In this document: piece after piece, positions 1 to 64,000 of the stretch
How positions within the stretch are numbered: position 1 is the first letter of the stretch
Layout: each line of letters opens with the position of its first letter
Source: Candidatus Sulfotelmatobacter kueseliae
Lineage (GTDB): Bacteria; Acidobacteriota; Terriglobia; Terriglobales; Acidobacteriaceae
Assembly: GCA_900290255.1 (NCBI GenBank)
Contig: OMOD01000122.1
Location: 14,314 to 78,313, forward strand
Reading direction: 5' to 3'
Length of the DNA stretch: 64,000 nt
Program-made: the position numbers and the translations under genes
The notes under the pieces: model-generated
What the model saw: the letters and a program-made list of their open reading frames with translations, nothing else
Databases searched by the model: none
What the model was told of the DNA's origin: nothing

Positions 1-199
1 GGCCGATGCTACCGTGTGGGCCCGCTTCACGGAGGGCACGCTGCTGGTGGCCCGCGAAGGAAAGACGGAAAAGGCCCAATTGCAGAAGGGGCTGGAGGTT
101 CTGAAGAAATCAGAACTCCTCGGAGTTGTCTTGAACGGCGTTACTAACCCGAATCATAAGAACTATTATCAGCGCTACGCACCACAGGAAGCTAAGTAA
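1..199 (+). CDS. C-terminal end of a BY-type tyrosine autokinase / chain-length regulator (partial; gene starts upstream of window)
   Basis: Frame is open from the window edge to TAA at 197-199. ...GTLLVAREGKTEKAQLQKGLEVLKKSELLGVVLNGV... resembles the end of CpsD/Wzc/EpsG-type kinases and is followed by a Tyr-containing tail (KNYYQRY). It heads a polysaccharide locus. Confidence 0.5.
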   Translation, partial: ADATVWARFTEGTLLVAREGKTEKAQLQKGLEVLKKSELLGVVLNGVTNPNHKNYYQRYAPQEAK

Positions 200-342
200 C
201 TCCAGTCCGCCTTTCGGCGTGTGTACCTCTCTGCGCCGAAGCCTGAACAACCGAACCAGTTTGACCGTCTCCCCCGGTAAAGCCAAGCACATTATTGGAT
301 CCCCACATTCAACTCGCTTTCGCATACTTGAGGAGAAAAGCC

Positions 343-852
343 GTGAATTCCAGAGCACTAGACACTCCAAGTAGCAGAGTTTTCGTCGCAAGAGCCATGG
401 GTCGCACCCTTGATGAGGATGCCTTTCACCGGATGATCTCAATCGAGCGGCGGAGAGCCGCCCGATCGCGCAAGTCGTTTCTACTGATGCTGCTGGATAT
501 GGGTGACCATTCGACTTCGAAGAATCAGGGGACCAGCCTCCGAAAGATTTTGTCTACATTGGGCCTGATACTGAGGGAAACGGATGTCACCGGTTGGTAC
601 AAGGGAGATTCCGTCGTCGGAGTAATGTTTACGGAGATCACTCTGGATGACGAAAACTTCATTTTCGCCACGATGATGAGCAGGGTAAGCCAAGCGCTGA
701 AGAGTCGTCTGTCCCCTCAGCAGTTTAACCAGATTGGTATCTCGTTCCACCTGCTCCCAGAAGTGCGGGACCATGGGCTCGCCTCACGAAGTCTCTATCC
801 GGCGGTGTATTCCGTTTCCGCTCCCAACAGTCGCACAGGAACATCACTGTAG
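343..852 (+). CDS. Stand-alone degenerate GGDEF-like domain protein, paralogue of the N-terminal domain of the priming transferase at 4012-5145
   Basis: ORF 295..852; likely GTG start at 343 behind AGGAGA (331-336). FLLMLLDMG...[22 protein letters not shown] follows the GGDEF-domain strand pattern. RxxD (RETD, 574-585) lies 5 residues before the GG[DE]EF position, which reads KGDSV (601-615). Clearly alignable to residues ~40-165 of ORF 3964..5145. Confidence 0.6.
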   Translation: MNSRALDTPSSRVFVARAMGRTLDEDAFHRMISIERRRAARSRKSFLLMLLDMGDHSTSKNQGTSLRKILSTLGLILRETDVTGWYKGDSVVGVMFTEITLDDENFIFATMMSRVSQALKSRLSPQQFNQIGISFHLLPEVRDHGLASRSLYPAVYSVSAPNSRTGTSL

Positions 853-1041
853 CCGCGCTCCTTTGCCGCGGCGGTGCAACCTCCCCTTCCTGATCACTGT
901 CTGGATGTGTCGTTACCCGAGAGACCACAAATTGAAGCGGACAAATTCTGATTACCAAGCAAACGGCCAACGCGTTGATCTTGAACTGTCGCGTTCCACC
1001 CTCCCCTCACCTTCTCGAGGTCGCGTTCCAGTCAGCGATGC

Positions 1042-2304
1042 TTGGGTCTTAGGGAGGTCTGCAGAGAGGTGAAACCAACTGTCCTGGTTGCGGCGACTTC
1101 ACATTGGTTTCCAACGTGTCGGCTTGCGATGGCCTTGGCCAACACCGGTTGCATCGTTGAGGCGGTTTGTCCCCCTCGACATCCTCTTTGCAGGACGAAC
1201 GCTGTGCGGCGAATTCACACTTACCGTGGATTGGCACCACTGAGCTCGCTGGCGAGTGCGATCGCCTCAGCAGAGCCGGATTTGATCATTCCGGGCGACG
1301 ACCTTTGCACGCGTCACCTGCACCAGCTCCATCGCAAGGAATCTCGGCGCGGGAAGAGGGGGGCCAAAACTTGTGAGCTGATTGAACGTTCGTTTGGTGC
1401 ACCCGAGAGTTTTCCCATCGTGTACGAGAGAGCTGCGTTCATGCGGCTTGCCGAAGAAGAGAACGTGCGGGTGCCAAAGAGCGGCGTCATTACGAATCTC
1501 GACGAGCTGAGGTGCTGGACAACCCAGGTGGGCCTTCCCGTCGTACTCAAAGCAGACGGCACTTCGGGTGGCGACGGTGTGAGAATCGCCCGTACGCTTG
1601 AAGAGGCCAAACGTGCTTTACGGAAGCTGCAAGCTCCGCCGCTCCTGGCACGCGCGTTGAAGCGAGCCCTGGTAGACCGCGACAGAACCTTGATATGGCC
1701 TTCACTCCTGCGTCAGCGCTCTGTTGTCAGTGCACAGACATACGTTCCAGGCCGGGAGGCAACAAGCACGGTCGCTTGCTGGAAGGGTACCGTTCTGGCC
1801 GCCCTTCATTTCGAGGTGATCAACAAGAGGTATGCCGTGGGGCCAGCGACGGTGATGCGCTTGGTTGAAAACGCCGAGATCTCATCCGCTGTCGAGAAAA
1901 TGGTCCGCCGGCTCAATCTTTCGGGCGTGCACGGGTTCGACTTCATGCTTGAGGCGAAGACGGGAAATGCCTACCTTATCGAGATCAATCCTCGAGCGAC
2001 GCAGGTCGGACACTTGGCTCTGGGGCCTGGTCGCGATCTTCCCGCAGCTTTGTACGCAGCCATATCTGGAATTGGAGTCCGGCCGGGACCGAAGGTGACA
2101 GAAAAAGATACGATTGCTCTGTTTCCGCAGGAGTGGGGGAGGGATCCAGCTAGCGCCTTTCTGTGTTCCGCGTACCATGACGTTCCTTGGGACGAACCCG
2201 AACTGATTCGGGCTTGTGTCCGTCGCCGCCGCAAACTGAGCACTTCGAGAACTGAGGCAAACTGGGACCCAGCTTTATCCCCAGTTCGCGCACCCCGCGT
2301 ATGA
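1042..2304 (+). CDS. ATP-grasp domain protein (carboxylate-amine/thiol ligase type)
   Basis: 420-aa ORF (alternative GTG start 1069). GLPVVLKADGTSGGDGVRIARTLEEAKRAL and NAYLIEINPRATQ are typical ATP-grasp motifs. Confidence 0.75.
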   Translation: MGLREVCREVKPTVLVAATSHWFPTCRLAMALANTGCIVEAVCPPRHPLCRTNAVRRIHTYRGLAPLSSLASAIASAEPDLIIPGDDLCTRHLHQLHRKESRRGKRGAKTCELIERSFGAPESFPIVYERAAFMRLAEEENVRVPKSGVITNLDELRCWTTQVGLPVVLKADGTSGGDGVRIARTLEEAKRALRKLQAPPLLARALKRALVDRDRTLIWPSLLRQRSVVSAQTYVPGREATSTVACWKGTVLAALHFEVINKRYAVGPATVMRLVENAEISSAVEKMVRRLNLSGVHGFDFMLEAKTGNAYLIEINPRATQVGHLALGPGRDLPAALYAAISGIGVRPGPKVTEKDTIALFPQEWGRDPASAFLCSAYHDVPWDEPELIRACVRRRRKLSTSRTEANWDPALSPVRAPRV

Positions 2305-2485
2305 AAGCTCGGCGCAAGGCTACGCTGCAAGCGGTCGATCGCGAAACCGAATGAATCTCAATATGGGTAACGAGCCAGCCGCCAGACAACTCGAGAAAGA
2401 GGTGGAACCATTCTTGGAGCACGTACTCCCACTTCGCTCCGGGCATGGCGATGCGCGCTGGAGTACCCGCCGGTTCCTGCGAGTG

Positions 2486-3919
2486 ATGAAGTTCGGCGGA
2501 ACCTCGGTTGGCGACGCGGCCTGCATCCGGAAGGTGATAGAAATCATCCGGCGGGGGTCAGCGGAAAGTGACCTTGTGGTAGTTGTGTCCGCGATGAGTG
2601 GTGTGACCAACCAGCTGATCGAGACGGCTACCCAATCAGAAGCCGGCGATCGCGGATGCGCGACGAAGATTCTCGAAGACCTGCGTGCGCAGCACGACAC
2701 GGCTCTCAAAGCGTTGATTCATCCGGGCCCGGAGCGTGATCGCATCGCTCGCAAGATACGAGAGCTTTTTGAACAGTGTGAACGTTGGTGCGCAAGCACG
2801 GCTGTGCTGGGCCAACTGACGCCGCAGATGCGGGACTCGATATCCAGTCTTGGGGAGCGCCTCTCGGCTCCTCTGGTTGCTGTTGCTCTGGCTGCGCAGG
2901 GCGTGGCCAGCGAAGCGGTCGACGCCACTCAGTTGGTGGTCACGGATGGGTATCACGGCGCCGCTGACCCTAAGATGGACCTCACCCGCGAGCGCTGCGA
3001 AGCACGCCTCAGGCCGTTGCTGCAACAGGGCGTCATCCCCATCGTGACTGGCTTCATTGGAGCAACAGAGGATGGTGTGCTCACAACTCTTGGCCGCGGC
3101 GGTTCGGACTATTCCGCAACCATCCTCGGAGCGGCTCTCGAGGCGGATGAAGTCACGATTTGGACAGATGTGGACGGTATGCTCACGGCTGATCCGCACC
3201 TGGTGCCTAGTGCGAGCACCATTCCCGAAATTTCCTACCGCGAGGCGGCCGAGCTTGCTTATTTCGGGGCCAAAGTTCTGCACCCGAAGACTCTGTATCC
3301 CGTCATGCAAAAGCGTATTCCGGTCTGGATCCGGAACACCTTCGCATCGGAAAAAGCGGGAACAAAAATCACGCCCGGGGGGCATGCAGCCAGCGTGGGA
3401 GCGAAGGCTCTTACCGCGGTCAGCGAGGCAGCGCTGATCACTCTTGGTGGACCTGTTCTCAGCGGTGTGCCCGACGTTGTCGGCCGGGCGTTGGCGGCCG
3501 CTGCATCGGTTCGGACTGACGTGCTGATGAGCTGCCATTCCCCCTCTTGCAACCACGTCTGTCTGGCCGTGGCTGCTGCGTCGGCTCAGAAGACGGTTGA
3601 GGCGTTGCGTCGCGAATTCGCGCGAGACGCGAAACATGATGGTGCAGAGCATGTGACTGTCGATTCGACCGTTGCGATCCTCACCGTGGTAGGGCACAAC
3701 CTGCACCTTGTTCGGGGGATTGTCGGACGCGCGGTTGATGAGTTGAGCCGGGAGAACGTGAACGTGATCGCGACTGCACATGGATCGATGGAGCGGAACG
3801 CTTCATTCGTAGTCGCCAGAAAAGACATCCAGACCGCACTGGTTACCACTCACCGGGAGTTCCAACTCTGCGTTTTGAACTTGCCGCAGGAAAGCAGATC
3901 CGAAGCACAAGCTCTGTAG
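2486..3919 (+). CDS. lysC: Aspartate kinase
   Basis: ORF 2351..3919; canonical start MKFGGTSVGD at ATG 2486. VVVVSAMSGVTNQLIE, TTLGRGGSDYSATILGAAL and WTDVDGMLTADP are aspartokinase signatures. The C-terminal ACT-like region carries VVGHNL...ISRENVNV. Confidence 0.9.
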   Translation: MKFGGTSVGDAACIRKVIEIIRRGSAESDLVVVVSAMSGVTNQLIETATQSEAGDRGCATKILEDLRAQHDTALKALIHPGPERDRIARKIRELFEQCERWCASTAVLGQLTPQMRDSISSLGERLSAPLVAVALAAQGVASEAVDATQLVVTDGYHGAADPKMDLTRERCEARLRPLLQQGVIPIVTGFIGATEDGVLTTLGRGGSDYSATILGAALEADEVTIWTDVDGMLTADPHLVPSASTIPEISYREAAELAYFGAKVLHPKTLYPVMQKRIPVWIRNTFASEKAGTKITPGGHAASVGAKALTAVSEAALITLGGPVLSGVPDVVGRALAAAASVRTDVLMSCHSPSCNHVCLAVAAASAQKTVEALRREFARDAKHDGAEHVTVDSTVAILTVVGHNLHLVRGIVGRAVDELSRENVNVIATAHGSMERNASFVVARKDIQTALVTTHREFQLCVLNLPQESRSEAQAL

Positions 3920-4011
3920 AGGCACCGCCATCCCCCAATGAGCCCAATTAACGGGTTCGCCAAGTGATTCCGACTCGCGCCAAAAGCGAAGGGAAAGCAA
4001 GAGAGGGAGTA

Positions 4012-5145
4012 GTGAATCTACGTCGATCAGATCGGACCCTGACACTGTCAGAGCCACCAAGAAGCCGGGAATGTCTGGTGCTCGACGAAGCATCGTTCCG
4101 GAGCATGATCGCGCTGGAGAGAAAGCGAAGCGAGCGCTCTGGAAAGCCAGTGCTGCTGATGCTGCTGGATGCCGGGAGTAGTCTGTCCTTCGAAAGGAAC
4201 GAAAGAGTGCTCAGCAAGATTCTTTCTGCACTTTCGTTGTCCACGCGAGACACCGACGTTACCGGCTGGTACCAGAACCACTCAGTGGTGGGCGTAATGT
4301 TCACTGAAATGGGCTCGGATGATCATGGCGAAATTCTCGGGACCATGATGAGTCGCGTGAGCCAGACTCTGCGAGACAACTTGAGCCTGGAGAAGTTCAG
4401 CCAGATCAGCATTTCCATGCACGTGTTTCCCGAAGACTGGGAGCACGAGACTTCGTCGGCCAACCTCGCTTTATATCCGGATCTTGAGCATCGCGAAAGG
4501 ACGCGAAGAGCCGTCCTCGTGATCAAGCGGCTGATGGACATCGTGGGCAGCGTGACCGCGATGGTGCTCTTCTTTCCCATATTCTTTCTGGTTGCGTTGC
4601 TGGTCAAAATGGGGTCCAAGGGGCCGATTTATTACAAGCAGGAACGCTTGGGACAATTTGGAAGGCCATTCACATTCCTGAAGTTCCGATCGATGTATGT
4701 GAACAACGATCACGAGATTCATCGCGAATTCATGAAGCACGTGATCAACGGAGACCACGACGGAGAAGTGGAGGGCGAGGGCAAGAAGGTCTACAAGATG
4801 ACGAACGATCCGCGCATTACGCCGATCGGCCGTTTCCTGCGCCGCACCAGTCTGGATGAGCTGCCGCAGTTCCTTAACGTTCTGCGGGGAGATATGTCGT
4901 TGGTCGGACCACGACCGCCGATCGCGTACGAATGCCAGGAATATGACGTCTGGCACCGGCGCCGCGTTCTCGAAGTCAAGCCTGGAATTACCGGGCTTTG
5001 GCAAGTGACCGGGCGCAGCCGGGTGCGCTTCGACGACATGGTGCGACTGGACCTCCAATACGTACGGACGTGGTCATTGTGGCTCGACATTAAGATCCTG
5101 CTCAAAACCCCGAGGGCCGTGCTGTTCGGCGGGGACGCATTCTAG
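4012..5145 (+). CDS. Priming phosphoglycosyl transferase (bacterial sugar transferase family, undecaprenyl-phosphate hexose-1-phosphate transferase type) with an N-terminal degenerate GGDEF-like domain
   Basis: ORF 3964..5145; likely GTG start 4012 behind GAGGGAG. C-terminal half: [27 protein letters not shown] (single hydrophobic helix), [64 protein letters not shown]-terminal ~125 aa are paralogous to 343-852, with RDTD (4246-4257) and QNHSV in place of GG[DE]EF. Confidence 0.9.
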
Positions 5146-5257
5146 ACGTTCCCCTATTTGTTAGTTGAAATACGGAAGGAGCATTGCAGTGGAAAGTCAA
5201 GTTGGGAGACCGACTGCGTTGGTTAAATCAGCAACGGATGACGCCAGTGGCTCGCGT

Positions 5258-6430
5258 ATGGACCTGGCGCAGACGCGAGTCGATGCGCCTGCAGAGACGC
5301 TTCCTAAAGCGAAGAACAGAATCTGGATTGATATCGACAATTCTCCGCATGTCCCGTTCTTCCTGCCAATCGTCGATGAATTGCAGAGACGCGGAATGGA
5401 ACTGACCCTGACCGCCCGCAACATGTATCAGGTTTGCGAGTTGCTCGACTTCTTTAAGCTTCCCTGCAAAGTGGTCGGCGGTCACTGGGGCAAGAACAAG
5501 GCTCTCAAGGTTCTGTGCAACTGCGTAAGAGTCGCGCAGTTGGTGCCGACGGCGCGTAAGGCCCGTCCGGATCTTGCGCTTTCCCACGGTTCGCGGGCGC
5601 AATTGCTTGCGTCCAAAATTCTGGGTATCCCCAGCATCATGATGCACGACTATGAACACTCCACGAAAACAGGTTTTCTTGAGGCTGACTGGGTCCTGAT
5701 GCCGGACGTAATCCCGGATGGATTGATGAGCAGGAAATCGGAAAGAGTGCTTCGGTATCCCGGCCTCAAAGAGGACGTGTACATCCCGCGCTTTCGTCCC
5801 GACCCCTCAATCCTGCCCCAGCTAGGGATCTCGCCCGATCAACTGGTGGTGACGGTCCGGCCGCCCGCAACCGAAGCGCACTATCACAACCCCGAGAGTG
5901 AAGTGCTGTTTACCGAAGCCATGCGTCTGTTGTCTTCTAACCCCAGCGTTCGTGCAGTGACCTTGCCTCGGAATGCACGGCAGAGCCAGCAACTGCAATC
6001 GGAATGGAAAGACCTGATCGCCTCTGGTTGCATGCTGATCCCAAGTAGTCCGGTCGATGGCCTCAATTTGCTCTGGTTCTCGGATCTGGTCATCAGCGGC
6101 GGTGGCACCATGAATCGCGAAGCCGCGGCTCTCGGAGTTCCCGTCTACAGTATCTTTCGAGGCAAAATTGGAGCCGTCGATCGCTACCTGGCCGAACAGG
6201 GCAGGATGACGCTCATTGAAAGTGCCCAAGAAGTCCGGACCAAGATTAAGGTGTGCCGGTGGAATCGACCCTCCGAACCGGAAGGCCGGTCCCGGCCTGC
6301 GCTCCAGTTCATCGTGAATAGTGTCCTGTCCGTGCTGGCCGCCCAGGATCCGCGATTTAGCGCCTGGCAAATGCGCGGCACTCCCGAGTCAAAGATTCAC
6401 CCGAGACAAGCCAGTACGGCGCAATCCTGA
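5258..6430 (+). CDS. DUF354 family protein (GT-B/epimerase-like fold, function unknown)
   Basis: ORF 5165..6430; probable ATG at 5258. RIWIDIDNSPHVPFFLPIVDELQRRGMELTLTARN...DLALSHGSRAQLLASKILGIPSIMMHDYEHS matches my recollection of the DUF354 N-terminal signature. Confidence 0.75.
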   Translation: MDLAQTRVDAPAETLPKAKNRIWIDIDNSPHVPFFLPIVDELQRRGMELTLTARNMYQVCELLDFFKLPCKVVGGHWGKNKALKVLCNCVRVAQLVPTARKARPDLALSHGSRAQLLASKILGIPSIMMHDYEHSTKTGFLEADWVLMPDVIPDGLMSRKSERVLRYPGLKEDVYIPRFRPDPSILPQLGISPDQLVVTVRPPATEAHYHNPESEVLFTEAMRLLSSNPSVRAVTLPRNARQSQQLQSEWKDLIASGCMLIPSSPVDGLNLLWFSDLVISGGGTMNREAAALGVPVYSIFRGKIGAVDRYLAEQGRMTLIESAQEVRTKIKVCRWNRPSEPEGRSRPALQFIVNSVLSVLAAQDPRFSAWQMRGTPESKIHPRQASTAQS

Positions 6431-6483
6431 ACCCCCAATTCTCTTGGGACTCCATCGAGAACTGACGGATCCTTCTTAGGAGA

Positions 6484-7635
6484 GTGATGTTGAGTCCAGC
6501 AATTCCGATTGGTACGAACTCGGCGGCTCTTCAGGCCGAGTGGGCGAGGCCGCGAGAGGCAGCCTCGAAAGCCGACCACGGGCTGGTCTATTGCATTCAA
6601 CCCCTGGAAGACGCTCGCTGGGAGCGGTTCTTAGAGGGGCATCCCCGCGCGTCCGTCTTTCATTCTTCGCCGTGGTTGAAGGCTCTGCAGCGGACTTATG
6701 GATACCAACCCGTTGCGTATACGACGTCTTCAGCCGTTCAGAACCTCGAAGATGCAATTGTGTTTTGCAAGGTCGATAGTTGGTTGACCGGACGAAGACT
6801 GGTCTCTCTGCCGTTCTCGGACCATTGCGATCCACTAGCGGGCGCAGACGACGTAGCTGTGATTACGACGAGAATTCTCCAACAGGAACTTAGTGCAAAC
6901 CGCTGGCGCTACGTGGAGCTGCGGCCCCTCCAACCCCTTGAGATCTCGACGCAGCTCCACCGCACGGACGTGACTTACGCCTTTCACCAACTGGATCTGG
7001 AGCCTGATCTCGATACCCTTTTTCACAACCTGCACAAGAACTCGACGCAGCGGAAGGTCCGCCGGGCGGAGCGCGAAGGTCTGGTATATCGCGAGGGCAC
7101 GACGGGAGAGTTTCTTGATCATTTCTACAGGCTCTTCCAAATGACCCGCCAGCGACACAACGTGCCGCCTCAGCCAAAGCGGTGGTTCGCCAACGTGATC
7201 ACTTGCTTCGGTGATGCACTCAAGATTCGGGTGGTGTTTGCAGGGGATCGTCCTGTGGCGGCGATGATCACGATTCGCTTCAAAGAGACGTTGGTCTACA
7301 AGTATGGATGCTCCGATCCTCGATTCAATAGACTCGGGAGCATGCATCTGCTGTTCTGGAGAGCGATCCAGGAGGCGAAGATGCTGGGATTACGGTCCCT
7401 CGATTTTGGTCGCACGGACGCCGGTCAACAAGGGCTCATCACTTTCAAGAACAGATGGGGAGCGACCCAATCGGTGCTGACTTATTTAAGATACGGAACT
7501 GAGGAAAAGTCGACGCACTTTTTCGATTTGCCAACAACGCAATGGAAGGCGCGAGCGACAAAATATGCGTTGTCCTGTTTGCCGTCTCGTGTGGTCTCAG
7601 CGGTCGGCCGGGTGCTCTACCGCCATATAGGGTAG
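6484..7635 (+). CDS. FemAB-like / BioF2-like (tandem GNAT fold) acyl- or aminoacyl-transferase, as found in exopolysaccharide loci
   Basis: SVFHSSPWLKALQRTYGYQP, HKNSTQRKVRRAEREGL and RFNRLGSMHLLFWRAIQEAKMLGLRSLDFGRTD..QGLITFKNRWGA are typical of FemAB-related EPS-locus proteins. Confidence 0.7.
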   Translation: MMLSPAIPIGTNSAALQAEWARPREAASKADHGLVYCIQPLEDARWERFLEGHPRASVFHSSPWLKALQRTYGYQPVAYTTSSAVQNLEDAIVFCKVDSWLTGRRLVSLPFSDHCDPLAGADDVAVITTRILQQELSANRWRYVELRPLQPLEISTQLHRTDVTYAFHQLDLEPDLDTLFHNLHKNSTQRKVRRAEREGLVYREGTTGEFLDHFYRLFQMTRQRHNVPPQPKRWFANVITCFGDALKIRVVFAGDRPVAAMITIRFKETLVYKYGCSDPRFNRLGSMHLLFWRAIQEAKMLGLRSLDFGRTDAGQQGLITFKNRWGATQSVLTYLRYGTEEKSTHFFDLPTTQWKARATKYALSCLPSRVVSAVGRVLYRHIG

Positions 7636-7661
7636 GAGCCGAGACAATCACCATCTAATCA

Positions 7662-8855
7662 ATGAAAACTTCCGGAGCATTACTTCCAATGACACAAGCA
7701 AGAGTCGCGACGTCGCCCCGGGTGGAGAATACTGCTGCCACGGTCAACCGCTTCGTCAATTTGGCCGTACGCGGACTGGTGCCGATGTTCGACCGGCAGC
7801 GGCAGTTGTTCTGCTATCGCTTGAAGAAGACTGACCAGGGCATGGTTCGGGAAGACATATCTCACCGCTACACGGCAATGACCCTGCTCGGACTTCATCA
7901 GCTGGGCCAAGCCGGAACGGTTTCACCGTTCGATACGGAGTCGATTCTCCAGACGTTGTTGTCCGACGTTTCATGGGTCGACAACATCGGAGACCTCGGC
8001 GTGCTTCTGTGGCTTTGTGCTGTGGTTTGCCCCCAGCGATTGTCCGCGCTCGAACCTCGTCTGCGACTTGAGACAGCACTGAAACGCTTTCAAGGTGCAA
8101 GGCAGGGCGCGACCATGGAACTTGCGTGGTTCCTGACCGGCCTCTCTTATTGGGGACAGGCGTATCCGGAAAAATTGCCACGGTTGGAAGCCCTCGCTTT
8201 CAAAACATACGACACTATGACGAGGAACCAGGGCGACCGCGGCTTCTTTGGGCACCTGTCAACTTCTCGCAGTCTTTCGGGCCTAGCTCGAGGCCGCATC
8301 GGCAGCTTTGCCGACCAGGTGTATCCCATCTATGCTATGGCGCAGTTCTCCAAAGCCTATCAGCATGAGGAAGCCGCCGATCGCGCCTTGAAGTGCGCGG
8401 TTGGAATCTGCGAGGTGCAGGGCCCACTGGGACAGTGGTGGTGGCATTATGATGCTCCCGGAGGACGGGTCACGGAGGGATACCCGGTTTTTTCCGTTCA
8501 TCAGCATGCGATGGGGCCAATGACGCTGTTCGGGCTCGGCGAAGCCATCAATCGCAACTTCGATGAGTGGATTTACAAAGGACTGCATTGGATCAACTCG
8601 GACAATGAACTCGGTTATGACATGGAGGACGCTTCGCGGTGCGTGATTTGGCGGTGCATCTTCCGCTCGCGGCGCTCTTTGATGAAATATTTCAGAGCCG
8701 GGTTTGGCCGCCATTCCGACACAGTCCAGCATCCGCACCCGGGTGACTTGAAGATTCTGTTCGAGTGCCGCCCCTATGAACTGGGCTGGCTGCTTTACGC
8801 TTTCTCCAGTCGGGCCCGGAAACATAGTCCAAGAGCGGACGGGCCCACAGATTAG
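7662..8855 (+). CDS. Hypothetical protein, possibly alpha/alpha-toroid-like
   Basis: 397-aa ORF in the operon, ATG start, no recognisable motif. Repeated aromatic/Gly-rich helical segments (AWFLTGLSYWG, QWWWHYD, HQHAMGP) only hint at a toroid fold. Confidence 0.5.
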   Translation: MKTSGALLPMTQARVATSPRVENTAATVNRFVNLAVRGLVPMFDRQRQLFCYRLKKTDQGMVREDISHRYTAMTLLGLHQLGQAGTVSPFDTESILQTLLSDVSWVDNIGDLGVLLWLCAVVCPQRLSALEPRLRLETALKRFQGARQGATMELAWFLTGLSYWGQAYPEKLPRLEALAFKTYDTMTRNQGDRGFFGHLSTSRSLSGLARGRIGSFADQVYPIYAMAQFSKAYQHEEAADRALKCAVGICEVQGPLGQWWWHYDAPGGRVTEGYPVFSVHQHAMGPMTLFGLGEAINRNFDEWIYKGLHWINSDNELGYDMEDASRCVIWRCIFRSRRSLMKYFRAGFGRHSDTVQHPHPGDLKILFECRPYELGWLLYAFSSRARKHSPRADGPTD

Positions 8856-9004
8856 TCGGCAGTCACAACGTCCCGAGTTTTGCAGACGAACAAGTAAGGC
8901 GAGGCAGATCTTCTCGCTTACAAATCTTAACCACAGGCATTTCGCAACAGACCCCTTAAAATCGGAGAGATCCGTTTACCATTCGGGTCCACGTAAGGCT
9001 TCAT

Positions 9005-10045
9005 ATGAGACCAGAGACTCTTCCCCCCCAATTGGAACATGTACGTCTTCAGGCCAAGCAGAGAACTCTTTCTCTGGTGATCGTGGTTTGGAATGCCAAG
9101 AAATACGTTCTCGACTGTCTGGAATCATTAAGAGAACACTGCGCAGGCGTGTATACCGAAGTCATTGTCGTCGACAACGCTTCTACGGACGGCACTCCCG
9201 AGTTGATTGAGCGACGATTTCCCGAATTCGAACTCATTCGTAACTCCGAAAACCTCGGATTTGCAAAGGCAAACAACATCGGGATGCTTCGGAGTACAGG
9301 AGACTATATCTGCCTGGTGAACTCCGATGTGAAGTTCACCAGCGACTGCCTCACGCCTCTGCTCGGTTATTTTGCCGACCATCCAACGGTCGGGATGCTC
9401 GGACCAAGAAGTCTGGGACCGAGTGGTGAAGTGACACGTTCTACCTTGAGGTTTCCGACCGTTTGGAATAACTTCTGCCGAGCTCTCGGCCTCGATCGCG
9501 CTTTCAAGAGATCCCGTCTATTCGGCGGCTTGTTGATGGCGGATTTTGACCATCGGTCGACGTTGCCCGTGGAAGTGCTCGTGGGTTGGTTTGTCGTCGT
9601 CCGCCGCAGTTCGGTCGAGCGAGTGGGCTTGTTAGACCCGCAATTCTTCATGTACGGCGAAGATGTTGACTGGTGCTACCGTTTCCGGCAAGCTGGAGAG
9701 CAAGTCGTTTTCTTCTCTGAAGCCGAAGCGATTCACTATGGAGGGGCGAGCTCATCTAATGCGCCTCTGCGCTTTTATCTCGAGCAGGAATTCGCCAACT
9801 GGCAGTATTGGCGAAAGCACCACAGCTGGCTGGGACAGTTGTCCTTCCTCGCGAGCTTAGCTGTTTATCATAGTGTTCGACTCTTAGTTTCTGCCCTGAA
9901 CTACTTGTTTTCGCCCGGACAGCGGTCAGAAGTTCGCGACAAGCTCACAAGAAGTCTGGTTTGTTTGCAATGGGTGTGTCAGCCCAACCGTCGCCCTTTG
10001 GATATGGGTCTCAATCTGGGCCGAAGCAGTTCTTCAGCAGCATAG
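9005..10045 (+). CDS. Family 2 glycosyltransferase (rhamnosyltransferase-like)
   Basis: LSLVIVVWNAKKYVLDCLESL, VIVVDNASTDGT, NLGFAKANNIG, YGEDVDWCYR. Confidence 0.85.
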   Translation: MRPETLPPQLEHVRLQAKQRTLSLVIVVWNAKKYVLDCLESLREHCAGVYTEVIVVDNASTDGTPELIERRFPEFELIRNSENLGFAKANNIGMLRSTGDYICLVNSDVKFTSDCLTPLLGYFADHPTVGMLGPRSLGPSGEVTRSTLRFPTVWNNFCRALGLDRAFKRSRLFGGLLMADFDHRSTLPVEVLVGWFVVVRRSSVERVGLLDPQFFMYGEDVDWCYRFRQAGEQVVFFSEAEAIHYGGASSSNAPLRFYLEQEFANWQYWRKHHSWLGQLSFLASLAVYHSVRLLVSALNYLFSPGQRSEVRDKLTRSLVCLQWVCQPNRRPLDMGLNLGRSSSSAA

Positions 10046-10062
10046 CCGATCGTAAATAGAAT

Positions 10063-10815
10063 ATGAGTCTCCGATCTCAGCTTGGGCGCATTCGATCCAA
10101 GATCCTATGCGCACTCTACCGGCGCACCGTGCCCTTGGGGACTGCCGGTCCAATCGTATCCTTCACCTTCGATGATTTTCCTCGTACCGCCTACTCGGTT
10201 GGCGGGTCCATCCTGGAAGAATTCGGAGCTCGGGGAACGTACTACATCACTGGCGGCCTCATGAACGCTTCTAACGAACTCGGTGAGCTCTGTTGCTGGG
10301 ACGACCTTCAATCCCTAATCGATAAGGGTCACGAACTGGGTTCCCAAACATTCCGTCACAGCTCCTGCCGTGCCTTGTCCCTTGCGGCGTTCCGGGAGGA
10401 CGTTCAGAAGGGAATGGAGGCCGTGGAACAGATCAAGGGCCACAACTCGACGAACTTCGCATATCCATACGGGCATGCGACATTCCGCAGCAAGAAGATC
10501 CTGGGACCACGTCTCACCAGTTCCCGAAGCATCATTCCTGGCTTCAACGGGCCAGAGATCGATCTCAATTTGCTCCGGGCAAACCGGCTGTATGGCGATA
10601 TCGACCAATCGGGGCCCGTCGAAGACTTAATCCTTCAAAACGCAAGACAAAGGAGCTGGCTGATCTTCTACACTCACGACGTGCGGGCCAACCCTTCCGA
10701 ATATGGATGTACCCCGGCACTCCTCGAGTTCGCTGTATCTCGTGCAGCACGCAGCGGCAGCCGGATTCTCACCGTTCAAAAAGCGTTGGCTGAAGTCGGT
10801 ATTCGCAAAGCTTGA
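10063..10815 (+). CDS. Polysaccharide deacetylase (NodB-homology) family protein
   Basis: IVSFTFDDFPRTAYSVGGSILEEFGARGTYYITGG, HELGSQTFRH, FAYPYGH. Confidence 0.8.
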   Translation: MSLRSQLGRIRSKILCALYRRTVPLGTAGPIVSFTFDDFPRTAYSVGGSILEEFGARGTYYITGGLMNASNELGELCCWDDLQSLIDKGHELGSQTFRHSSCRALSLAAFREDVQKGMEAVEQIKGHNSTNFAYPYGHATFRSKKILGPRLTSSRSIIPGFNGPEIDLNLLRANRLYGDIDQSGPVEDLILQNARQRSWLIFYTHDVRANPSEYGCTPALLEFAVSRAARSGSRILTVQKALAEVGIRKA

Positions 10816-11059
10816 TAAGGCCCAGGCCCCCAGCGGCGCTTCCTTCATCGATGTCTGAACCCGTAAAGGGCTGTGGACGCCGAGGCTTAGAGCGTCATTG
10901 GGCAAGATCGCAGGATCGCCACTTTGGCGCATCCGTCAGTGCCAAACGGCCAATACGGGATGTTCTTGCCGTTCATGCACTTCTGACAGCTTGGCGCCGG
11001 GAGATGGACTGAATACCATGTCACTTGAAGCTAGCCTTGATTTCTGACATGGGAGCCCA

Positions 11060-12646
11060 ATGAGTCGCATATTTCCCCCAGCTCAATTAGCCCTCATCCT
11101 CGCCGTCGTGCTCACGGGAAGTGCTTTCGCCGGAACGTATTACATCGCAGCCAACGGCAGTGATTCCAACAATGGAACGTCCAAGACGACACCCTGGGCA
11201 CATCTGCCGGGCATGGCAACCTGGACCGGAAGCCATACCCCAGTCGCTGGCGATACCTTCATTCTGCGCGGCTGCGACGTGTGGTCGAACGCCAACTTCT
11301 CAATCTTGTGGTCTTGGAGCGGGGCAACGGGGAATCGCATCCAAATCGGCGGACTCGACAAGACCTGGTACAACAGCACGAACTGTCCCTCGGGATGGAA
11401 TCGGCCAGTGTTTAACGCAGGCAATGCGGTGATGAACGGTACCGAATGCTCCGGAGACAGCAGAGGGACCAACACAAACAGTTTTATCTACAACACGGGA
11501 GCACACAACTTCTGGTCCTGGATTGAATTGAAAGGACTGTATTGGGCATCGGGCTGTGGGGGAATTGCAGACACCCATGCAGTTGCTGGAGACGTGATCT
11601 ACGACAACCTCTATGTCCACAAGTGGTCAGTCAACTTGTCTACCGCAGGCGACATATCAGGTTTTTTCACCATTCCCGGAGGAACTGGAGCCTGCAACAG
11701 CAATGCGGGGGCCGTGAATTGTACGGTGCAATATCTGGTGCAAGATAATTCGGATAGTCCTAACGGAACCAACCCCAACCAACGTTCCGGTGGTGGCGTA
11801 ATGGCGATGAACACAATCAACAGCATCTTCAGCTACATGACCAATGCCATTAAGCCTTACACCAACGGGGAAATTGGCGGGAACAACATCTCAAACGTCG
11901 CGGGCGGATTTGATGGCACGAACCACCCGAACTGCATCGAAACCATTCAGGCGAGCGGGAATAATACTTACTACTTCCACGACAACTGGGTACACGGCAA
12001 CTACTCCTGCCAACTATTCACGATTGGTAACCCCGGCGAGATTGACTATGCGTGGAACAACATCTTCGATTGCTCTGGGGGCGGTGTTGGCAACAACTGC
12101 CCCGCCTTGGAGCAGGGCAGTGGTGACCTCCACTCGCTTTTTTTCTGGAACAACACCATATTTAACGCCAATGGCAACTACTGCATGACGCTGGGCAGCA
12201 ACAACGCCTACCAGAAGGATTTTCAGGTCCGAAATAACCATTGCATCACAACGAACACGGGCGGAGTTGTCTTTGGCCTCAACAGCCCCAGCCCCGACAG
12301 CGGAGCGAATGCGCCAGTCACGGATCATAACTACATCGAGAGCGCATCCCAAGCAGCCAGCAACGGGTATACCAGTTCGCAACCCTACAACTACTCGCCC
12401 ACGTCTGCCTCTAGTCCCACCGTCGGAGCAGGGATCAACTTGACATCCTCTTGGCCGGGGGCATATTCGACCAACGACACGAACTATGCGTGTACCGAAC
12501 AGACAGTGAACGGAGTCGTCCAGTCGGTGTGCCCTGCTCGATCTTCGGTCAGCCGACCCAGCAGTGCGGCTTGGGACGCAGGAGCGTACTTCTTTCCCGT
12601 AGGGACGCCGAATCCTCCGACAGGCCTGGCGGCCGTCGTGCAATAG
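11060..12646 (+). CDS. Secreted right-handed beta-helix (pectate-lyase-fold) protein, candidate polysaccharide lyase/hydrolase
   Basis: Signal peptide MSRIFPPAQLALILAVVLTGSAFA|G. The mature N-terminus TYYIAANGSDSNNGTSKTTPWAHL is typical of parallel beta-helix proteins. The sequence is Asn/Gly-rich and periodic throughout. Confidence 0.65.
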   Translation: MSRIFPPAQLALILAVVLTGSAFAGTYYIAANGSDSNNGTSKTTPWAHLPGMATWTGSHTPVAGDTFILRGCDVWSNANFSILWSWSGATGNRIQIGGLDKTWYNSTNCPSGWNRPVFNAGNAVMNGTECSGDSRGTNTNSFIYNTGAHNFWSWIELKGLYWASGCGGIADTHAVAGDVIYDNLYVHKWSVNLSTAGDISGFFTIPGGTGACNSNAGAVNCTVQYLVQDNSDSPNGTNPNQRSGGGVMAMNTINSIFSYMTNAIKPYTNGEIGGNNISNVAGGFDGTNHPNCIETIQASGNNTYYFHDNWVHGNYSCQLFTIGNPGEIDYAWNNIFDCSGGGVGNNCPALEQGSGDLHSLFFWNNTIFNANGNYCMTLGSNNAYQKDFQVRNNHCITTNTGGVVFGLNSPSPDSGANAPVTDHNYIESASQAASNGYTSSQPYNYSPTSASSPTVGAGINLTSSWPGAYSTNDTNYACTEQTVNGVVQSVCPARSSVSRPSSAAWDAGAYFFPVGTPNPPTGLAAVVQ

Positions 12647-12710
12647 AGACAGTCCCACTATCTTGCGCTGGGGATCGCGGACCCCTGCGGTCGCCATTCT
12701 GCAGAACCCA

Positions 12711-13940
12711 ATGACCGGCAACCCGGCTCGCATTCGAGTGCTGTACAGCTTTCCGAATAAACTCGGCGGGGAGCGCATCTGCTACACAGCTTGGCAGCAG
12801 GTTAACGGACTTGCAGCGGCTGGAGCCGATCTGCTTGTGTTCCCGGCTTCGACCTGCCGGCTGGTCCCCTCTGCCGCAGTAGTGCGACCCACTTTAGCGC
12901 GGGGAAGACTAAGGATACCTTATAGGCTTCTCGGCAATGACCGTGCGCACGCCCTGCACGACTACATCGTGGCGCACCGGATCGAGAAGCTTGCGAGCCA
13001 GATTGACATTGTTCACACATGGCCATCCGGCGCACGCCGGACGCTCGAAGCTGCAAAGAGATTAGGGATTCCGACCGTGCTTGAGAGGTGTAACTCCCAT
13101 ACCCGTTACGTATACGAAGTTGTACAGAAGGAGTGCGAACGCGTGGGGGTTTGCCTTCCGCCAGGCTCCGAAGCTGCGTTCAATCAAAAGGTCCTTCAAA
13201 TCGAAGAAGAGGAGTTTCGACTGGCCGACCGACTTTTGTGCCCCTCAGAGTTCGTGGTCAAGACCTTCTTGGACAAGGGATTCCCACGTGATCGACTTGC
13301 GAGGCACATCTATGGTTTTGACGACAAGGTCTACCACCCCGCACCGAGTTATCAGCCAAGTCAGACCGGGCTGAGAATGCTGTTCGTCGGTTTCTGCGCG
13401 GTCAGGAAAGGAGTCCACTATGCATTGGAGGCGTGGCTCAAGTCACCGGCACATCGTGACGGCACCTTTATGGTCGCCGGAGAGTTCTTGCCCGAATACG
13501 CCAGGAAGCTCGGCCCGATGCTTTCACACCCCAGCGTCCGGGTACTAGGTCAGCGGAATGACATACCCGAACTAATGCGTAATAGCGACGTCTTGGTACT
13601 GCCGAGCATAGAAGAGGGTTTCGGACTCGTGTGCACGGAGGCTATGGGCAGTGGATGCGTTCCGCTCGTCTCAGATGCCTGCACCGATGTCTGCAAACAC
13701 ATGCAGAACTCATTAGTGCACCATGTGGGGGACGTTGAGGCTCTGACGCAGCACATCACACTTCTGCACAACGACCGGATTCTTCTCCAAAGGTTGCGCT
13801 CGACCGGATTGAATCTGAGAAACACCCTTACGTGGAACGTTGCAGGCGTCAAGCTTCTAGAGGTGTATCGCGAGACGATCAGTATGTACTCAAAGAACAG
13901 AGACCAGAGCGCCGCTTCTGGTGAGACTTTGAATGTCTAA
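12711..13940 (+). CDS. GT4 (GT-B, group 1) glycosyltransferase
   Basis: ORF 12663..13940; ATG at 12711. SDVLVLPSIEEGFGLVCTEAMGSGCVPLVSD is the E-x7-E region. Confidence 0.85.
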   Translation: MTGNPARIRVLYSFPNKLGGERICYTAWQQVNGLAAAGADLLVFPASTCRLVPSAAVVRPTLARGRLRIPYRLLGNDRAHALHDYIVAHRIEKLASQIDIVHTWPSGARRTLEAAKRLGIPTVLERCNSHTRYVYEVVQKECERVGVCLPPGSEAAFNQKVLQIEEEEFRLADRLLCPSEFVVKTFLDKGFPRDRLARHIYGFDDKVYHPAPSYQPSQTGLRMLFVGFCAVRKGVHYALEAWLKSPAHRDGTFMVAGEFLPEYARKLGPMLSHPSVRVLGQRNDIPELMRNSDVLVLPSIEEGFGLVCTEAMGSGCVPLVSDACTDVCKHMQNSLVHHVGDVEALTQHITLLHNDRILLQRLRSTGLNLRNTLTWNVAGVKLLEVYRETISMYSKNRDQSAASGETLNV

Positions 13941-15393
13941 CAGGGCTAGGACATTTCGCAACGTCATTTACAGCAGCCTCACCAAGGGGACAACCCTGAT
14001 TTGTATCGCCGTGACAAGCTCGGTGGTGGCCAGAAACCTTAGTCCGTCCGACTATGGAGTCATTGGATTTGCCACCATCATTATCGGATTCTTGAGCCAC
14101 TTCAGCGATGTTGGGGTGGCAAGCGCCGCTATTCGCCGTCCCGCGCTCGATCAGCACAGCCTCCGAGCTGCATTCACTCTGAAGATCATCCTGAGTTTCG
14201 GCGCATGTACTGCGGCTTTTCTAATCGCACCGTTCGCGCACCATTTTTTCGAGCATCCGCAAACCGCCAATGTGGTCCGGGTCTTGGCCGTGGAGTTTCT
14301 GGTAAGCACGATCGGATTCATGTCTCTGGTGACGCTAATAAGGGAACAGAACTACCGTGCCTTGGTGATTCCAGGGCTGGCAAGCGCCATTGTTCGGTGC
14401 GTCCTCGCGGTCACGCTGATTCTGTGGGGATGGAAGTACTGGGCGGTCGTCTGTGCCGACGTCGGCGGGGTTCTGGCCGCCAGCGTTGCCACACAGCTCG
14501 CGAGAAGAATCACCATCCGTTTTCGGTTCGATTTGACTGATTGGCAGGAGTACCTGCGGTTCGGCGTGCCTTTGCTCGGAAGCGGAGTCCTGATTTTTCT
14601 GGTAATGAACCTGGACAATTTTCTGGTTGGCTCCCGCCTGGGAAGCACCCAATTGGGCTACTATGCTCTGGCATTTACTTGGGGGAGCTTCATTTGCGGC
14701 CTGCTTTACGACACCGTCAACAACGTGCTGTTTCCGGCATTTTCCGCTCTGCAGAATGACGCCGCCGCAATGCGACGATGGTATCTCAAGACGATCGACC
14801 TGATCGCATTTGTCGCCGTCGTAGCCAACACCGCGCTACTCGCCAATACGCACTTTTTTCTTGTGACCTTTCTGGGCAAAGGCACGGACAAGTGGGTCCC
14901 GGCGGCTATGGCTCTTAAGATTCTTTGCGTCTACGGAATCGTACGTGCAATAACTGAGCCGCTCAGCAACTGCGTGATGGCCCTCGGGAAAACCAAGTCA
15001 TTGCTGCACGCAAATGCTTTAGCCGGCGGCCTTGAGCTACTTCTGTTCTTGGTTGTATTGCGAACCGGCAGAATTGAACTGGTTGCGGGCGCTGTGTTCG
15101 TCGCATACGTGAGCCAATCCATCATCTATCTGCCATTCTTGCGTCGAAATCTTGATATCGGGACCGGAGAGATCGCCGCGCAGTTGTGGCCGGTGATTCC
15201 CGCTCTCGCCGGCGGTTACATCATCACATCCCTTCTGCCGGTTTCGCTGGGAGGCACGTTCTTTACCCTTGCTTGCCGGGGATTGTTCAGCGCCTTGGTC
15301 GCCGCGTCGATCCATGGACTATGTACCCGCTTCCGATGTTTCCAGGAAGCCGGTGGAATGATTTCCCAAAACCTCGCTCGCGTGCGGGCGTAG
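13933..15393 (+). CDS. wzx: Wzx-type polysaccharide flippase (MOP superfamily)
   Basis: 486 aa and multi-span hydrophobic throughout. The N-terminus NVIYSSLTKGTTLICIAVTSSVVARNLSPSDYGVIGF is typical of polysaccharide biosynthesis protein/flippase families. Overlaps the upstream gene by 8 nt. Confidence 0.75.
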   Translation: MSNRARTFRNVIYSSLTKGTTLICIAVTSSVVARNLSPSDYGVIGFATIIIGFLSHFSDVGVASAAIRRPALDQHSLRAAFTLKIILSFGACTAAFLIAPFAHHFFEHPQTANVVRVLAVEFLVSTIGFMSLVTLIREQNYRALVIPGLASAIVRCVLAVTLILWGWKYWAVVCADVGGVLAASVATQLARRITIRFRFDLTDWQEYLRFGVPLLGSGVLIFLVMNLDNFLVGSRLGSTQLGYYALAFTWGSFICGLLYDTVNNVLFPAFSALQNDAAAMRRWYLKTIDLIAFVAVVANTALLANTHFFLVTFLGKGTDKWVPAAMALKILCVYGIVRAITEPLSNCVMALGKTKSLLHANALAGGLELLLFLVVLRTGRIELVAGAVFVAYVSQSIIYLPFLRRNLDIGTGEIAAQLWPVIPALAGGYIITSLLPVSLGGTFFTLACRGLFSALVAASIHGLCTRFRCFQEAGGMISQNLARVRA

Positions 15394-15430
15394 GGCCGTG
15401 CGAAGGGAGCAGGGGAGAGCGTCCGAACAA

Positions 15431-16609
15431 ATGAGCATGCAGGCCAGATTGGTTGCCTTTTACCTGCCCCAGTTTCATCCCATTCCGGAAAATGATGAAT
15501 GGTGGGGGAAAGGCTTTACGGAATGGACGAACGCGGCGAAAGCCAAGCCGTTGTTCAAAGGACATTATCAGCCCCGGCTCCCGGCGGACTTGGGCTATTA
15601 CGATCTGCGAGTACCGGAAGTCCGGGAGGCCCAGGCGGAACTGGCCCGTAATGCTGGCATTGAGGGGTTCTGCTACTACCATTACTGGTTTGGCGGAAAA
15701 CGCTTGCTGGAACGGCCGTTCACTGAAGTGGTCGCCTCAGGGAAGCCTGATTTCCCCTTCTGCCTGTGTTGGGCCAATCAAACCTGGACAGGCGTGTGGC
15801 ACGGCGCGCCCGGTCGGATTCTTATCGAGCAGACATATCCCGGGACCGAAGACAATCGAAAGCACTTCATGGCGTTGCGGGATGCATTCGTGGACAAGCG
15901 CTATATGCGGGTAGAGGGTCGTCCCATTTTCGTAATCTATCGTCCCACCGAGTTCCCCAATGTGACCTGCTTTGTTCGCGAATGGCAGGAGTTGGCTGTT
16001 CAGAGCGGGTTGCCCGGGGTGCATTTTGTCGCTCATCTGCTGCCGCACGAGGCAGCTTGGGATTACAGGTCGCAGGGATTTGACAGTTGCGTTGTGGTGA
16101 GCACTCAGAAAGTGTTTACCCTGCCGGTGCGCGAGCTGCTTCTGAGGAAGAACGGGAATGGTTCCCGAGAAGATCTGGGACATTCTCGCACGGGAACGGA
16201 TAGCGATGCGTTCCAGGGAGTGCTGCGTCATTGGTGGTGGCGACGATATCGATCATCGTTTGCACAGTTTGCCAACGTGAGGCTCTACCGGCATGCGCTT
16301 CCTTATCTGCTCGACGGTTGTAGTGAGGATCCGAACACGTATCCTTGCGTTACTCCAAACTGGGATAACACGCCCCGGTCCGGAGTCCGAGGGATCGTGC
16401 TGCACGACTCGACCCCCGATCTGTTTCGCGCTCACCTGCGGGAAGCCTTGACCTTAGTGCAGTCCCGCTCGATAGACCAGCGATTGGTTTTCGTAAAGTC
16501 ATGGAATGAATGGGCCGAAGGCAATTACCTGGAGCCTGATCAGAGGTTCGGGCACGATTACCTCAAAGTCATCCGGGCGGAAGTTTCGGAGCGGGAACAA
16601 ACCTCATGA
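15431..16609 (+). CDS. WbsX-like glycosyl transferase/hydrolase family protein
   Basis: ORF 15398..16609; ATG at 15431. RLVAFYLPQFHPIPENDEWWGKGFTEWTNAAKAKPLFKGHYQPRLPADLGYYDLR is the characteristic WbsX-family N-terminus. Confidence 0.75.
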   Translation: MSMQARLVAFYLPQFHPIPENDEWWGKGFTEWTNAAKAKPLFKGHYQPRLPADLGYYDLRVPEVREAQAELARNAGIEGFCYYHYWFGGKRLLERPFTEVVASGKPDFPFCLCWANQTWTGVWHGAPGRILIEQTYPGTEDNRKHFMALRDAFVDKRYMRVEGRPIFVIYRPTEFPNVTCFVREWQELAVQSGLPGVHFVAHLLPHEAAWDYRSQGFDSCVVVSTQKVFTLPVRELLLRKNGNGSREDLGHSRTGTDSDAFQGVLRHWWWRRYRSSFAQFANVRLYRHALPYLLDGCSEDPNTYPCVTPNWDNTPRSGVRGIVLHDSTPDLFRAHLREALTLVQSRSIDQRLVFVKSWNEWAEGNYLEPDQRFGHDYLKVIRAEVSEREQTS

Positions 16610-17631
16610 AAGTGTCGGCGGTTATCCCCACTTTCAATCGCAGGGACTACATAAAGCGCGCCGTGGATTCGATCCTGGCGCAAACAACCCCTGTCGATGA
16701 AGTCGTTGTCGTCGACGACGGTTCTACGGATGGCACCGCTGAAGCTCTGGACGTGTGGTTTGGATCACGCATCCGCGTTGTGAAGCAGGAGAATGGCGGT
16801 GTCTCCAAAGCCCGCCGCCATGGGATTCGAGAAGCCAGCGGGGATTGGATTGCATTCTTGGATAGTGACGATGAGTGGCTGCCGGATAGAAACGAACGCC
16901 TGTTGAAGGCGGCAGAGCGGGTGCCAGCAGATGTCGCATGGATTTTCGGCGACCTAGAAGTTGTCACTGATGAAGGACACGGAAGCACGATATTTGGTGA
17001 ACACGGGCTCTCTATCAAGGATTGTCCGCACGTATTTCCCGATTCGCTGAGCGTGCAGTTTCCTTTTCAGTTTGGACTTTTGCAGGGCAGCTTCATCCGC
17101 CGAAGAGTACTTTTGGAACTCGATTGCTTTAACGAGGGCCTGCAACATTCCGAGGACCTGCTCGCGGGATATCAGGTTGCCTGCAAATACAGATTTGCGG
17201 CAATTCCGTCGGTGGTCGGCAGATATTTCCGAACCTCGGATCTAAACGCGAATTCAGCATTGCTCAAAGGGCTCCAAAGCCAGGACTATTTCCGATCGAG
17301 AATGCTTTGTTTCGCACTGGCAGTGCAATCAGGACACTGGCGGCCCTGGAACGTGCGATACGCCGATGCGGCGCGCGAGTTGTGCAAGATTAGAGTGAAA
17401 GAGGGCAAATCGGCGCGGGGTCTGGCATTAGAGCAATTTCGGTTTGGCGGCATTTCGGCAAAGGCCATAGCATTTTTCTGTGCGGCCATGTTTGGACAAA
17501 AGGGAATCCAAGTTTGGAACGCCCTGGCTGACTTCCGCCGGCAACTTCGTCCAACACAGGTCCGACTTGAGAAGAAGAGCGGCCTGAAGGCATCTTTCGA
17601 ATCTTCTGGTGCAGCGAATAAGCAAGTTTAG
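16606..17631 (+). CDS. Family 2 glycosyltransferase
   Basis: VSAVIPTFNRRDYIKRAVDSILAQT, VVVVDDGSTDGT, FLDSDDEW. ATGA overlap with the upstream gene. Confidence 0.85.
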   Translation: MKVSAVIPTFNRRDYIKRAVDSILAQTTPVDEVVVVDDGSTDGTAEALDVWFGSRIRVVKQENGGVSKARRHGIREASGDWIAFLDSDDEWLPDRNERLLKAAERVPADVAWIFGDLEVVTDEGHGSTIFGEHGLSIKDCPHVFPDSLSVQFPFQFGLLQGSFIRRRVLLELDCFNEGLQHSEDLLAGYQVACKYRFAAIPSVVGRYFRTSDLNANSALLKGLQSQDYFRSRMLCFALAVQSGHWRPWNVRYADAARELCKIRVKEGKSARGLALEQFRFGGISAKAIAFFCAAMFGQKGIQVWNALADFRRQLRPTQVRLEKKSGLKASFESSGAANKQV

Positions 17632-17664
17632 CGCTTTCGCTTGGGATCTTGTGGAGACGCGTTG

Positions 17665-18651
17665 ATGAACGAACCGCTGGTGAGCGTAATCATTCCCACC
17701 TACAATCGGGCGGAAGTGATTTGCGAAACCATTGAGAACATATTCCAGCAGACCTACCCGAACCTCGAACTCATTGTGGTCGATGACGGTTCTACCGATG
17801 ACACACCATCGGTACTCCGGTCGTATGGCAACAGGATTCGCTGGGCCGCTCAGGAGAATGCCGGGCCGTCGGCGGCTCGGAACCGGGGCATCTCGATGGC
17901 GAAGGGTGAGGTCATCGCCTTTCAGGATTCCGACGATGCCTGGCATCCGACGAAAATTGAGCGCCAAGTTTCTCTCCTGCAGCGCGGTGGCGAGTCTGTC
18001 GTCTGCTGCCTGTGCAACTGTAATGTGGAACGGGATGGCCGCGTAGTCCATTCTTTTGAAACGGCCCCCATTTACCCACCTATTGAAGAGGGAATGTGGC
18101 TCAACGTGACCGAGGTGCTGGCCACGCGCTGTGTCCTTTTTAACCAGGCGGTGGCCGTTCGAAGAAAAGCGCTGGTGAGAGTGGGGGGTTTCGATGAGTC
18201 GTTCCGGCTCATGGAAGACATGGAGCTAGCGCTTCGCCTTTCGCTGGAGGGACCGTGGACGTTCATTCGCGAGCCGCTCGCTACCCGCCAAGCGAAACTC
18301 CGGCACACATTGTCGCACGAGGCAAGTGAAATTATAGTTGCCAAGAACGTGGTACGGATACAGGAAGGTATCCTGCGCATTATCGAGTCCAGCGGCCGGC
18401 TCGCTGCTTTGAGGCCGCAACTGGAGAGAGAATTGAGAAGATCGCGCCGATTTCTGCGTGCGGCCCAAATGAAGGAGAGCGATGTGTTCGGGGCGTCACT
18501 TGTTGGCTGGGTCCTGGAACGGACCGAGCATTACCGCCAGGCCGCCTACCGGCGAACTCCCTGGTTTCCACAGATGAAGGTTTCTGCGCTGGACTCCCGG
18601 AATTTCTGGGATTTGCGAAAGGCGTCGGCTTCCGAACCGTCCTTGCGATAG
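17665..18651 (+). CDS. Family 2 glycosyltransferase
   Basis: ORF 17641..18651; ATG at 17665. VSVIIPTYNRAEVICETIENIFQQTY, LIVVDDGSTDDT, FQDSDDAW. Confidence 0.85.
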   Translation: MNEPLVSVIIPTYNRAEVICETIENIFQQTYPNLELIVVDDGSTDDTPSVLRSYGNRIRWAAQENAGPSAARNRGISMAKGEVIAFQDSDDAWHPTKIERQVSLLQRGGESVVCCLCNCNVERDGRVVHSFETAPIYPPIEEGMWLNVTEVLATRCVLFNQAVAVRRKALVRVGGFDESFRLMEDMELALRLSLEGPWTFIREPLATRQAKLRHTLSHEASEIIVAKNVVRIQEGILRIIESSGRLAALRPQLERELRRSRRFLRAAQMKESDVFGASLVGWVLERTEHYRQAAYRRTPWFPQMKVSALDSRNFWDLRKASASEPSLR

Positions 18652-18669
18652 TCGAACGAGGCTTAACCC

Positions 18670-20082
18670 TTGGAACCGGAGCATCTACATTTCGGAGGCG
18701 GCACAGCTGATACCGTCCTCAACCCCATTGTTCTGCTGTTGGTTCTCATCGTGGGGGTACTCATCCTGGTCTGGCCGCGCAGCAAAGCGATCGCACCATT
18801 CATCGCTGCCTCTATTCTTATTCCGCTGGACCAGGTACTTGTGGTCGGTGGGCTCCACTTTCCAATGCTGCGCCTCCTCGCGCTTTTCGGCATCGTCAGG
18901 CTTATACGGGAGAAAATCTCATCGAGGGCTCGGATCTTCAGTGGCGGGGTCAACAAGATCGATCTTGCGGTCATTTTGTTTGCAACATCCACTGCCCTCG
19001 CCGGAATCCTGCTGTTTCAAGAAGTGGGAGCCGTGATCTTTCAGCTCGGAAATATGTACACAATCTTTGGTATCTATTTTCTACTGCGATTTCTGGTCCG
19101 CGATAGAGAAGACATTATCCGCGTAGTCCGGACACTTGCATGCGTCGCCGCGCCAATCGCTGTCGTCATGATTTGGGAAATAGCAACGGGGCACAATCCA
19201 TACGCAGTACTGGGAGGGGCGCGGGCTTCGTTCTACGCAAACCTCATGGAGCGCGATGGCAAATTTCGCGCGCTGGGATGTTTCGGGCATCCGATCCTGG
19301 CCGGAACGTTCGGTGCGATCGTGCTTCCACTATTCGTTTTGCTGTGGCGCGAGGGCAAGAAGCACCACACACTCGCCGCAGTCGGAATCGCTTCAACAGC
19401 GGTGATCGTCGGAACATCGAACTCCAGCACACCCATCCTGGCATATGTAGGTGGTGTGCTGGCTCTGTGTTTATGGCCGCTGCGCAACTGGATGCGAGCC
19501 ATACGGTGGGGCATCGTTTTTATCCTGGTCTGTGTGCATATTGTCTGGAAGCACCCAGTATGGTACCTCGTCGCCAAGGTCGACATCTCGGGAGGGTCGT
19601 CATCGTGGCACCGGTTTGCCCTGGTCGATCAATGCATCCGACACTTTGGAGATTGGTGGCTGATTGGTGTTAAGTCGACGGAGGCTTGGGGCTGGGACAT
19701 GTGGGATACAGCGAACCAATACGTGGGTACTTGCGATTCTTCCGGTCTGCTTCCGTTTTTGTTATTCATTGCCATTCTCGTATATGGATTTAAGTACCTT
19801 GGAAGGGCCAGAAGAGTTGCCAGTGACAAGAAGCAGAAGTTGTTCTTTTGGGCGCTGGGGGCTTCGCTCTTCGCGAATGTCGTCTCCTTCTTTGGCATCT
19901 CGTATTGGGACCAAACCCAGGTGGTTTGGTATGGACTGCTCGCATCAATCTCTGCATCTGTTGTGATTCGTTCAGAGTCTCCGCAATTACCCCATGAAAG
20001 CGGTAACTGGGCCGAACGAGCCTCGAAATTCACTACTGACGCTGAAACCGAAGCAGTCGAACCAGCCTCGGCCCAGACTTAG
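18670..20082 (+). CDS. O-antigen ligase/polymerase-like (Wzy-type) integral membrane protein
   Basis: 470 aa with about 10+ hydrophobic spans, a large loop region and a TTG start. Position between GTs in a locus with a Wzx. Confidence 0.7.
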   Translation: MEPEHLHFGGGTADTVLNPIVLLLVLIVGVLILVWPRSKAIAPFIAASILIPLDQVLVVGGLHFPMLRLLALFGIVRLIREKISSRARIFSGGVNKIDLAVILFATSTALAGILLFQEVGAVIFQLGNMYTIFGIYFLLRFLVRDREDIIRVVRTLACVAAPIAVVMIWEIATGHNPYAVLGGARASFYANLMERDGKFRALGCFGHPILAGTFGAIVLPLFVLLWREGKKHHTLAAVGIASTAVIVGTSNSSTPILAYVGGVLALCLWPLRNWMRAIRWGIVFILVCVHIVWKHPVWYLVAKVDISGGSSSWHRFALVDQCIRHFGDWWLIGVKSTEAWGWDMWDTANQYVGTCDSSGLLPFLLFIAILVYGFKYLGRARRVASDKKQKLFFWALGASLFANVVSFFGISYWDQTQVVWYGLLASISASVVIRSESPQLPHESGNWAERASKFTTDAETEAVEPASAQT

Positions 20083-20115
20083 CCTACACAAACATTCTCT
20101 AAAACTGTCGGGTTT

Positions 20116-21045
20116 ATGGTGCGAAGGCAACAATACTGCGGTGCATACGTCCTCTTGACTGCGGCCTACAATGAAGAGGCCTACATAGAGAGGACCATCC
20201 AGAGCGTTGTCTCGCAAACGCTCCGGCCGCGACGATGGGTAATTGTCGATGACGATTCTACAGACCGCAGCGGTCAGATTGTGCAGAGCTACGCCGAAAA
20301 ACACGACTTCATAAAACTTCTGCGGGTCACTAAAAAGGCAGGCCATAGCTTCGCTGCGAAGGTCGTTGCCCTAAGAAAGGGCGAAGAGTTGCTGCGAGGG
20401 CTCGAATACGACTTCATCGGGAATCTCGATGCGGATCTTTCTCTGGAACATCGCTATTTCGAAGAATTGATCCGGCATTTTCTCGCTCATCCGGAACTCG
20501 GACTGGCGGGTGGTTTTGTTTACGAGGACGATGGAAATGGATTTAGGGGCCGGTGGTTCAACAGCGTCAGTAACGTGTCTCACGCAGCACAACTGGTCCG
20601 CCGCCAATGCTATGAGGGAATCGGCGGATATGCAGTCTTGAAATACGGGGGCGAAGATTGGTATGCACAAACGTGTGCCAAGATGAAGGGCTGGCAGGTC
20701 GAGTCGATTCCACGATTGAAGATTTTCCATCATCGGCACACGGGGGCGAGCAGTCACCCGATTAGAAACGCTTTTCGTCTGGGGCGATTGGATTATTCTT
20801 TCGGGAGTGACCCGATGTTTGAAGTAGTGAAATGCCTCCGGAGACTCAAAGAGAGGCCACGTTTCGTTGCTGCGATGACACGGCTTTTGGGATTTGCGTG
20901 GTGTTATCTTTCCGGAGAGGAGAAAGCTGTGCCTGCAGAATTTGCAGCGTATCTGCGCAAGGAGCAGAGGTCAAGGGTCTCCTCCTTGTTCAGCACTCAA
21001 ACTTTCCGCTTCTCGCTGCGTAGCAGCAACAGGCAGGTTCCGTGA
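20116..21045 (+). CDS. Family 2 glycosyltransferase
   Basis: YVLLTAAYNEEAYIERTIQSVVSQT, WVIVDDDSTDRS, GNLDADL. Confidence 0.8.
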   Translation: MVRRQQYCGAYVLLTAAYNEEAYIERTIQSVVSQTLRPRRWVIVDDDSTDRSGQIVQSYAEKHDFIKLLRVTKKAGHSFAAKVVALRKGEELLRGLEYDFIGNLDADLSLEHRYFEELIRHFLAHPELGLAGGFVYEDDGNGFRGRWFNSVSNVSHAAQLVRRQCYEGIGGYAVLKYGGEDWYAQTCAKMKGWQVESIPRLKIFHHRHTGASSHPIRNAFRLGRLDYSFGSDPMFEVVKCLRRLKERPRFVAAMTRLLGFAWCYLSGEEKAVPAEFAAYLRKEQRSRVSSLFSTQTFRFSLRSSNRQVP

Positions 21046-22103
21046 ATCACATTCTTCATGTTGTTGGGGCTCGACCGAATTTTGTGAAGGCGGCGCCAGT
21101 GCTGCGCGCCATGCGGCAGCTCGGTCTGCGCCAAACGTTAGTCCATACGGGTCAACACTACGACCGGAATATGTCAGATGTGTTCTTTACAGAGCTCGAA
21201 ATCCCGGCGCCGGATTTCAATCTGGAAGTAGGCTCTGGTAGCCATGCTTTTCAGACCGCAGAGATCATGCGGCGCTTCGAGCCTGTGGTTCTAGATCGGA
21301 GGCCTGACATTGTGCTGGTGTATGGCGATGTGAATTCGACGGTCGCGGCTGCTCTGGTTTGCTCAAAGCTTCTGTTTCGTGTGGGTCACGTGGAAGCTGG
21401 GCTGCGGTCGTTCGACCGTACGATGCCGGAGGAGATCAACCGCATAGTTACAGACCGCCTCTCGGATGTACTGTTCACCCCCTCCGAAGACGGCGATCTC
21501 AACCTGAAGCAGGAGGGTGTGCCATCAGAGCGTATACACCGGGTCGGCAACGTGATGATCGACTCGCTGATTCAGGTCTTGCCAGCGGCCGGGAACTGTC
21601 CGAAGAATGGTGGACCTTCGCGATTTGCACTTGTGACGCTCCACAGGCCTTCGAATGTGGACGATAGCGACAATCTGCACAGGGTTCTCCAGTCCCTTAT
21701 TGAGGCAAGCGCGCAACTAGACATCATTTTCCCAGTCCATCCTCGAACTCGCCAGCGCATCGAGGAATTCGGAATCGACGCCGACCGGTTGCATCTGTAC
21801 GAGCCGATGCCCTACATCGAGTTCCTGTCGCTGCAGAGCCGGGCCACAGTGGTCATCACGGACTCCGGCGGAATTCAAGAGGAAACGACATACTTAGGCG
21901 TTCCCTGCCTAACGTTGCGTACCAACACTGAACGTCCGATCACGGTGGAAGTGGGAACCAACATTCTTGTGGGAGACGACAAGAAGCGGTTGGACGCGGA
22001 GTTGAAAAACATCTTGGCGGGGAAAGCCAAGAGGGGCCTAATTCCCCCGCTCTGGGATGGACACACTGGAGAACGTATAGCGCGAATAATCGCATCGTTG
22101 TAG
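21042..22103 (+). CDS. wecB: UDP-N-acetylglucosamine 2-epimerase (non-hydrolysing)
   Basis: ILHVVGARPNFVKAAPVLRAM, VHTGQHYDRNMSDVFFTELEIPAPDFNLEVGSGSHAFQTA, VEAGLRSFDRTMPEEINR, DSGGIQEE. Confidence 0.9.
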   Translation: MNHILHVVGARPNFVKAAPVLRAMRQLGLRQTLVHTGQHYDRNMSDVFFTELEIPAPDFNLEVGSGSHAFQTAEIMRRFEPVVLDRRPDIVLVYGDVNSTVAAALVCSKLLFRVGHVEAGLRSFDRTMPEEINRIVTDRLSDVLFTPSEDGDLNLKQEGVPSERIHRVGNVMIDSLIQVLPAAGNCPKNGGPSRFALVTLHRPSNVDDSDNLHRVLQSLIEASAQLDIIFPVHPRTRQRIEEFGIDADRLHLYEPMPYIEFLSLQSRATVVITDSGGIQEETTYLGVPCLTLRTNTERPITVEVGTNILVGDDKKRLDAELKNILAGKAKRGLIPPLWDGHTGERIARIIASL

Positions 22104-22258
22104 GTAAGGGTTGCGGATATAAGAATCCGTAAGTAATAGAGTACAGTGGAGTTAGGCATCTCTTTTGCGCTAGATATTTGTGTGATAAACTGACATAGTT
22201 AATTCCGCAGAACTCCCTCCTTAGTTACTTTGAACCAGCAAAAACCTCATTTGAATCT
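22104..22258 (+). promoter_or_regulatory. AT-rich intergenic region; likely operon boundary/promoter for the 22259-31864 operon
   Basis: This is the only sizeable, visibly AT-rich gap between 20 upstream and 8 downstream co-directional genes. No specific -35/-10 element or riboswitch was recognised. Confidence 0.3.
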
Positions 22259-23497
22259 ATGACAGATACAGTTATTGTTGGGGCAGGTCCTTACGGACTC
22301 TCGATCGGAGCCCACCTTCGGCAATCCAGAGTCCCATTTCGCATTTTCGGTCGTCCGATGGACAGCTGGCGGTCGCACATGCCGAAAGGCATGCTGCTCA
22401 AGTCGGACGGATTTGCCTCGAACATTTCTGATCCCAAGGGTCATTTCACCCTAGGGAAGTTTTGCGCAGAACGGGGAATCCCGTACGCCGACACGGGCAC
22501 CCCAGTTCGGCTCGAGACATTCACTGAGTACGGACTTGCGTTCAAAGAGCGCGTCGTGCCCGAGCTCGAGGATAAGCTCGTTATCAACATCGAGCACACA
22601 CCCGAAGGCTACTTGCTTCGACTCGATGATGGCAAACTCGTGAAAGCTCGCAGGGTGGTGCTTGCGGTTGGAATCACCCATTTCGAATACGTGCCCGACG
22701 TCCTGGCACATCTGCCGGCCGAATATCTCTCACACAGTGCCCGCCATAGTGAGCCTGGAGTTTATAGCGGGCGCAACGTCGTGGTGATCGGCGGCGGCTC
22801 TTCCGCGCTCGACTGGGCGGGACTACTGCACGAGGCGGGGGTGAACGTGCAGTTGGTCGCGCGTCAGACATCGCTGAAGTTTCATGGAAAGCCGACTGGC
22901 AAGCCCAGGTCACTCTGGAGGAGAATTCAGAAGCCTAAAACCGGTCTTGGTCCGGGCTGGCGATCGAGCTTCTATGCAAATGCTCCGGCCCTGTTTCACC
23001 ATTTGCCCGAGAGCTTGCGATTGGAGATCGTCCAACGGACGTTGGGGCCGTCGGGAGGATGGTTCATCAAGGACAAGGTAATGGGCAAGGTGCCTCTTTG
23101 GTTGGGTTACACCATTGAGAATGCCGAGGTCCAGGGGCGCCAGGTGCATCTTCGTCTGCGGGCGCAAGACGGAACCGCAAAAGAGATACTGGCCGATCAC
23201 ATCATCGCGGCGACTGGCTACAAGGTTGATCTTGAGCGGTTGACTTTCCTCAGTCCGGACATCCGTTCGAAGGTGAAGACCGTAAAGAACACCCCGGTGC
23301 TTTCCACTACCTTTGAATCATCCGTGCCCGGCCTCTATTTTGTGGGGATCGCTGCGGCAAACAGCTTTGGCCCTGTCATGCGGTTTGCCTTCGGCGCTGA
23401 GTTCGCCGCTCGGACAATTGCTCGAGCGATTTCAAAGTCGCCCTATCGGGATGCGGTTTCTGACTCCGTTTCCAGCGTGGCGACAACGGCCAGATGA
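22259..23497 (+). CDS. Two-dinucleotide-binding flavoprotein, class-B monooxygenase-like (FAD + NAD(P)H)
   Basis: VIVGAGPYGLSIGAHL (FAD GxGxxG), VVVIGGGSSALDWAGLL (second Rossmann), IIAATGYKVDL (ATG motif). Paralogue of 29313-30563. Confidence 0.7.
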   Translation: MTDTVIVGAGPYGLSIGAHLRQSRVPFRIFGRPMDSWRSHMPKGMLLKSDGFASNISDPKGHFTLGKFCAERGIPYADTGTPVRLETFTEYGLAFKERVVPELEDKLVINIEHTPEGYLLRLDDGKLVKARRVVLAVGITHFEYVPDVLAHLPAEYLSHSARHSEPGVYSGRNVVVIGGGSSALDWAGLLHEAGVNVQLVARQTSLKFHGKPTGKPRSLWRRIQKPKTGLGPGWRSSFYANAPALFHHLPESLRLEIVQRTLGPSGGWFIKDKVMGKVPLWLGYTIENAEVQGRQVHLRLRAQDGTAKEILADHIIAATGYKVDLERLTFLSPDIRSKVKTVKNTPVLSTTFESSVPGLYFVGIAAANSFGPVMRFAFGAEFAARTIARAISKSPYRDAVSDSVSSVATTAR

Positions 23498-23536
23498 ACT
23501 GGTATTGCCCGTGCTTTTCTTGAGTCGACCCGAGGC

Positions 23537-24814
23537 ATGAAGAGAGAAACCATCGCAATTCACGTCGGCTACGACGGCGATCCCACGACGAAGGCCGTGG
23601 CGGTACCCATCTATCAGACCGTCGCGTTTGAGTTTGACAGTGCGGAGCATGGAGCGGCGCTGTTCAACCTGGAGGTTCAGGGGAACATCTACACCCGGAT
23701 CGGCAACCCAACCAACACGGTGCTGGAGAAGCGCGTGGCTGCACTGGAAGGGGGAGTTGACGCGCTGAGCGTGAGTTCCGGGATGGCTGCGATCGAGTAT
23801 TCCCTGATTAACATCGCCGAAGCCGGGAACAACGTGGTTTCGCTCCCGCAGCTCTATGGCGCCACATATACCCTCTTGGCGCATATTTTCCCAAAGCGGG
23901 GAATTGAATCGCGCTTTGCGAAAAGCGACAGCCCCGACGACGTAGAGAAACTGATCGACGAGAAAACACGGGCAGTTTACTGCGAAAGCGTCGGAAATCC
24001 TGCAGGCAACGTTGCCGACATCGAGGGACTGGCGAAAGTTGCTCACAAGCACGGAGTTCCGCTTGTCGTGGACAACACCGTGGCTACACCCATTCTGCTG
24101 CGGCCGATCGAATACGGTGCTGACGTCGTGGTGCATTCCATGACCAAGTTCATGGGAGGGCACGGCACCAGCATCGGCGGAATGATCGTGGATAGCGGAA
24201 AGTTTCCCTGGCGCCGATATCCCGACCGCTTCTACATGCTGAATCGGCCCGAAATTGCCTACCACGGAGTGGTCTACGTCGATCACTACGGTGAAGCCGC
24301 TTTCGTTGCACGCTGCCGAACCGTGTGCCAGCGCAACACCGGCGCGACGATGTCCCCGTTCAACGGATTTCTATTTCTACAAGGAGTTGAAACCCTCGCC
24401 CTTCGCGTCGAGCGTCACGTGGAGAACGCCAGCAAAGTCGCGGAGTTCCTGCGCAGCCATCCGCGGGTGGCATGGGTGAACTACGCAGGCTTTCCTGACA
24501 ATCCGTTGTACCCAATGGCTCAGAAATACCTTGGTGACAAGCGTTGTTCGCTGCTCACGTTCGGAGTGAAAGGCGGGTTCGAAGCGGGAACAAAGTGCTT
24601 CAACGCGCTGCGTTTGTTCAAACGGATGGTCAATATGGGAGATGCTAAATCGCTCTCGTGCCATCCTGCTTCCACCACTCACCGGCAGTTGACTCCAGAA
24701 GAGCAGGCGAAAGTGGGTGTGACGCCTGAGATGCTCAGGCTGAGCGTGGGTATTGAGCACATTGACGACATTCTGGAAGATCTGGCTCAAGCGCTAGAGG
24801 CCACGACGAAGTAA
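23537..24814 (+). CDS. metY: O-acetylhomoserine sulfhydrylase/aminocarboxypropyltransferase family PLP enzyme
   Basis: Full-length Cys/Met-metabolism PLP enzyme: AVAVPIYQTVAFEF, HSMTKFMGGHGTSIGG (PLP Lys), GDAKSLSCHPASTTH. Confidence 0.9.
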   Translation: MKRETIAIHVGYDGDPTTKAVAVPIYQTVAFEFDSAEHGAALFNLEVQGNIYTRIGNPTNTVLEKRVAALEGGVDALSVSSGMAAIEYSLINIAEAGNNVVSLPQLYGATYTLLAHIFPKRGIESRFAKSDSPDDVEKLIDEKTRAVYCESVGNPAGNVADIEGLAKVAHKHGVPLVVDNTVATPILLRPIEYGADVVVHSMTKFMGGHGTSIGGMIVDSGKFPWRRYPDRFYMLNRPEIAYHGVVYVDHYGEAAFVARCRTVCQRNTGATMSPFNGFLFLQGVETLALRVERHVENASKVAEFLRSHPRVAWVNYAGFPDNPLYPMAQKYLGDKRCSLLTFGVKGGFEAGTKCFNALRLFKRMVNMGDAKSLSCHPASTTHRQLTPEEQAKVGVTPEMLRLSVGIEHIDDILEDLAQALEATTK

Positions 24815-24856
24815 TGGTTCACAAATGGAAGCAAGCACCTTGTGGGGAGGTGTGAT

Positions 24857-25924
24857 ATGCCACTGATTGTTGAAGGCCGGGTTCCGAGTCACTGGGCGGA
24901 GAAAAGAAGTCCGCGGCATGTGGTGCCGATCGACAAGCGTGGGCGTGCAGAGTGCCTTCAGCTCGCCCTGATCAATAACATGCCAGACGCTGCTCTGGAA
25001 GACACCGAATTGCAATTCTTCGAACTGCTGGACATCGCATCCGGCGACGTTCCGATTGTCATTAAGCTCTACTCGCTGACCGGAGTTCCTCGAACTGAGC
25101 GTGGACAACGCCACCTGAACAGCTTCTACTTCGACTTTGAAGACCTGTGGAATAGTCAGCTTGACGGTGTCATCATCACGGGCACGGAACCGCACCATCC
25201 GAACCTCAAGGATGAGCCGTACTGGACGCTACTCACCAAAGTTTTCGACTGGGCCGAGCGGAACACGTTCTCGACTGTGCTGTCGTGTCTCGCGGCACAT
25301 GCGAGCGTGCTGCACTGTGATGGCATCGGCCGCCACCGGCTCTCCGACAAGCAATTTGGCATTTTCGAATCCAGAAAGACCTGCGACAACGCACTGATGA
25401 ATGGCGCTGCGAGTGTTCTCCGTTTTCCGCATTCCCGTTGGAACGAAGTGCGGGAGGAGGAACTGACGGCGTCTGGGTACCTGGTTCTCACGAAGTCGGC
25501 GGATGCCGGAGTCGACCTGTTTGTGAAAAAGAAGAAGGAAAGTCTCTTTGTTCACTTCCAGGGGCATCCGGAGTACGGGGCGCAGACTCTGGCGAAGGAA
25601 TATCGGAGAGACATCAAGAGATTCCTTCGCGGAGAACGGGAAACATTTCCGTCCATGCCGCACGGGTACTTCGATGATGCATCGACTCAACTGTTGAACG
25701 ATTTTCGCCGGAATGCCTTATCTGTTCGATGCGAGGAGATCATCGAGTCCTTCCCCGAATCAGTTGTCAACGGACTCGAAAACACCTGGCAGTCATCGGC
25801 CATTTTTGTGTATCGAAACTGGTTGAGTTACATCGCATCCCGTAAGGCTAAGAGGTCTGCGCTTCCGGCTTTTGTGCGTGTTCGACCTCTGCGGTGCCAG
25901 TCCGTACGCAACGAAATCGCATAA
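24857..25924 (+). CDS. metA: Homoserine O-acyltransferase, MetA (HTS) family
   Basis: ORF 24842..25924; ATG 24857 behind GGGGAGG. LALINNMPDAALEDTELQFFELL, DGVIITGTEP, STVLSCLAAHASV, HSRWNEV. Confidence 0.85.
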   Translation: MPLIVEGRVPSHWAEKRSPRHVVPIDKRGRAECLQLALINNMPDAALEDTELQFFELLDIASGDVPIVIKLYSLTGVPRTERGQRHLNSFYFDFEDLWNSQLDGVIITGTEPHHPNLKDEPYWTLLTKVFDWAERNTFSTVLSCLAAHASVLHCDGIGRHRLSDKQFGIFESRKTCDNALMNGAASVLRFPHSRWNEVREEELTASGYLVLTKSADAGVDLFVKKKKESLFVHFQGHPEYGAQTLAKEYRRDIKRFLRGERETFPSMPHGYFDDASTQLLNDFRRNALSVRCEEIIESFPESVVNGLENTWQSSAIFVYRNWLSYIASRKAKRSALPAFVRVRPLRCQSVRNEIA

Positions 25925-25975
25925 CCGTAGTGATTTCGCGCCCGAGCCTCAAAGCCTTGGCGCGTTTGCTTTTGT

Positions 25976-27310
25976 ATGGCTTCGATTGAAAAGAGAATTA
26001 TCTCCGCGCTCTTGGCCAAGATGCGAAAGCGCCGCGGTGCGCGCATGGCTCCACACGGAAAGTTGAGCGTCGACTCCACAGCTGTGGTGCCGCCGGCCAG
26101 ACTCCGAGAAGCACTTTTTTCAGATTTTGCAGCTGTGGCCGAACTCAAGCGACGCTGGGGGCTGGGTGCTGATTCACTAGAAAACTGGGAACGCTTGTGG
26201 TGTCGTAACCCGGCACTGGTAGGAAGTGGAGTTAAGCGTCCGATCGGCTGGGTTCTGGAAGCAAACGGAGCCATTGTTGCGTACCTTGGTAACATCTCGT
26301 TGCAATGCCGTTATGGAGACAGAACGCTAACCGCTGTCACGGCAACTGCTTTTGTGGCGGAACCCCCGTACAGAGCACTCGCGGTAACTTTGGCGGCTGC
26401 TTTTTATCGTCAGAAATCTGTCGACCTCTTCATCACCAGTTCCGCAATTGAGGCTTCCGGCAAAATCGCACTTGCTTTCAAGTGCGCTGCTTTGCCGGAA
26501 TCGGATTATGACACCGTCCGATTCTGGGTTTTGCGTTCTTATCCGTTTGCCCAGGTATTGATGAACGAACTAAGGGTTAGCCGGCTACTCTTGCCGATTG
26601 GCAGCATTCTCGCCGCACTTGCGATCAGGGCGGATACGATTATCCGGAGGCGCTGGCCTAGGCGGTCTGCGATACGACTCGCCGTGAGCGAAATCAGCCT
26701 AGACGATGTCGGGGATGATTTTCAGACGCTATGGACAGAGAAAATCAAAGAGAAGACCCGTCTGTATGCGGACCGCAGTGCGGCCACTCTACGATGGCAC
26801 TTCGACATACCCGGAGATAGAGGACGCGTGCGCGTGCTTTGCTGCCATAAAGATGGAAAACTTGACGGCTACGCCGTAGTCCGCAGCGAAGTAGATCCCC
26901 GGGCTGGCCTGCGTACGTCGACCGTCGCGGATATGATAGTCAGGCAGGATGATCCAGCGGTTGTACATGCTCTCTTGGTCGCGGCCTACGAACACGCAAA
27001 GAATGAGGGAAGCGAAATTTTTCAGATACAAGGTTTCACGTGCGACGTACGGGAAGTATTTTCTGATTGGGCACCGTATCAGAGGAAATTTCCGGCTCAC
27101 CCCTACTTTTACAAAGCGACAGACCCAGTTCTGCATAGGGTCCTGGGCGACCCGAAGGCTTGGTATGCCTGCCCCTTCGACGGAGATGCAAGCTTAGTTC
27201 GGCCCTCCTATTCGAGTTGTGACTCTCATGCAACTTTTCAGCGGGAAACGGAAAGTACTCAAACCGTTGTCGCTGTTGTTTCCGAGAGTGAACGAACCCA
27301 CGTGTCTTGA
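25976..27310 (+). CDS. Tandem GNAT-like (acyltransferase-fold) protein, paralogue of the C-terminal domain of the NRPS-PKS
   Basis: 444 aa. Alignable by eye over its length to residues ~2325-2692 of ORF 47576..55654 (for example GWVLEANGAIVAYLGNISLQCRYGDRTLTAVTATAFVAEPPYRALAVTLAAAF vs VYEGKNGRIVGFLGVVRRKMSLRGRPLCIAVGGNFVVAPEARSSLAGLRLLTAY). The V-x-P-x-x-R...A/G stretch resembles GNAT motif A. Confidence 0.55.
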   Translation: MASIEKRIISALLAKMRKRRGARMAPHGKLSVDSTAVVPPARLREALFSDFAAVAELKRRWGLGADSLENWERLWCRNPALVGSGVKRPIGWVLEANGAIVAYLGNISLQCRYGDRTLTAVTATAFVAEPPYRALAVTLAAAFYRQKSVDLFITSSAIEASGKIALAFKCAALPESDYDTVRFWVLRSYPFAQVLMNELRVSRLLLPIGSILAALAIRADTIIRRRWPRRSAIRLAVSEISLDDVGDDFQTLWTEKIKEKTRLYADRSAATLRWHFDIPGDRGRVRVLCCHKDGKLDGYAVVRSEVDPRAGLRTSTVADMIVRQDDPAVVHALLVAAYEHAKNEGSEIFQIQGFTCDVREVFSDWAPYQRKFPAHPYFYKATDPVLHRVLGDPKAWYACPFDGDASLVRPSYSSCDSHATFQRETESTQTVVAVVSESERTHVS

Positions 27311-27349
27311 AGGCTGTGGGTCCATGCCCTCAGATATTCCACAGAACAA

Positions 27350-27622
27350 ATGGCGGAGGCTATTCGATCAATGCAAACAACAGATATCGAGCGGGACGTC
27401 CGAGAATTTGTCATACAGCATTTCCTTTCTGGTGATGCCGGCAAGCTGCGAGCTGACGGGTCCCTGCTGGGCGATGTAATCGACTCCATGGGCGTCATCA
27501 CTCTTGTCGCGTATGTTCAAGAACATTTCGGAATCACGGTCAAGGATGACGAAGTGCTTCCGAGCAATCTCGATACGATTGCCAACTTGGCGGCGTTCGT
27601 GGAGAGGAAGATCGGCGCCTAG
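27350..27622 (+). CDS. Acyl carrier protein
   Basis: 90 aa; LLGDVIDSMGVITLVAYVQEHFGI contains the DSxx phosphopantetheine-attachment motif. Confidence 0.8.
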   Translation: MAEAIRSMQTTDIERDVREFVIQHFLSGDAGKLRADGSLLGDVIDSMGVITLVAYVQEHFGITVKDDEVLPSNLDTIANLAAFVERKIGA

Positions 27623-27678
27623 GGTGAACTGCTCAGCATCCCTGCGAGGACAACCACGGGTAGGTTAAGCACAACAGA

Positions 27679-29310
27679 ATGGTCATGACTGAACTTGAAA
27701 GGCCGAAGACGTTGATGGTGGCGGCCATCCGCATCAGCGATGTCGTAAGACAGTGGGCCGAGCACTTGCCCGACCACCCAGCGCTGGTCGAGAGCACGGG
27801 CACCTGGACGTATCGGCAACTGGCTTCCGCAGTCTCAGAGACTGAATCCTGGCTTCGCGAATTGAGCGTGCGTCCGGGCGATCGAGTCATGATCGTGGGC
27901 GAGAACTGCCGGGCTTTCGTGGCAATTCTCTTGGCTTCGGCAGGCATCGACGCGTGGCCCGTGCTGGTGAACGCCCGTCTCTCGGGGCGGGAGATTGACG
28001 AGATTCTGGATCACTGTGGTGCTCGTCGCGTCTTTTACACGGCAAGCGCATCGCCACATGCGGCAGACCATGCCAAGCGAAGCGGCGCGTCGTTCGAGGA
28101 GAGGAAAGGCTTTGGTTCGGTTGGTATTGGCCCCTTGCAGGAAAGCGTTGAGCCGGAGCCACTCGAGGCAAGCGTTTCCGATCGCGTCGCCGCTCTGATC
28201 TACACGTCGGGCACAACAGGGCTCCCGAAGGGCGTCATGTTATCCCACAGGAACCTCCTGTTTATGGCGGAAGGATCAGCCAAGATCCGATCCGTCAGTC
28301 CGGGCGACAGACTCTATGGCGTCCTCCCCTTGTCTCACGCCGTCGGCCTTTCCGTGGTGTTGTTAGGCGCGTTGGTTGCCGGCGCATCGGTGTATTTGAC
28401 GCCGCGGTTCGACCCGATGACGGCGCGGGTGACGCTGGAGAAGGAGCGCCTCACCTTGCTGTTGGGTACGCCCGCCATCTTTAACCAACTACTGCAATAC
28501 GCGAAGCTCAGAAAGATTTCGTCTCTGAAGTTTCCGGTACTCCGCATCATTTCATCTTCCGGAGCTCCGCTCGATCCCATTACCAAGTCGGGAATCGAGA
28601 GTCTTTTTGGCATGGTGCTGCACAACGGTTACGGTGTGACGGAATGTTCCCCCACGATTGCGCTGACGCGCCCGGAAGCACCTCGCACTGACACCTCAAT
28701 CGGAGCCGTTTTTCCCGGGGTAGAGGTAAAGTTCGTGGACAGCGACGGCCACGCGGTGGCTCCAGGTGCGGTCGGCGAGTTGCGAGTGCGTGGGCCCAAC
28801 GTTATGAAGGGATACTACCGAGCTCCGGAGGAGACAGGGTCTGCGATCGACGCCGAAGGATGGTTCAACACTCGCGACCTTGCGCGGCTGGAGGACGGGA
28901 ACCTCGTCATTGTGGGGAGGGCGAAGGATCTGATTATCCACAAGGGGTTCAACGTTTATCCAGCCGAAGTGGAGGCCGTACTCAATTCTCATCCAGCGGT
29001 GGTTCAATCTGCTGTCGTTGGTCGATCCGTTGAAGGGGACGAGGAGATTGTCGCTTTCGTTCAAACCTCGCCAGAAGCAGCTTTGACGCCCGTTGACGTG
29101 GCCAAGTACGCCGAACAACGCCTTGCTCGCTACAAGCGGCCGTCAAAAATCGTGATTCTGACGGAGATGCCGACGACCGCGACCGGGAAAATCGCAAAAG
29201 GAGTGCTCAAGAAAGTTGTTGAAGGCAGCGAATTCGAGGTAAAGATCGATGTCAAGTTTAAAATCAGCGAGCTCCACTTGACCGGTGAGAGCCCAGGAGG
29301 AAGAAACTAA
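27679..29310 (+). CDS. AMP-dependent synthetase/ligase (acyl-AMP / acyl-ACP ligase type)
   Basis: ALIYTSGTTGLPKGVMLSHRNL, NGYGVTE, WFNTRDLA, GKIAKGVL. Confidence 0.9.
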   Translation: MVMTELERPKTLMVAAIRISDVVRQWAEHLPDHPALVESTGTWTYRQLASAVSETESWLRELSVRPGDRVMIVGENCRAFVAILLASAGIDAWPVLVNARLSGREIDEILDHCGARRVFYTASASPHAADHAKRSGASFEERKGFGSVGIGPLQESVEPEPLEASVSDRVAALIYTSGTTGLPKGVMLSHRNLLFMAEGSAKIRSVSPGDRLYGVLPLSHAVGLSVVLLGALVAGASVYLTPRFDPMTARVTLEKERLTLLLGTPAIFNQLLQYAKLRKISSLKFPVLRIISSSGAPLDPITKSGIESLFGMVLHNGYGVTECSPTIALTRPEAPRTDTSIGAVFPGVEVKFVDSDGHAVAPGAVGELRVRGPNVMKGYYRAPEETGSAIDAEGWFNTRDLARLEDGNLVIVGRAKDLIIHKGFNVYPAEVEAVLNSHPAVVQSAVVGRSVEGDEEIVAFVQTSPEAALTPVDVAKYAEQRLARYKRPSKIVILTEMPTTATGKIAKGVLKKVVEGSEFEVKIDVKFKISELHLTGESPGGRN

Positions 29311-29312
29311 TC

Positions 29313-30563
29313 ATGAATTCCGTTTCCCAAACAGGAGTCTGCGTCGTAGGGGCGGGTCCCTATGGTCTCGCGATTGCGGCGCACTTGCGCCATCTCGGCT
29401 TGGATTTCCGCATTTTTGGGTCTCCGATGCGGCGCTGGCTTACCCAGATGCCGACAGCCATGCTTTTGAAATCAGAAGGATGCGCCTCTAACCTGCCTGA
29501 CCCGGAGGGCCGCCATACCCTTCCCCAATTCTGCCGCGAGGCGGGTCTTCCATTCGCCGATTATGGTGTTCCCTTGTCGCGTGAGATCTTTGCTAGATAT
29601 GCGCTCTGCTTCCAGCAAAAGCTCGTCCCTCAGGTGGAAGATGTTTTGGTCGACGCGGTCAGCAGAACAGGGAACGGTTTTGAAGTACGCCTCAACAGTG
29701 GAGAGAAGTTAAGGGCAGCTCAGGTCATCATCGCTACGGGCATGGACCGCATGGAACAGGTTCCTGAGCAACTCCGCGGTTTGCCGTCTGAACTGTGTTC
29801 ACACTCTGCGGCGCACTACGACCTGAGCAAGTTCAAGGGCAAAGAAGTGATAGTGCTCGGCCGCGGACAGTCGGGGCTGGAGACAGCGGCGTTGCTCCGG
29901 GAGGAAGGAGCTTCTGTCACTCTTGTGGTGCGCGCGTCGACGATAGCCTGGAATAGGGTTCCGTCGACCGAGCACCGCTCGTTCTATCAGCGTCTGCGAC
30001 GTCCCAGAACGCAACTTGGCGAGGGCCTTCAGCTTTGGGTTTACGATAATGCGCCCCAGTTGTTTCACCTTCTCCCGCTGCAGGTTCGCCTTTCACGAGT
30101 GAAGGCATCGCTTGGTCCGGCCGGGGCTTGGTGGCTGAAGGACCGGGTCCTGGGGCAGATGCCGATTCTGCTTGGTCATCAATTGCGTAGTGCTGAAGAG
30201 CGGAACGGACACATCGTGCTGCATCTGACCGACCAGAATGAGCAACCAAAACAACTGATAGCCGATCACGTTATCGCAGGAACCGGGTATCGGTTTGACT
30301 TCCAAAAGCTTCCCTTCCTGGATGAGGGCCTCAAGTCGCGAATCAAACATGAAGCGCAGAAGCCTGAGCTATCGTCCCACTTCGAGTCTTCTGTGCCGGG
30401 ATTGTACTTCTGCGGTTTAGCCAGCGCGAACTCTTTCGGGCCCGTCATGCGGTTTCTGGCAGGAACAGGCTTCACAGCTCGTCGTATCTCGACGCATATC
30501 GCGAAAGGACAACACTCGCGGGCGGCTTCGTTCGCTCGACTGCAAAAATGCGGAGAAAACTGA
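29313..30563 (+). CDS. Two-dinucleotide-binding flavoprotein, class-B monooxygenase-like (paralogue of 22259-23497)
   Basis: VCVVGAGPYGLAIAAHL, VIVLGRGQSGLETAALL, VIAGTGYRFDF. Collinear similarity to 22259-23497 over the full length. Confidence 0.7.
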   Translation: MNSVSQTGVCVVGAGPYGLAIAAHLRHLGLDFRIFGSPMRRWLTQMPTAMLLKSEGCASNLPDPEGRHTLPQFCREAGLPFADYGVPLSREIFARYALCFQQKLVPQVEDVLVDAVSRTGNGFEVRLNSGEKLRAAQVIIATGMDRMEQVPEQLRGLPSELCSHSAAHYDLSKFKGKEVIVLGRGQSGLETAALLREEGASVTLVVRASTIAWNRVPSTEHRSFYQRLRRPRTQLGEGLQLWVYDNAPQLFHLLPLQVRLSRVKASLGPAGAWWLKDRVLGQMPILLGHQLRSAEERNGHIVLHLTDQNEQPKQLIADHVIAGTGYRFDFQKLPFLDEGLKSRIKHEAQKPELSSHFESSVPGLYFCGLASANSFGPVMRFLAGTGFTARRISTHIAKGQHSRAASFARLQKCGEN

Positions 30564-30592
30564 AACGGACGAGAAATCAGGACCGGGGAGAG

Positions 30593-31864
30593 ATGTTGCC
30601 TGCTCTGGATACGAAGTACCCAGCCCTGATCCTTAAAATGAGCCCCAACGTCATTCACCACGGGGCTTTGGCGGTTACACGAACGCTGGGCAGGCTTGGT
30701 GTGCCTGTTTATGCCGTTGTTGAGGACGCCTATGCGCCCCTGGCCTTGTCGCGGTATCTGACGAAGGCCTTCGTCTGGGACAGTCGCCCGACTGATTCAG
30801 AATCGTTCGTGAAGGCCATGTCGCTAGTTGCGGAAGCGATTGCTCAACCCGCAATCATCATTCCAATGGATGATCTGTCGGCGGTATTTGTTGCTGAAAA
30901 CGCGGCGAATCTCGGTCGATGGTTCGTTATTCCACGGGTCCCGCCACAGCTTCCGCATCAACTCGCGAACAAGGCCTGCCTTCTGACCCTCTGCGCTCAA
31001 GTCGGGATACCTAGTGCACGAAGTGTGGTTCCCCAGTCTTTTGCTGATGTCAAGGCGTTTGCCGAGGGTACAGAATTCCCAGTGGTGGTGAAGGCGGTCG
31101 AACAATGGCTTCCAGTAAGTAACGCGTGGTGCGCAAAAGTGATACAGACGCGTGAAGAACTATTCAGTCTTTGCGCAGATTACAACTGCGAGGAAACGCA
31201 GCGCCTGATTATTCAGGAGCATATTCCCGGAGACGATTGGATCTGCCATGGATATTACAATTCAGAAAAAAATATAAGCTTGACCTTTACAGGAAAAAAG
31301 CTACGTGGCTATCCGCCAGACGCTGGATCAACTTCGCTGGGCATTTCGGTTGACAACGAAACGTTGCGTAGCGCAAGCGAGAAGCTCCTAAGGTCTGTGG
31401 CGTATTCGGGAATTATCGACATGGACTGGCGAAAGGATGAACGGGATGGAGAGTTCAAGATGCTGGACTGCAACCCACGCGTCGGTCAGAACTTCCGGAT
31501 GTTCGAGAACAGTGCGGGAGTTGACGTGGTTCGGGCGCAGCATCTGGATCTGTCCGGGCGGCGCTTTGACAACGCCAGCCTGAGGGAAGGCCGGTTGTTT
31601 ACGGTTGAGCCGTACTATGCCTTGGCATTTCTCCGTGGCCTGCCTCGGAGTGCTTCGAAACAAGACGCAGCTGAGTATTTCCCGCACAAAGGCAAGGAGC
31701 TGGCGTGGTGGAGCGGCGACGATCCATTGCCGTTTCTTATGATGAGCGTTCGTCTGGTCATGAGAGTTCTAGGAAAGGCATTGGGGCGCCTCTGGTCTCC
31801 ACTCCGCTCGAGGTTTCGGCGTCACTTCCGAATTAAGAAACCAGCCGTTCTAGACGCCGGATGA
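30593..31864 (+). CDS. ATP-grasp domain protein (COG3919-like predicted ligase)
   Basis: ORF 30548..31864; ATG 30593 avoids overlap with the upstream gene. FPVVVKAVEQW..., IIQEHIPGDD, FKMLDCNPRVGQNF. Confidence 0.7.
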   Translation: MLPALDTKYPALILKMSPNVIHHGALAVTRTLGRLGVPVYAVVEDAYAPLALSRYLTKAFVWDSRPTDSESFVKAMSLVAEAIAQPAIIIPMDDLSAVFVAENAANLGRWFVIPRVPPQLPHQLANKACLLTLCAQVGIPSARSVVPQSFADVKAFAEGTEFPVVVKAVEQWLPVSNAWCAKVIQTREELFSLCADYNCEETQRLIIQEHIPGDDWICHGYYNSEKNISLTFTGKKLRGYPPDAGSTSLGISVDNETLRSASEKLLRSVAYSGIIDMDWRKDERDGEFKMLDCNPRVGQNFRMFENSAGVDVVRAQHLDLSGRRFDNASLREGRLFTVEPYYALAFLRGLPRSASKQDAAEYFPHKGKELAWWSGDDPLPFLMMSVRLVMRVLGKALGRLWSPLRSRFRRHFRIKKPAVLDAG

Positions 31865-31988
31865 AGTCGATTGGACGTGCGTCCCCCACCGAGACCTAAA
31901 CATCGCAGGGCCCAGTTTACGGGGTATTCCTCTTCTCCAAAGGCCCAACAGCGCTTGAATCTGCCAGAAGCTGAATCATAACCTGCCG

Positions 31989-32765
31989 CTAGCTCGGAGA
32001 ATTTTGGCCTGCCAGGAACCCGCCGTCGAGAACCATGCACTGGCCCGTCATGAAAGAGGCGCGATCCGAGCACATCCATACCACCGCCTCGGCCACTTCG
32101 GCCGGTCTTCCGAAACGGCCAACAGGATGGCAACTCAGAACATATTTGTGGACGTTGGGAGCCCCAAAGAGACGCTCGGACATAGACGTTTCGATCACTC
32201 CGGGGCAAACTGCGTTGATGCGAATTCCACTGCGTGCCATTTCCAGCGCGGTAGACTTCGTCAGCCCGATCACTCCATGTTTGCTCGCGCTATACGCTGC
32301 CGCCCCCGCAGACCCGACTAGGCCTGTAATCGAAGCCATGTTTACGATTGCTCCACCCTTACCCTGCTTCACCATCTGCTTAATTTCATACTTCAGGCAG
32401 AGCCAGGCACCCTTGAGATTGACTTGAATGGTCCGATCCCAATCTTCTTCGGATTGTCTGATGATCGGTGCCCAGACGCCTTCGATCCCTGCGTTATTGA
32501 AGGCTACGTCCAAGCGACCAAATCTCTCTACTGCTTTCTGGATGAGCGCTTCGACTTCGGAGGCTTTTGAGACATCGGCTTTTACGAATAGGCCCTCGCC
32601 TCCGGAGGCACGGATCAACTCGATCGTTTCCTCGCCTTCCGGCTCGCGTCGGCCCGCAATCACTACTTTTGCACCCGATTTCGCGAAAAGTACGGAGGTC
32701 TCACGGCCCACACCCGACGTCCCACCAGTGACGAGGCCGACCTTGCCTTCCAATTCTCTTGTCAT
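31989..32765 (-). CDS. Short-chain dehydrogenase/reductase (FabG/glucose-1-dehydrogenase-like)
   Basis: GKVGLVTGGTSGVGRET (TGxxxGxG), NNAG, YSASKHGVIGLTK (YxxxK), PGVIET. Confidence 0.9.
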   Translation of the reverse strand: MTRELEGKVGLVTGGTSGVGRETSVLFAKSGAKVVIAGRREPEGEETIELIRASGGEGLFVKADVSKASEVEALIQKAVERFGRLDVAFNNAGIEGVWAPIIRQSEEDWDRTIQVNLKGAWLCLKYEIKQMVKQGKGGAIVNMASITGLVGSAGAAAYSASKHGVIGLTKSTALEMARSGIRINAVCPGVIETSMSERLFGAPNVHKYVLSCHPVGRFGRPAEVAEAVVWMCSDRASFMTGQCMVLDGGFLAGQNSPS

Positions 32766-32894
32766 AGTTCCCCTTGCGAATCAGACTATCTCAAGATAGA
32801 CGAAAGAGACCGCGGATTGCTTGATGCTTTCGATAAAACGGTTACGTCTGAATACCTTCGGTGAGAAGGCCGGTGAGTGTCAAGGGAGAATGGG

Positions 32895-33344
32895 ATGAGC
32901 TCTGGCAGATTCGGAGAGACAGGATGCAAGCTGGTGGGGACCTGGAAGTTGGTGTCTGTCTCGGGCACAACATCGACCGGGGAGCGAAGCGAAACTCCCT
33001 ACGGTCTCAACCCAATTGGCTTTCTTATCTATTCTGAAGATGGCAAGGTAACCGCCATGATCAGCTACGGCGGCCGAAAGCCAATCTCTGTCGGAGCTGG
33101 GGCGGAAGAACAGGCTGAGGCATTCAGAACATTTCTTGGCTATGCGGGGCGGTACACGCTCAGCGGAGACAAGGTCACCCATCACATCGAAATTTCATCG
33201 ATTCAGAACTACGTAGGCAAGGAACTGGTCCGAAGCGTCAAATTCCAGGATGATCGAATTACATTGGTTACACCGCCGACGCCAGTGAGCGGGAAAGTCC
33301 AAACCCTCGAATTGGTCTGGCAACGTCTACCGGTTGAGTCTTAA
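32895..33344 (+). CDS. Lipocalin-like domain protein
   Basis: ORF 32877..33344; ATG 32895 behind AGGGAG. LVGTWKLVSVSGTTSTGERSETPYGLNPIGFLIYSEDGKVTAMI and GYAGRYTLSGDKVTHHI are typical of lipocalin-like beta-barrel proteins. Confidence 0.6.
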   Translation: MSSGRFGETGCKLVGTWKLVSVSGTTSTGERSETPYGLNPIGFLIYSEDGKVTAMISYGGRKPISVGAGAEEQAEAFRTFLGYAGRYTLSGDKVTHHIEISSIQNYVGKELVRSVKFQDDRITLVTPPTPVSGKVQTLELVWQRLPVES

Positions 33345-33382
33345 TAGGTGCAACGGCGTGTACAGCGCCGCGTCAAAGCAAT

Positions 33383-33422
33383 AGTAGTGCACACAATGCC
33401 AGAGTAGTGGACACAATGCCAG
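33383..33422. repeat. Tandem direct repeat, 2 x 20 nt (agtagtgSacacaatgccag), 127 nt upstream of the P450 start
   Basis: 33383-33402 agtagtgcacacaatgccag is immediately followed by 33403-33422 agtagtggacacaatgccag (19/20 identical). Confidence 0.9.
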
Positions 33423-33548
33423 CCGATGGGCGATCACAACGGGAAGAACCCTGAGTTAAGCTTGTTCTTCTTTAGTGCTGACGCTGCGGAACGAAAAACC
33501 AACAGTACGACATGCTAACTTAGATTTCATCTTGCGAGGAAATAAAGG

Positions 33549-34778
33549 TTGTCCCAGCTAATCGCCAAAAACAAGAAAGTCCTTTTCAGCGACGAGATCC
33601 TGCAGGACCCGTATCCTACATATGCCCGCCTCCATGAGGAAGGTCCCTTGCATTACGTCGAGGTCGCCGGCAAGTGGGCCGTGTGGTCGATTTTCAGCCA
33701 CGCCGAATGCTCATCGATTGCGAAGGACACGCGGCTCTCTGCCAAACGCGCGCAGCAAATGTTACTGCCCTTGCCGCTGAGCCGCCAGGCCGAATTCGGC
33801 GAACTCGCGCGCATGTTGAGCCTGTGGCTGATTTTCATGGATCCGCCGGAGCACACGCGGTTGCGGAAGCTTCTCAATAAGGGATTTTCAGCCGGCGCTG
33901 TCGAGGCCCTGCGCCCTAAAGCCGAGGCCATCGTCGATAAAATGCTGAAGCCACTGAAACATGGTTCGGAAGTCGAACTGATGAGTGAGTTCGCAAATCC
34001 GATGCCGGTACGCATCATTTCAGAACTGCTGGGCGTACCGGAGGCAATGCATGGCACATTTGTGAATGCCTCCCGGGCAATTGCAGTGTTTAGGGGTAAC
34101 CCGAATCGAACCGTGGAAGAGGCCCGCGCCGCCCAAGACGCTCTTATTGAACTGACCAACTTTTTCCGAAAGACTGTGGCGGAACGAAGACGCAATAAGG
34201 GAAACGACCTGATCAGTCTCCTGATTGACATCGAGGAAGAAGGAGAAGTGCTGACGGAAGAAGAGCTCTACGCGCAATGCGTCGCGCTGCTTTTCGCAGG
34301 ACATGAGACGACCCGCAACCTGATCGGTAATGGAATGTACACGCTGCTTCAAAACCCGCAGCAGACAGCGGAACTACGCGAGAATTCTGATCTGATTCGA
34401 TCGGCCGTGGAGGAACTCTTGCGTTTCGAAAGCCCTGTGCAGTTTACGGCACGCGTGCTCAAAGAAGATATTGAGCTTTGCGGCCAGTACATACCGAAGG
34501 GATGGTCGATACTATGTATGCTCGGTGCTGCAAACCGGGATCCCAGGCAATTCAAGGAACCGAATCGGTTAGACCTGAAGAGACTGAACAATCAACACTT
34601 GGCGTTCAGTGCGGGTCTGCATTTTTGCATCGGGGCCCAACTGGCACGCTTAGAAGGGCAGATTGCGATCCTGAATCTAGTACAGCACTTTCCAAAGATG
34701 AGACTCGCAGGTCCGCGGCCCGAATGGGCTTCCACATTTGGATTTAGGGGCCTGAAAAGTCTTCCCGTAGTTTTGTGA
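33549..34778 (+). CDS. Cytochrome P450
   Basis: FSAGLHFCIGAQLA (heme Cys loop), AVEELLRFESP (ExxR), LLFAGHETT (I-helix). TTG start behind GAGGAAA. Confidence 0.9.
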   Translation: MSQLIAKNKKVLFSDEILQDPYPTYARLHEEGPLHYVEVAGKWAVWSIFSHAECSSIAKDTRLSAKRAQQMLLPLPLSRQAEFGELARMLSLWLIFMDPPEHTRLRKLLNKGFSAGAVEALRPKAEAIVDKMLKPLKHGSEVELMSEFANPMPVRIISELLGVPEAMHGTFVNASRAIAVFRGNPNRTVEEARAAQDALIELTNFFRKTVAERRRNKGNDLISLLIDIEEEGEVLTEEELYAQCVALLFAGHETTRNLIGNGMYTLLQNPQQTAELRENSDLIRSAVEELLRFESPVQFTARVLKEDIELCGQYIPKGWSILCMLGAANRDPRQFKEPNRLDLKRLNNQHLAFSAGLHFCIGAQLARLEGQIAILNLVQHFPKMRLAGPRPEWASTFGFRGLKSLPVVL

Positions 34779-35184
34779 AGCTTGGTTCCTGATCTCCACT
34801 CAGCCCCTGCCTCGCTCGAATCCCTCAAAAGTCATCCTTCCCACCCGTCCATCTTCATCTTTCTGTCTTCCAAGCCGGCCTGACCTAACCCTGGAAACCT
34901 CTGACAAAACCTCGTTGCCGCGCGACTCGTACGCCGTGCGCCCGGCTGTGGCACTGCATACAAAGTGTGATGAGGTTTATCTCGGAATCCGCTCCCGAGT
35001 GACTGCGGAATTCCTTTTGGTGGACCCCGATGTTGGCCATCGTGCCGCATGTTCGGCACGGATCATTTCCAAGCAGTAGCTGCGGGATGGGTCACTCCCC
35101 AGCATCCCGGGCTCGCCCGGAACGGGCCACCGAAAGCTGCGTGGCTGGGGAGCGGATTGACTTTCAAGGTCGCTGGGGCAGTCC

Positions 35185-35430
35185 CTACGCAGCCTTTTTC
35201 ACAACACCGGGCATCTCATTCCCAGCGCCGGCAAGGGCACGGAGCTCCGAGGCCATGCAAATCAAGAAGCACACCACACTGCCCTCGAGCAGATTCCGGT
35301 CCGACAGGTCTATTTTCAAGAACAGCGCCCTCGCAATGTGGATATGGAAAATTCCCCCGCAGACGAGCGCGATCCAACCGACGTAGTAGGTAATTCTTCC
35401 AACCAGCTGCAATCGAGCAACGTGACCCAT
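35185..35430 (-). CDS. Small two-span membrane protein (paralogue of 35989-36210)
   Basis: ATG preceded by AGGAGG at 8 nt. Two hydrophobic helices. LLEGSVVCFLICMASE aligns with FLDGAMLFFVMAIASS of the divergent neighbour. Confidence 0.55.
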   Translation of the reverse strand: MGHVARLQLVGRITYYVGWIALVCGGIFHIHIARALFLKIDLSDRNLLEGSVVCFLICMASELRALAGAGNEMPGVVKKAA

Positions 35431-35741
35431 GGTGATTACCCTCCTGGCTTTTCGTTAGCTGAATGAAAAATCCTTAAAACTGGTGCAATTGACGAACGGG
35501 AGCATTGTACACGGCGAAAGAAGGCATGTTGCTGATAAAACGACACTCCCCCTTGTCACGGTATTGTTTGGTGGTGAACTTCCAAATTCGACATCAGTCC
35601 GCATAATTTGACACCGCCAGCAGTCACAGCGCAGAACCTGTTGCCTCAGTTTCTCTACGTTGCGGGATCGAGCCGCAACCGCGGCCTTGGGGCGGATTCG
35701 TTTTATGCCGCTGCCTCGCTCAGTTGCTTGAGGAAAGTTGT

Positions 35742-35795
35742 TTCTGGGCTTCGGGCAAGGGAAGAACCGCGTCACTGAAAACAGCAGAGTCTCCG
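35742..35795. repeat. Copy 1 of an imperfect ~55-nt direct repeat (second copy 36414-36471)
   Basis: ttctgggcttcgggcaagg...ctgaaaacagcag...ctccg. It shares 17/19 nt at the start and an identical 13-mer ctgaaaacagcag with copy 2. Confidence 0.8.
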
Positions 35796-35800
35796 CATCT

Positions 35801-35819
35801 CCTAATTTGCCAAATTAGG
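35801..35819. promoter_or_regulatory. Perfect 9-1-9 palindrome cctaatttg-c-caaattagg between the divergent small membrane-protein genes
   Basis: Exact inverted repeat with a 1-nt spacer, too short a loop for a hairpin and so more like a dimeric-regulator operator. Lies 170 nt upstream of ATG 35989. Confidence 0.35.
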
Positions 35820-35988
35820 ACACTGCCAACATGAAACAAAAGGCCGCAGTTGTGGGATAAGGTATACTCACGCAAAGGTAGGGGCGAGAACGCGGATTCT
35901 CGCATAACATGCTGGCATCGTTGTTCAGGTTGTGTCGGGGGGCGACGGTAGTCTCCTCCTCTGGAAATCGACGAAAAGGAGAATGAAC

Positions 35989-36210
35989 ATGGAAAAACGA
36001 CTATGCAACGCATCCTATTGGATCGGTATCGTCAGCACGGTACTTGCTGTGATCATGCGGGGGCTCGCAATAGTGGGTGTTTTTGTGTTCCCCGCATCTC
36101 CGGGGGCGATCCGGATCTCCTATCACACCTTCCTTGACGGGGCCATGCTGTTCTTTGTCATGGCGATTGCCAGTTCGGTCACCATGTGGGCTAAATCGCA
36201 AAAATCGTAG
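35989..36210 (+). CDS. Small two-span membrane protein (paralogue of 35185-35430)
   Basis: ORF 35932..36210; ATG 35989 behind AAGGAG. Two hydrophobic helices. Confidence 0.55.
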   Translation: MEKRLCNASYWIGIVSTVLAVIMRGLAIVGVFVFPASPGAIRISYHTFLDGAMLFFVMAIASSVTMWAKSQKS

Positions 36211-36413
36211 AGTGCCTGGTCGATGAAGAGCCCTTCGGCTGCGCTTGGCCCTGAAAAAGGGATGCCCAGCGCCGAGAAAAAGCAAGTGGCAGCATAGCCG
36301 TTGCCACAGTGGCCCTGTAATCAATCTGGCCCGGTTACGATCGTGTGGGTACGTGGTGGAGACAAGCCACACCGATGCCCTAGCAGCGGCTCGGACAACA
36401 GTGTCTGACCTGC

Positions 36414-36471
36414 TTCTGGGCCTCGGGCAAGAAGCGGAAGAATCGGGTTGCTGAAAACAGCAGGGTTTCCG
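36414..36471. repeat. Copy 2 of the imperfect ~55-nt direct repeat
   Basis: ttctgggcctcgggcaaga...ctgaaaacagcag...ttccg; see 35742-35795. Confidence 0.8.
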
Positions 36472-36689
36472 GATCGCCATTGTCCAAGTTGGCTCCCTCC
36501 AGAAAGTCGGCACAGATCATTCAAATCCCTCCGAGCTGTTGAAGATCGCAGCCGATCACTACCCAAACATCCGAGTGCCAGCGGCAGCATCACCATCACC
36601 TCCAACGCTTCCGATCCTAGTGGCGGTCGTGCCTGTTCCGACAACGTAATGGTCAGGGTGGAGGACAGACAGTGATTCCGCCGAAGAGA

Positions 36690-37526
36690 TCAGCTCCTCC
36701 GCTCTTGCAGATATCTCCGCAGAGCATCCTGCCAGTTGGGCATAGCAATCCCGTATGGCTGCAGGCTTCTGGCAGAGAGAACCGAGTAAGCCGGACGCGG
36801 CGCGGGACGCGCCATCCGCTCAGTACTGACCGGCCACACCTCCGTGGCCAGTCCGGCGCTCTTTACGATTTCGTGCGCGAGCTCAAACCAGGAACAGTGC
36901 CCAGCGTTAGTGATATGCACAATACCGGTCGCGCCCTTGCGGCACAGTTGGATGATCGCCCGCGCCAGATCCAGGGAATACGTGGGGCAGCCACGCTGGT
37001 CGTTCACAACATCCAGCGCGGGGCGGCTGGCCGCCAGCTTCAGAATCGTGTGCGGGAAGCATTTGCCGCCCATGCCGAACATCCACGCTGTCCTTACAAT
37101 GCAGCACTGCGGAAGGACTTCCAGCAACCGGACCTCCGCCTCCGCCTTCGACCGACCATAGATGCTCTGCGGATTCCGTACATCGTCAATCTCGTAGGGG
37201 GATGTTTTCGTTCCGTCGAAAACATAATCCGAACTGAGAAACAGGACCTTCGTGCTGACCCGCTTCGCAGCCTCAGCGACATTCACGGCCCCATCACGGT
37301 TTACCGCGAATGCCAGTTCCTGATTGCTCTCGCAGCCATCCACATCTGTGTAAGCGGCCGCCAGTACAATCCAGTCCGGCTGGTTCTTCTCAACAACCTC
37401 GCGCACGTTGGCCGCGTCGCGAATGTCCACATCCTCGACGCTGAGACCCGCAACATCGTCTCCGGTCCACTCGCGCATGAGCGCCTGACCTAGCAGGCCG
37501 GAGGCACCAAAGATCGTTACTCGCAT
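36690..37526 (-). CDS. rfbD: dTDP-4-dehydrorhamnose reductase
   Basis: MRVTIFGASGLLGQAL, AAYTDVDGCE, SSDYVFDG, YGRSKAEAE, full length. Confidence 0.9.
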   Translation of the reverse strand: MRVTIFGASGLLGQALMREWTGDDVAGLSVEDVDIRDAANVREVVEKNQPDWIVLAAAYTDVDGCESNQELAFAVNRDGAVNVAEAAKRVSTKVLFLSSDYVFDGTKTSPYEIDDVRNPQSIYGRSKAEAEVRLLEVLPQCCIVRTAWMFGMGGKCFPHTILKLAASRPALDVVNDQRGCPTYSLDLARAIIQLCRKGATGIVHITNAGHCSWFELAHEIVKSAGLATEVWPVSTERMARPAPRPAYSVLSARSLQPYGIAMPNWQDALRRYLQERRS

Positions 37527-37543
37527 GGTGTGATTTCTCTTTC

Positions 37544-38125
37544 TTACTCGAAGGTCTCGGTATCGCGGAGAGCGACGCCGCGCTGGTCTTTCGGAGATAC
37601 GATTGGCTCGCCTCCCAGTTCCCAGTCAATCTTCAAGTCCGGATCGTTCCACGCCAGCGTGCGCTCGTATTGCGGAGCGTAGTAATCGGTGGCCTTGTAC
37701 AGAACGTGTGCCTTGTCCGAAGTTACGCAGAATCCGTGGGCAAAGCCCGCCGGTATCCACAAGATGCGCCGGTTGTCGCCAGACAGGCGAACGGCTTCCC
37801 ATTGGCCAAACGTCGGCGAACCGCGGCGCAGGTCCACGGCAACATCGAGGATCTCGCCTTCCACCACCCGCACCAGTTTGCCCTGCGGATGCTTGATCTG
37901 GTAATGCAGCCCGCGCAGGACATTGCGCTGAGAACAGGAATGATTGTCCTGCACAAACCGATCCTGGATGCCCAGGTCCGCCAGGGCGCGCTGGTTGTAG
38001 CTTTCCAGGAAGAATCCGCGCCCGTCGCCGAACACGCGCGGCTCGAGAAGCAACAGGCCGGGCAGAGAAGTCGAAGTTTTCTTGAACGCATCCATCGCAG
38101 GTTTCACCACGGAAGCTTCACCCAT
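37544..38125 (-). CDS. rfbC: dTDP-4-dehydrorhamnose 3,5-epimerase
   Basis: Start taken at ATG 38125-38123, which overlaps the rfbA TGA (TGATG). LLLLEPRVFGDGRGFFLESYN, RGLHYQ, AHGFCV. Confidence 0.9.
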   Translation of the reverse strand: MGEASVVKPAMDAFKKTSTSLPGLLLLEPRVFGDGRGFFLESYNQRALADLGIQDRFVQDNHSCSQRNVLRGLHYQIKHPQGKLVRVVEGEILDVAVDLRRGSPTFGQWEAVRLSGDNRRILWIPAGFAHGFCVTSDKAHVLYKATDYYAPQYERTLAWNDPDLKIDWELGGEPIVSPKDQRGVALRDTETFE

Positions 38126-39018
38126 CAGAATACCTTCTCCGTCAAAAGCTGCAGCAGATATGCGCCGTAGCTGCTGTTCTTCATCGCGCTCGCGATCTGC
38201 TCCACCTGGGTTCGAGAGATGTAGCCGGAACGGTACGCGATCTCCTCCGGGCACGCCACCATCAATCCCTGCCGCTTTTCGATCGCCTGAATGTAGAGCG
38301 CGGCATCCATCAGCGACTCGTGCGTCCCGGTGTCGAGCCACGCCATACCACGCCCCATCACCACGACTCTCAGGTTTCCGCTTTTCAAGTAGGAGCGGTT
38401 GACGTCGGTGATCTCGAGTTCGCCGCGCGCGCTCGGTTTCAGCGATTTCGCGATCTTCACCACGTCAGAATCGTAGAAATAGAGCCCGGTAACGGCATAG
38501 CGCGACTTGGGCTGCTTCGGCTTCTCTTCGATGCTCAACGCCCGGCCTTCGGCGTCGAATTCCACTACGCCATAGCGCTCCGGGTCGTGCACCGGGTAGG
38601 CGAAAATGCGTGCCCCGCCGACGGTTTGCGCCGCCTCCCGCAAATCGCGGACCAGGTCATGCCCGTAAAAAATGTTATCGCCCAGAACCAGGGTACAGGG
38701 ACTGCCGGCAAGAAACTCTTCGTCCACGAGAAACGCCTGCGCGATCCCTTCGGGCTTGAGCTGCACCCGGTACTGCAAACGAATTCCGTACTGGCTGCCA
38801 TCGCCGAGCAGCGCCTGGAACTTGGGGACGTCGTCCGGAGTCGAGATGAGCAAGATGTCGCGAATCCCCGCCAGCATCAGCGTGCACAGCGGGTAATAAA
38901 CCATGGGTTTGTTGTAGACGGGAAGCAGGCTCTTGCCCATCGCCTGCGTAACCGGATACAGCCGTGTGCCCGATCCTCCCGCCAGAATGATGCCTTTGTA
39001 AGAAGACGTCTTGTTCAT
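38125..39018 (-). CDS. rfbA: Glucose-1-phosphate thymidylyltransferase
   Basis: [50 protein letters not shown]. Confidence 0.95.
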
Positions 39019-39031
39019 GGTCAGCTGCGCT

Positions 39032-39613
39032 TTACACAGAGTAGTGTTTTGCGATCCATTGTCGATAGCTGCTGCTCGTCACGTCCCGCACCCAGGCTTC
39101 GTTTTCGAGATACCAGGCCACGGTCTTGCGGATCCCGCTCTCAAATGTTTCCGTGGCACACCACCTCAGTTCTCGCTCGATTTTACTTGCGTTCATGGCG
39201 TAGCGGCGATCGTGACCGGGACGGTCCTTCACGAAAGTAATCAACTTCCGATGCGGAACAGGGTCACCGGGCCGCAACTCGTCGAGCAGCTCACACACCT
39301 TGTTCACGATCTCCATGTTCTTCTTCTCGTTCCCACCGCCAATGTTATAGGTCTCGCCTGGCTGTCCCTTGGCCAGCACGGTGCGGATGGCATCACAGTG
39401 GTCTTCAACATAGATCCATTCACGCACATTCTGTCCGTCGCCGTAAGCCGAGAGCGGTTCTCCGTTGCAGGCATTCAAAATCATCAAGGGAATCAGCTTC
39501 TCAGGAAATTGATAGGGTCCATAGTTGTTGGAGCAGTTCGTCGTGAGCGTGGGTAGGCCGTAGGTGTGATGGTATCCCAGTCCGCGAAGTACGTCAGCGC
39601 TCTTAGACTTATT
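39032..39613 (-). pseudogene. rfbB: 5'-truncated dTDP-glucose 4,6-dehydratase (only the C-terminal ~193 codons remain)
   Basis: Reading up from ORF 39032..39487 in frame gives ...[46 protein letters not shown]..., typical of mid-RfbB. The frame is closed by TAG at 39616-39614. No Rossmann GxxGxxG region or catalytic Tyr is found upstream in any frame. Confidence 0.8.
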
Positions 39614-39689
39614 CTAAGCGCACGTGGGAGTCTTTCTGCATGATACCTTCTTGAATCCTCGGCAATACTTAAGCGCCTAAGTATCCTCA

Positions 39690-39705
39690 CCTATGTATAC
39701 ATAGG
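39690..39705. promoter_or_regulatory. Perfect 16-bp palindrome cctatgtatacatagg flanked by 11-nt direct repeats gcgcctaagta (39673-39683, 39705-39715)
   Basis: Exact self-complementary 16-mer, 71 nt upstream of ATG 39776, in the low-GC junction region. Confidence 0.35.
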
Positions 39706-39775
39706 CGCCTAAGTAAAAGTCAAGAACTTTTTTGGTTGATTTCGCCCATTCGGAAGATTAGCTTCTAGATCATCT

Positions 39776-39961
39776 ATGGCCAGGAAAAAGAATCCGAATG
39801 CCGTCGCCCTGGGAAAGCTGGGTGGTTCGAAGGGTGGCAAGATCCGGGCGGCCAAGTTAACTCCGGGAGAAAGAAGCGAGATTGCGCGCAAGGCTGTTCT
39901 GGCTCGGTGGGCCAAATCTAGGGAAAAAGCCCGGGAGCACGGCCCGCACGACGAAACCTGA
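39776..39961 (+). CDS. Small basic hypothetical protein (61 aa)
   Basis: MARKKNPNAVALGKLGGSKGGKIRAAKLTPGERSEIARKAVLARWAK... is a Lys/Arg-rich small ORF of a type common in soil bacteria. No function known to me. Confidence 0.4.
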   Translation: MARKKNPNAVALGKLGGSKGGKIRAAKLTPGERSEIARKAVLARWAKSREKAREHGPHDET

Positions 39962-40553
39962 TCGGCTGACATTCCCTCGAAATTGAGCAGAACCAACTTG
40001 GGTAGTTTCTCACCCGGCATCATCCGATTGTCTTGGTCTAAAACAGCCCGCTACCCACTTTCATGCCTTTTCTCACTTATCCTCGAGTGATAGGATAGAG
40101 GCGAATATAAGGCGAATATCGGATCGCGGCGAGGATTTAGCAGGAGATGGCAGCGACTAACTCGAGCAGGAGGCATATCCAATGCGGTTCAACTCGAAAA
40201 GCGACTGGCCCGGCTCGAAAAGCGCGTGGCGGAGAAGACAACCAGCTAGCCTGCTGAGGCTGGGAAAGGTCCTATCGATCAGTAGGAATAACAACTGACG
40301 GTGAGGGTCAAAACCAAAACATCGCATCTATTTGGAACGAATTGGGGCATGATTGCGCCAAACGCTGACGTTGTTAAACCAGTTATAAACTGCCGGTTAC
40401 GTTTGTAACCTGCAACGTATTCTTTAATTCGGACTATTCATTGTCCTATACTCGGTAGGTAGAACCCTTAATCCGAGTTTTCCTCGGTCGTCGCGAGGCA
40501 GGCAAAACATCGAGTTGAAATGCGCCGGGGCCAAAAGACCATGTCAAGAAACC

Positions 40554-40700
40554 TTAAGGCGCGGCTGGCAAGAGAAGGGACTGGCGAGTGATGAAGTATG
40601 CGTGATCTGAACACATCCATACCACCGCCTGGGCCACATCGGCCGGTCTTGCGAAACGACCAATAGGATGGCAACTCAGAGCGACATTGTGAACATAGCC
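40554..40700 (-). pseudogene. 3' fragment of an SDR gene, paralogous to the end of 31989-32765
   Basis: Translation [38 protein letters not shown]... aligns with [39 protein letters not shown].... At the DNA level 40612-40680 vs 32071-32139 is 64/69 identical by hand alignment. No N-terminal SDR part is present. Confidence 0.75.
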
Positions 40701-40766
40701 GAGAGAGTACTCAGTTGGGAGTAGCTGCACCCACCGCTCCAACAAAACACAGAGGAAACTTGCATT

Positions 40767-41018
40767 ATGGAAGAATTGTTGACCAAAGTGCGGACGGCCT
40801 TTCAATCAGCGTTCAGCATTGATCCGCAGACCGTTACTATTGACACTGTACCAAGCGACGTTCCGGCTTGGGACTCCATGGGACATGTCACGCTGGCTAG
40901 TAGCCTCGAACAAGCCTTCGGCTTGACTTTCGATGTAGACGACCTGATGGCGATGGAGGACGTGAAATCAATCTGCCGGGTCGTACAATCCAAGCTAGGT
41001 CAGGTTCAACGTGCGTAA
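40767..41018 (+). CDS. Acyl carrier protein
   Basis: 83 aa; DVPAWDSMGHVTLASSLEQAFGLTF contains the DSxx attachment motif. Confidence 0.8.
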   Translation: MEELLTKVRTAFQSAFSIDPQTVTIDTVPSDVPAWDSMGHVTLASSLEQAFGLTFDVDDLMAMEDVKSICRVVQSKLGQVQRA

Positions 41019-42507
41019 TGGTATTGAGGGGAACTTCGCGCGCTGTCTGGTTGAGCGTTTGGGAGAAACCTCCTGTTTGATTGACGCGGCAACTGGGCAG
41101 ACCGTTCCTAGTCATGATCTCCCCAATCTGATTGTCGGTTTCGCGGCCGGTCTCCGATCGGCCGGACTGGGGCCGGGTGACAGGATGTTGGTGGGTTGTC
41201 GCGTGAGTCCAGCCAGCACGTTGGCCTACCTCGGCGCCATGTACGCCGGAGTGGTACCCGTGCCGACAGAAGAGCGCCTGCTGTCCGCCTCCGGAGGTTT
41301 CCTGCTAGCTCAGTCGCAAGCTAAAGTCGTATGGACCGACAAAGGGACCAAGTGCGATTGGCTGAAGAGCCATAGCGTCTGTCACATCGAAGGAACTTTC
41401 GAGGCCTGTTCTCCCGACTCGCTCCCGCCGCACCCTTGCGCAGAGAATGATCTCGCCGTCTTGATGCCGACGTCAGGTTCTACAGGCGTGCCTAGGTTGG
41501 TCATGGTCGCTCATAGCAACTTGAAGTCCAATACGGAAGCGATCATTCGCAGCCAACGTCTAGGAACCGATGAAAGGGCCATGCTGATCATGCCGGTGAG
41601 TTATTGCTTCGGCGCCAGCGTGATGCACACTCACCTTTATCAAGGCGGCGGAGTCGTCTTTGATTCTCGGTTCATGTTTCCGGACAAGGTGCTGCACGCC
41701 ATCAACACCTATGGCTGCACGACGTTTGCTGGAGTTCCGGTCATTTACAACGTTTTGCTCCGGCGGTCGAATCTCAAGTCGATCCCCCTGCCTAGTCTGC
41801 GCCGTTTTCTTCAAGCCGGAGGTGCGCTTGCTCCTGAAAATGTGCGGGAGATGCGCCACATCGTACCCACCGCAGAATTTCTGGTCATGTATGGCCAGAC
41901 CGAAGCCACAGCACGGATTTCCTGTCTGCCCAAGGCTCGTTTACAGGAGAAGCTGGGGAGCGCGGGCATTCCACTGGACAATCTTGAGGTCCGCATCGTG
42001 GATGAGGAAGGACGGGAAGTACCGCAGGGGCAGATCGGGGAAATTCAAGTCCGAGGTCCGTCGGTGTGCTTCGGATACCTGGATGATCCCGAATCTACCG
42101 ACCGCAAGTTCGGCGGCGGCTGGCTTAAGACCGGCGATTTTGCCTGTTGCGATAAAGATGGATATCTTTGGATCAAAGGGCGCACGGACGAGTTCATCAA
42201 AATTCGTGGCGTTCGGGTAAGCGTTGGTGAAGTCGAGACCAAGGTGGCGGCCATGCCCGGCGTTAGCGAATGTGCGGCGGTGGCAGTGAAACATCCAGAG
42301 GCCGGTGAAGCCTTGGCGCTACTGATCGTTCCTGACAACAGCGCGACAGAGAGCGCGGTTGCTGAAAATCATGGGGATGACCTCGGCGATCGAATCCGGC
42401 GCGCACTTCCGCCGCACTGGACCTGCGCTTCCGTCAAGATAGTCGCTGAATTGCCGAGAACAACGAATGGCAAGATCGCCCGTTCTCAGTTGCAGACGTT
42501 GTTATGA
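41011..42507 (+). CDS. AMP-dependent synthetase/ligase
   Basis: VLMPTSGSTGVPRLVMVAHSNL, YGQTE, WLKTGDFA, GKIARSQL. GTG start overlaps the ACP stop. Confidence 0.9.
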   Translation: MRNGIEGNFARCLVERLGETSCLIDAATGQTVPSHDLPNLIVGFAAGLRSAGLGPGDRMLVGCRVSPASTLAYLGAMYAGVVPVPTEERLLSASGGFLLAQSQAKVVWTDKGTKCDWLKSHSVCHIEGTFEACSPDSLPPHPCAENDLAVLMPTSGSTGVPRLVMVAHSNLKSNTEAIIRSQRLGTDERAMLIMPVSYCFGASVMHTHLYQGGGVVFDSRFMFPDKVLHAINTYGCTTFAGVPVIYNVLLRRSNLKSIPLPSLRRFLQAGGALAPENVREMRHIVPTAEFLVMYGQTEATARISCLPKARLQEKLGSAGIPLDNLEVRIVDEEGREVPQGQIGEIQVRGPSVCFGYLDDPESTDRKFGGGWLKTGDFACCDKDGYLWIKGRTDEFIKIRGVRVSVGEVETKVAAMPGVSECAAVAVKHPEAGEALALLIVPDNSATESAVAENHGDDLGDRIRRALPPHWTCASVKIVAELPRTTNGKIARSQLQTLL

Positions 42508-43667
42508 GCCAACTGGCAGAGCCTCGGTTAGCAGAACTCGAGCAGGCTGTCGGAGCGTTGCTGGATAAGCCGCCATACGCGGTGCCTCCCAGCGAACGTC
42601 GCGAGGCCTTGCTTGCCCTGTTCAAGCAGGAACTGAGCTACGCCTGCGACCGCAGCCAGCAGTTCCGCAATTACGTGCGGCACTGGCCAATCAGCTTGTC
42701 GGCCGCAGATGCGGTTGCCGATCTTCCATATCTGCCGGTCAGTACGTTCAAGGCCAATCCACCGTTGAGCCTGGTCGAGACCCGCGACATCAAGCGTACT
42801 CTCTCCTCCAGCTCGACCAGTGGCCAGATTCCCAGCCGGGTGGTTCTGGACGCCGCCACAGGCCGGCGGATGACCAGGGGCGTGACGGCGATCATTCGCG
42901 ATTTCATCGGACCGGCGCGCAGGCCCTATCTGGTCATCGATATACCAGAGAACTTGAAACCACAGGTTGAGCTGGGTGCGCGAGGCGCTGCCATTCAAGG
43001 TCTTGGCTCTTTCGCCACGGAAACTGTGTGCTGCTTGCGCCGTGACGATGCAGCAGATTCGGTCCTCGAGCTGGAGAAGCTTCTTGCCTGCGCTGAGAAA
43101 TGGAGAGACAGCGCAGTCTTGGTGTATGGGTTCACGTATGTGATCTGGACCCAGTTCGTGCAGCCCCTGCAGCGCCAAGGCGTCACGCTGCGCATGCCCA
43201 ACGTCCACGTCCTACACAGCGGCGGATGGAAGCGGCTGGAGCAGCAGGCAGTGACGAAAGACGCGTTCATGCGCGGCGTGGCTTCGGTCTTTGCCTGCAG
43301 CGCAGACCGTGTCATCGATTACTACGGTATGGTGGAGAATGTGGGCGTCGTTTATCCAGATTGCGAGCACGGCCACAAGCATGTACCCACGTTCGCGGAG
43401 GTGATCATCCGCGATCCGCTGACACTCGCGCCCGTCGAAGCCGGGCAGCAAGGACTGGTTCAAGTCTGCAGCGTTCTGCCCACGAGTTTTCCCGGATTCC
43501 TGCTGCTGACCGACGACATGGCGGAACTGATCGGTCAGGATGGTTGCCCATGCGGACGGCGCGGCACGTATTTCCGCTTCACGCGGAGGGTGCCAAAGGT
43601 GGAGGTGCGAGGCTGCGGCAATCTGGAAACCACCCGCTCGCGGCAAGGGACAGGTGCGCATGAGTGA
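42504..43667 (+). CDS. LuxE-like acyl-protein synthetase family protein
   Basis: LPYLPVSTFKANPPLSLV, LSSSSTSGQIPSRVVLD, LHSGGWKRLE. The overall layout resembles the LuxE/F390-synthetase-like adenylate-forming family. ATGA overlap with the upstream gene. Confidence 0.7.
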   Translation: MSQLAEPRLAELEQAVGALLDKPPYAVPPSERREALLALFKQELSYACDRSQQFRNYVRHWPISLSAADAVADLPYLPVSTFKANPPLSLVETRDIKRTLSSSSTSGQIPSRVVLDAATGRRMTRGVTAIIRDFIGPARRPYLVIDIPENLKPQVELGARGAAIQGLGSFATETVCCLRRDDAADSVLELEKLLACAEKWRDSAVLVYGFTYVIWTQFVQPLQRQGVTLRMPNVHVLHSGGWKRLEQQAVTKDAFMRGVASVFACSADRVIDYYGMVENVGVVYPDCEHGHKHVPTFAEVIIRDPLTLAPVEAGQQGLVQVCSVLPTSFPGFLLLTDDMAELIGQDGCPCGRRGTYFRFTRRVPKVEVRGCGNLETTRSRQGTGAHE

Positions 43668-44916
43668 TGTGATCCATTCGATTACCTCACCTGAGGAGAT
43701 CAACCGCGCGGCGCGGCAACTGCGGGAAACCGCGCTCGAAGCGGATCTCAGCCCTGACGTGGTGCTTGAAGTTTTCGAGCGGTGGTCTGCTGCCTTGGAT
43801 GCGCCAGGCCTGCGCGACGTTCCTGGTGCGGCCTTTCTCCGTCTCTGGCTCCGGCGCGGCACGTTGCAGCCGATTTTGCTCCGCGAGCTGGGCCCAGAAT
43901 CACTTCATGGTGGATGGCGGGAGGAAGGGCATGCCCGGCTGAAAGCATTTCCTCTGGGAGTAGTCGGTCACTGGCCGGCCGGGAACATTGAGATCCAGCC
44001 CGTCCTGTCTCTCACGTGTGCCTTGCTCGGCGGGAATGGCTGCTTGGTGCGGGTACCGAGCGGGTTGGTCGAGACAACGCGCCTGATCTTGGAAAAGCTG
44101 CTAGAGGTTGATCAGGCGGGTCTATTGACCAAGCGCCTATTCCTAGCCAGCTTCGATCATGCACGCACCGATTTGCACGCGGCCATAGCGCAGACCGTAG
44201 ACGGCGCTATGATCTGGGGTGGTGCCGAGTCAGTCTCGGAGGTGCGAGCGTTGCCCTTTCCTCACTGGGCGCGCGTGGTGGTCTTTGGTCCACGGCTCTC
44301 GGTGGCGGCGATGGATGCGGGCGCATGGGGCTGCCGGAACGAGCGGCCGTCGTGGTGCCGGCGCATCGCACGCGACGTGTGGCAGTTTGAGCAGCAAGCC
44401 TGTTCCTCGCCGCAGACGTTGTTTCTCGAGCGCGGCGACGACTGCGATCCCGGCGAGTTTGTCGAAGATCTGAAGTGCGCTTTTCAGGAGGAGAACCGAG
44501 CACATCCGCGGCGGGAAATCGAACCGGCGTTGACCTCGGCAATCTGCCAGGCCCGCGCGTCCTGGCTCTTAGATGATGCCGCGAATCGTGCGTGGTTTCC
44601 CGGGTCGCCCGATTGGACGATCTTACTAGGGAAAGGAGTGGACATACCTGAGCCGACGCAAGGCCGAACGCTCAGCGTGCTGGTCGCGGAGGACCTTATG
44701 GAGGTGGTCTCGCGATTCGATGGGACCGTGCAGACGCTGGGGTTGGCGATCAAGGACGCGGCGCGGGAGGAAACGCTAGCTGCGGCTGCAGGACGTCACG
44801 GAGTGGACAGGGTGGTGCGGCTTGGCCAGATGCATGTTTTCGGCTCCCCGTGGGACGGGGTAGATTTGGTGCGGCCGATGGTGCGTCTGGTTCGGCATGT
44901 GTGTTCGCAGGATTAG
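43660..44916 (+). CDS. LuxC-like acyl-CoA/acyl-ACP reductase family protein
   Basis: ORF 43540..44916; ATG 43660 overlaps the upstream stop by 8 nt. FPLGVVGHWPAGNIEIQPVLSLTCALLGGNGCLVRVPSG and EQQACSSPQTLFL resemble the LuxC (aldehyde-dehydrogenase-like) family. Confidence 0.7.
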   Translation: MSDVIHSITSPEEINRAARQLRETALEADLSPDVVLEVFERWSAALDAPGLRDVPGAAFLRLWLRRGTLQPILLRELGPESLHGGWREEGHARLKAFPLGVVGHWPAGNIEIQPVLSLTCALLGGNGCLVRVPSGLVETTRLILEKLLEVDQAGLLTKRLFLASFDHARTDLHAAIAQTVDGAMIWGGAESVSEVRALPFPHWARVVVFGPRLSVAAMDAGAWGCRNERPSWCRRIARDVWQFEQQACSSPQTLFLERGDDCDPGEFVEDLKCAFQEENRAHPRREIEPALTSAICQARASWLLDDAANRAWFPGSPDWTILLGKGVDIPEPTQGRTLSVLVAEDLMEVVSRFDGTVQTLGLAIKDAAREETLAAAAGRHGVDRVVRLGQMHVFGSPWDGVDLVRPMVRLVRHVCSQD

Positions 44917-44940
44917 AGCTGGAGTGGGAGAGAAGTCCAG

Positions 44941-45840
44941 ATGAATCATGCAGAACTTTTCCTGGAAGCCTTGGATCGAAAGGCCAAGATCTTTGCCCCC
45001 AATGCCCGCGCCACATTCGAAGCCAACCGGGAGCTGTGCTCGTGGTTGCTGAGTCCGCTGGCACGGTGGGCTGAGGCAGCTTACGGGAGCAACGTATTTG
45101 ACGAGGCCGCACGCGGCTACGCCGAATATTGCTTCGGCGTGGCCAAGGCCAAGCAGGTTTACGAACGCGCCGGCAGATACACTCCCGAAGCCATGCCGGA
45201 AATCATGTCCGGGGTCTATGAGCATGAGGGCTACATGATTCCGTACATGTGGGCAGCAATTCTCATCTATCCGTTTTGGCCGTCGATGGTCAGCCATATT
45301 GCGCTATTCCGCGACGAGTTCGTGCGGCGGTTACCCCGAAATGCCAGTGTGCTCGAGCTGGCCTGTGGCCATGGCGTGTTAAGTCTTCTGGCTGCCGAGG
45401 AGCGCCCGGACATTCAGGTCGAAGGTACCGATATCAGCGCACCCGCCGTGGCCGTAGCCAATCGCCTGCTGGCTGTTTCCCGACACGCGGGCCGCGTTCG
45501 CTTCGCAGTCCAGGACGCACTGCAACCCGACAACCAAGGCGGGAACGGAAAATGCCAGGGCGTGATCTCCGCCATGCTGGCCGAGCACCTGATGGATCCA
45601 AAGCCGCTGTTTGCGACGATGGGGCGGCGCGTCGCGCCGGAAGGACTGGTATTCTTCAGTACAGCTCTGGAGTCGCCGCAGCGGGACCACGTGTTTGAAT
45701 ACAACCACGAGAGCCAGCCTCTGCAGATGGCCGAGATTGCTGGGCTGCGGGTGACCCGGCTCGTATCCGATGCCAGTGCAATACCCACCGGATCACGCTT
45801 CCTGCCCCGGGCCACGGCCATGATTCTGAAGTCTCGCTGA
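44941..45840 (+). CDS. Class I SAM-dependent methyltransferase
   Basis: VLELACGHGVLSLL (motif I), DISAPAV, a Rossmann-type layout. Confidence 0.75.
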   Translation: MNHAELFLEALDRKAKIFAPNARATFEANRELCSWLLSPLARWAEAAYGSNVFDEAARGYAEYCFGVAKAKQVYERAGRYTPEAMPEIMSGVYEHEGYMIPYMWAAILIYPFWPSMVSHIALFRDEFVRRLPRNASVLELACGHGVLSLLAAEERPDIQVEGTDISAPAVAVANRLLAVSRHAGRVRFAVQDALQPDNQGGNGKCQGVISAMLAEHLMDPKPLFATMGRRVAPEGLVFFSTALESPQRDHVFEYNHESQPLQMAEIAGLRVTRLVSDASAIPTGSRFLPRATAMILKSR

Positions 45841-46126
45841 TTAGACAACCCAGACAGGCGTTACAGCCACCCTCAAACAAGGCCTGTGCCGCACTACCAG
45901 CGGCAGGCCAATCCCTATCTGACCTCCACTATTTCCGAGTACTTCTCCCGAAGATGCGATTGTCGTGGATGAATCAACGACCTCGGGGCGGAAGATGGCG
46001 GCAGCCATGAAATGGGTTTGGATCGAAATCGAGGGCACAATGCCGTTCTCTTCACGTCGGTAGCGGTTAGCGGCGAAACGTTCTCCGCCGAGCTACGCCG
46101 CCGCATCGGCGTCAGGTTCCACGGGC

Positions 46127-47200
46127 GTGTACGGAACTGCTCCGCAGTTTGGCATCTATGGCGTGGCCACGGGCAGCGGCAACTCGGTGGGTGTGTACGG
46201 TAATGGCGTCGACGGCCTGCAGGGCGCCGGCACCATCCACGGCGTCTACGCCAACGGCACCCAATACGGCGTCACCTCCTTCACTTCTGCCGGCGTTGCG
46301 GGAATCTACGGGGTTTACGGAGGCGCAAGCGGAACCGGGCAGACCTGGCTTGATAACACAGGCACTGGCGGCGCCGTTTGGGCTGACACCATTAGCCCCA
46401 CCGGCGGTTACTTCATCCCCGCCTTGCTCGCCACGACCGACAATAACGAAGCAGCTGTCTTCGAGAACAATTCAAACGATTACGAAACGATCGACGTTTA
46501 CAACTATGGGAGCGGGGGCACCGGCAACGTCGTGCGCGCCGAGGGCAGCACGGGAAGTTGCACCCTCACCGGCGGCGGTGACACCGCCTGCACGGGCGTC
46601 CTGAAGTCCGTGGTTGCAACCAGCCAAGGTGCGCGGCGGGTCGAAACCTACTCTGTACAGTCATCGGAGAACTGGTTTGAAGATGCGGGCACGGCCCAGC
46701 TTGTCAATGGAGCCGGCCGCGTCAACCTGGAATCCGTCTTCGGGCAAACTGTGAATACCGGCGTCGAATATCACGTCTTCCTGACTCCGGACGGCGACTG
46801 CAAGGGGCTCTACGTCAGCGCCAAAACAGCGTCCGGTTTTGAGGTACACGAACTCGGCGGCGGCACTTCCAGTGTCGCATTCGAATACCGCATCATGGCC
46901 AAGCGCGTAGGTTATGAGAGCGTCCGCCTTGCGGACGTCACGGAGCGATTCAACCGACAAGAAGCACGAAGCAAGAACATGCGGCGACCTGCGCGGTCGT
47001 CAGCTGATCGGCGATCCAGTTCACGGATAACAACGCCGCCGCCAGTGCATCCAGTGGTCGAGCAACAACTGGCCCCGAAAATGCTGGTGCTGCCGGTTCT
47101 GGCATCGGCTGCGCCGCTGCCAGCGCCGGTAACGCCCAAGCTGACACCCACGCCGCCAGTCCGGGCTGCGCTGCAACCGATGGCTGCTCAACCCAAGTAA
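46127..47200 (+). CDS. Gly-rich GxYG-repeat protein with conserved C-terminal domain; no signal peptide, possibly 5'-truncated
   Basis: GTG start. Repeats GIYGV/VGVYGN/HGVYAN/GIYGVYGG are followed by ETYSVQSSENWFEDAGTAQLVNG...YHVFLTPDGDCKGLYV...FEYRIMAKRVGYE and a Pro/Ala-rich tail. Confidence 0.45.
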   Translation: MYGTAPQFGIYGVATGSGNSVGVYGNGVDGLQGAGTIHGVYANGTQYGVTSFTSAGVAGIYGVYGGASGTGQTWLDNTGTGGAVWADTISPTGGYFIPALLATTDNNEAAVFENNSNDYETIDVYNYGSGGTGNVVRAEGSTGSCTLTGGGDTACTGVLKSVVATSQGARRVETYSVQSSENWFEDAGTAQLVNGAGRVNLESVFGQTVNTGVEYHVFLTPDGDCKGLYVSAKTASGFEVHELGGGTSSVAFEYRIMAKRVGYESVRLADVTERFNRQEARSKNMRRPARSSADRRSSSRITTPPPVHPVVEQQLAPKMLVLPVLASAAPLPAPVTPKLTPTPPVRAALQPMAAQPK

Positions 47201-47232
47201 GTGCTGTCGGCAGATAACACCCTGCGCTGCCG

Positions 47233-47263
47233 AGGGGACCAAGGCTCCAAGCCACGGTCCCCT
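47233..47263 (+). terminator. Candidate hairpin downstream of 46127-47200
   Basis: aggggacc (47233-47240) pairs with ggtcccct (47256-47263), an 8-bp stem with a 15-nt loop and no T-tract. Confidence 0.2.
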
Positions 47264-47539
47264 TCGGCGCAGTATGCGAACAGGGATCGTGCTAGGGAAG
47301 CAGTAGCAAACGGAAAGCATAGAAACGCCGCTCGGTCGCTCGGGCAGCTTTTCTTTGTGAAAGAACCCCGTCAGGGGCGCGAACCTGCAATGAGCTTCTT
47401 CTTGGGATGGTTTCTTCTTGCCTTTTGAGGCTGATGGTTCTGTTACGCGCTCTTGACTCAGCCCTCGGCCTCGCAACAGATTCCGCGTGTGGGACAGGTG
47501 CGTTGGTCGAACGCTTACGTTTCAGAAGGCCAGGACCTC

Positions 47540-47564
47540 GCTCGCCATCTCAGTTTTGGCGAGC
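47540..47564 (-). terminator. Candidate hairpin just downstream of the NRPS-PKS stop
   Basis: gctcgcc (47540-47546) pairs with ggcgagc (47558-47564), a 7-bp stem with an 11-nt loop, 12 nt after the stop at 47576. No U-tract. Confidence 0.2.
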
Positions 47565-47575
47565 AAAGCCTGGCG

Positions 47576-50500
47576 CTAGTCATCAAAGTTAAGGCACCAC
47601 TCTCCATCCAAACGTGATAGGCTGGCGTCCCCTCGAACTAGGAGTTCCAGAAGTTCGGGCTTGCGAGAGTGCGCGATTGTCCAGCCACCGCGGCCGCATG
47701 TGAAGAAACAATTTTTCTGCGATAAGGCGTCCATCAAGTGGATTGGAGCAGTCCCGTGGAGGCCGACCGCGCCTTGACTCCAGGCATCGTAGAAAAGATG
47801 GTCAAGAATGTCCTTGCCGAACCGGCTCTCACCACCGATCTGCACCGCTTGGGCCACATCGCCAATCTTCGGATAGTAGATATACCAGCCAACGACCTTC
47901 TGACGGTCATCACGAAGAACAATCTTCCGCAGTTCTGACCGGGGGTGCATCCGCTCCATGAACGTCAAGAGCCATTTCAGCGAATCGACTTCATAATCAG
48001 GCAGAATTGAATGGTCACTGCGGAATTTCGCTAAACAGTGAAGAAGCACTTCAACGTCTAGCTCTGCGGCCTGCAGATGAGACGGGATCGGACGTAAGGG
48101 GCTGAAGGGAAGTCTTGCACCGATGGCGTCCACGACGCTACAAAAGGGTCTTGCGGCAATCCTAAGGCTGGCGGAGAGCGTGGGCCCCGCTAACTTGGAC
48201 ATGGCGTGGGCAGCGTAATTCGTCAGCCGCAAGGGGCGTGCCCAGTGCATGCTCAAGGGCATAATAGTCCTGAAGCCCATTCGTTCCAGCAGACTCCTAG
48301 ATATATCGTTTGCTGAATCCGTCAACGAAATGTCCTGCTCTCCTGCCATGTACGCCGTCAGCAGACGCAAGCCAGCCAGCGAGGACCGCGCCTCCGGAGC
48401 AACCACAAAATTGCCACCAACGGCGATGCAAAGCGGCCGTCCGCGGAGAGACATTTTCCGTCGGACTACACCTAGGAAGCCTACAATTCTGCCGTTCTTG
48501 CCTTCATAAACACGGGAAGGCGTTCTCTCGTCGATCAAAGGACTCCTGAAATAAAGCTCCTCAAAATATGAGTGGAGTCCGGACGGAGGAGCGCCCTTGC
48601 CGTAACGCAGGAATTTCCACCACAGGTCCGCTACCTGCGGGATATCGTCGACAGCAAACGGGCGCAGACCCGGATCTTTCCGCGCCAACCCTAGCGAAGG
48701 CCCATCTTCCGCCTTCATACCCCGCCCGAGAACACTCGCCAGTTTTCGTGGGGTAGGGGCATCGTAAAGAGCCGCGAGCGGCGGGGTGCATCCTAACTCG
48801 CTTTGGATCAAGGCGAACAACTGCGCCGCAGCCACGGAGTGGCCGCCTAAAGCAAAAAAGTCGTCGTCTGGCCCAATCTCGCTGCCATTCAACACACGCT
48901 GCCAAAGCGGGATCAAGGATTGGACTAACGTGGCCTCCGACATCCCGGAGATGGTCGGCGTATCCGAGAATTGCTGTGGCGCCCCGGGTGTCGAGCCCAA
49001 AGCCGGCGACACGGATTGCCGCGTCATTTCTCGGTTTGGAATGCGTTTGTAAACGATCTCAGTGGCGGAAGCAGTCTCGCTCCACTTGAGCCGGGCTAGC
49101 TGCGTTACTTTCCGTGAAGGATCGGCCGCCAGCTCTTCAAAGATGGAGCCTAGCGTCACCAGCCATTCTCGTACGGTAAGATCCGCAAAGAGCTTGATGT
49201 CATAGTGGCAGTGCAACGCCAGGTTTTCTTCTGCCTCCACCACATTCAGATAAAGCTCGAACGATTCGAAAGCCTTGGGGTTGGCCTCGTAGTCGACGGC
49301 AAATCCGAATTGCGGTAACTCGTTTTGCTTGAACTTCTTGATGTTGGTAAGTCCAACCGAGATCGGGGAAATGCCAGGCGTAGGCGCAGCCGGGTGGAGA
49401 TCTTCCATCAAGCTCACCATTGTAAAGATGGCGTGCTCGTGAGCGGCGAGAAGATCGGCTTGTACGCGCTTTAGGAAAGCCTCCGCTGCTTCGCCTTCGC
49501 GTAACTCCACGGCAAAGGGAAGAAGGTTGACGCAGTGTCCGACGAGACCAGGCTGTCCGATAGACGGTTGTTCCGCAGTGGGCAGAGTGATCACAAAGCG
49601 ATGCTGCCGCGAGATGCGGGCTAGCAGAATGGCCAGAGAACTGAGCAGGACCGCGAAGAAGCTGCAGTTATGTTCGGCTCCCAGCGCTCTGAGATCGCGC
49701 ACTACCGAGGCTGAAATCGAGTGATCGAGACGGCGGGCGTTGAATTCACGCCGCGCACTCCGCGGGTGGTCTGTCGGAAGCACGAGCACGGGGAAACCAT
49801 CATGGAATTTCGCGTGCCAATAGTTGCCCGCTTGCTTGAATTCTGCGGAGCGCTCCCGCTCCGTTGTGTTCTTCACGTAATCGCCGTAACTGTCTGCGAG
49901 CTCTAGGTGCACAGGCGCACCTGAGAGTTCTTCCGAATAGAAGGCGCAGAGATCGTGGATCAGGACATCCAGCGACCAGCCATCGCAAATAATGTGGTGT
50001 GCCGTGATGATGACCGCAGCACGCTCGGCACCGAGCAAAACCATTTGGCAGCGGAACAGAGGGCCTGCGGGCAGAGGGAACGGCAATGCTGTTTCATCGG
50101 CAATCAGTTTGCGGAAACGTTGCTCTTGCCAGTCCGGTTCGTTGGCCGGAACCTGCATTGAGAGATCAGTCACCGGCATCGCGATCTTCAGGGCCGGGGC
50201 GATCTTCATCATCCTGCCAGTTTCGTCGAAACTGGTGCGTAGGGCGTCATGTCGTTCCACCAGACGTTCCATGGCGCCCATCATTTTCGCGACTGAGATC
50301 TTGCCGGTGAATCGCAGCGTCATGGATTCGTTGTAAGACGCCGACAAGCGCTCGGACAAACGCGAGGACGAGAAAATACCCCGCTGCGGAACCGTAGCTT
50401 CGATATCGCGTGGACTGGAACGCACGATGGCGGGCTTCGAACCATCTGTCGATAATTTCTGGACCACCGGCGTCTCATCTTCCGCGGCTATGCGATTTCC

Positions 50501-53500
50501 ACCGCCTTTCTCGAGAAGCGCAACCAGCCGGGCGATCGTGCGCGCTTGCTCGACAACCGCTTCTTCGAGCGTGCTGCCCTTGGACTGGATACTTGGCTGA
50601 GCATTCGTCCGGACGTCCGCAAGAGAGTTTGCGGTCGGAATAGGAGTGGCTTCGGCGAGAGCCTCGGCAGGCAGGGTCGAATCAAGATGCGCCGCCAACA
50701 TGTCAATGTTGGGGAACTGCTTCATGAGCTGACTGAAGCTGACCTTCACGGAGAACTCCTTTTGGACAGCGAAGGCGACCTGGGTTAACGACAGCGAGTC
50801 GAATCCCTGCTCCATGAACGTAGCGGAAGTGTCAATTTGCGAACGTTCGCGTCCGGAGACAGGTAAGAGCAGATCAATCACGCGCGCAGCGATGCGGTCC
50901 TTGCGCGAGCCTGCCCCGCGTCCCGACGTAACGGCCTCTGTGAGTGCAGACGGGAGAGCAGACGGCGCCACGGAGGGCTCGGTTGATGGCTCAACTCGGA
51001 CGCCAGCCGCCGCACTCGAACTCCTGTTCTCGGGATTTTGCGCAGTGGACGCCTCGGCGGGATCCACCCAGAACCGCTGCCGCTCAAACGGGTAGGTCGG
51101 CAATGGTATGCGATGACGCTCTTCGTTAGTGTAAAAGCCTTCCCACTCAATGGACACGCCATTCTGCCAGAGGGACCCCAGGGCAAAAAGCAGAGTAGCC
51201 CACTCGGTGTTGTTCTCCGCCGTGTCGGCAAACGTCGGGATCGCGGTACAAGGATGATCGGGCGTAAAGTGCTGGCGGGCCAATGCACACATTGTGGAAC
51301 GTGGTCCGCATTCCAGGAAAAAGTCGTGTCCTTGCTCCTTAAGGCATAGGATGGCTTTTGAAAACTCCACTGTAGCCCGAGCATGATTGGCCCAATACGC
51401 GGGATTGCTGGTCTCGGCGGCGGTAATGGAGCGTCCTGTTACCGTCGAGACAAAGGGCTTGGCCGGAGCACGCAAGCGGATTTTGGCAACGGCCTGGCGC
51501 AACGGCTCGATCATGGGATCCATCATCGCGGAGTGGAAGGCATGTGAGGTGTGCAGTTGGCGGCAGACAAAGTTTTCGGCCTCGAGTTGCTTCCGGAATT
51601 GCGCAATATTCTCTTCCGGCCCCGACACCACGCATAGAGCGGGAGCATTGTTGGACGCAAGCTGAAGTCCAGGCGGAAGAATCTTTGCAACCGATTCCGC
51701 GCTGCTGCTCACGGCCATCATGGAGCCACGCGGCAGTTCCTGCATCAAGCGTCCCCGCAGAGCGACAACGCTGAGTGCATCCTCGAGATCCCACACCCCG
51801 GCGAGCGTGGCAGCGACAAACTCTCCGATGCTATGTCCCGCCATCAGGGCAGGCTCGACGCCGAGGCTTTGCCAGAAGCGCGCCAGCGCGTATTCGATGA
51901 CAAAAATCGACGGCTGTGTGAAGAACGTGTCCCGCAATGATATCTGAGCCGTCTCTTCGTCTCCGCTCTGGGGATAAAGAAGTTCGCGCAAATCCCGGCC
52001 GAGATGCGGTTTAAGGCACTCGCAACAATCGTCAACGACTGCGCGAAAAAGCGGCTCGTCACGATAGAGGTTCAATCCCATGTTGACGTACTGCGTGCCC
52101 TGACCGCCGAAAAGGAAAACGATGGGTGGATCGCGACGCTCGCAGCGTTTGCTCCCGCAGCGTAACGGATTCGGTTGCAAGAGCAGCTTGGCGGCATCGC
52201 CGGAATCGGCGGCTACCACGAATCGCCGCTGCGCCAGCTGTTTGCGCCCGGTTTGGAAGGTGTAGGCCACATCGGCCAGATCTTCCGGTGCGCTCGCGAG
52301 ATGCTCGGCCAACGCCCGGCTGTAGGCATCAAGGGCTGCTGGACTCTTGGCTGAGAGCGGCAAGAGTTGCAGTGGGCGCGAAGGCCGCCCGCTCTTTGCC
52401 ACCGGCGCTTCTTCCAGGATGACGTGGACATTCGTCCCGCCAAAGCCAAACGAGCTGACCGCTGTGCGACGCACTCCCTTTCCACGAGGAAACGGGATGA
52501 GCTTGTCGGCCATGAGGAACGGGCTGCCACCGAAATCGATCTTGGGATTGGGTGTCTTGAAATGCAGGGTCGGAGGAATTTGCTCGCGATGGAGAACGAG
52601 GGCCGCTTTGATCAGGCCTGCAACTCCAGCGGCATTGGTGGGATGCCCGATGTTTCCTTTGATGGATCCGATATAACAGAAGTTCTTCTTGTCGGTCTTG
52701 TTCTCAAAAACTCTTCGCAGAGCTTCGAATTCAATCGGATCGCCGACCGGGGTGCCCGTACCGTGCGCCTCGATGTAGCCGATAGTCTCGACCGGGACGT
52801 TAGCATTTGCCTGCGCCAGGGCAATGGCCTCCGCTTGGCCGTCCACGCTCGGGGCCAGAAAAGAAGCGGGGCGGGCACCGTTGTTGTTCTTGCCGGTGCC
52901 GCGAATGACGGCATAAATGGTGTCGCCATCGGCTAGAGCTTCGGCATACCGCTTGAGGACGACCACGCCGGCGCCGTCGCAGAACATGGTTCCGGTAGCG
53001 TCAGCATCAAAAGGACGGCAGTGGCCATCTTTGGAGAACGTGCCTCCCTGCTGATATAGGAATCCGCTCCTCTGCGGCACCGTGATGTCGATGCCGCCCG
53101 AGAGTGCGATGTCACATTCGTAGTCGAGCAGTGAGTGGTAGGCTTCGTCGATAGTCAGGAGCGTAGTCGAACAGGCTGTATTGAGGCTGACCGCGGGTCC
53201 GCGAAGGTCCAGCAGATAAGCGGTGCGCAGGGCGATGTAGTCTTTTTGGTTGCCGTACTCAACGGCCAGCTTGCCGGCCATGGCCAACAAATCCGGTTGC
53301 GTCAAGAGGTTCGTGGTGTAGTAGTGATTGTCACCGATACCCGCGAACACTCCAATGCGCCCTTTATAGCGCTCGGGGTCGTACCCGGCGTTTTCCAGCG
53401 CCTGCTGCGCCAGTTCGAGAAAGATCCGCTGCTGCGGGTCCATGACCTTGGCTTCAAGCGGATTGATGCCAAAGAACGCGGCATCGAAGAGATCCGCGCC

Positions 53501-55654
53501 CTCGATCAAGCCGCGGGCCCGGATGTAATCGGGATCGCGGCGCAGATGGGGATCGATGCCAGGTCCCAGTTCTTCGGGTGTGAAAAAAGAGATCGATTCG
53601 ACGGCATTGCAGAGGTTGCGCCACAGCTGATCGAGATTGGCCGCTCCCGGGAAGCGGCCCGTCATACCGATCACCGCGACACCTTCCCGCAGAAGCCCGT
53701 CCTCGGTGGCCGGATTTCGTTCTGACTTGGGCTGCGGATTCCGCCGATGCCGCGCCCGCTCTTCAGCTTCGGCAACCAGATCGGACTTGCTCTCACTCTC
53801 TTCTAGGAACTCTGCGAGCTTCGCGATCGTGGGATACTGAAAGACCTTGACGGGAGGAATCTCGCGCCCAAAGCGCGTGTGATACTGATTCACCATACGG
53901 ACCGCTGCCAGCGAATTGCCGCCGAGATCGAAGAAGCTGTCATCAATTCCAACCTCTTCGAGTTGCAGCAGCTCGCACCAGAGACTTGCCAGTTGCCTTT
54001 CGGCTGCTGTGCGCGGAGCGATAAATTCCTGGGCGAGCAGCGGCCGTTTGCCCTCGGGCCGGGGCAGGGCTTTGCGATCAATCTTGGCGTTCGGAGTCAG
54101 AGGGAATTTCTCCAGACGCACGAAAACGGAAGGGATCATGTAGTCGGGAAGCGTAGTTTTGAGGAACTGAACGAGAGAGGTGGAACTCAGACCTTCGCGG
54201 CCCGTGTAATAGGCGGCTAGGCGTTTCTCTCCCGGACGGTCCTCGCGTAGGATCACGACGGCCTGGGCGATTCCTTCAACTTTGGCCAGCGAGCTTTCGA
54301 TCTCGCCCAGTTCGATGCGAAAGCCGTGGAGCTTCACCTGGTTGTCGAGACGCCCCAGAAATTCCAGTGAACCGTCGGGCCGATAGCGGACTTGGTCACC
54401 AGTACGGTAGAGCCGCTCACCCCGTCCCTCGCGGGTGGGATCGAGGACAAACCGTTCAGCCGTCCACTCGGGGGGGTTGAGATACCCACGAGCCAAACCC
54501 GCACCGCCAATCCAGAGCTCGCCGGGAGTCCCTTGGGAAACCGGTTTGTGGTTTTCATCGAGCAGGTGGAATTGCGTGTTGGCAATGGGTGTGCCGAGCG
54601 AGACCAGGTCGGGTGAGGTCACGCGCTCAGTCGAGGACCAGATCGTGGTCTCCGTCGGCCCATACATGTTCCAGAGTTCGCGGCAGCGAGGCAGCAATTG
54701 CCGAGCGATGTCCGCGGTCAGAGCCTCTCCCCCGCAAAAGACTCGCAGGTCACTCTTTCCTTCCCAGCCGTTTTCGAGAAGCATGCGCCAGGTCGCCGGC
54801 GTCGCCTGCATCACGGTGATCGCGTGTTGATGTAGCAGCGTCTGGAGTTCACGGGCGTCCGCAGCCTGTTCCGCAGTGGCGAGAACAATCTCGGCGCCGC
54901 AGACCAGCGGGAGCAGGAATTCCAGGAGCGAGATGTCAAAGGAACTCGTCGTGACCGCCAGGAGCCGATCGGAAGAAGCTATGCCCGGTGTTTCCGCCAT
55001 CGACAGCAAGAAATTGACCAGTGCCCGGCGCTGGATCATGACCCCCTTGGGTTTTCCCGTCGAGCCCGAAGTGTAAATCAGATAGGCGAGATGTTCGGGC
55101 TTTCCAGATGAGGCGAGGTTGGTCGCCGGCAGCCCGGCGATCGACTGATTCTCGACGTCGAGTGAAATAACTCGCGCAGCAGTTTCCGGCAGGCTCCCCC
55201 GCTTGGAAGAATGTGTCAGGAGAAGAGGGACTGCGGAGTCCGCCAGCATGAACGCCAGACGGTCGTTCGGAAACTTCGGATCCAGGGGCAGGTAAGTTCC
55301 GCCGGACTTGAGGATGGCAAAAAGGCTCACAACGGAAGCGAACGAACGGTCAAGATACACACCCACCACGCTCTCAGGACCGACTCCTTGCTGGCGAAGG
55401 AAGTGTGCTAGGCGGTTTGAGCGGGAATTCAGCTCCCGGTAGGAAATTCGTTCTGCACCCAGGGAGAGCGCGGGAGCGTCAGGCGTACGCTCGGCTTGCT
55501 CCTCAATCAGCTCGTGCGGGCCTCGCCGCAGGGGCGCAAAAGTTCTTGCGACACCACGAGTCAGTTTCCCGTGACCCGGGCCACTAGTCTTGGAGGGCGC
55601 TGTCGAACCACCATCCCGGACTGCAATTTCTTCGACATCACTGCGTAACTTCAT
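47576..55654 (-). CDS. Hybrid NRPS-PKS megasynthase, domain order A-T-KS-AT-T-C-T-(GNAT-like), 2692 aa
   Basis: Single uninterrupted ORF. The core motifs of every domain were located by eye (see the domain sub-features). Confidence 0.95.
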   Translation of the reverse strand: MKLRSDVEEIAVRDGGSTAPSKTSGPGHGKLTRGVARTFAPLRRGPHELIEEQAERTPDAPALSLGAERISYRELNSRSNRLAHFLRQQGVGPESVVGVYLDRSFASVVSLFAILKSGGTYLPLDPKFPNDRLAFMLADSAVPLLLTHSSKRGSLPETAARVISLDVENQSIAGLPATNLASSGKPEHLAYLIYTSGSTGKPKGVMIQRRALVNFLLSMAETPGIASSDRLLAVTTSSFDISLLEFLLPLVCGAEIVLATAEQAADARELQTLLHQHAITVMQATPATWRMLLENGWEGKSDLRVFCGGEALTADIARQLLPRCRELWNMYGPTETTIWSSTERVTSPDLVSLGTPIANTQFHLLDENHKPVSQGTPGELWIGGAGLARGYLNPPEWTAERFVLDPTREGRGERLYRTGDQVRYRPDGSLEFLGRLDNQVKLHGFRIELGEIESSLAKVEGIAQAVVILREDRPGEKRLAAYYTGREGLSSTSLVQFLKTTLPDYMIPSVFVRLEKFPLTPNAKIDRKALPRPEGKRPLLAQEFIAPRTAAERQLASLWCELLQLEEVGIDDSFFDLGGNSLAAVRMVNQYHTRFGREIPPVKVFQYPTIAKLAEFLEESESKSDLVAEAEERARHRRNPQPKSERNPATEDGLLREGVAVIGMTGRFPGAANLDQLWRNLCNAVESISFFTPEELGPGIDPHLRRDPDYIRARGLIEGADLFDAAFFGINPLEAKVMDPQQRIFLELAQQALENAGYDPERYKGRIGVFAGIGDNHYYTTNLLTQPDLLAMAGKLAVEYGNQKDYIALRTAYLLDLRGPAVSLNTACSTTLLTIDEAYHSLLDYECDIALSGGIDITVPQRSGFLYQQGGTFSKDGHCRPFDADATGTMFCDGAGVVVLKRYAEALADGDTIYAVIRGTGKNNNGARPASFLAPSVDGQAEAIALAQANANVPVETIGYIEAHGTGTPVGDPIEFEALRRVFENKTDKKNFCYIGSIKGNIGHPTNAAGVAGLIKAALVLHREQIPPTLHFKTPNPKIDFGGSPFLMADKLIPFPRGKGVRRTAVSSFGFGGTNVHVILEEAPVAKSGRPSRPLQLLPLSAKSPAALDAYSRALAEHLASAPEDLADVAYTFQTGRKQLAQRRFVVAADSGDAAKLLLQPNPLRCGSKRCERRDPPIVFLFGGQGTQYVNMGLNLYRDEPLFRAVVDDCCECLKPHLGRDLRELLYPQSGDEETAQISLRDTFFTQPSIFVIEYALARFWQSLGVEPALMAGHSIGEFVAATLAGVWDLEDALSVVALRGRLMQELPRGSMMAVSSSAESVAKILPPGLQLASNNAPALCVVSGPEENIAQFRKQLEAENFVCRQLHTSHAFHSAMMDPMIEPLRQAVAKIRLRAPAKPFVSTVTGRSITAAETSNPAYWANHARATVEFSKAILCLKEQGHDFFLECGPRSTMCALARQHFTPDHPCTAIPTFADTAENNTEWATLLFALGSLWQNGVSIEWEGFYTNEERHRIPLPTYPFERQRFWVDPAEASTAQNPENRSSSAAAGVRVEPSTEPSVAPSALPSALTEAVTSGRGAGSRKDRIAARVIDLLLPVSGRERSQIDTSATFMEQGFDSLSLTQVAFAVQKEFSVKVSFSQLMKQFPNIDMLAAHLDSTLPAEALAEATPIPTANSLADVRTNAQPSIQSKGSTLEEAVVEQARTIARLVALLEKGGGNRIAAEDETPVVQKLSTDGSKPAIVRSSPRDIEATVPQRGIFSSSRLSERLSASYNESMTLRFTGKISVAKMMGAMERLVERHDALRTSFDETGRMMKIAPALKIAMPVTDLSMQVPANEPDWQEQRFRKLIADETALPFPLPAGPLFRCQMVLLGAERAAVIITAHHIICDGWSLDVLIHDLCAFYSEELSGAPVHLELADSYGDYVKNTTERERSAEFKQAGNYWHAKFHDGFPVLVLPTDHPRSARREFNARRLDHSISASVVRDLRALGAEHNCSFFAVLLSSLAILLARISRQHRFVITLPTAEQPSIGQPGLVGHCVNLLPFAVELREGEAAEAFLKRVQADLLAAHEHAIFTMVSLMEDLHPAAPTPGISPISVGLTNIKKFKQNELPQFGFAVDYEANPKAFESFELYLNVVEAEENLALHCHYDIKLFADLTVREWLVTLGSIFEELAADPSRKVTQLARLKWSETASATEIVYKRIPNREMTRQSVSPALGSTPGAPQQFSDTPTISGMSEATLVQSLIPLWQRVLNGSEIGPDDDFFALGGHSVAAAQLFALIQSELGCTPPLAALYDAPTPRKLASVLGRGMKAEDGPSLGLARKDPGLRPFAVDDIPQVADLWWKFLRYGKGAPPSGLHSYFEELYFRSPLIDERTPSRVYEGKNGRIVGFLGVVRRKMSLRGRPLCIAVGGNFVVAPEARSSLAGLRLLTAYMAGEQDISLTDSANDISRSLLERMGFRTIMPLSMHWARPLRLTNYAAHAMSKLAGPTLSASLRIAARPFCSVVDAIGARLPFSPLRPIPSHLQAAELDVEVLLHCLAKFRSDHSILPDYEVDSLKWLLTFMERMHPRSELRKIVLRDDRQKVVGWYIYYPKIGDVAQAVQIGGESRFGKDILDHLFYDAWSQGAVGLHGTAPIHLMDALSQKNCFFTCGRGGWTIAHSRKPELLELLVRGDASLSRLDGEWCLNFDD
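47579..48682 (-). other. C-terminal ~370-aa tandem GNAT-like domain (paralogue of 25976-27310); not a TE or R domain
   Basis: No GxSxG or Rossmann motif. FVVAPEARSSLAGLRLL resembles GNAT motif A. Collinear similarity to the stand-alone 444-aa protein. Confidence 0.55.
48731..48943 (-). other. Peptidyl carrier domain T3 (Ser2273), no cognate A domain in cis
   Basis: DDFFALGGHSVAAAQL. Confidence 0.8.
49100..50413 (-). other. NRPS condensation domain
   Basis: HHIICDGWS (HHxxxDG at residues 1886-1892), preceded by ATVPQRGIFSSSRL and followed by YGDYV and LPTDHPR. Confidence 0.8.
50675..50902 (-). other. PKS-type acyl carrier domain T2 (Ser1620)
   Basis: FMEQGFDSLSLTQVAF. Confidence 0.8.
51215..52126 (-). 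other. Acyltransferase domain (Ser1275), malonyl-type HAFH motif
   Basis: FLFGGQGTQY, MAGHSIGEFVAA, LHTSHAFHSAMM. Confidence 0.85.
52409..53686 (-). other. Ketosynthase domain (Cys828, His964, His1004)
   Basis: VAVIGMTGRFPGA, SLNTACSTTLLTI, IEAHGTGTPVGDPIE, GSIKGNIGHPTNAAG, SSFGFGGTNVHVILEE. Confidence 0.9.
53801..54013 (-). other. Peptidyl carrier domain T1 (Ser581)
   Basis: DDSFFDLGGNSLAAVRM. Confidence 0.85.
54050..55522 (-). other. NRPS adenylation domain (residues ~45-535), predicted glycine-specific
   Basis: LAYLIYTSGSTGKPKGV, SSFDISLLE, NMYGPTETT, GELWIGGAGLARGY, YRTGD, PNAKIDR. Hand-extracted 10-residue code: D-I-L-Q-F-G-M-I-W-K. Confidence 0.85.
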
Positions 55655-55747
55655 CGGCCTCAGTCGAGCCGCAAATGCAGCTAACGATATAGGGGTTAGA
55701 GGGAGCAGGGGAGAGTTTATAGCATAGCCGAGGCCCCTTACGCTGTC

Positions 55748-55763
55748 TGTGATTCAAATCACA
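55748..55763. promoter_or_regulatory. Perfect TGTGA-N6-TCACA palindrome (CRP/FNR-family consensus), ~100 nt upstream of the NRPS-PKS start
   Basis: tgtgattcaaatcaca at 55748-55763; start codon at 55654. Confidence 0.4.
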
Positions 55764-55810
55764 AGCAATGGTTGGGCCGGCTTCCTCGAAGAGACTGCCG
55801 GACTTAGCGT

Positions 55811-55831
55811 CCGCTTTCACGCGGAAAGCGG
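55811..55831 (-). terminator. Candidate hairpin between the VOC gene and the NRPS-PKS
   Basis: ccgctttc (55811-55818) pairs with gaaagcgg (55824-55831), an 8-bp stem with a 5-nt loop and no clear U-tract. Confidence 0.25.
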
Positions 55832-55922
55832 CGGCTAACGGCGTAAATGTCTATTTGTTCGGGCTAAGGCTTTGAAAACAGGCAAGATGCCGGTTCACGC
55901 CACTGAGAAAACCCGGAACCGG

Positions 55923-56306
55923 TCATTCTTCATAGATCTCGATAGGCAAGTTGTCCGGATCGCGAAAAAAGGTGAAGCGCTTGTTCGTAAACTCATCCAC
56001 CCGGATGGGCTCTACTTGTACGCCCTTAGCCAGCAAGGCCCGGGCCGCTACCTGAACGTCGTCGACTTCGAAGGCGATGTGGCGCAAGCCGCAGGCCTCC
56101 GGAAACGACAACCGCCTGGGAGGATCAGGGAAAGAAAACAATTCGATCTGGTATGAATTCCCCACCTTCAAATCCAACTTAAAGGATCCTCGCTCCTGGC
56201 GATGGACTTCTCGGACAATCTCAAAGCCAAGCGTCTCTACGTAGAAACGCTTCGACCTCGTGTAGTCAGAGCAAATGACAGCAATGTGATGTACGCGTCT
56301 GAACAT
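55923..56306 (-). CDS. VOC (glyoxalase/bleomycin-resistance/dioxygenase) family protein
   Basis: HHIAVICSDYTRSKRFYVETLGFEIV, GLRHIAFEVDDV, 127 aa. Confidence 0.8.
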   Translation of the reverse strand: MFRRVHHIAVICSDYTRSKRFYVETLGFEIVREVHRQERGSFKLDLKVGNSYQIELFSFPDPPRRLSFPEACGLRHIAFEVDDVQVAARALLAKGVQVEPIRVDEFTNKRFTFFRDPDNLPIEIYEE

Positions 56307-56570
56307 TTCTCCCCTCGAAGCGTCTCGATCGGTCCGAAAGCTAAACGGCGTTCTTAAAGGCGAATCAAGCCCAGCCTGTTGTATCTTGCGTCCTCGTGTA
56401 AGGGCAAGTTCGTTCTTGTTCGCGTTTAGTCATATTTTCGGCGTTTCACATGCAGGAGGATGTGCGGGACTACGGTCTTCTTTGCCGCACTACCTCATAT
56501 TGATACAAAATTGGATTGTCGTCACTTCTGGAAAAGGGTGTGCGAGTAGTATCGATGTGAAGGACGGTCT

Positions 56571-57719
56571 GTGAACCAACAAATCCAATTCTCGAGGAGA
56601 AGAACCGGAGCGCTATGTCTGTGCGCGGTCTCAGCCGTTCTTATGGCCACGCTGTGGCCCTTTGATTTTCTTCCAAGGAATGCCGTCGACTGGATTCAAG
56701 GCACAAACGGACTAAGGTTCAGGAAAGCCGGCGTGGTCCTCAGCAGCGATCCTCTGAAAATGGCAAATACCGAGGCCGATTCGTACAGCGTTGAGGTCTT
56801 GCTTCGGCCGGCAAGCGTCAAGCGGGACTATACGATCTTGGGCTTCCACAACCCGACACGGACGAAACAGTTGCTCGTCAAGCAATGGACGGACGGTCTT
56901 CTGGTGACTCACGATGCTTCCGTCGATCGCGACGGAACGGGAACTATCAAGTTCGATGTTAACCATGCGTTCGTTCCTGACAAACTCGTCCTTGTGACAC
57001 TCTCTTCGGGGCCAAGTGGAACGAGAGCTTATCTGAACGGCCGACCGGCAGGTTCTTTCCCTCGATTCAAGATCTCACGCAGTGAATTGGCAGGCGAGAT
57101 CGTTCTTGGGACTTCACCAGTGACCTACCAGCCATGGCCGGGTGAAATCCATGGTCTTGCCGTCTTCGCAAAAGAGCTCACGGCTGACGAAGCACTCCAG
57201 CACTACCATGACTGGAGCAATCCTGACGGCCGCACCCCGGATCGTGAAGCAGCGATCGCTCAGTACAGCTTTACTGAGGGGGCGGGCCGTGAAGTTCAGA
57301 ACGACATATCCTCCGAACCGAATCTGCGAATACCTTCAGCTTTCTCAGTCCCGCACAAAGCCTTGTTGCGGCCTGCGGCCGAGGAGTTCAGGCCTGACCG
57401 GCGCTACGCGTTCGACATCGTGATCAATATCGCGGGATTCGTTCCGTTAGGTCTGATTATGTGCTCGTATCTCATGTGGACGAAAGGTCGTTGGAGAGCG
57501 ACCCTGATCGCCATCTTCCTCTGTGGAACGCTGAGCTTCATGATTGAGGTGTTGCAGTACTACATCCCGCGACGGGAATCGGGAACGACCGACGTCATCA
57601 CGAACACGCTGGGAGCTGCTCTGGGTGCCGCGCTCGTCCATGCAAGTGTCTTTCGGCTGATACTAGAGAAGATGACGCTAATCCCCGGCGCTCAAGGGGC
57701 CTCGCAACACGGACGATGA
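56571..57719 (+). CDS. VanZ-like membrane protein with N-terminal anchor and LamG/concanavalin-like extracytoplasmic domain
   Basis: C-terminal VINIAGFVPLGLIMCSYL...FLCGTLSFMIEVLQYYIPRRESGTTDVITNTLGAALGAAL is VanZ-like. The middle region (SVEVLLRPASV...YLNGRPAGSF) looks like a lectin/LamG beta-sandwich. Confidence 0.65.
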   Translation: MNQQIQFSRRRTGALCLCAVSAVLMATLWPFDFLPRNAVDWIQGTNGLRFRKAGVVLSSDPLKMANTEADSYSVEVLLRPASVKRDYTILGFHNPTRTKQLLVKQWTDGLLVTHDASVDRDGTGTIKFDVNHAFVPDKLVLVTLSSGPSGTRAYLNGRPAGSFPRFKISRSELAGEIVLGTSPVTYQPWPGEIHGLAVFAKELTADEALQHYHDWSNPDGRTPDREAAIAQYSFTEGAGREVQNDISSEPNLRIPSAFSVPHKALLRPAAEEFRPDRRYAFDIVINIAGFVPLGLIMCSYLMWTKGRWRATLIAIFLCGTLSFMIEVLQYYIPRRESGTTDVITNTLGAALGAALVHASVFRLILEKMTLIPGAQGASQHGR

Positions 57720-58347
57720 GTTGGATTCTGAATCAGTGACCTACCACAGATTGCTGTGCGCAATCAACGGCTTGCCGCCCCCGCAAGACGCGCAACGTCG
57801 TTCTCCTAATCAGCAAATCAACCGACCCTGGCGTCTTCTTTTCTCACACGGTTAACAAAGTGTGTAAGGGTCAGCAATGAGAATGCTTTCCAGGCCGGGA
57901 AACGAACGAGCCGATGGTACGCTGATAGAGAATCCGACGGAGGAAAGGGCTTGCTTTCGGATCGGAGGGAGTAGATAATCGTCCCCATCTTTGGGGCAAC
58001 ATGGGGACGGGGATCGCGCTCAACGAGGACTAGAAGGGAACTGTTAGATGAACTTGCGGGCGACCAAAGCCCAACCAATGGGGCTCTGGAAATGGCTGAA
58101 GTCTCAGATTGTGCAGCGCGTGCCGGAAGCGGACGCATTGTGCGAATATGACTGCCGCAAGCAGCAGTGCGTCGACGGAGAATGGGCGACCTGCGAGCGG
58201 AGACTAGAGAAAGCGAAAGGGGAGCTGTGGCCAGAGTCTCCTCCCGCAGCTCGTCGGGCAAACGGCCGCCCATAGCGGCCTCGATTCCTCAAAGTAGCGT
58301 GCCCTCGGTGGAGTAACCGGGACCCCTCCTGCACGAGACGAAGCTTT

Positions 58348-58664
58348 ATGAAGAAAGACACCCGCCTAAGGTTCAGAGTCAGCCCAAATCTCAAGAGAGA
58401 CATCGAAGCAATCGCGACTCGCGAAGGCAGAGTGTTGCTCGGATATGCGAAGCCTTCATCGTGGTCAGATCCGACGTATATAAGAAGCAAGGAGCGAACT
58501 TCTATAGTTCGGGACGTCTGGAAGCTGCACTGCTTCTATCCAGACATGTCCAACTCTCCAGGGAACAACCGTATTCGAAATCGAGCCGGAACCTTGACCG
58601 CGCGCTGCGCTTCTGGCCGACCGCAGGGCAGCAGCGGACTTCTCCTTGGGCAGTCATGAAGTGA
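58348..58664 (+). pseudogene. Frameshifted ribbon-helix-helix (CopG/antitoxin-like) gene
   Basis: MKKDTRLRFRVSPNLKRDIEAIATREGR (frame of 58348) continues sensibly as SVARICEAFIVVRSDVYKKQGANF... only after a 1-nt slip at ~58431, into the frame of ORF 58461..58664. Confidence 0.4.
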
Positions 58665-58675
58665 CCGTGCCGGGG

Positions 58676-58840
58676 GAGGAAGATGTTTTCCGGCTTCAGA
58701 TCACCGTGGGCGATTCCCTTGTTGGGGGCCGCGCCGATGCCGCACACGATCTGCTCAGCAGACTCAATCGCCCCGCGCACGGGCAGGGAACCGAAACGCC
58801 GCCGCTAACGCAAGGTCTCGCCCTCCAGCGCAAACGCGGA
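58676..58840 (-). pseudogene. Remnant of a Ser/Thr protein kinase (subdomains V-VIb only, with in-frame TAG)
   Basis: AFALEGETLR-TAG(58807-58805)-RRRFGSLPVRGAIESAEQIVCGIGAAPNKGIAHGDLKPENIFL. The catalytic-loop motif H-x-D-L-K-P-E-N is present, but the sequence loses kinase character immediately after it. Confidence 0.5.
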
Positions 58841-59167
58841 ATTCTTGCGCAAGGGGACTGCACACCTCTTGTCGAGATATTCGAGAATCTCCAGGAACCG
58901 GGGTATCGCCTCCTCCCGGCGCGCGATGACCTCTACGACAAGCTCTCCAGGAAACGAGCCGCACTGCCGGTTCAGTGCCACAATAAGTTCTTGGATCTCC
59001 AGGATAAATGTCGGAGTAACATCTAGGAGGAGTCTGCTGGCATTCCTTTTGAATGGATGTCCAGCGAGATGCACACACGCACTGGAATCGTCAGTGCGGG
59101 CGGCTAGCGTTCTCTGTGCTTGGCCAAGACCGGATTTGCCCTGGCCAGTGAGTGGTGTCTATCTAAT

Positions 59168-59422
59168 ATGAAGCCGAACAAGATCTTAAGAAACCTTATC
59201 CTTGAAGTCGTCGATGACCAGATCAGCAGCGGGGAGCCGCCCGAGACTAGGGTAACGTACCATCGTCTCGTGAAAGATGGAATCGAAGAGCAGGAAGCAA
59301 AGCGGCTGATCGCGTGTGTGCTGGCTAGCGAACTCTTCGATGTTATGAAATCGGAGCAGCCCTACGACCATGATCGATACGCTAAAGCCCTCAATCGTCT
59401 GCCCGAATTGCCGTGGGATTAG
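59168..59422 (+). CDS. Small conserved hypothetical protein
   Basis: ORF 59120..59422; ATG 59168. An 84-aa acidic helical protein ending LNRLPELPWD. Confidence 0.45.
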   Translation: MKPNKILRNLILEVVDDQISSGEPPETRVTYHRLVKDGIEEQEAKRLIACVLASELFDVMKSEQPYDHDRYAKALNRLPELPWD

Positions 59423-59896
59423 AACAATAGACCAGCTAAGGATCTACTGCCCAGTGCTGGGTCGACCAAGGCATTCCCATCCTCACGCGGGATCGGTACT
59501 TCGCCGGGCTTTCGCTCAAACAGCGGATCTCAATCCTGTAGTGGACGGAGACGCAGTGAGCCGACGTGCAGTCGTCGTACCCTATTTGCGACTCAGATAT
59601 AGTCTTGAGTGTCATGGAAAGAGAGAATGCCGGCGCGGGGAAGGTAGGATTGTCTTGGGCGGTAGACAAGGGTCTCGCCCAGGAGGGCAGAATGCAGGAT
59701 GCAGGAATGCCCGATTTCGCCAGGTGCTTAGCTGCGTGGGCGATTAGGGAAATTACTGAATTGGTTGGGGCTGGCAGCCGGGTTGACCCGCCGCCACCGA
59801 TCTTGCCCGCCTGGTTATAGGAAGGGCAGTGCAGCGCCCAACGATTCGAAGTCGCAGTGAGACCTTACTAATTGCGCGGGAAAAGGATGCTGATCG

Positions 59897-60376
59897 ATGA
59901 ATGCACCAGCGATGACATTTGAAGAAGTACGAGCCGCCTTGAAGCAACGTTTTCCTATGATCATGGTTGATACCGTGACCTCGCTGGAGCCAGGCAAGAG
60001 GATCCGAACAACGAAGAATGTTACGGGGAATGAGATTCAGTTCCTTGGGCATTTCCCCGAACACGCGGTGATGCCAGGAACCATGATTGTGGAGGCAATC
60101 GGCCAGTCCGCCTCCATTCTGTTCTCGAAGACGACCGGGACGGGAACACAGCCAGGTGAGTTTCTTGTGCTCGGCGCGATCAACGAGATGAGGTTTCTGG
60201 TCCCCGTGTTACCCGGAAGCAGGTTGGACATTGAGGTGCAGGTGCTGAAGTTCATTGAAGATTTCGCGCTCGTGGAAGCGGTTGCCACAGTCGACACTAC
60301 GGTGGTGGCTAGAGGTAAGCTGGGCTTCGCCCGCCGTGGCTTGCAAGCTCGCCCCTCTGAGCCCAGTTTCTCTTAA
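59897..60376 (+). CDS. fabZ: 3-hydroxyacyl-ACP dehydratase
   Basis: RFPMIMVDTVTSLEPGKRIRTTKNVTGNEIQFLGHFPEHAVMPGTMIVEAIGQ is the FabZ hot-dog signature (HFP...MPG...EA.AQ). Confidence 0.85.
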   Translation: MNAPAMTFEEVRAALKQRFPMIMVDTVTSLEPGKRIRTTKNVTGNEIQFLGHFPEHAVMPGTMIVEAIGQSASILFSKTTGTGTQPGEFLVLGAINEMRFLVPVLPGSRLDIEVQVLKFIEDFALVEAVATVDTTVVARGKLGFARRGLQARPSEPSFS

Positions 60377-60680
60377 GTCCGGATGCTCGGCGGATTTGGA
60401 GGCTCTGGCTCGCCAGGCATTGTGGGAGCCTCGATCAGCGTCGGACCTTCCCTCTCACTTCCTTCCCGCACCGCCTTCGCGACGCCGTCCAGCACGCAGG
60501 CGTGGGTGCGGTGTGAGCATAGCATCGGTTAGGGACGAACTCCACGAAGCAAGGCACACATCATCCCGCATACGGGCAGGTCCGCACGGCATCTGCTGAC
60601 CCTGCGGGTTCTGCTACACTTCAGCCAAGGTTTTGCTCCATGCGCACTCCGTATTAAATAGGACTTGAAAGGAAACCACG

Positions 60681-62045
60681 ATGAGCATTGATATCGCGTC
60701 ACCTCACCTTTTCTCCGAATTCAGGAACAAAATATCAAGCCGTCGTGCACGAGTCGGAGTCATTGGGCTGGGCTATGTTGGACTTCCCCTGGCTCTGTTA
60801 TATGTCGAACAAGAGTTTCCTGTAACTGGTTTCGACATTGACCAGAACAAGGTGCAAGCCCTCACAGAGGGGAAGTCATACATCTACCGAATTGCCGAGA
60901 CGGAGATACAGGAAGCACGTGCAAAGGGGCTGACAGCGACCTCTGAGTTCTCTCTGTTGGCGGAGATGGATGCGATTATCATCTGCGTTCCTACGCCGTT
61001 GAATGAGTACCATGAGCCCGACCTCACGTTCATCACCAACACTGCTCACGCGATCGCCCCGCACCTACGAGCCGGGCAGCTGGTGATGCTGGAGAGCACG
61101 ACCTATCCCGGGACGACCGAGGAAGTACTTGTACCCATTCTTGAAAAGGAAAATCCGAATGGTCTAAGGGCAGCCCGCAGTATCCCGTCCGCCCCGCCCG
61201 CGAACGAATTCTATGTGGTCTTCTCTCCGGAAAGAGAAGATCCAGGAAATACCACAGTGGCGCGTCACGACATCCCGAAAGTGATCGGAGGGTTGGATTC
61301 AAGGGCGGCGGACTTGGCGGCTGCTCTGTACGGATCGATCTTCCGTCGCACTGTGCAGGTCTCTTCTCCTGCGGCCGCGGAGATGACCAAACTATTGGAG
61401 AACATCTATCGTTGCGTCAATATCGCGCTGGTCAACGAACTGAAGCTGCTCTGTTTGCGGATGGGGCTCGACATTTGGGAGGTGATCGCGGCGGCGTCCA
61501 CCAAACCGTTCGGATTCCAGCCCTTTTATCCAGGGCCGGGGCTCGGTGGCCACTGCATTCCTGTGGATCCGTTCTATCTATCTTGGAAGGCCAAGGAATG
61601 GGACTTTCGAACTCGCTTCATCGAACTGGCGGGTGAAATCAATGTGGGGATGCCGTACCATGTCGTCGCTTCGGTGGCCTCAGCGCTCAACCAGCAGAAG
61701 AAAGCGCTGAACGGTGCCCGCATAATGATTCTAGGCGTCGCCTATAAGAGAGACATCGACGATTTACGGGAGTCTCCTGCTTTAACGATCATCGAGTTGC
61801 TGCAGAAAGAAGGTGCCGAGGTCAGCTACAACGACCCCTACATTCCAATGATTGGCAAGGGACGCCGGTACAACCTGCAGCTGAGATCTTCTGCTCTGGA
61901 AAAACTAGATGCATACGACTGTGTGCTGATTGTCACCGACCATTCCGCTTATGACTACGCCAAGGTGGTGAAGGAAGCGCAGCTCGTGGTCGACACGCGC
62001 AATGCGACAAAAGGGATAAGCAGTTCGAAAATTGTGCGCTGTTGA
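60681..62045 (+). CDS. Nucleotide-sugar 6-dehydrogenase (UDP-N-acetyl-hexosamine dehydrogenase type, WbpA/TviB/WecC-like)
   Basis: RVGVIGLGYVGLPLALLY, FSPEREDPGN, GLGGHCIPVDPFYL, GVAYKRDIDDLRESPA. Confidence 0.9.
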   Translation: MSIDIASPHLFSEFRNKISSRRARVGVIGLGYVGLPLALLYVEQEFPVTGFDIDQNKVQALTEGKSYIYRIAETEIQEARAKGLTATSEFSLLAEMDAIIICVPTPLNEYHEPDLTFITNTAHAIAPHLRAGQLVMLESTTYPGTTEEVLVPILEKENPNGLRAARSIPSAPPANEFYVVFSPEREDPGNTTVARHDIPKVIGGLDSRAADLAAALYGSIFRRTVQVSSPAAAEMTKLLENIYRCVNIALVNELKLLCLRMGLDIWEVIAAASTKPFGFQPFYPGPGLGGHCIPVDPFYLSWKAKEWDFRTRFIELAGEINVGMPYHVVASVASALNQQKKALNGARIMILGVAYKRDIDDLRESPALTIIELLQKEGAEVSYNDPYIPMIGKGRRYNLQLRSSALEKLDAYDCVLIVTDHSAYDYAKVVKEAQLVVDTRNATKGISSSKIVRC

Positions 62046-62230
62046 TCGGAAGCGGAGAATGCATACACTGACAAGTGTTCCCTGTGGTGCTCTTCACGAC
62101 TTCAAGCTTCGTCAGTTCAAGGTCGGGCCAGCGCTGCAATTACTCATTGACTCCATAGCCCAGGGATGGCCCGTACGATGCGTTTTTTTCGATTGTGGCG
62201 GGGATGAAATTCGGGCGAGGGGGGAAGACC

Positions 62231-62503
62231 CTATGCTGAAGCCGCCGATGTTCTTGGCTCCGAGAATACGATCCATTCCAAGGTTGAGAACGGTAGATAA
62301 ACGTTCGGTGCATCCATCTTAGCCATTGCGCTGCCTGTAATCTCTCGCAAGGCCGTCACCATGTCGTCGCTCAGAAAACAGAGCCCAGTTTCATCTGTGG
62401 CAGCAACCGTGCCGGAGAACGCCCGGCTGAAAAGAGAGACTTTCACGACCACGCGCTTGCCCACAAGCTTGGCTTTGAACGAAGGCGAGTCTGGCAGCGA
62501 CAT
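62231..62503 (-). CDS. Hypothetical protein (90 aa)
   Basis: ORF 62231..62548; ATG 62503 is preceded by GGAGG. No recognisable motif. Confidence 0.35.
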   Translation of the reverse strand: MSLPDSPSFKAKLVGKRVVVKVSLFSRAFSGTVAATDETGLCFLSDDMVTALREITGSAMAKMDAPNVYLPFSTLEWIVFSEPRTSAASA

Positions 62504-62715
62504 AGTTCCTCCGCAGAAATACTTCTGGCAATAGATTGCGGCCCGCACGTCGATTGAACAAGCCCGGTTCAGGATCTGCCGTTACGACGGTAATTAACCC
62601 CGTAGTGCTCCGCGCAGCGAAAAACCTGTCGCCTGATCCCCTTGATGGTTGCCTTGCAGGAGATGGATCAATGAGTGCAATGGCGATTTAGCGTCAACAC
62701 TCCATAGTCTCCGCG

Positions 62716-63489
62716 TCACCCACGTTCCCTTTTCTTGGTCACCCCACGCAGGAATATCGTCTGCCCGACCGCCAGTCGACCGGTGCGAGTGACGGCGCCG
62801 TAGATTCCTGCGTTGTTCTGGTTCACCCGAACGACCGCCTTTAGCACTTCTGGCGCCGGACTGGCTGAATCGGGATCAAAGTTCACAATGGAGCAGCGTT
62901 CATCGCGCATCGTGACGGTAATGGCGGGGGCGTCGTCTTCCTCGCCGAATGAGAGCATACCGCCCAACCACTCGTCCTCCTGGAAGGGAACTGATCGCAG
63001 CGAGCGAACCACAACATTCGGGCGAAATCGCCGCACGTCCGGGCTCACAGCTGCGAGTCGTGCGATCTCGCGCACCGTATCGAGGGCGATCACGGAGATG
63101 CTCGCTTCATCGAAGATGCCATGCTTCAACTGCATCATCTGCACGGGAGCCCCGTACCGGCGTCCGATCTCCGCGGCCAAGTCCTCTCCAAAGACAGGCA
63201 TCTCTAAGCCATCCGGCGTGCAAATATGCGTCGGAAGGTGAAGGTCTCCCTGAGCTCCGTCTTCACGAGCATCGCCTTCACGGCGCTGCGGAGCAAACAG
63301 GAGCAAGTCGGGTAGCTTGCTTGCCGTTAGCCACGGAAACCCGCTCTGGTTATCCGTCCGCCGGAATGCTAGGCGTCTGTCACCATCGAGGCCGTGCCAG
63401 CCCATATTGGCGACCTCGAGCCGTTCGCCGCCCATGGACTTGACGGGATACCGAAAGAGCGCCTCTACATGTCCGATCTCTACAAGCAT
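62716..63489 (-). CDS. MOSC domain-containing protein
   Basis: ORF 62716..63567; ATG at 63489. VGHVEALFRYPVKSMGGERLEVANMGWHGLDGDRRLAFRR is the MOSC N-terminal beta-barrel signature, followed by RFRPNVVV. Confidence 0.8.
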   Translation of the reverse strand: MLVEIGHVEALFRYPVKSMGGERLEVANMGWHGLDGDRRLAFRRTDNQSGFPWLTASKLPDLLLFAPQRREGDAREDGAQGDLHLPTHICTPDGLEMPVFGEDLAAEIGRRYGAPVQMMQLKHGIFDEASISVIALDTVREIARLAAVSPDVRRFRPNVVVRSLRSVPFQEDEWLGGMLSFGEEDDAPAITVTMRDERCSIVNFDPDSASPAPEVLKAVVRVNQNNAGIYGAVTRTGRLAVGQTIFLRGVTKKRERG

Positions 63490-64000
63490 GCTCGATCCGA
63501 GTCCGCCCAACAGCGTATCACTGGAAACCAATGGGGGCGCAAAGGCAACGACAAGAAAACGTGACAAGCAGGCTGACTCGCCATCTCACATGTCTGAGAG
63601 GTTTGGCTTTGCATTCCGCTTTTGGACGATACAACAACCTGCACTTGTAACGAACGCGCGCTATGTCGTTCTCGGTGAGGGAGGCTTGATTTGAAAGCAA
63701 TAGCGCAGATTGCTGGCAGGATTCGATCATGCCCAGGTGTGTATAGAGGGCGTCAAAACTTAAGACAGAGCAACTCAAGGCGGGCCAACCTTGTGTCTTT
63801 TCAGACCCCCAGCGGCTCGCGCTCCTCGTCCGACCGACGAACCCTCTGGATAGAAGCAGTCGCACCCACCCCTTCACAAGCGAACACTCGCCGTAACCTG
63901 CGAAGATCATTCAGAATGCGCCCGCTTGCTTGAATGTGTTGTTGCAACCTCTGCAGCTTGTAGAATACCAAACGAAGCGCATCTAACTGGCGGCCAGCGG

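What the first reader, a model, noticed from the sequence alone, without database searches (positions are those of the whole stretch)
40767..45840. ACP / acyl-AMP ligase / LuxE-like / LuxC-like / methyltransferase cassette inside a glycan locus
Five genes have overlapping stop/start codons (41011/41018, 42504/42507, 43660/43667). They encode a carrier protein, two different adenylate-forming enzymes, a LuxC-type acyl-thioester reductase (aldehyde-forming in the lux system) and a SAM methyltransferase.

LuxC/LuxE are best known from bioluminescence fatty-aldehyde recycling. As far as I recall, LuxC/LuxE-like proteins together with an ACP and an acyl-CoA-ligase-like protein also occur in the Vibrio cholerae O1 rfb region, where they are implicated in making the tetronate N-acyl group of perosamine.

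By analogy, this cassette may build a reduced and/or methylated short acyl substituent, or an aldehyde for reductive coupling, for the glycan or for the NRPS-PKS product. The substrate and product are unknown.
Basis: partly seen in the sequence, partly recalled or inferred. Interest (0 to 1): 0.65.

Follow-up and report, generated by a model that had tools for sequence, protein, structure and literature searches.

The report
Carrier-protein acyl-tailoring cassette with LuxE/LuxC
Five tightly packed genes in a peat acidobacterium form a widely conserved but never tested enzyme set that most likely reduces and methylates a small acid, loads it on a carrier protein and passes it to an acyltransferase that decorates a surface sugar polymer or lipopeptide-like product.

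Summary
ORFs at 40767-45840 (+) encode an ACP, an ANL-type AMP-ligase, a LuxE-family acyl-protein synthetase, a LuxC-family thioester reductase and a class I SAM methyltransferase. Three junctions overlap; the methyltransferase follows after 24 nt.

The unit is not a chance neighbourhood. The same gene order recurs in about 120 loci from Acidobacteriota and at least five other lineages. Catalytic residues are invariant: ACP Ser37, LuxE Cys371, LuxC Cys248. Neighbouring genes are fused in some lineages (ligase-LuxE, LuxE-LuxC, LuxC-MT).

The cassette as reported is incomplete:
- A FabZ-like dehydratase follows the MT in nearly all acidobacterial loci. Here it sits 14 kb away, at 59897-60376.
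- An acyltransferase lies nearby in 41 of 52 well-flanked loci. It is a tandem GNAT in this clade and a PglD-like hexapeptide enzyme elsewhere. Here the tandem GNAT is fused to the C-terminus of the neighbouring PKS-NRPS.

Best reading: a carrier-protein "acyl-donor factory" of the V. cholerae rfbKLMNO / flagellin-glycosylation-island kind. The methyltransferase-bearing variant appears undescribed in the literature I searched. Substrate, product and acceptor remain unknown.

Verdict: new variant of a known but biochemically untested kind, of moderate interest.

The parts
40767..41018 (+). Stand-alone acyl carrier protein (83 aa), phosphopantetheine site Ser37 in WDSMG
   Evidence: Pfam PP-binding 27.8 bits. 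Ser37 invariant in 43/43 homologues.
41011..42507 (+). ANL-superfamily AMP-ligase (498 aa, GTG start), presumed ACP loader for a non-amino carboxylic acid
   Evidence: AMP-binding plus AMP-binding_C. No NCBIfam equivalog cut-off reached. Best PDB matches are feruloyl/fatty-acyl-CoA synthetase, the LgrA A domain and malonyl-CoA synthetase. The A4 position reads SYCFGAS rather than FDxS, so no Asp for an alpha-amino group; the core YCFGAS is kept in 43 of 44 homologues, with minor variation at three positions.
42504..43667 (+). LuxE-family acyl-protein synthetase (387 aa) with C-terminal swinging Cys371
   Evidence: PF04443 196.8 bits. Aligns to 7xc6_E over residues 36-372. Lys243 (GGWK), Arg361/362 and Cys371 match Lys238, Arg354/355 and Cys364 of P. 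phosphoreum LuxE. Cys371 is conserved in 44/46.
43660..44916 (+). LuxC-family acyl-thioester reductase (418 aa), active-site Cys248
   Evidence: PF05893 194.3 bits. Aligns to 7xc6_A over residues 66-415, and Cys248 in QQACSS matches the chain's QQAC Cys. Cys248 is invariant in 44/44. Peat metatranscriptome contigs match 43725-44157 and 44662-44930.
44941..45840 (+). Class I SAM methyltransferase (299 aa) with a helical N-terminal cap of about 128 aa; the best conserved gene of the unit
   Evidence: Pfam Methyltransf_23/25/31/12/11. The ELACGHG SAM motif is conserved. AF2 model pLDDT 73.7. Foldseek neighbours are small-molecule natural-product MTs, TM about 0.5. Fused to LuxC in L056 and P0363. 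Narrow family: 35 representatives at E<=1e-30.
59897..60376 (+). FabZ-like 3-hydroxyacyl-ACP dehydratase, the displaced sixth gene of the acidobacterial unit
   Evidence: 77% identical to the gene that directly follows the MT in 35/35 acidobacterial genome loci with room. Pfam FabA 82 bits. PDB FabZ 8ayd E=7e-32.
47576..48694 (-). Tandem-GNAT acyltransferase domain (residues about 2325-2692) fused to the C-terminus of the PKS-NRPS
   Evidence: 46-66% identical to free-standing proteins of about 364 aa encoded beside the cassette, in 1-3 copies. Weak Pfam GNAT hits. AF2 model pLDDT 84.5. Foldseek top matches are N-myristoyltransferases, E=3e-13, TM 0.55. An RNA contig matches 47843-48086.
47576..55654 (-). 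2692-aa hybrid megasynthase: FAAL-ACP-KS-AT-ACP-C-PCP-tandem GNAT, with no A domain after the C domain
   Evidence: Pfam domain map. The same ORF is present in independent assemblies. Orthologous PKS lies next to the cassette in L025 and L030.
31989..32765 (-). SDR (FabG-like); only a candidate partner
   Evidence: Pfam adh_short_C2. Its 79% orthologue lies next to the ACP gene, on the opposite strand, in L025. A different SDR directly precedes the ACP in the class B flavour and follows the MT in L043 and L045.

Best explanation
The five genes are the core of a self-contained, carrier-protein-centred factory for a tailored acyl donor.

Proposed steps:
1. LuxE uses ATP to adenylate a carboxyl group and takes the acyl group onto its own C-terminal Cys371.
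2. LuxE hands the acyl group to Cys248 of LuxC, which reduces the thioester with NAD(P)H to an aldehyde.
3. The methyltransferase, physically coupled to LuxC, methylates that product or its enol, hydrate or alcohol.
4. The ANL ligase puts the other carboxyl of the same small non-amino acid onto the dedicated ACP. A C3-C5 dicarboxylic or hydroxy acid is my guess.
5. FabZ-like, and in some lineages an SDR, do further beta-carbon processing on the ACP.
6. An acyltransferase moves the finished acyl group from the ACP to an amine on a surface glycan or a lipid/peptide product. It is a tandem GNAT in this clade, here fused to the end of the PKS-NRPS, and a PglD-like hexapeptide enzyme in other lineages.

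Shown: the families, the catalytic residues, the conserved order, the fusions and the acyltransferase co-occurrence.

Inferred: the order of steps, whether LuxE acts on the free acid or on the ACP-bound half-acid, the identity and size of the acid, O- versus C-methylation, and the acceptor.
For: - Families and catalytic residues.
- Gene order kept across Acidobacteriota, Fibrobacteraceae, Ferrigenium, Magnetococcales, Pelobacteraceae, Eoetvoesiella and Eisenbacteria.
- Tight or overlapping junctions across 75-104 loci.
- Fusions of neighbouring genes. Ligase-LuxE as ORFs of 861-876 aa in three lineages. LuxE-LuxC in L040. LuxC-MT in L056 and P0363. A ligase-LuxE fusion fits two adenylating enzymes working on one molecule.
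- LuxE keeps its own swinging-arm Cys. The ACP is therefore not needed for LuxE-to-LuxC transfer and is free to serve the ligase.
- The ligase lacks the A-domain Asp that binds an alpha-amino group.
- An acyltransferase lies nearby in 41 of 52 well-flanked loci. Tandem GNAT in 27/33 of this clade; hexapeptide enzyme in 10/16 and 3/3 of the other two classes.
- Context in other lineages: DegT aminotransferase, PglD-like enzyme and GT41 in Ferrigenium; a Wzx/GT/pyruvyltransferase operon in L120.
- Precedents: V. cholerae RfbK/RfbL with 2,4-dihydroxybutanoate, and flagellin islands of Aeromonas, Enterobacteriaceae and Dickeya.
[quoted passage not shown] By my own arithmetic these fit a C4H6O3 (dihydroxybutanoyl) group.
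Against: - There is no chemical or genetic evidence for any step.
- Two Fibrobacteraceae loci lack the ligase, with the ACP directly before LuxE. That fits LuxE loading the ACP.
- Six of 33 loci of this clade show no tandem GNAT within 10 kb.
- The MT role is unresolved. Sequence and fold neighbours include O-, C- and N-methyltransferases at low similarity.
- Ligase similarity does not discriminate short from long acids; the best NCBIfam hit is a long-chain ligase subfamily, below its cut-off.
- The tandem GNAT's best fold match is a fatty-acyl (myristoyl) transferase.
- In the window the FabZ-like gene is 14 kb away and the only tandem GNAT is part of another protein.
Confidence: 0.5

Rival explanations
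1. Lux-like lipid reading. LuxE/LuxC turn a long-chain fatty acid into a fatty aldehyde, and the ligase/ACP/FabZ handle a fatty acyl chain. The product would be an envelope lipid or lipo-amino compound, made with the N-myristoyltransferase-like tandem GNAT and the FAAL-PKS genes, rather than a short glycan substituent.
For: - LuxC/LuxE are characterised only with myristate.
- The tandem GNAT's best fold match is N-myristoyltransferase.
- The ligase's best NCBIfam hit is a long-chain fatty-acid ligase subfamily.
- FabZ-like, FAAL-ACP, P450 and C-domain genes recur in this clade.
- The flagellin-island papers speculate about a 'liposugar'.
Against: - NCBIfam LuxE and LuxC equivalogs score 76.5 and 69.5 bits against cut-offs of 550 and 750.
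- No luxD, luxAB or other fatty-acid supply gene was found.
- In six non-acidobacterial loci and in class B loci the partners are PglD-like N-acyltransferases, sugar aminotransferases, GTs and Wzx, with no lipid genes.
- The only product tied to such a module by a proposed pathway is the C4 acid of V. cholerae O1.
- The Foldseek TM of 0.55 shows a shared fold, not a shared substrate.
Confidence: 0.2
2. Aldehyde-release reading. LuxE is the enzyme that loads the ACP, and LuxC is an acyl-ACP reductase that releases a free aldehyde, which is methylated. That aldehyde is the product, used for example for reductive coupling or transamination. The acyltransferases nearby would do unrelated acetylations.
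For: - The Fibrobacteraceae loci are ACP-LuxE-LuxC-MT without a ligase.
- LuxC-type enzymes can reduce acyl-CoA/ACP thioesters without LuxE.
- The LuxC-MT fusions put the MT right after aldehyde formation.
- DegT aminotransferases are adjacent in 3 of 6 non-acidobacterial loci.
Against: - LuxE keeps the C-terminal Cys and Arg pair that serve direct self-acylation and hand-over to LuxC, in 44/46 sequences.
- A second adenylating enzyme is present in nearly all loci and is even fused to LuxE. It would have no role in this reading.
- Acyltransferase co-occurrence is high and switches type with clade.
Confidence: 0.15
3. PKS-NRPS feeder reading, specific to this window. The cassette supplies the unit that the A-domain-less C-PCP end of the 2692-aa megasynthase condenses with its beta-keto-acyl chain. 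The ligase may also load that PCP in trans. The fused tandem GNAT would then release or cap the chain.
For: - The megasynthase ends C-PCP-tandem GNAT with no A domain.
- The GNAT domain is the orthologue of the cassette's usual free-standing neighbour.
- Cassette, GNAT and orthologous PKS are neighbours in the window, L025 and L030.
- RNA contigs match both LuxC and the GNAT tail.
Against: - Most loci with the cassette have no PKS; KS-AT appears in 1 of 37 acidobacterial genome loci.
- The fusion appears confined to this lineage. The 120 best of 562 homologues are 320-426 aa.
- The ligase is paired with its own ACP everywhere.
Confidence: 0.1

Closest known systems
Vibrio cholerae O1 rfbK-rfbO (wbeK-O) tetronate module
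   Same: It contains an ACP (RfbK), an AMP-ligase (RfbL), LuxE/LuxC-like reductase functions (RfbN) and an acyltransferase (RfbO). It is proposed to make and attach a short reduced hydroxy-acyl group, 2,4-dihydroxybutanoyl, to an amino sugar (gene roles of RfbM-O from my memory of Morona et al. 1995, Gene 166:19). The LuxE-LuxC fusion seen in L040 mirrors RfbN.
   Different: The window has no iron alcohol dehydrogenase, no hexapeptide acyltransferase and no perosamine genes. It adds a dedicated methyltransferase and a FabZ-like dehydratase, and the acyltransferase is a tandem GNAT. I could not compare sequences with RfbK-O. The V. cholerae pathway is itself only a sequence-based proposal.
ACP-FabG-AMP ligase-LuxE-LuxC units of flagellin glycosylation islands (Aeromonas group II, Enterobacteriaceae, Dickeya zeae)
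   Same: Same four core families in the same order, inside glycan loci and next to an aminotransferase and a hexapeptide acetyltransferase. Function is untested. The plasmid examples from Ponticoccus and Rhizobium are of this kind.
   Different: Those units carry FabG rather than the conserved cap-bearing methyltransferase. Dickeya has an unrelated FkbM-type MT. They have no FabZ-like gene and no tandem GNAT, and they are tied to flagellin and pse genes, which are absent here. LuxE identity to the plasmid examples is only 33-35%.
LuxCDE fatty acid reductase of luminous bacteria (structure 7xc6)
   Same: LuxE and LuxC are homologous over nearly their full length. They keep the adenylation Lys/Arg, the swinging C-terminal Cys of LuxE and the active-site Cys of LuxC. 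The acid to acyl-AMP to acyl-Cys(LuxE) to acyl-Cys(LuxC) to aldehyde relay probably works the same way.
   Different: These are not orthologues: 76.5 and 69.5 bits against equivalog cut-offs of 550 and 750. There is no luxD or luxAB. LuxC is about 40 residues shorter at the N-terminus in the alignment. The unit is coupled to an ACP, a second ligase and a methyltransferase.
N-myristoyltransferase-type tandem GNAT acyltransferases
   Same: The partner protein or domain is predicted to have two GNAT-like halves in one chain, like NMT.
   Different: Sequence identity is only 10-13%, TM about 0.55 and rmsd about 7 Å. There was no sequence hit in the PDB. The donor is probably a carrier-protein thioester, not CoA, and the acceptor is unknown.

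Membership tests
LuxE (Pfam PF04443, acyl-protein synthetase) | Profile match above the curated cut-off over most of the model | tested here: met
   196.8 bits against a cut-off of 24.9; profile positions 22-384 of 391.
LuxE (Pfam PF04443, acyl-protein synthetase) | Adenylation Lys/Arg pair and acylated Cys in a short C-terminal motif that replaces the ANL C-terminal subdomain | tested here: met
   Lys243, Arg361/362 and Cys371 align with Lys238, Arg354/355 and Cys364 of 7xc6_E. The Cys is conserved in 44/46 homologues.
Bioluminescence LuxE/LuxC orthologues (NCBIfam NF052244 / NF052251 equivalogs) | Score above the equivalog cut-off | tested here: not met
   76.5 bits against 550, and 69.5 bits against 750.
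Bioluminescence lux operon | luxA/luxB luciferase and luxD thioesterase alongside luxC/luxE | tested here: not met
   No luciferase-like or LuxD-like family was found among the 40 larger ORFs of the window that I scanned with Pfam.
LuxC (Pfam PF05893, acyl-thioester reductase) | Profile match above the cut-off and a conserved active-site Cys | tested here: met
   194.3 bits against a cut-off of 21. Cys248 aligns with the QQAC Cys of 7xc6_A and is invariant in 44/44.
LuxC (Pfam PF05893, acyl-thioester reductase) | NAD(P)H-dependent reduction of an acyl thioester to an aldehyde | not testable with these tools
   Needs an enzyme assay.
V. cholerae rfbKLMNO-type N-acyl donor module | ACP, AMP-ligase and LuxE/LuxC-like functions encoded together | tested here: met
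V. cholerae rfbKLMNO-type N-acyl donor module | Alcohol dehydrogenase (RfbM) that takes the aldehyde to the alcohol | tested here: not met
   No Fe-ADH in the window. The only nearby SDR is at 31989-32765 on the other strand. An SDR is adjacent in other flavours.
V. cholerae rfbKLMNO-type N-acyl donor module | Hexapeptide (LbH) acyltransferase and an amino-sugar pathway next to it | tested here: not met
   None in the window. Present in relatives: PglD-like in 6/6 non-acidobacterial loci and 10/16 class B loci. Here a tandem GNAT takes that place.
V. cholerae rfbKLMNO-type N-acyl donor module | Sequence orthology to RfbK-RfbO | not tested
   No V. cholerae sequences were at hand in the collections I could query by protein.
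Flagellin glycosylation island ACP-FabG-ligase-LuxE-LuxC unit | Location between flagellin/pse genes, with FabG inside the unit | tested here: not met
   No flagellar or pse genes and no in-unit FabG in the window. The comparison rests on the descriptions.
BioC-type malonyl-ACP O-methyltransferase | Score above the TIGR02072 cut-off | tested here: not met
   29.9 bits against 184.95.
Exosortase-A-associated acyl-CoA ligase (TIGR03098) | Score above the cut-off | tested here: not met
   243.9 bits against 592.35.

The most novel reading that the evidence does not exclude
Ligase, LuxE, LuxC and MT form one multi-enzyme line around the ACP that works on both ends of a single small di-acid. It would make a methylated aldehyde- or enol-ether-type acyl cap not yet seen on bacterial surface polymers.

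In this lineage the cassette's usual acyltransferase has been captured as the terminal domain of a FAAL-PKS-NRPS. That would create a new chain-release or capping step, in which a tandem GNAT replaces a thioesterase or reductase. Such a step could join a lipopeptide-like chain, the cassette product and possibly the exopolysaccharide.
Probability: 0.12. Interest if true: 0.8.

Novelty: new variant of a known kind. Interest (0 to 1): 0.55.

Why it matters
LuxC/LuxE homologues next to an ACP and a ligase have sat untested in glycan loci since the 1995 proposal for the tetronate group of the V. cholerae O1 antigen. They also recur in flagellin glycosylation islands.

This variant is a compact set of 5-7 genes with no recognisable membrane components. 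It is very well conserved (70-90% identity) in Sulfotelmatobacter-like acidobacteria and also occurs in at least five other lineages. That makes it a good system in which to find out what these modules make.

The fusions (ligase-LuxE, LuxE-LuxC, LuxC-MT) and the clade-dependent acyltransferase partner give concrete, testable predictions. The product would be an uncharacterised decoration of acidobacterial surface polymers or lipids in peat.

The PKS-NRPS that ends in a tandem GNAT is an unusual termination architecture and worth a look in its own right.

Tried and rejected
- **Rfam scan of 32000-64000:** no RNA family.
- **Sigma-70 promoter and terminator scans of 39000-47700:** no more sites than in shuffled sequence, so they say nothing about the transcription unit.
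- **PDB sequence search with the tandem GNAT:** no hit.
- **PDB and Foldseek searches with the MT:** only generic small-molecule methyltransferases, mixing O-, C- and N-MTs at TM about 0.5. The methylation type cannot be called.
- **Ligase specificity from NCBIfam and PDB neighbours:** not diagnostic.
- **Literature:** no open paper tests any LuxE/LuxC-ACP-ligase module in a glycan locus. The auricin paper mentions lux only as a reporter.
- **BioC-like, exosortase-A ligase and true lux operon membership:** all rejected on score or missing partners.
- **Amino-acid substrate for the ligase:** rejected because the A4 Asp is absent.
- **Adjacency by chance:** rejected by synteny and the fusions.
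- **Metatranscriptome evidence:** a few low-depth contigs only. It shows presence of RNA at best, not co-transcription.

Full report
**Source and setting**

The window matches a peat metagenome contig (JGI Ga0311301_10001570, 87.8 kb). The same five genes are found, residue-identical where covered, on six further contigs from independent assemblies. They also occur in peat DNA runs. The closest genome bins are Acidobacteriota: Candidatus Sulfotelmatobacter, Acidoferrales and 'Acidobacteriaceae' MAGs, with LuxE 66-78% identical.

Pfam annotation of the larger ORFs gives this layout:
- 1042-31864 (+): a long polysaccharide operon. It encodes an initiating sugar transferase, GT2 and GT4 enzymes, WbsX, a Wzx-type flippase, UDP-GlcNAc 2-epimerase, a deacetylase, FemAB-like, and amino-acid-type enzymes.
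- Next: an SDR (31989-32765, -), a lipocalin and a P450.
- Next: rmlD-rmlC-rmlA and a truncated rmlB, on the minus strand.
- 40767-45840 (+): the cassette.
- 46127-47200: an ORF without Pfam hits.
- 47576-55654 (-): a 2692-aa FAAL-ACP-KS-AT-ACP-C-PCP-GNAT megasynthase.
- Then a LamG/VanZ protein, small ORFs, a FabZ-like gene, UDP-glucose dehydrogenase and a MOSC protein.

**1. The observation**

All five ORFs exist at the stated coordinates, and their families are confirmed above Pfam gathering scores. They are PP-binding, AMP-binding with AMP-binding_C, LuxE (PF04443, 196.8 bits), LuxC (PF05893, 194.3 bits) and class I SAM methyltransferase domains.

The three stop/start overlaps are real. 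The methyltransferase is not overlapped; it starts 24 nt after the LuxC stop. LuxC most likely starts at 43660, as its homologues do, although the frame is open from 43540.

**2. The two Lux-like proteins keep the lux chemistry but are not lux orthologues**

Both align over nearly their full length with the solved P. phosphoreum LuxC-LuxE complex 7xc6. The paper on that structure (PMC9157457) assigns:
- adenylation and thioesterification to Lys238/Arg355 of LuxE;
- self-acylation to Cys364, in a flexible C-terminal motif;
- hand-over to the active-site Cys of LuxC.

The window proteins keep Lys243 (GGWK), Arg361/362 and Cys371 in LuxE, and Cys248 (QQAC) in LuxC. Across about 45 homologues taken from the fetched loci, LuxC Cys248 is invariant (44/44), LuxE Cys371 is nearly so (44/46), and ACP Ser37 is invariant (43/43).

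The NCBIfam equivalogs for bioluminescence LuxE and LuxC are far from met: 76.5 bits against 550, and 69.5 against 750. There is no luxAB or luxD in the window. The relay acid to acyl-AMP to Cys(LuxE) to Cys(LuxC) to aldehyde is therefore a reasonable inference. The fatty-acid substrate is not.

**3. The ligase and the methyltransferase**

The ligase is a generic ANL enzyme, and no curated family cut-off is reached. Its PDB neighbours range from feruloyl/fatty-acyl-CoA synthetase to an NRPS A domain and malonyl-CoA synthetase. In the alignment with the LgrA A domains, the A4 'FDxS' Asp that binds an alpha-amino group is replaced. The motif reads SYCFGAS, and its core YCFGAS is kept in 43 of 44 homologues, including those from other phyla. 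This argues for one shared substrate that is not an amino acid.

The methyltransferase is the best conserved gene of the unit: 75-85% identical within the clade and 53-59% across phyla. It has a helical N-terminal cap of about 128 residues. It belongs to a narrow family, with only 35 cluster representatives at E<=1e-30 among 1.84 billion. Its sequence and fold neighbours are small-molecule natural-product methyltransferases of mixed O-, C- and N-specificity at low similarity. I cannot say what atom it methylates.

**4. Comparative genomics: the unit is real, larger than five genes, and comes in flavours**

A genome scan with LuxE gave 43 loci, and a metagenome scan with an MT alignment gave 80 more. 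tblastn synteny maps show the order ACP-ligase-LuxE-LuxC-MT everywhere. The only exception is two Fibrobacteraceae loci that lack the ligase. Three flavours appear.

- **Class A, the window's clade (MT at least 74% identical).**
  - A FabZ-like gene follows the MT in 35 of 35 genome loci with room. It matches PDB FabZ at E=7e-32.
  - A protein of about 364 aa lies within 10 kb in 27 of 33 well-flanked loci, in one to three copies.
  - FAAL-ACP, a P450 and a stand-alone C-domain protein accompany it in about 10 of 37 loci.
- **Class B, other acidobacteria-like soil and peat contigs (55-65% identity).**
  - The order is SDR-ACP-ligase-LuxE-LuxC-MT-FabZ. There is no 364-aa protein, but often a PglD-like hexapeptide protein next to the SDR.
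  - In L120 the unit sits inside a textbook Wzx-dependent operon: GT4, GT2, MT, LbH-like, SDR, cassette, FabZ, hexapeptide acyltransferase, GT2, pyruvyl transferase, MT and flippase.
- **Class C, six loci from Ferrigenium, Magnetococcales, Pelobacteraceae, Eoetvoesiella and Fibrobacteraceae.**
  - All six have a PglD-like hexapeptide N-acyltransferase.
  - A DegT sugar aminotransferase is present in three, an SDR after the MT in two, plus further MTs and a TPR-GT41 protein. None has FabZ or the tandem GNAT.

Overall, 41 of 52 loci with at least 4 kb on both sides have one of the two acyltransferase types nearby.

**5. The 364-aa partner and the link to the PKS-NRPS**

The C-terminal 365 or so residues of the window's megasynthase are 46-66% identical to those free-standing 364-aa proteins. 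Pfam sees only a weak N-terminal GNAT, and the PDB holds no sequence relative. An AlphaFold model (pLDDT 84.5, pTM 0.83) has two GNAT-like halves. It best matches N-myristoyltransferases (E=3e-13, TM about 0.55), which indicates a tandem-GNAT acyltransferase fold.

The 120 best of 562 homologues are 320-426 aa long. The fusion behind C-PCP therefore seems special to this lineage. It is reproducible across assemblies.

There is no A domain after the C domain. The window has no other copy of this GNAT. In L025 and L030 the orthologous PKS (71-85% identical) lies a few kb beyond cassette-FabZ-GNAT. In the window, the stretch from the unknown ORF through the inverted PKS-NRPS and LamG/VanZ lies between the MT and the FabZ-like gene at 59897-60376. 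The locus has therefore been rearranged.

**6. Fusions**

Every adjacent enzyme pair is fused somewhere:
- Ligase-LuxE occurs as ORFs of 861-876 aa in three lineages that differ by 16-22% in DNA (L081, L124/L127, L126).
- LuxE-LuxC occurs as a 765-aa ORF in L040. This is a long-read MAG, so an indel artefact is possible.
- LuxC-MT occurs in L056, where I verified a continuous ORF. It occurs independently in P0363, whose MT is only 51% identical.

Together with the overlapping junctions, this points to a physical complex. A fusion of the two adenylating enzymes is most simply explained if both act on the same molecule, one at each carboxyl.

**7. What is known**

A 2025 paper cites it as saying that RfbL activates 2,4-dihydroxybutanoate and attaches it to CoA or to the ACP RfbK.
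- *Flagellin islands.* ACP-FabG-AMP ligase-LuxE-LuxC units have been noted, untested, in Aeromonas and Enterobacteriaceae. [quoted passage not shown]
- *Annotated plasmids.* Ponticoccus and Rhizobium plasmids carry similar sets; the Rhizobium locus also includes FabZ and a class I MT nearby.
- *A lead.* The Aeromonas AH-3 glycan contains a 376.14 Da pseudaminic acid derivative and an unknown 102 Da moiety. By my arithmetic, 316.13 - 42.01 + 102.03 = 376.15, so both fit a C4H6O3 acyl group such as dihydroxybutanoyl. I did not test this.
- *The gap.* I found no paper that describes the methyltransferase-bearing five-gene unit, its FabZ or tandem-GNAT partners, or any biochemical test.

**8. Mechanism**

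My best reading (confidence 0.5) is an acyl-donor factory:
1. LuxE and LuxC reduce one carboxyl of a small non-amino acid to an aldehyde.
2. The MT, coupled to LuxC, methylates that end.
3. The ligase loads the other carboxyl on the ACP.
4. FabZ-like and SDR tailor the beta-carbon where they are present.
5. The acyltransferase passes the acyl group to an amine.

Shown are the families, catalytic residues, synteny, fusions and acyltransferase co-occurrence. Inferred are the order of steps, the acid, the type of methylation and the acceptor.

Three observations cut against this reading. The ligase-less Fibrobacteraceae loci fit a rival in which LuxE loads the ACP and LuxC releases a free aldehyde. 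The NMT-like fold and the recurrent FAAL/P450/C-domain neighbours keep a lipid reading alive. In this window specifically, the product may feed or cap the PKS-NRPS chain.

**9. Expression**

A few short contigs from two peat metatranscriptomes match LuxC (43725-44157, 44662-44930) and the GNAT tail (47843-48086), all 99-100% alike by the tool's likeness count. This is weak evidence that the genes are transcribed in situ.

**10. Verdict**

The feature is a new, methyltransferase-bearing and widely conserved variant of a known, biochemically untested kind of module. In this lineage it has an unusual tie to a PKS-NRPS. Interest is moderate (0.55). It is not categorically new, but it gives a 30-year-old open question a compact test system.

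Noticed in passing
window 39032-39487 (-) and 39488-40766: rmlB is only its C-terminal half; it starts near '[13 protein letters not shown]', and the Rossmann N-terminal half is missing in all frames. About 1.3 kb without a convincing ORF follows, up to the cassette. A metatranscriptome contig matches 39787-40028. This looks like a rearrangement breakpoint just upstream of the cassette.
   Followed up: partly
window 45841-59896: In related loci the FabZ-like gene directly follows the MT. Here an ORF without Pfam hits (46127-47200, Gly/Tyr-rich repeats, seen only in this contig lineage), the inverted PKS-NRPS, LamG/VanZ (56571-57719) and several small ORFs lie in between.
   Followed up: partly
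window 25976-29310: A second, simpler carrier set lies at the end of the glycan operon. It comprises a 444-aa protein weakly similar to the N-terminal GNAT of the tandem GNAT (pairwise E=6e-4), a 90-aa ACP (27350-27622, DSMG motif) and another AMP-ligase (27679-29310). FAD monooxygenases lie upstream (22259-23497) and directly downstream (29313-30563). It may be a parallel GNAT/ACP/ligase acylation module.
   Followed up: partly
window 1042-3919 and 23537-25924: The glycan operon carries amino-acid-pathway-type genes: an ATP-grasp enzyme, an aspartate kinase with an ACT domain, a Cys/Met-metabolism PLP enzyme and a homoserine O-succinyltransferase. These hint at an aspartate- or homoserine-derived substituent on the polymer.
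   Followed up: no
window 47576-55654 (-): The megasynthase has no KR, DH, ER, TE or reductase domain. It has a C domain followed by a PCP without an A domain, and it ends in a tandem GNAT. This is an unusual termination architecture.
   Followed up: partly
L056 11032-13317; P0363; L081 6075-8705; L124 1688-4312; L126 6118-8703; L127 6072-8696; L040 10122-12419: These are natural fusions of neighbouring cassette genes: LuxC-MT twice independently, ligase-LuxE in three lineages, and LuxE-LuxC once. The last is in a long-read MAG and may be an indel artefact.
   Followed up: yes
L038 and L047 (LuxC region): LuxC appears interrupted or partly missing in these two long-read MAG loci. This may be a frameshift error or a real pseudogene; I did not resolve it.
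   Followed up: no
L055 5368-6774 and L056 4939-6552: A PF04185 phosphoesterase gene (phospholipase C / acid phosphatase family) lies upstream of the tandem GNAT, on the opposite strand, in two class A loci. In other class A loci a response regulator and a GAF/TonB_C protein take that place (L050, L052).
   Followed up: no
P0466 (656 aa): A distant relative of the MT (31% identical, including part of the helical cap) is fused behind what looks, from its N-terminal sequence, like a radical-SAM domain; I did not run a family search on it. The cap-bearing MT family therefore has other partners too.
   Followed up: no

Follow-up and report, generated by a model that had tools for sequence, protein, structure and literature searches.

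A tandem-GNAT domain at the thioesterase position of an acidobacterial hybrid NRPS-PKS, a candidate for chain release in a polysaccharide locus

How might an assembly line free its product when its last carrier domain is followed by none of the canonical release domains? This question is raised by a megasynthase gene of Candidatus Sulfotelmatobacter kueseliae (Acidobacteriota), which we analysed within a stretch of 64,000 nucleotides (hereafter, the window). The first-pass annotation had described it as a hybrid NRPS-PKS of the order A-T-KS-AT-T-C-T-X, with an unusual architecture, set in a polysaccharide locus and lacking any recognisable release domain.

Domain content and predicted chain of the synthase

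Pfam profiles confirmed this domain order (Table 1), and the motifs located by hand in the annotation all lie where it had placed them. All catalytic motifs of the synthase are intact, and the gene could well encode a functional hybrid NRPS-PKS. KR, DH, ER, Thioesterase, and NAD_binding_4 had no Pfam match anywhere in the synthase, and no starter C domain was found by Pfam N-terminal of the A domain. The canonical terminal release domains (TE, R, or a terminal C) are absent, with no match to PF00975 or NAD_binding_4 in Pfam and NCBIfam searches. We also considered the sequence GPSLG (GxSxG, residues 2318-2322) as a cryptic thioesterase nucleophile but discarded it, as it falls within the linker of 27 residues that follows T3, with no hydrolase fold or Pfam match around it, and is a chance GxSxG, no thioesterase.

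Table 1. Features of the synthase and of its locus (positions in the window; residues of the synthase)
Feature	Position	Strand	Residues, motifs, and scores	Basis
Whole megasynthase ORF, A-T-KS-AT-T-C-T-tandem GNAT	47576..55654	-	2692 aa, ATG start	
Adenylation domain (A)	54083..55504	-	51-524; AMP-binding (PF00501) 51-392, E 9e-89; AMP-binding_C 451-524; TIGR01733 444 bits, cut-off 317; LAYLIYTSGSTGKPKGV 189-205, YGPTE 331-335, PNAKIDR 521-527	Pfam, TIGR01733 (NCBIfam), motif-read code
T1, PCP type	53804..53995	-	PP-binding 554-617; LGGNS, phosphopantetheinyl Ser581	Pfam, motif
Ketosynthase (KS)	52559..53686	-	ketoacyl-synt N and C 657-1032; TACST Cys828, His in EAHGTGT 962-968, His in NIGH 1001-1004	Pfam, motif
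KS-AT linker	52181..52552	-	1035-1158; KAsynt_C_assoc, CurL-like and RhiE-like linker models	Pfam
Acyltransferase (AT)	51215..52120	-	Acyl_transf_1 1179-1480; GHSIGE Ser1275, HAFH 1371-1374	Pfam, motif
T2, ACP type	50675..50872	-	PP-binding ~1595-1660; GFDSL, phosphopantetheinyl Ser1620	Pfam, motif
Condensation domain (C)	49085..50401	-	1752-2190; PF00668 E 5e-66; HHIICDG 1886-1892 intact	Pfam, motif
T3, PCP type	48719..48919	-	PP-binding ~2246-2312; FFALGGHS, phosphopantetheinyl Ser2273	Pfam, motif
Short T3-GN linker	48644..48718	-	~25-27 aa	Alignment
Tandem-GNAT domain (GN)	47579..48643	-	~2338-2692	Predicted structure, family alignment, sub-threshold Pfam
Polysaccharide deacetylase	10063..10815	+		Flank annotation
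Free-standing acyl carrier protein (ACP), first cassette gene	40767..41018	+	WDSMGH	
Cassette: adenylating ligase 41011-42507, LuxE-like 42504-43667, LuxC-like 43540-44916, methyltransferase 44941-45840	41011..45840	+		

AT domains specific for malonyl-CoA typically have the HAFH motif. The specificity code of the A domain, read by motif anchors at positions that we take to follow the GrsA numbering, is the glycine-like DILQFGMIWK. The Gly code is DILQLGMIWK, position 299 being variable (PMC12283262). We predict a chain made from glycine and malonate. KR, DH, and ER are missing in cis, as first proposed, and retention of the beta-keto group stays a prediction since the window also codes for trans-acting SDRs (31989..32765). 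A second A domain is also missing in cis, as the annotation had noted, but T3, with its PCP-type core (LGGHS; 34-37% identity with T1), could be loaded in trans. The one Gly-type A domain of the synthase might do so, or else one of the stand-alone adenylating enzymes encoded at 27679..29310 and 41011..42507. Loading by a single A domain has a precedent in the A-less module of yersiniabactin HMWP1.

The polysaccharide setting was borne out. The flanks of the synthase hold a priming sugar transferase, a Wzx-type flippase, several glycosyltransferases, and a deacetylase, as well as a FemAB-like gene separate from the synthase (6484..7635), a UDP-GlcNAc 2-epimerase, rmlA/C/D, and a UDP-glucose dehydrogenase.

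Fold and family of the C-terminal domain

The AF2 model of the tail, which we name GN (pLDDT 87.5, pTM 0.85), has N-myristoyltransferases as its top Foldseek matches (E ~1e-14, TM ~0.53, ~375 columns) and also matches the Eis-like GNAT 3n7z (TM 0.57). GN is confidently modelled as a duplicated GNAT (tandem-GNAT) fold like that of N-myristoyltransferase and Eis, which are two-GNAT pseudo-dimers of similar size (~360-400 aa), even if they share only ~10% identity with it. The Pfam and NCBIfam searches of the tail for a thioesterase or a reductase returned neither, and gave only GNAT matches below threshold (Acetyltransf_7, 19.3 versus 27; Acetyltransf_1, 16.8 versus 20.7; Acetyltransf_9, 13.1 versus 25). 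Some GN homologues carry precomputed PF00583 or PF13527 matches, and a profile search of the PDB gave a marginal match to AAC(2') N-acetyltransferases (E 0.02), which is at most consistent with a GNAT. The tail matched no NCBIfam family, no FemAB or Acetyltransf_6 model of Pfam, and no PDB chain significantly by sequence. The annotation was thus right that TE and R are absent, but the tail is recognisable as a tandem GNAT by structure and homologues. Because this is an acyltransferase fold, what had been called the lack of a release domain becomes a non-canonical candidate release domain.

GN belongs to a family of ~2,166 clusters at 50% identity that has no Pfam or NCBIfam model. Its members are nearly all free-standing proteins of ~364 aa, although GN also occurs joined to a FemAB-like or an ATP-grasp domain. 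The window GN retains all 38 invariant residues of the family, including T2445-D-S2447, H2619, C2649, and R2681-L-D-G2684. At the Q/R-x-x-G-x-G/A pyrophosphate-binding motif, its sequence reads R-S-S-L-A-G (~2423-2428), which preserves the Arg and the final Gly but lacks the central one. The CoA/pantetheine-binding motif is thus only partly canonical, a point against the release role proposed below.

N-myristoyltransferase and Eis use acyl-CoA, whereas the genes of the GN family are coupled, in glycan loci, to those of carrier proteins and adenylating enzymes. Of 76 loci, 49 have a carrier-protein ORF no more than 3 kb from GN, and 59 of 80 have an adenylating enzyme no more than 10 kb away. 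In several phyla, GN often directly follows the carrier gene, which lies 8-90 nt upstream in Blastocatellia, Rokubacteria, Eisenbacteria, and Thermoanaerobaculia. Examples are the loci L059 (GT4, GT2, polysaccharide deacetylase, ACP, AMP-ligase, SDR, GN, GT2) and L066 (AMP-binding, carbamoyltransferase, ACP, GN). The fusion of T3 to GN parallels this pairing of ACP and GN genes.

In the window, the cassette led by the ACP and the synthase gene are in convergent orientation. The cassette shows synteny with GN genes in ~29 related loci, and in relatives a stand-alone GN gene comes after it. We found neither a second GN copy nor a PPTase in the window. A 357-aa ORF (46127..47200) was considered as a stand-alone GN paralogue and rejected, having no similarity, no Pfam match, and no relative in 82 loci. 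The flagellar glycosylation islands of Aeromonas encode an ACP, an AMP-dependent synthetase, LuxE, LuxC, and in some cases a 3-oxoacyl-ACP reductase (PMC7874193). This is the same gene set as the window cassette, but no GN or NRPS-PKS is reported there. The NCBIfam scores fell below the curated cut-offs of the XrtA/PEP-CTERM-associated acyl system (TIGR03098 ligase, 218-244 bits versus 592; TIGR03019 FemAB, 131 versus 260), and a PEP-CTERM protein was seen only in the related locus L001.

Replacement of the thioesterase

We searched for homologues using the C-T3-tail segment of the synthase. Orthologues with 60-77% identity in the C-T region end in a thioesterase (PF00975) at the position of GN. 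These A-T-KS-AT-T-C-T-TE synthases are common in Terriglobales (for example, locus L005 and proteins P0122-P0131); they show the same order up to T3, with 77-91% identity per domain, and share with the window a VanZ/LamG neighbour and the polysaccharide context. They end in a Cys-nucleophile thioesterase (GYCLGG), whereas the window protein ends in a tandem GNAT; in some cases the synthase is divided between two proteins and a PPTase gene comes next. The in-frame T-GNAT fusion recurs in at least nine other species-level Acidobacteriota genomes and in one metagenomic protein, and is therefore no sequencing artefact. Hence, the architecture first described as unusual is no one-off: it is conserved, not unique.

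Six of the fused proteins (from five genomes and one metagenomic fragment) carry, between T3 and GN, a linker that is a decayed thioesterase N-terminus. These linkers of 101-138 aa copy the first ~98 residues of the thioesterase and end just before its nucleophile (BlastP E-values of 2e-12, 2e-13, 9e-14, and 3e-6 to 9e-5). The much shorter linker of the window can still be aligned, over its first ~10 residues (KAEDGPSLGL), to the point where T meets TE in the TE-type orthologues; homology to these proteins ends at KAEDGPSL and then switches to GN. These alignments show that the releasing domain was destroyed and that GN replaced the ancestral thioesterase. As to function, its position in the place of a thioesterase is suggestive of release, not proof of it.

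In a neighbour-joining tree of the C-T3 region (built without support values), the window protein nests among TE-type proteins, while L013b and the main fused clade are placed elsewhere. This suggests more than one exchange between TE and GN ends, or recombination, as one would expect of interchangeable termini. The corresponding tree of GN, also lacking support values, has the window domain in a clade mixing fused GN with stand-alone GN that follow the ACP-ligase-LuxE-LuxC cassette. Therefore, the window GN might serve the ACP of the cassette rather than T3.

Predicted role of the terminal domain

In our favoured reading, which we think about as likely as not, GN frees the T3-bound chain onto an acceptor amine or hydroxyl, probably that of a cytoplasmic glycan intermediate. 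The A domain would put glycine on T1, KS and AT would add malonate to give 4-amino-3-oxobutanoyl-S-T2, and the C domain would couple this chain to an amino acid that T3 had received in trans. GN, tethered beside T3, would take the T3 thioester as acyl donor, and the chain would leave by transfer to the amine (or hydroxyl) of the acceptor; GN would probably hand it to another molecule rather than hydrolyse it. We infer the direction of this transfer and the acceptor, of which the likeliest would be a cytoplasmic nucleotide-sugar or a lipid-linked repeat unit of the surrounding exopolysaccharide. The synthase is a cytoplasmic protein encoded in a Wzx-type locus with a deacetylase, which, by analogy with L059, is a candidate source of a free sugar amine that might serve as acceptor. 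Most characterised GNATs take acyl-CoA donors, which counts against the T3 thioester as donor. More tentatively, the whole ~364-aa tandem-GNAT family might form a new class of carrier-protein-dependent transacylases that graft thiotemplated acyl or aminoacyl chains onto the sugar amines of exopolysaccharide precursors.

Comparable steps are catalysed by other folds. In the NodA/NodB/NodF system, once NodB has removed the acetyl group from a GlcNAc residue, NodA moves an ACP-related acyl chain to the freed amine, a logic that matches the deacetylase-ACP-ligase-GN order of L059. The TE of Pks13 off-loads a PKS product onto a sugar, trehalose. NodA and this TE (O-acyl transfer by an alpha/beta-hydrolase) differ in fold from GN, and neither joins a GNAT to an NRPS T domain. 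The chain transferred by BtrH is a 4-aminobutyrate derivative, and its acceptor is an aminoglycoside amine. In the butirosin pathway, BtrH transfers a carrier-protein-bound aminoacyl chain with formation of an amide bond (PMC7183216). It is a precedent for a transacylase acting from carrier protein to amino sugar, as proposed for GN, but it is free-standing with a papain-like Cys-His fold (PF14399), whereas GN is a GNAT-fold terminal domain of an assembly line. Our literature search found no description of a C-terminal tandem GNAT in NRPS/PKS chain release, and nothing relevant on GNAT off-loading domains or carrier-dependent sugar acylation by GNATs.

GN could instead act on-line, N-acylating the glycine-derived amine on T1, T2, or T3, which would also block the spontaneous lactamisation of a gamma-amino-beta-ketoacyl thioester. 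The donor might be an acyl-CoA, the adjacent ACP (40767..41018) with its acyl group, or, as for the Fem-like enzyme PacB, an aminoacyl-tRNA. This role agrees with the lack of a C domain before the A domain, with a cassette that normally has its own GN gene and is without one in the window, with the clustering of the window GN among cassette-associated ones, and with a fold resembling that of N-myristoyltransferase, an acylator of N-terminal glycine. Yet the deletion of the thioesterase would leave such an assembly line with no release function, and the tail matches neither FemAB nor Acetyltransf_6. Moreover, no GN lies within 10 kb of such TE-type orthologues as L005, which places N-acylation by GN outside the conserved pathway, and we think this role rather unlikely. 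Release by GN of a free small metabolite unrelated to the polysaccharide, onto a small amine, an amino acid, water, or its own amine (cyclisation), strikes us as slightly less likely still. The window does encode small-molecule tailoring enzymes at 22-35 kb (two flavin N-monooxygenases, a PLP enzyme, a homoserine acyltransferase, an ATP-grasp enzyme, and a P450), and the GC content of the 42-56 kb segment, higher than that of its flanks, together with an rmlB truncated at the junction, suggests an inserted island. However, unrelated genomes repeatedly have GN genes and both forms of the synthase surrounded by genes for glycosyltransferases, deacetylases, FemAB-like proteins, and flippases, and the fusions of GN to FemAB-like and ATP-grasp domains also argue against a free metabolite.

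Loading of T3 from acyl-CoA would account for a carrier with no A domain in cis, and carrier-charging GNAT domains exist in PKS loading modules. The CurA-type domains, which decarboxylate and load malonyl units, resemble GN in being GNAT-superfamily domains beside a carrier domain of an assembly line, but they are single and N-terminal (GNAT-ACP), whereas GN is tandem and C-terminal, following T3 in the thioesterase position. In addition, the C domain requires an amine nucleophile as acceptor, and TE-type orthologues lack both GN and a cis A domain for T3, so that loading of T3 is independent of GN. We consider this role very unlikely. A non-functional relic, or an artefact of assembly, is hardly a credible account of the fusion: the linkers of relatives do hold decaying thioesterase remnants, but the recurrence of the in-frame fusion and the intact residues of GN and of the synthase speak against it.

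Chain release sets the product of an assembly line, and a tandem-GNAT terminus that repeatedly displaced a thioesterase would be a new type of off-loading domain. If GN does act as proposed, a family of more than 2,000 clusters would gain its first functional clue, and the fused domain would attach the assembly-line product covalently to a polymer as a substituent. It would reveal an unrecognised NRPS/PKS route into the capsule or EPS structure of abundant soil Acidobacteriota, and would help explain the carrier proteins, adenylating enzymes, and Lux-like genes that crowd their polysaccharide loci. Exopolysaccharides matter for soil aggregation and desiccation tolerance, and such genes may write peptide- or polyketide-like decorations on them.

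Domain content of the synthase and identity of its C-terminus

The synthase (see table) matches AMP-binding and AMP-binding_C, three PP-binding stretches, the N- and C-terminal ketosynthase models, KS-AT linker models, Acyl_transf_1 and Condensation in Pfam, with E-values from 1e-7 to 1e-89. A regular-expression check recovered every listed motif, among them Ser581, Cys828, Ser1275, Ser1620, HHIICDG (residues 1886-1892) and Ser2273 exactly where the first-pass annotation had placed them; together with the Pfam matches, these positions therefore establish its domain order, A-T-KS-AT-T-C-T-X. The carrier domains T1 and T3 are PCP-type (LGGxS; 34-37% identical to one another) and T2 is ACP-type. 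Pfam revealed no KR, DH, ER, thioesterase or reductase domain along the 2692 residues, so that the claimed absence of KR, DH and ER holds. All features that define a hybrid NRPS-PKS are present, apart from a canonical release domain. The further claim, that no release domain is recognisable, is right as regards thioesterases and reductases, but X can be identified as a tandem GNAT.

The last ~355 residues (X) matched no NCBIfam model and, by sequence, no PDB chain; Pfam gave GNAT matches only below threshold (Acetyltransf_7, E = 0.0015; Acetyltransf_1; Acetyltransf_9). A confident AlphaFold model (pLDDT 87.5, pTM 0.85), built on 35 family members, comprises two successive alpha/beta GNAT-like halves. 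Over its full length, Foldseek matched N-myristoyltransferases (E ~1e-14, TM ~0.53), and it also retrieved the Eis-like acetyltransferase 3n7z (TM 0.57); viral NMTs agree with this match. X has the structure that defines a tandem GNAT and scores under every curated sequence model. A homologue search returned 579 relatives, of which the best 120 are all free-standing (~343-426 aa, 55-71% identity) and are either unnamed or termed GNAT by a few sources. The family comprises 2,166 clusters at 50% identity in an exhaustive profile search (1,015 at E ≤ 1e-30), nearly all of ~360 aa, and all of its 38 invariant residues are kept in the window. The modelled halves and their structural matches thus identify X as a tandem-GNAT acyltransferase domain, hereafter GN, of a large family outside all curated models. 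In two relatives an N-terminal GN is fused to an ATP-grasp domain (P0271, 801 aa) or to a FemAB-like Acetyltransf_6 domain (P0272, 761 aa), fusions that connect the family with enzymes that form amides or add peptides.

Coordinates of features in the window and in loci from other genomes (L numbers)
Feature	Position	Strand	Size
Synthase ORF	47576..55654	-	2692 aa
ACP of the cassette	40767..41018	+	83 aa
Ligase, LuxE-like, LuxC-like and methyltransferase genes of the cassette	41011..45840	+	
Polysaccharide deacetylase	10063..10815		
Small-molecule and amino-acid tailoring genes	22259-34778		
rmlB remnant	about 39032-39650	-	
rmlB remnant region	39032-40700		
Raised GC content	42-56 kb		
Gly/Thr/Ser-rich ORF	46127-47200	+	357 aa
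VanZ/LamG protein	56571-57719	+	
Thioesterase-ending orthologue	L005:10001-13015		
ACP upstream of stand-alone GN	L004:9474-9734		
Tandem stand-alone GN paralogues	L001:8774-12456		
Tandem stand-alone GN paralogues	L036:10016-13584		

Replacement of the thioesterase

With the C-T3-GN segment as query, the closest orthologues of the synthase were found to end in Thioesterase PF00975 (TE-type; 60-72% identity, Terriglobales metagenome-assembled genomes); the search also gave a fragment, P0121, with the order T-C-T-linker-GN. The TE-type orthologue of L005 is split into A-T-KS-AT and T-C-T-TE, is 77-91% identical per domain to the window synthase, and lies between VanZ/LamG, FemAB-like and GT4 genes ahead and a PPTase gene after. 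Scanning one genome per species for GN relatives yielded 77 loci, nearly all from Acidobacteriota. In six loci (L012, L014, L017, L018, L020, L046), reading-frame analysis showed 2,370-2,464 residues ahead of GN in the same frame, as one fused protein. GN is also fused in L068, and in L009 and a second copy in L013 (L013b), the last two being cut off by a contig end. Elsewhere GN stands alone, often in tandem sets of two or three paralogues, as in L001, L036, L030, L034, L038 and L049. The MAG contig CAWIQL010000001.1 has five copies, one of them fused to a synthase.

The T3-GN linker of the other fused proteins (101-138 aa) corresponds in the alignment to the N-terminal ~98 residues of the TE-type thioesterase and stops just short of the GYCLGG nucleophile. 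In BlastP against the L005 thioesterase, the linkers gave E-values of 2e-12 (L009), 2e-13 (L013b), 9e-14 (P0121), 3e-6 (L012), 9e-5 (L018) and 4e-5 (L046). The linker in the window has just ~27 residues: TE-type homology runs through KAEDGPSL and then changes to the N-terminus of GN, at the point where stand-alone proteins start (M-x-V-R-P-F). We regard this junction alignment as decisive: GN took the place of the thioesterase. The fusion itself is genuine and recurs across genomes, and this recurrence, with the conservation of its residues, rules out an artefact or a relic. In a neighbour-joining tree of the C-T3 region, built without support values, the window synthase falls among the TE-type proteins, apart from L013b and the main fused clade, which suggests either that the replacement happened more than once or that the 3' end has recombined.

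Most TE-type orthologues (that of L005; P0122-P0180) have a Cys nucleophile in the thioesterase (GYCLGG/GxCxG), and in seven a motif search found no thioesterase nucleophile. Cys thioesterases are rare and known from the beta-lactone- or beta-lactam-forming NRPSs ObiF and SulM (PMC6668435, PMC11298585).

Genomic setting

The gene content of the window bears out the proposed polysaccharide setting: it includes a priming sugar transferase, DUF354, a FemAB-like protein, glycosyltransferases of the GT2, GT4 and WbsX types, a polysaccharide deacetylase, a Wzx-type flippase, UDP-GlcNAc 2-epimerase, rmlA, rmlC, rmlD and UDP-glucose dehydrogenase. The cassette is immediately convergent to the synthase. 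An ACP, AMP-synthetase, LuxE and LuxC cassette, likewise uncharacterised, occurs in Aeromonas flagellar glycosylation islands (PMC7874193). The rmlB gene is a 5'-truncated remnant, with in-frame stop codons ahead of it, and is followed by ~1 kb without a convincing gene; GC content rises from ~0.54-0.56 to 0.59-0.61. On these grounds, cassette and synthase may together form a block that was inserted or rearranged. Between them, a Gly/Thr/Ser-rich ORF with a proline-rich C-terminus (no Pfam match, GN similarity or relative in 82 fetched loci) stands where relatives hold a FabA-like hotdog gene and a stand-alone GN. A protein with VanZ and Laminin_G_3 domains adjoins the synthase and is kept in TE-type and GN-type loci alike (L005, L009, L012, L019, L046; 32-51% identity). 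The tailoring genes within the polysaccharide locus comprise two flavin N-monooxygenase-like genes, a Cys/Met PLP enzyme, homoserine O-acyltransferase, an unknown 444-aa ORF, an acyl-CoA-ligase-like gene, an ATP-grasp enzyme, an SDR and a P450. The last of these shares 83-88% identity with the P450 genes directly adjoining the fused synthases of L012 and L046.

Across the loci compared, an adenylating enzyme lies ≤10 kb from GN in 59 of 80, the ligase-LuxE-LuxC-methyltransferase cassette is present in ~29, and a stand-alone A-T/P450/C set in 13. A carrier-protein HMM placed a carrier protein ≤3 kb from GN in 49 of 76 loci, and in Blastocatellia, Rokubacteria, Eisenbacteria and Thermoanaerobaculia it is just 8-90 nt upstream. 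Gene orders include GT4, GT2, polysaccharide deacetylase, ACP, AMP-ligase, SDR, GN, GT2, Asn-synthase (L059) and FemAB-like, GNAT, luciferase-like monooxygenase, AMP-binding, carbamoyltransferase, ACP, GN (L066). Both the conserved pairing of ACP and GN genes and the fusion of T3 to GN point to a GN that would work on a phosphopantetheine-tethered substrate. In L004, the closest stand-alone GN (69% identical) has directly upstream of it an ACP that is a near match to the ACP of the window's cassette; transposase genes flank this ACP, so the locus looks rearranged.

Proposed release by GN and its alternatives

The AT carries HAFH, which is typical of malonyl-CoA specificity. The A-domain code, read via motif anchors with GrsA numbering, is DILQFGMIWK. 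Its sole difference from the glycine code DILQLGMIWK is at position 299, which is among the three positions where Gly codes vary (PMC12283262). We infer that the substrates are glycine and malonyl. Given the code, HAFH and the types of T1, T2 and T3, the predicted intermediates are Gly-S-T1 and then 4-amino-3-oxobutanoyl-S-T2. From there the C domain, which is intact, would join this chain to an aminoacyl-S-T3 loaded in trans, for which the A-less Cy-PCP module of HMWP1 is a precedent. Candidate loaders are the synthase's own A domain and the ligases at 27679 and 41011; GN itself is an unlikely one, because the TE-type orthologues, in which GN is absent, likewise offer T3 no A domain in cis.

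The replaced thioesterase and the carrier-protein synteny argue for GN as a releasing transferase, which would take the T3 thioester as donor, with an amine or a hydroxyl receiving the chain. As acceptor we propose a sugar intermediate in the cytoplasm that belongs to the Wzx-type pathway encoded around the synthase and is perhaps freed by the deacetylase; this is the weakest step of the proposal. NodB/NodA/NodF and the Pks13 TE follow the same logic as the acceptor step, and so does the carrier-dependent transacylase BtrH (PMC7183216). GN may instead release a free metabolite, with the glycan left undecorated. It may also be an N-acylating tailoring domain whose donor is the neighbouring ACP, acyl-CoA or aminoacyl-tRNA: the window's GN groups with cassette-associated stand-alone GNs and its cassette has no GN of its own, but no release function would then remain once the thioesterase was lost.

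GN fits neither the Fem-type transferases nor the CurA-type GNAT loading domain, which differs in position and is a single rather than a tandem GNAT. In a literature search we came upon no account of a tandem GNAT at the C-terminus of an NRPS or PKS. To call the ending unusual was thus justified, but X is identifiable and the architecture is not singular: judging from its orthologues, it is that of a conserved acidobacterial gene family whose termini alternate between thioesterase and GN.

Follow-up and report, generated by a model that had tools for sequence, protein, structure and literature searches.

The locus described here raises a simple question, namely how an assembly line parts with its product when it has no thioesterase and ends instead in a domain belonging to a family for which neither Pfam nor NCBIfam holds a model. 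The window, i.e. the whole 64,000-nucleotide stretch of DNA analysed, carries on the (-) strand an ORF (47576..55654; 2692 aa plus stop) encoding an NRPS-PKS megasynthase with the order A-T1-KS-AT-T2-C-T3-X, deposited as SPF40209.1, "putative Phenylalanine racemase (ATP-hydrolyzing)", from Candidatus Sulfotelmatobacter kueseliae. Pfam places A at residues 51-524, T at 554-617, KS at 657-1032, AT at 1179-1480, a second T, C at 1752-2190 and a further T, and gives no match at gathering level past about residue 2312. The section from A to T2 (50675..55504, (-)) comprises A (54083-55504), T1 (GGNS), KS (NTACS), AT (GHSIG and HAFH, the latter of which we take to denote the malonyl type) and T2 (GFDS), and is followed by a Condensation domain (49085..50401, (-)) with an intact HHIICDG motif (49979-49999) and by the T3 carrier domain (48719..48937, (-)), whose GGHS motif is intact (Ser2273, 48836-48850) and which is the presumed donor carrier for X. 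A short linker (48671..48718, (-); GMKAEDGPSLGLARKD) leads to the X domain itself (47579..48682, (-)), the last 368 residues of the protein (2325-2692), a candidate carrier-protein-dependent acyltransferase or release domain with a tandem-GNAT (NMT-like) fold. The boundaries given in the first-pass annotation could be kept, free homologues beginning with MGVRPF, which aligns to GLRPF at residue 2329. KR, DH, TE and R domains are absent from the megasynthase, and no Pfam match to Thioesterase or Abhydrolase was obtained in it or in the other scanned ORFs of the window, those at 32.7-36.7 kb being checked by eye.

The AlphaFold model of X (pLDDT 86.9, pTM 0.86) consists of two alpha/beta lobes. 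A Foldseek search of this model against the PDB returned 270 matches at E<=1e-3, the best 50 of the 270 being tandem-GNAT enzymes without exception, and the best of all were NMTs (E about 6e-14 to 1e-13, probability 1.0, full length), with 360-400 alignment columns on the 368-residue query, TM 0.52-0.58 and rmsd 5-7 A; the Eis-like structures 3n7z and 2hv2 were also matched (E about 3e-13, rmsd 4.8-5.3 A). By its predicted fold, X belongs to the GNAT superfamily. The two GNAT-like halves of Eis type proposed from the letters alone were thus borne out in the fold check, where the models of both X and the free-standing protein ORF444 proved to be tandem GNATs matching NMT and Eis-like structures, and the assignment of a GNAT motif A agrees with the weak HMM matches, all below threshold, which fall on the same region (Acetyltransf_7, E=1.4e-3, and Acetyltransf_1, E=7e-3, at X residues 52-144). 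Sequence searches of the PDB gave AAC(2') as the sole match for X (E=0.018) and none for ORF444. Furthermore, neither protein matched the Pfam models of the NMT family, even at E<=1, nor FemAB (PF02388) or Acetyltransf_6 (PF13480), both of which were matched by the positive control, the window ORF 6484-7635. This last ORF encodes an Acetyltransf_6/FemAB-type tandem GNAT.

The conserved motifs of X are GFLG, GGNFVV-PEARSSLAGL (P-loop-like, 48368-48397), TDSAN (48308-48322) and RLDGEW (47597-47614), while R2423, D2446, H2619, D2623 and D2683 are invariant. In the P-loop-like turn, R99 is present in 76 of 77 sequences, with L, P, M or F at +3 and G or A at +5, so that the family departs from the canonical Q/R-x-x-G-x-G/A, Gly not being among the four commonest residues at +3; ORF444 has R133-A-V-[ASG]-x-[ST] at this site. 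The lack of the first Gly has been reported as typical of the carrier-protein (CP)-dependent GNATs SbzI and FeeM (PMC11685415). Since these two deviate alike, the deviation in the X family was counted in favour of carrier-protein dependence, on the strength of a handful of residues.

ORF444 (25976..27310, (+)) is likewise a tandem GNAT, but stands alone and belongs to a family of its own, only distantly related to that of X. As the first-pass annotation had it, the gene stands upstream of an ACP (27350..27622, (+); 90 aa, directly downstream of ORF444) and of an acyl-AMP/CoA-ligase-type adenylating enzyme (27679..29310, (+); 543 aa), both of which were confirmed, and the resulting ORF444-ACP-ligase trio is syntenic in three other contigs (L068-L070). 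The same annotation had aligned X by eye with the whole of ORF444 and called the two paralogues. BLASTP gives E=6e-4, just under the limit of ~1e-3 set for the pairwise comparison, with 30% identity over 127 N-terminal residues only, while hhalign, run on 33-sequence profiles of the families, extends over 245 collinear columns (Prob 78%, E=1.8e-5) at about 23% identity, a stretch which takes in the pairs LRPF/LREA, GFLG/AYLG, VVAPEARS/VAEPPYRA and KVVGWYIY/KLDGYAVV picked out by eye. The resemblance is, then, above chance and collinear at the profile level, but it is weak, and BLASTP reaches the N-terminal part only. Among all six-frame ORFs of the window, X and ORF444 are reciprocal best non-self HMM matches (E=1.1e-3 and 0.11), and a second ORF444-like subfamily compared with the X profile yields E=1.6e-5. 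Homology was nevertheless placed at the superfamily level only, since the ORF444-family HMM scores X within the window at E=0.11 and the profiles of the two agree at Prob 78%, whereas a 395-aa ORF444-like group matches the ORF444 family at Prob 100% and E=6e-56. The term paralogue is too strong for about 23% profile identity and two families each with its own orthologues; as judged from sequence profiles, X and ORF444 are two families of one superfamily and not close paralogues. The AlphaFold model of ORF444 agrees with that of X in its fold and in its best PDB matches, both having 10-13% identity to NMTs in the Foldseek alignments. The 357-aa ORF adjoining X (46127-47200) was considered as a third copy and ruled out; it has no family match.

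The X family is large (2,091 clusters at 50% identity), mostly from Acidobacteriota, and nearly all its members are free-standing proteins of about 365 aa; those of other genomes include the closest relatives of the window domain (55-71% identity, full length). In a neighbour-joining tree, which carries no support values, the fused X of the window appears to group with free copies. One homologue, P0286, is fused to an Acetyltransf_6 (CelD-like) domain. That free genes come closest in identity, and that the linker is short and holds an in-frame Met, would suit a reading in which the fusion has no function, being a read-through, an assembly artefact or a decaying gene. A translation start inside the ORF at Met2316 was considered and set aside, as only a G-rich stretch lies one base upstream and the linkers of the orthologues are long and open (about 85-125 residues in the other fused orthologues, against the short one of the window). 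The word-index homologue search gave free proteins only and missed even the 2692-aa protein of the query; the absence of fused forms from its results was a blind spot of the search, and such forms were recovered by further searches. In fact, the A-T-KS-AT-T-C-T-X fusion recurs in nine other species genomes (L010, L013, L014, L016, L018, L020, L022, L049 and L059), to which is added P0241, in the tree almost indistinguishable from the copy of L014. Ten further fused frames in other genomes have 1975-2464 open codons upstream of X, the 2692-aa frame of the window is found in the deposited protein and again in another public copy, and of the 528 positions with a conservation of 95% or more among 66 free copies, the fused copies retain 516 (98%). 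Recurrence, the deposited frame and conservation together effectively refute a functionless fusion, to which we assign a negligible probability.

In their genomic coupling to a carrier and a ligase-type adenylating enzyme, both X and ORF444 resemble the functional class of CP-dependent GNATs (SbzI, GdvG, FeeM). Of 71 X copies, 24 have a carrier domain no more than 1.5 kb away, nine of them fused and fifteen beside a small ACP, a co-occurrence which was judged, by estimate and not from a computed background rate, to be far above chance. An ACP directly precedes X in locus L001, and in L060, with an X of only 38% identity, a luciferase-like gene, a ligase, a CP and X form a tight operon. The two-lobed NMT-like fold and the usual occurrence as a free protein beside carrier proteins argue for transfer of the chain to another molecule, and release onto such a molecule, instead of hydrolysis, is what we would predict as probable. 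In its complete form, the preferred reading is that X is a carrier-protein-dependent tandem-GNAT acyltransferase acting on the last carrier of the A-T-KS-AT-T-C-T line and serving release within a polysaccharide locus, a proposal to which we would give an even chance. The donor site would lie in the N-terminal GNAT lobe, with the GGNFVV strand and the P-loop-like turn PEARSSLAGL as its parts, and would receive the phosphopantetheine arm of T3, bearing the finished aminoacyl-polyketide-(aminoacyl) thioester. The C-terminal lobe would provide most of the binding for a nucleophile, most probably an amine, whose attack on the thioester would pass the chain to this acceptor, and not to water, in amide (or ester) linkage, in the stead of a thioesterase. 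ORF444 may do the same job in trans, on an acyl or aminoacyl group put by the neighbouring ligase on the neighbouring ACP.

As to the acceptor, the likeliest seems to be an amino sugar within a glycan, either lipid-linked or polymeric, because the gene lies in an exopolysaccharide (EPS) locus. A GT2 and a polysaccharide deacetylase (9005-10045 and 10063-10815, (+)) could supply the acceptor amine; the glycan genes of the window comprise glycosyltransferases, a flippase, a deacetylase and rml genes. Moreover, in L014, L018 and L059 the fused gene is immediately preceded by Bac_transf and GT2 genes, the GT2 being 62-63% identical to that of the window, and free X homologues are found in EPS loci. 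The glycan context of the other loci was scored from Pfam tables, tblastn with the EPS proteins of the window being too insensitive. A bolder proposal, which we put forward only tentatively, is that the NMT-like domain grafts the finished chain onto a macromolecular acceptor and makes no free small molecule, the acceptor being an amino sugar, freed of its N-acetyl group, in a lipid-linked exopolysaccharide unit or, with less likelihood, a surface protein of PEP-CTERM/TIG type, and that the free family is a general glycan-decorating toolkit for carrier-borne acyl or aminoacyl groups.

Several observations weaken the release model. For about a third of the X copies, the HMM scan found no carrier domain up to 10 kb away; NMT and Eis use acyl-CoA rather than carrier proteins, and the structural agreement is that of TM about 0.55 and rmsd 5-7 A. 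In addition, a cognate A domain for the C-T3 module is absent in all 10 fused genes, so that the presence of the full chain on T3 is a presumption and rival roles for X stay alive. One such role is that of a loader, X charging the phosphopantetheine thiol of the A-less T3, with acyl-CoA as the donor of an acyl group or aminoacyl-tRNA as that of an aminoacyl group. Fem-type tandem GNATs do use aminoacyl-tRNA, but X gives no Pfam FemAB or Acetyltransf_6 signal. GNAT domains which load an adjacent ACP are likewise known from CurA and GphF (cited in PMC11685415), but these are single-lobed, N-terminal and placed ahead of their ACP. Free X genes, for their part, adjoin a dedicated adenylating enzyme able to load the ACP, and release would again go unexplained; a loader is, on this evidence, unlikely.

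A second role is suggested by the cassette (40767..45840, (+)) adjoining the megasynthase in the window, composed of an ACP (40767-41018), an AMP ligase (41011-42507), LuxE-like (42504-43667) and LuxC-like (43540-44916) genes and a methyltransferase (44941-45840), which also adjoins a free X-family gene in about half of 61 related genome loci. X could then work in on-line tailoring, with T3 as the acceptor: the free amine which, from the architecture, the starter amino acid leaves on the chain would be N-acylated on the T3-bound intermediate from acyl-CoA or from the cassette ACP with its ligase, and release would take place otherwise. The best fold matches, NMT and Eis, are in fact acyl-CoA-dependent N-acyltransferases. 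Nevertheless, no such cassette is found up to 10 kb from the fused gene in L014, L018 and L059, the sole carrier of ligase-CP-X trios such as that of L060 is the obvious donor, and the assembly line would be left without any release catalyst. We give tailoring a low probability.

Finally, the beta-ketoacyl-aminoacyl thioester on T3 could exit by Dieckmann cyclisation without any acyl transfer, which also weakens the release model; X would then catalyse or chaperone the formation of a tetramic acid, or acylate the freed product later. A KS-AT-T-C-T order without KR or DH and with a malonyl-type AT (HAFH) is the classic tetramate precursor of PKS-NRPS lines, and the megasynthase has neither a TE nor an R domain. 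Against this, we know of no GNAT-fold Dieckmann cyclase and, since most X-family loci are without any KS, the function of the family cannot be Dieckmann chemistry; for the fused domain we regard this route as improbable.

If X is the release catalyst, a cis-acting tandem-GNAT transferase would join the short list of assembly-line termination modes and a portable T-X didomain could become available for coupling NRPS/PKS products to amines. A first function would also be given to the large X family, typical of soil and peat Acidobacteriota, and megasynthases of the secondary-metabolite type would be tied to the decoration of exopolysaccharides, which bears on the capsules and biofilms of abundant, poorly cultured bacteria. 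A vague "orphan BGC" is in this way turned into a directly testable hypothesis. Taken as a whole, the interpretation of the first-pass annotation is partly supported: those of its proposed checks that could be carried out by computation all spoke for it, while its limits are the remoteness of X from ORF444, the inference from context of donor, acceptor and release role, and the A-less C-T3 module.

Literature searches on tandem GNATs with carrier proteins, on NMT-like domains in PKSs and on the BGCs of Sulfotelmatobacter yielded no account of the X domain, in agreement with the earlier statement that no characterised assembly line ends in this manner. Acyltransferases do replace thioesterases elsewhere: RifF-type amide synthases (NAT fold), PapA5 and fungal carnitine-acyltransferase domains transfer the chain to an amine or alcohol and not to water. 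The concept is that proposed for X, but the folds are unrelated and none of these is a GNAT as the last NRPS-PKS domain. With regard to fold, NMT (PDB 1nmt, 1iyl, 6ehj) is the best full-length structural match for X and ORF444, a single chain of two GNAT lobes, of which the N-lobe bears the donor site, moving a long acyl thioester to an amine. However, NMT is a eukaryotic enzyme, with myristoyl-CoA as the donor and protein N-termini as the targets of acylation, whereas X is bacterial, fused to or beside carrier proteins and found in glycan loci; identity is only 10-13%, TM is about 0.55 and the Pfam NMT model is not matched. The Eis-like acetyltransferases (3n7z, 2hv2) share the bacterial tandem-GNAT architecture, but the enzymes of the Eis type use acetyl-CoA and have a third, SCP2-like domain, and those compared with X show neither sequence-level similarity nor a carrier-protein context. 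FemX/FemAB and Acetyltransf_6 (CelD-like) proteins are likewise tandem GNATs, common in cell-envelope and EPS loci, although the Fem enzymes take aminoacyl-tRNA as the donor and X and ORF444 match neither PF13480 nor PF02388.

With regard to chemistry, the GNAT loading domains of CurA and GphF are a GNAT fold built into a PKS beside a carrier, as is X, but they are N-terminal, single-lobed decarboxylases/loaders before the ACP, whereas X is C-terminal, tandem and after T3. In the altemicidin pathway, SbzL loads the CP SbzG, from which the acyl group is passed on to an amine by the GNAT SbzI, a proven reaction (PMC11685415). The same three-gene logic is seen in ORF444-ACP-ligase and in the ligase-CP-X of L060, the likeness being one of gene logic, and a non-canonical P-loop occurs in both SbzI (GGSLVGL) and X (RSSLAGL); SbzI differs in being single-lobed and in acting in trans on a dinucleotide, not as a terminal megasynthase domain. 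GdvG/AprG (goadvionin) and FeeM (N-acyl amino acid synthase), cited in PMC11685415, are GNAT-fold enzymes which, in trans, join an ACP-bound acyl chain in amide linkage to a peptide or an amino acid; they differ from X in being free-standing, single-lobed and of other families, with a RiPP peptide or a free amino acid as the acceptor. SbzI, GdvG and FeeM, all acting in trans, are thus known precedents for the CP-dependent GNAT chemistry here proposed for X (PMC11685415).

The source organism, Candidatus Sulfotelmatobacter kueseliae, is an acidobacterium, as given by the self-match of ORF444 (the free-standing 444-aa protein at 25976..27310, plus strand) and by the identity of the megasynthase with SPF40209.1. 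The megasynthase ORF (47576..55654, minus strand, 2692 aa) shows the Pfam order A-T-KS-AT-T-C-T, with the A, KS, AT and C domains at residues 51-524, 657-1032, 1179-1480 and 1752-2190, respectively, and no Pfam match at threshold was obtained beyond residue ~2312, the terminal domain X occupying residues 2325-2692 (47579-48682, minus strand). The carrier motifs (T1 GGNS, T2 GFDS and T3 GGHS, with Ser2273), the C-domain motif HHIICDG, the KS motif NTACS and the AT motifs GHSIG and HAFH are intact, and KR, DH, TE and R domains are all absent from the protein. The C-T3 module (48719-50401, minus strand) has no A domain; T3 must receive its load either from the A domain at the N-terminus or from an enzyme acting in trans. 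Moreover, since HAFH presumably denotes a malonyl-type AT and no reducing or dehydrating domain follows, the beta-keto group would be retained, and it is chemically possible that the intermediate leaves as a tetramate by Dieckmann release instead of being transferred by X.

The fusion of X to the megasynthase is real. In fact, the 2692 residues of the window ORF are those of the deposited entry. P0241, a fragment of a fused megasynthase, is an orthologue whose linker is ~95 aa longer (identity 66% across KS-AT-T-C-T, 60% across X). When each GTDB species was scanned in a single genome, 61 loci with the X family were obtained, almost all in Acidobacteriota/Terriglobia; fused copies among them were identified by tblastn combined with ORF extension upstream of X. 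In eight loci (L010, L013, L014, L016, L018, L022, L049 and L059) the reading frame stays open for 1,975-2,464 codons ahead of X and has collinear tblastn matches to A, T1, KS, AT, T2, C and T3. These as well as L020, where the fused copy is on the minus strand, conserve the A-less C-T3 module, as does every fused orthologue. With 66 free (stand-alone) copies as the reference, the fused copies keep 516 (98%) of the 528 positions at which conservation among the free copies is at least 95%. A Trp at X position 237, conserved in at least 95% of the free copies, is kept in the window fused X, but 8 of the 10 remaining fused copies have another residue there; the window X groups with free copies in a neighbour-joining tree, and its T3-X linker measures ~20 aa, compared with ~85-125 aa in the others. 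On these grounds, the window X (47579-48718, minus strand) could have arisen by a separate fusion event, or a free copy could have replaced it by gene conversion.

The closest relatives of X are free-standing proteins of 343-370 aa, named 'hypothetical' or generic 'GNAT' in the databases, with 55-71% identity over 91-99% of X; they start with 'MGVRPF', which aligns with 'GLRPF' at residue 2329 of the megasynthase. A homologue search by word index yielded free proteins of ~365 aa and nothing else, missing the 2692-aa protein of the query itself, although that protein is in the collection, as well as all fused orthologues; the method seems to overlook long multidomain targets. At E<=1e-3, an exhaustive profile search brought up 2,091 clusters (50% identity), 923 of them at E<=1e-30. 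Only three of the best 150 matches exceed ~410 aa, namely P0241, P0271 (801 aa), in which X is followed by a C-terminal ATP-grasp domain, and P0286 (761 aa), in which the C-terminal partner is an Acetyltransf_6 (FemAB/CelD-like) domain. The window has genes of its own for both kinds of partner (ATP-grasp, 30548-31864 and 1042-2304; FemAB-like, 6484-7635). Neither X nor ORF444 has a Pfam or NCBIfam model, and by sequence membership X lies outside the NMT, FemAB/Acetyltransf_6 and ORF444 families.

The AlphaFold model of X (pLDDT 86.9, pTM 0.86) consists of two alpha/beta lobes connected by a long helical hairpin. Foldseek against the PDB matched it over its full length to N-myristoyltransferases (E ~6e-14, probability 1.0, TM ~0.55), and also to the Eis-like acetyltransferases 3n7z and 2hv2, while the ORF444 model (pLDDT 77.8, last ~45 residues disordered) gave the same NMT matches (E ~1e-13). 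The tandem-GNAT fold guessed in the first-pass annotation is thus confirmed at the level of predicted structures, and the stretch it took for motif A (VVAPEARSSLAG) is indeed the region of weak GNAT HMM matches. The consensus of this motif in 77 family members, P-[ED]-x-R-[ST]-x-L-A-[GA], lacks the first glycine of the canonical P-loop Q/R-x-x-G-x-G/A. P-loop substitutions (GGSLVGL in SbzI) have been reported as characteristic of carrier-protein-dependent GNATs (PMC11685415), and by analogy the deviation lends soft support to carrier-protein dependence of the X family.

X had also been called a paralogue of ORF444. BLASTP gave a single significant segment (E=6e-4, 30% identity over 127 N-terminal residues), and hhalign of the two family alignments, of 33 sequences each, gave Prob 78%, E=1.8e-5 and 245 collinear columns at 23% identity, recovering the blocks matched earlier by eye as far as 'KVVGWYIY / KLDGYAVV'. 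When the family HMMs were run against all six-frame window ORFs, the best non-self match of each was the other's protein (E=1.1e-3 and 0.11), the FemAB-like protein at 6484-7635 being matched by neither; in other loci both matched some of the same sequences. A second, ORF444-like subfamily of ~395 aa in other genomes is unambiguously related to the ORF444 family (Prob 100%, E=6e-56) and matched the X profile with E=1.6e-5. Sequence comparison thus makes X and ORF444 homologous at the superfamily level, with remote similarity, and the homology stands where close paralogy does not. The three groups have in common a C-terminal motif, [LF]-D-G-[ED]. Its X version, RLDGEW (47597-47614, minus strand), lies 6-10 residues before the end, with R, L, D and G invariant in 77 sequences; ORF444 has PFDGDA (region 27170-27190), and the 395-aa proteins (L002, L017, L021 and others) end exactly at ...LFDGDS[ST]L-stop. 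In NMT, the C-terminal carboxylate is the catalytic base.

Fusion to T3 is one of several layouts which pair X with a carrier protein. In another, free X directly adjoins a small ACP that shares 70-88% identity with its window counterpart (40767-41018), usually within a conserved cassette of ACP, AMP-ligase, LuxE-like, LuxC-like and methyltransferase genes, which in the window (40767-45840, plus strand) converges on the megasynthase and is conserved (60-88% identity) beside X-family genes in about half of the 61 acidobacterial loci. Flagellin glycosylation islands of Aeromonas are described as carrying a comparable ACP/ligase/LuxE/LuxC set of no proven function (PMC7874193). Since the window LuxE and LuxC ORFs as listed overlap by 128 nt, the LuxC start is probably further downstream. 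In a dispersed layout, 1-3 tandem X genes come after the cassette, and behind them a free C domain, a P450, an A-T didomain and an ORF444-like gene; in L060, which has a distant X (38% identity), a luciferase-like oxygenase, an adenylating enzyme, a carrier protein and X form a tight operon. Of 71 X copies altogether, 24 lie no more than 1.5 kb from a carrier domain, and for ~20 others the distance is 3-8 kb, still inside the same cluster; for the remainder, an HMM search found none within 10 kb. In the place taken by a free X gene in related loci L019 and L020, the window has a 357-aa Gly/Thr/Tyr-rich ORF with 'YGV' repeats (46127-47200, plus strand), which has no Pfam/NCBIfam match and resembles neither X nor ORF444.

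The order ORF444-ACP-ligase (ACP, 27350-27622; ligase, 27679-29310) is strictly syntenic in three other contigs (L068, L069 and L070), within the series GT2, epimerase, FMO, PLP enzyme, MetA-like, ORF444, ACP, ligase, FMO and ATP-grasp. The ORF444 operon (22259-31864, plus strand, in the window), which runs from the first flavin monooxygenase through an O-acetylhomoserine-sulfhydrylase-like PLP enzyme, a MetA-like homoserine O-acyltransferase, ORF444, ACP, ligase and the second flavin monooxygenase to ATP-grasp, looks like a pathway making, activating and transferring an unusual homoserine-derived amino acid.

The wider setting of X is polysaccharide biosynthesis. The window contains Bac_transf, several GTs, a Wzx-type flippase, WbsX, a 2-epimerase and a polysaccharide deacetylase, and the megasynthase region is flanked by rmlD-, rmlC-, rmlA- and rmlB-like dTDP-rhamnose genes (36690-39487, minus strand) and a UDP-glucose/GDP-mannose dehydrogenase (60681-62045, plus strand). 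Flippases, deacetylases, sulfotransferases and GTs neighbour the closest free homologues, and in L014, L018 and L059 Bac_transf and a GT2 that shares 62-63% identity with the GT2 at 9005-10045 of the window lie directly upstream of the fused gene; of the genes on its downstream side, those checked in L014 are unrelated. Beside the megasynthase start there is a VanZ/LamG-domain protein (56571-57719), with homologues (47-50% identity) near the fused gene in L010, L013, L019 and L049.

The Rosetta-stone fusion, the ligase-carrier-X trios and the missing TE make it the most economical reading that X-family members take an acyl thioester from a phosphopantetheinyl carrier and hand the acyl group to a non-water nucleophile. 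In the fused enzyme, T3 would be the donor and X the release domain; T3 may instead present the acceptor to X. With T3 as donor, and by general analogy with NMT, the Ppant-thioester would be bound by the N-lobe, and the acceptor, which the genomic context suggests to be an amino sugar of the glycan of the locus, mainly by the C-lobe. NodB creates the free amine before NodA acts, and the adjacent GT2 and deacetylase pair might do likewise. Transfer in trans from a carrier protein to an acceptor has been proven for SbzI, GdvG/AprG and FeeM, all of them single-lobed GNATs unrelated to X (PMC11685415 and work cited there).

In the literature covered, which is incomplete, no NRPS or PKS ending in a GNAT or tandem-GNAT domain was found, in agreement with the earlier statement that no characterised assembly line terminates this way. 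The X architecture is a solid, conserved and directly testable observation, all functional statements being inferred. The chemistry and the superfamily are already known, while the X family and its cis-terminal architecture are new. X is alike in fold to NMT and Eis, differing from NMT by sequence membership and from canonical GNATs by its P-loop, and in its working it may be likened to the carrier-protein-dependent GNAT acyltransferases.
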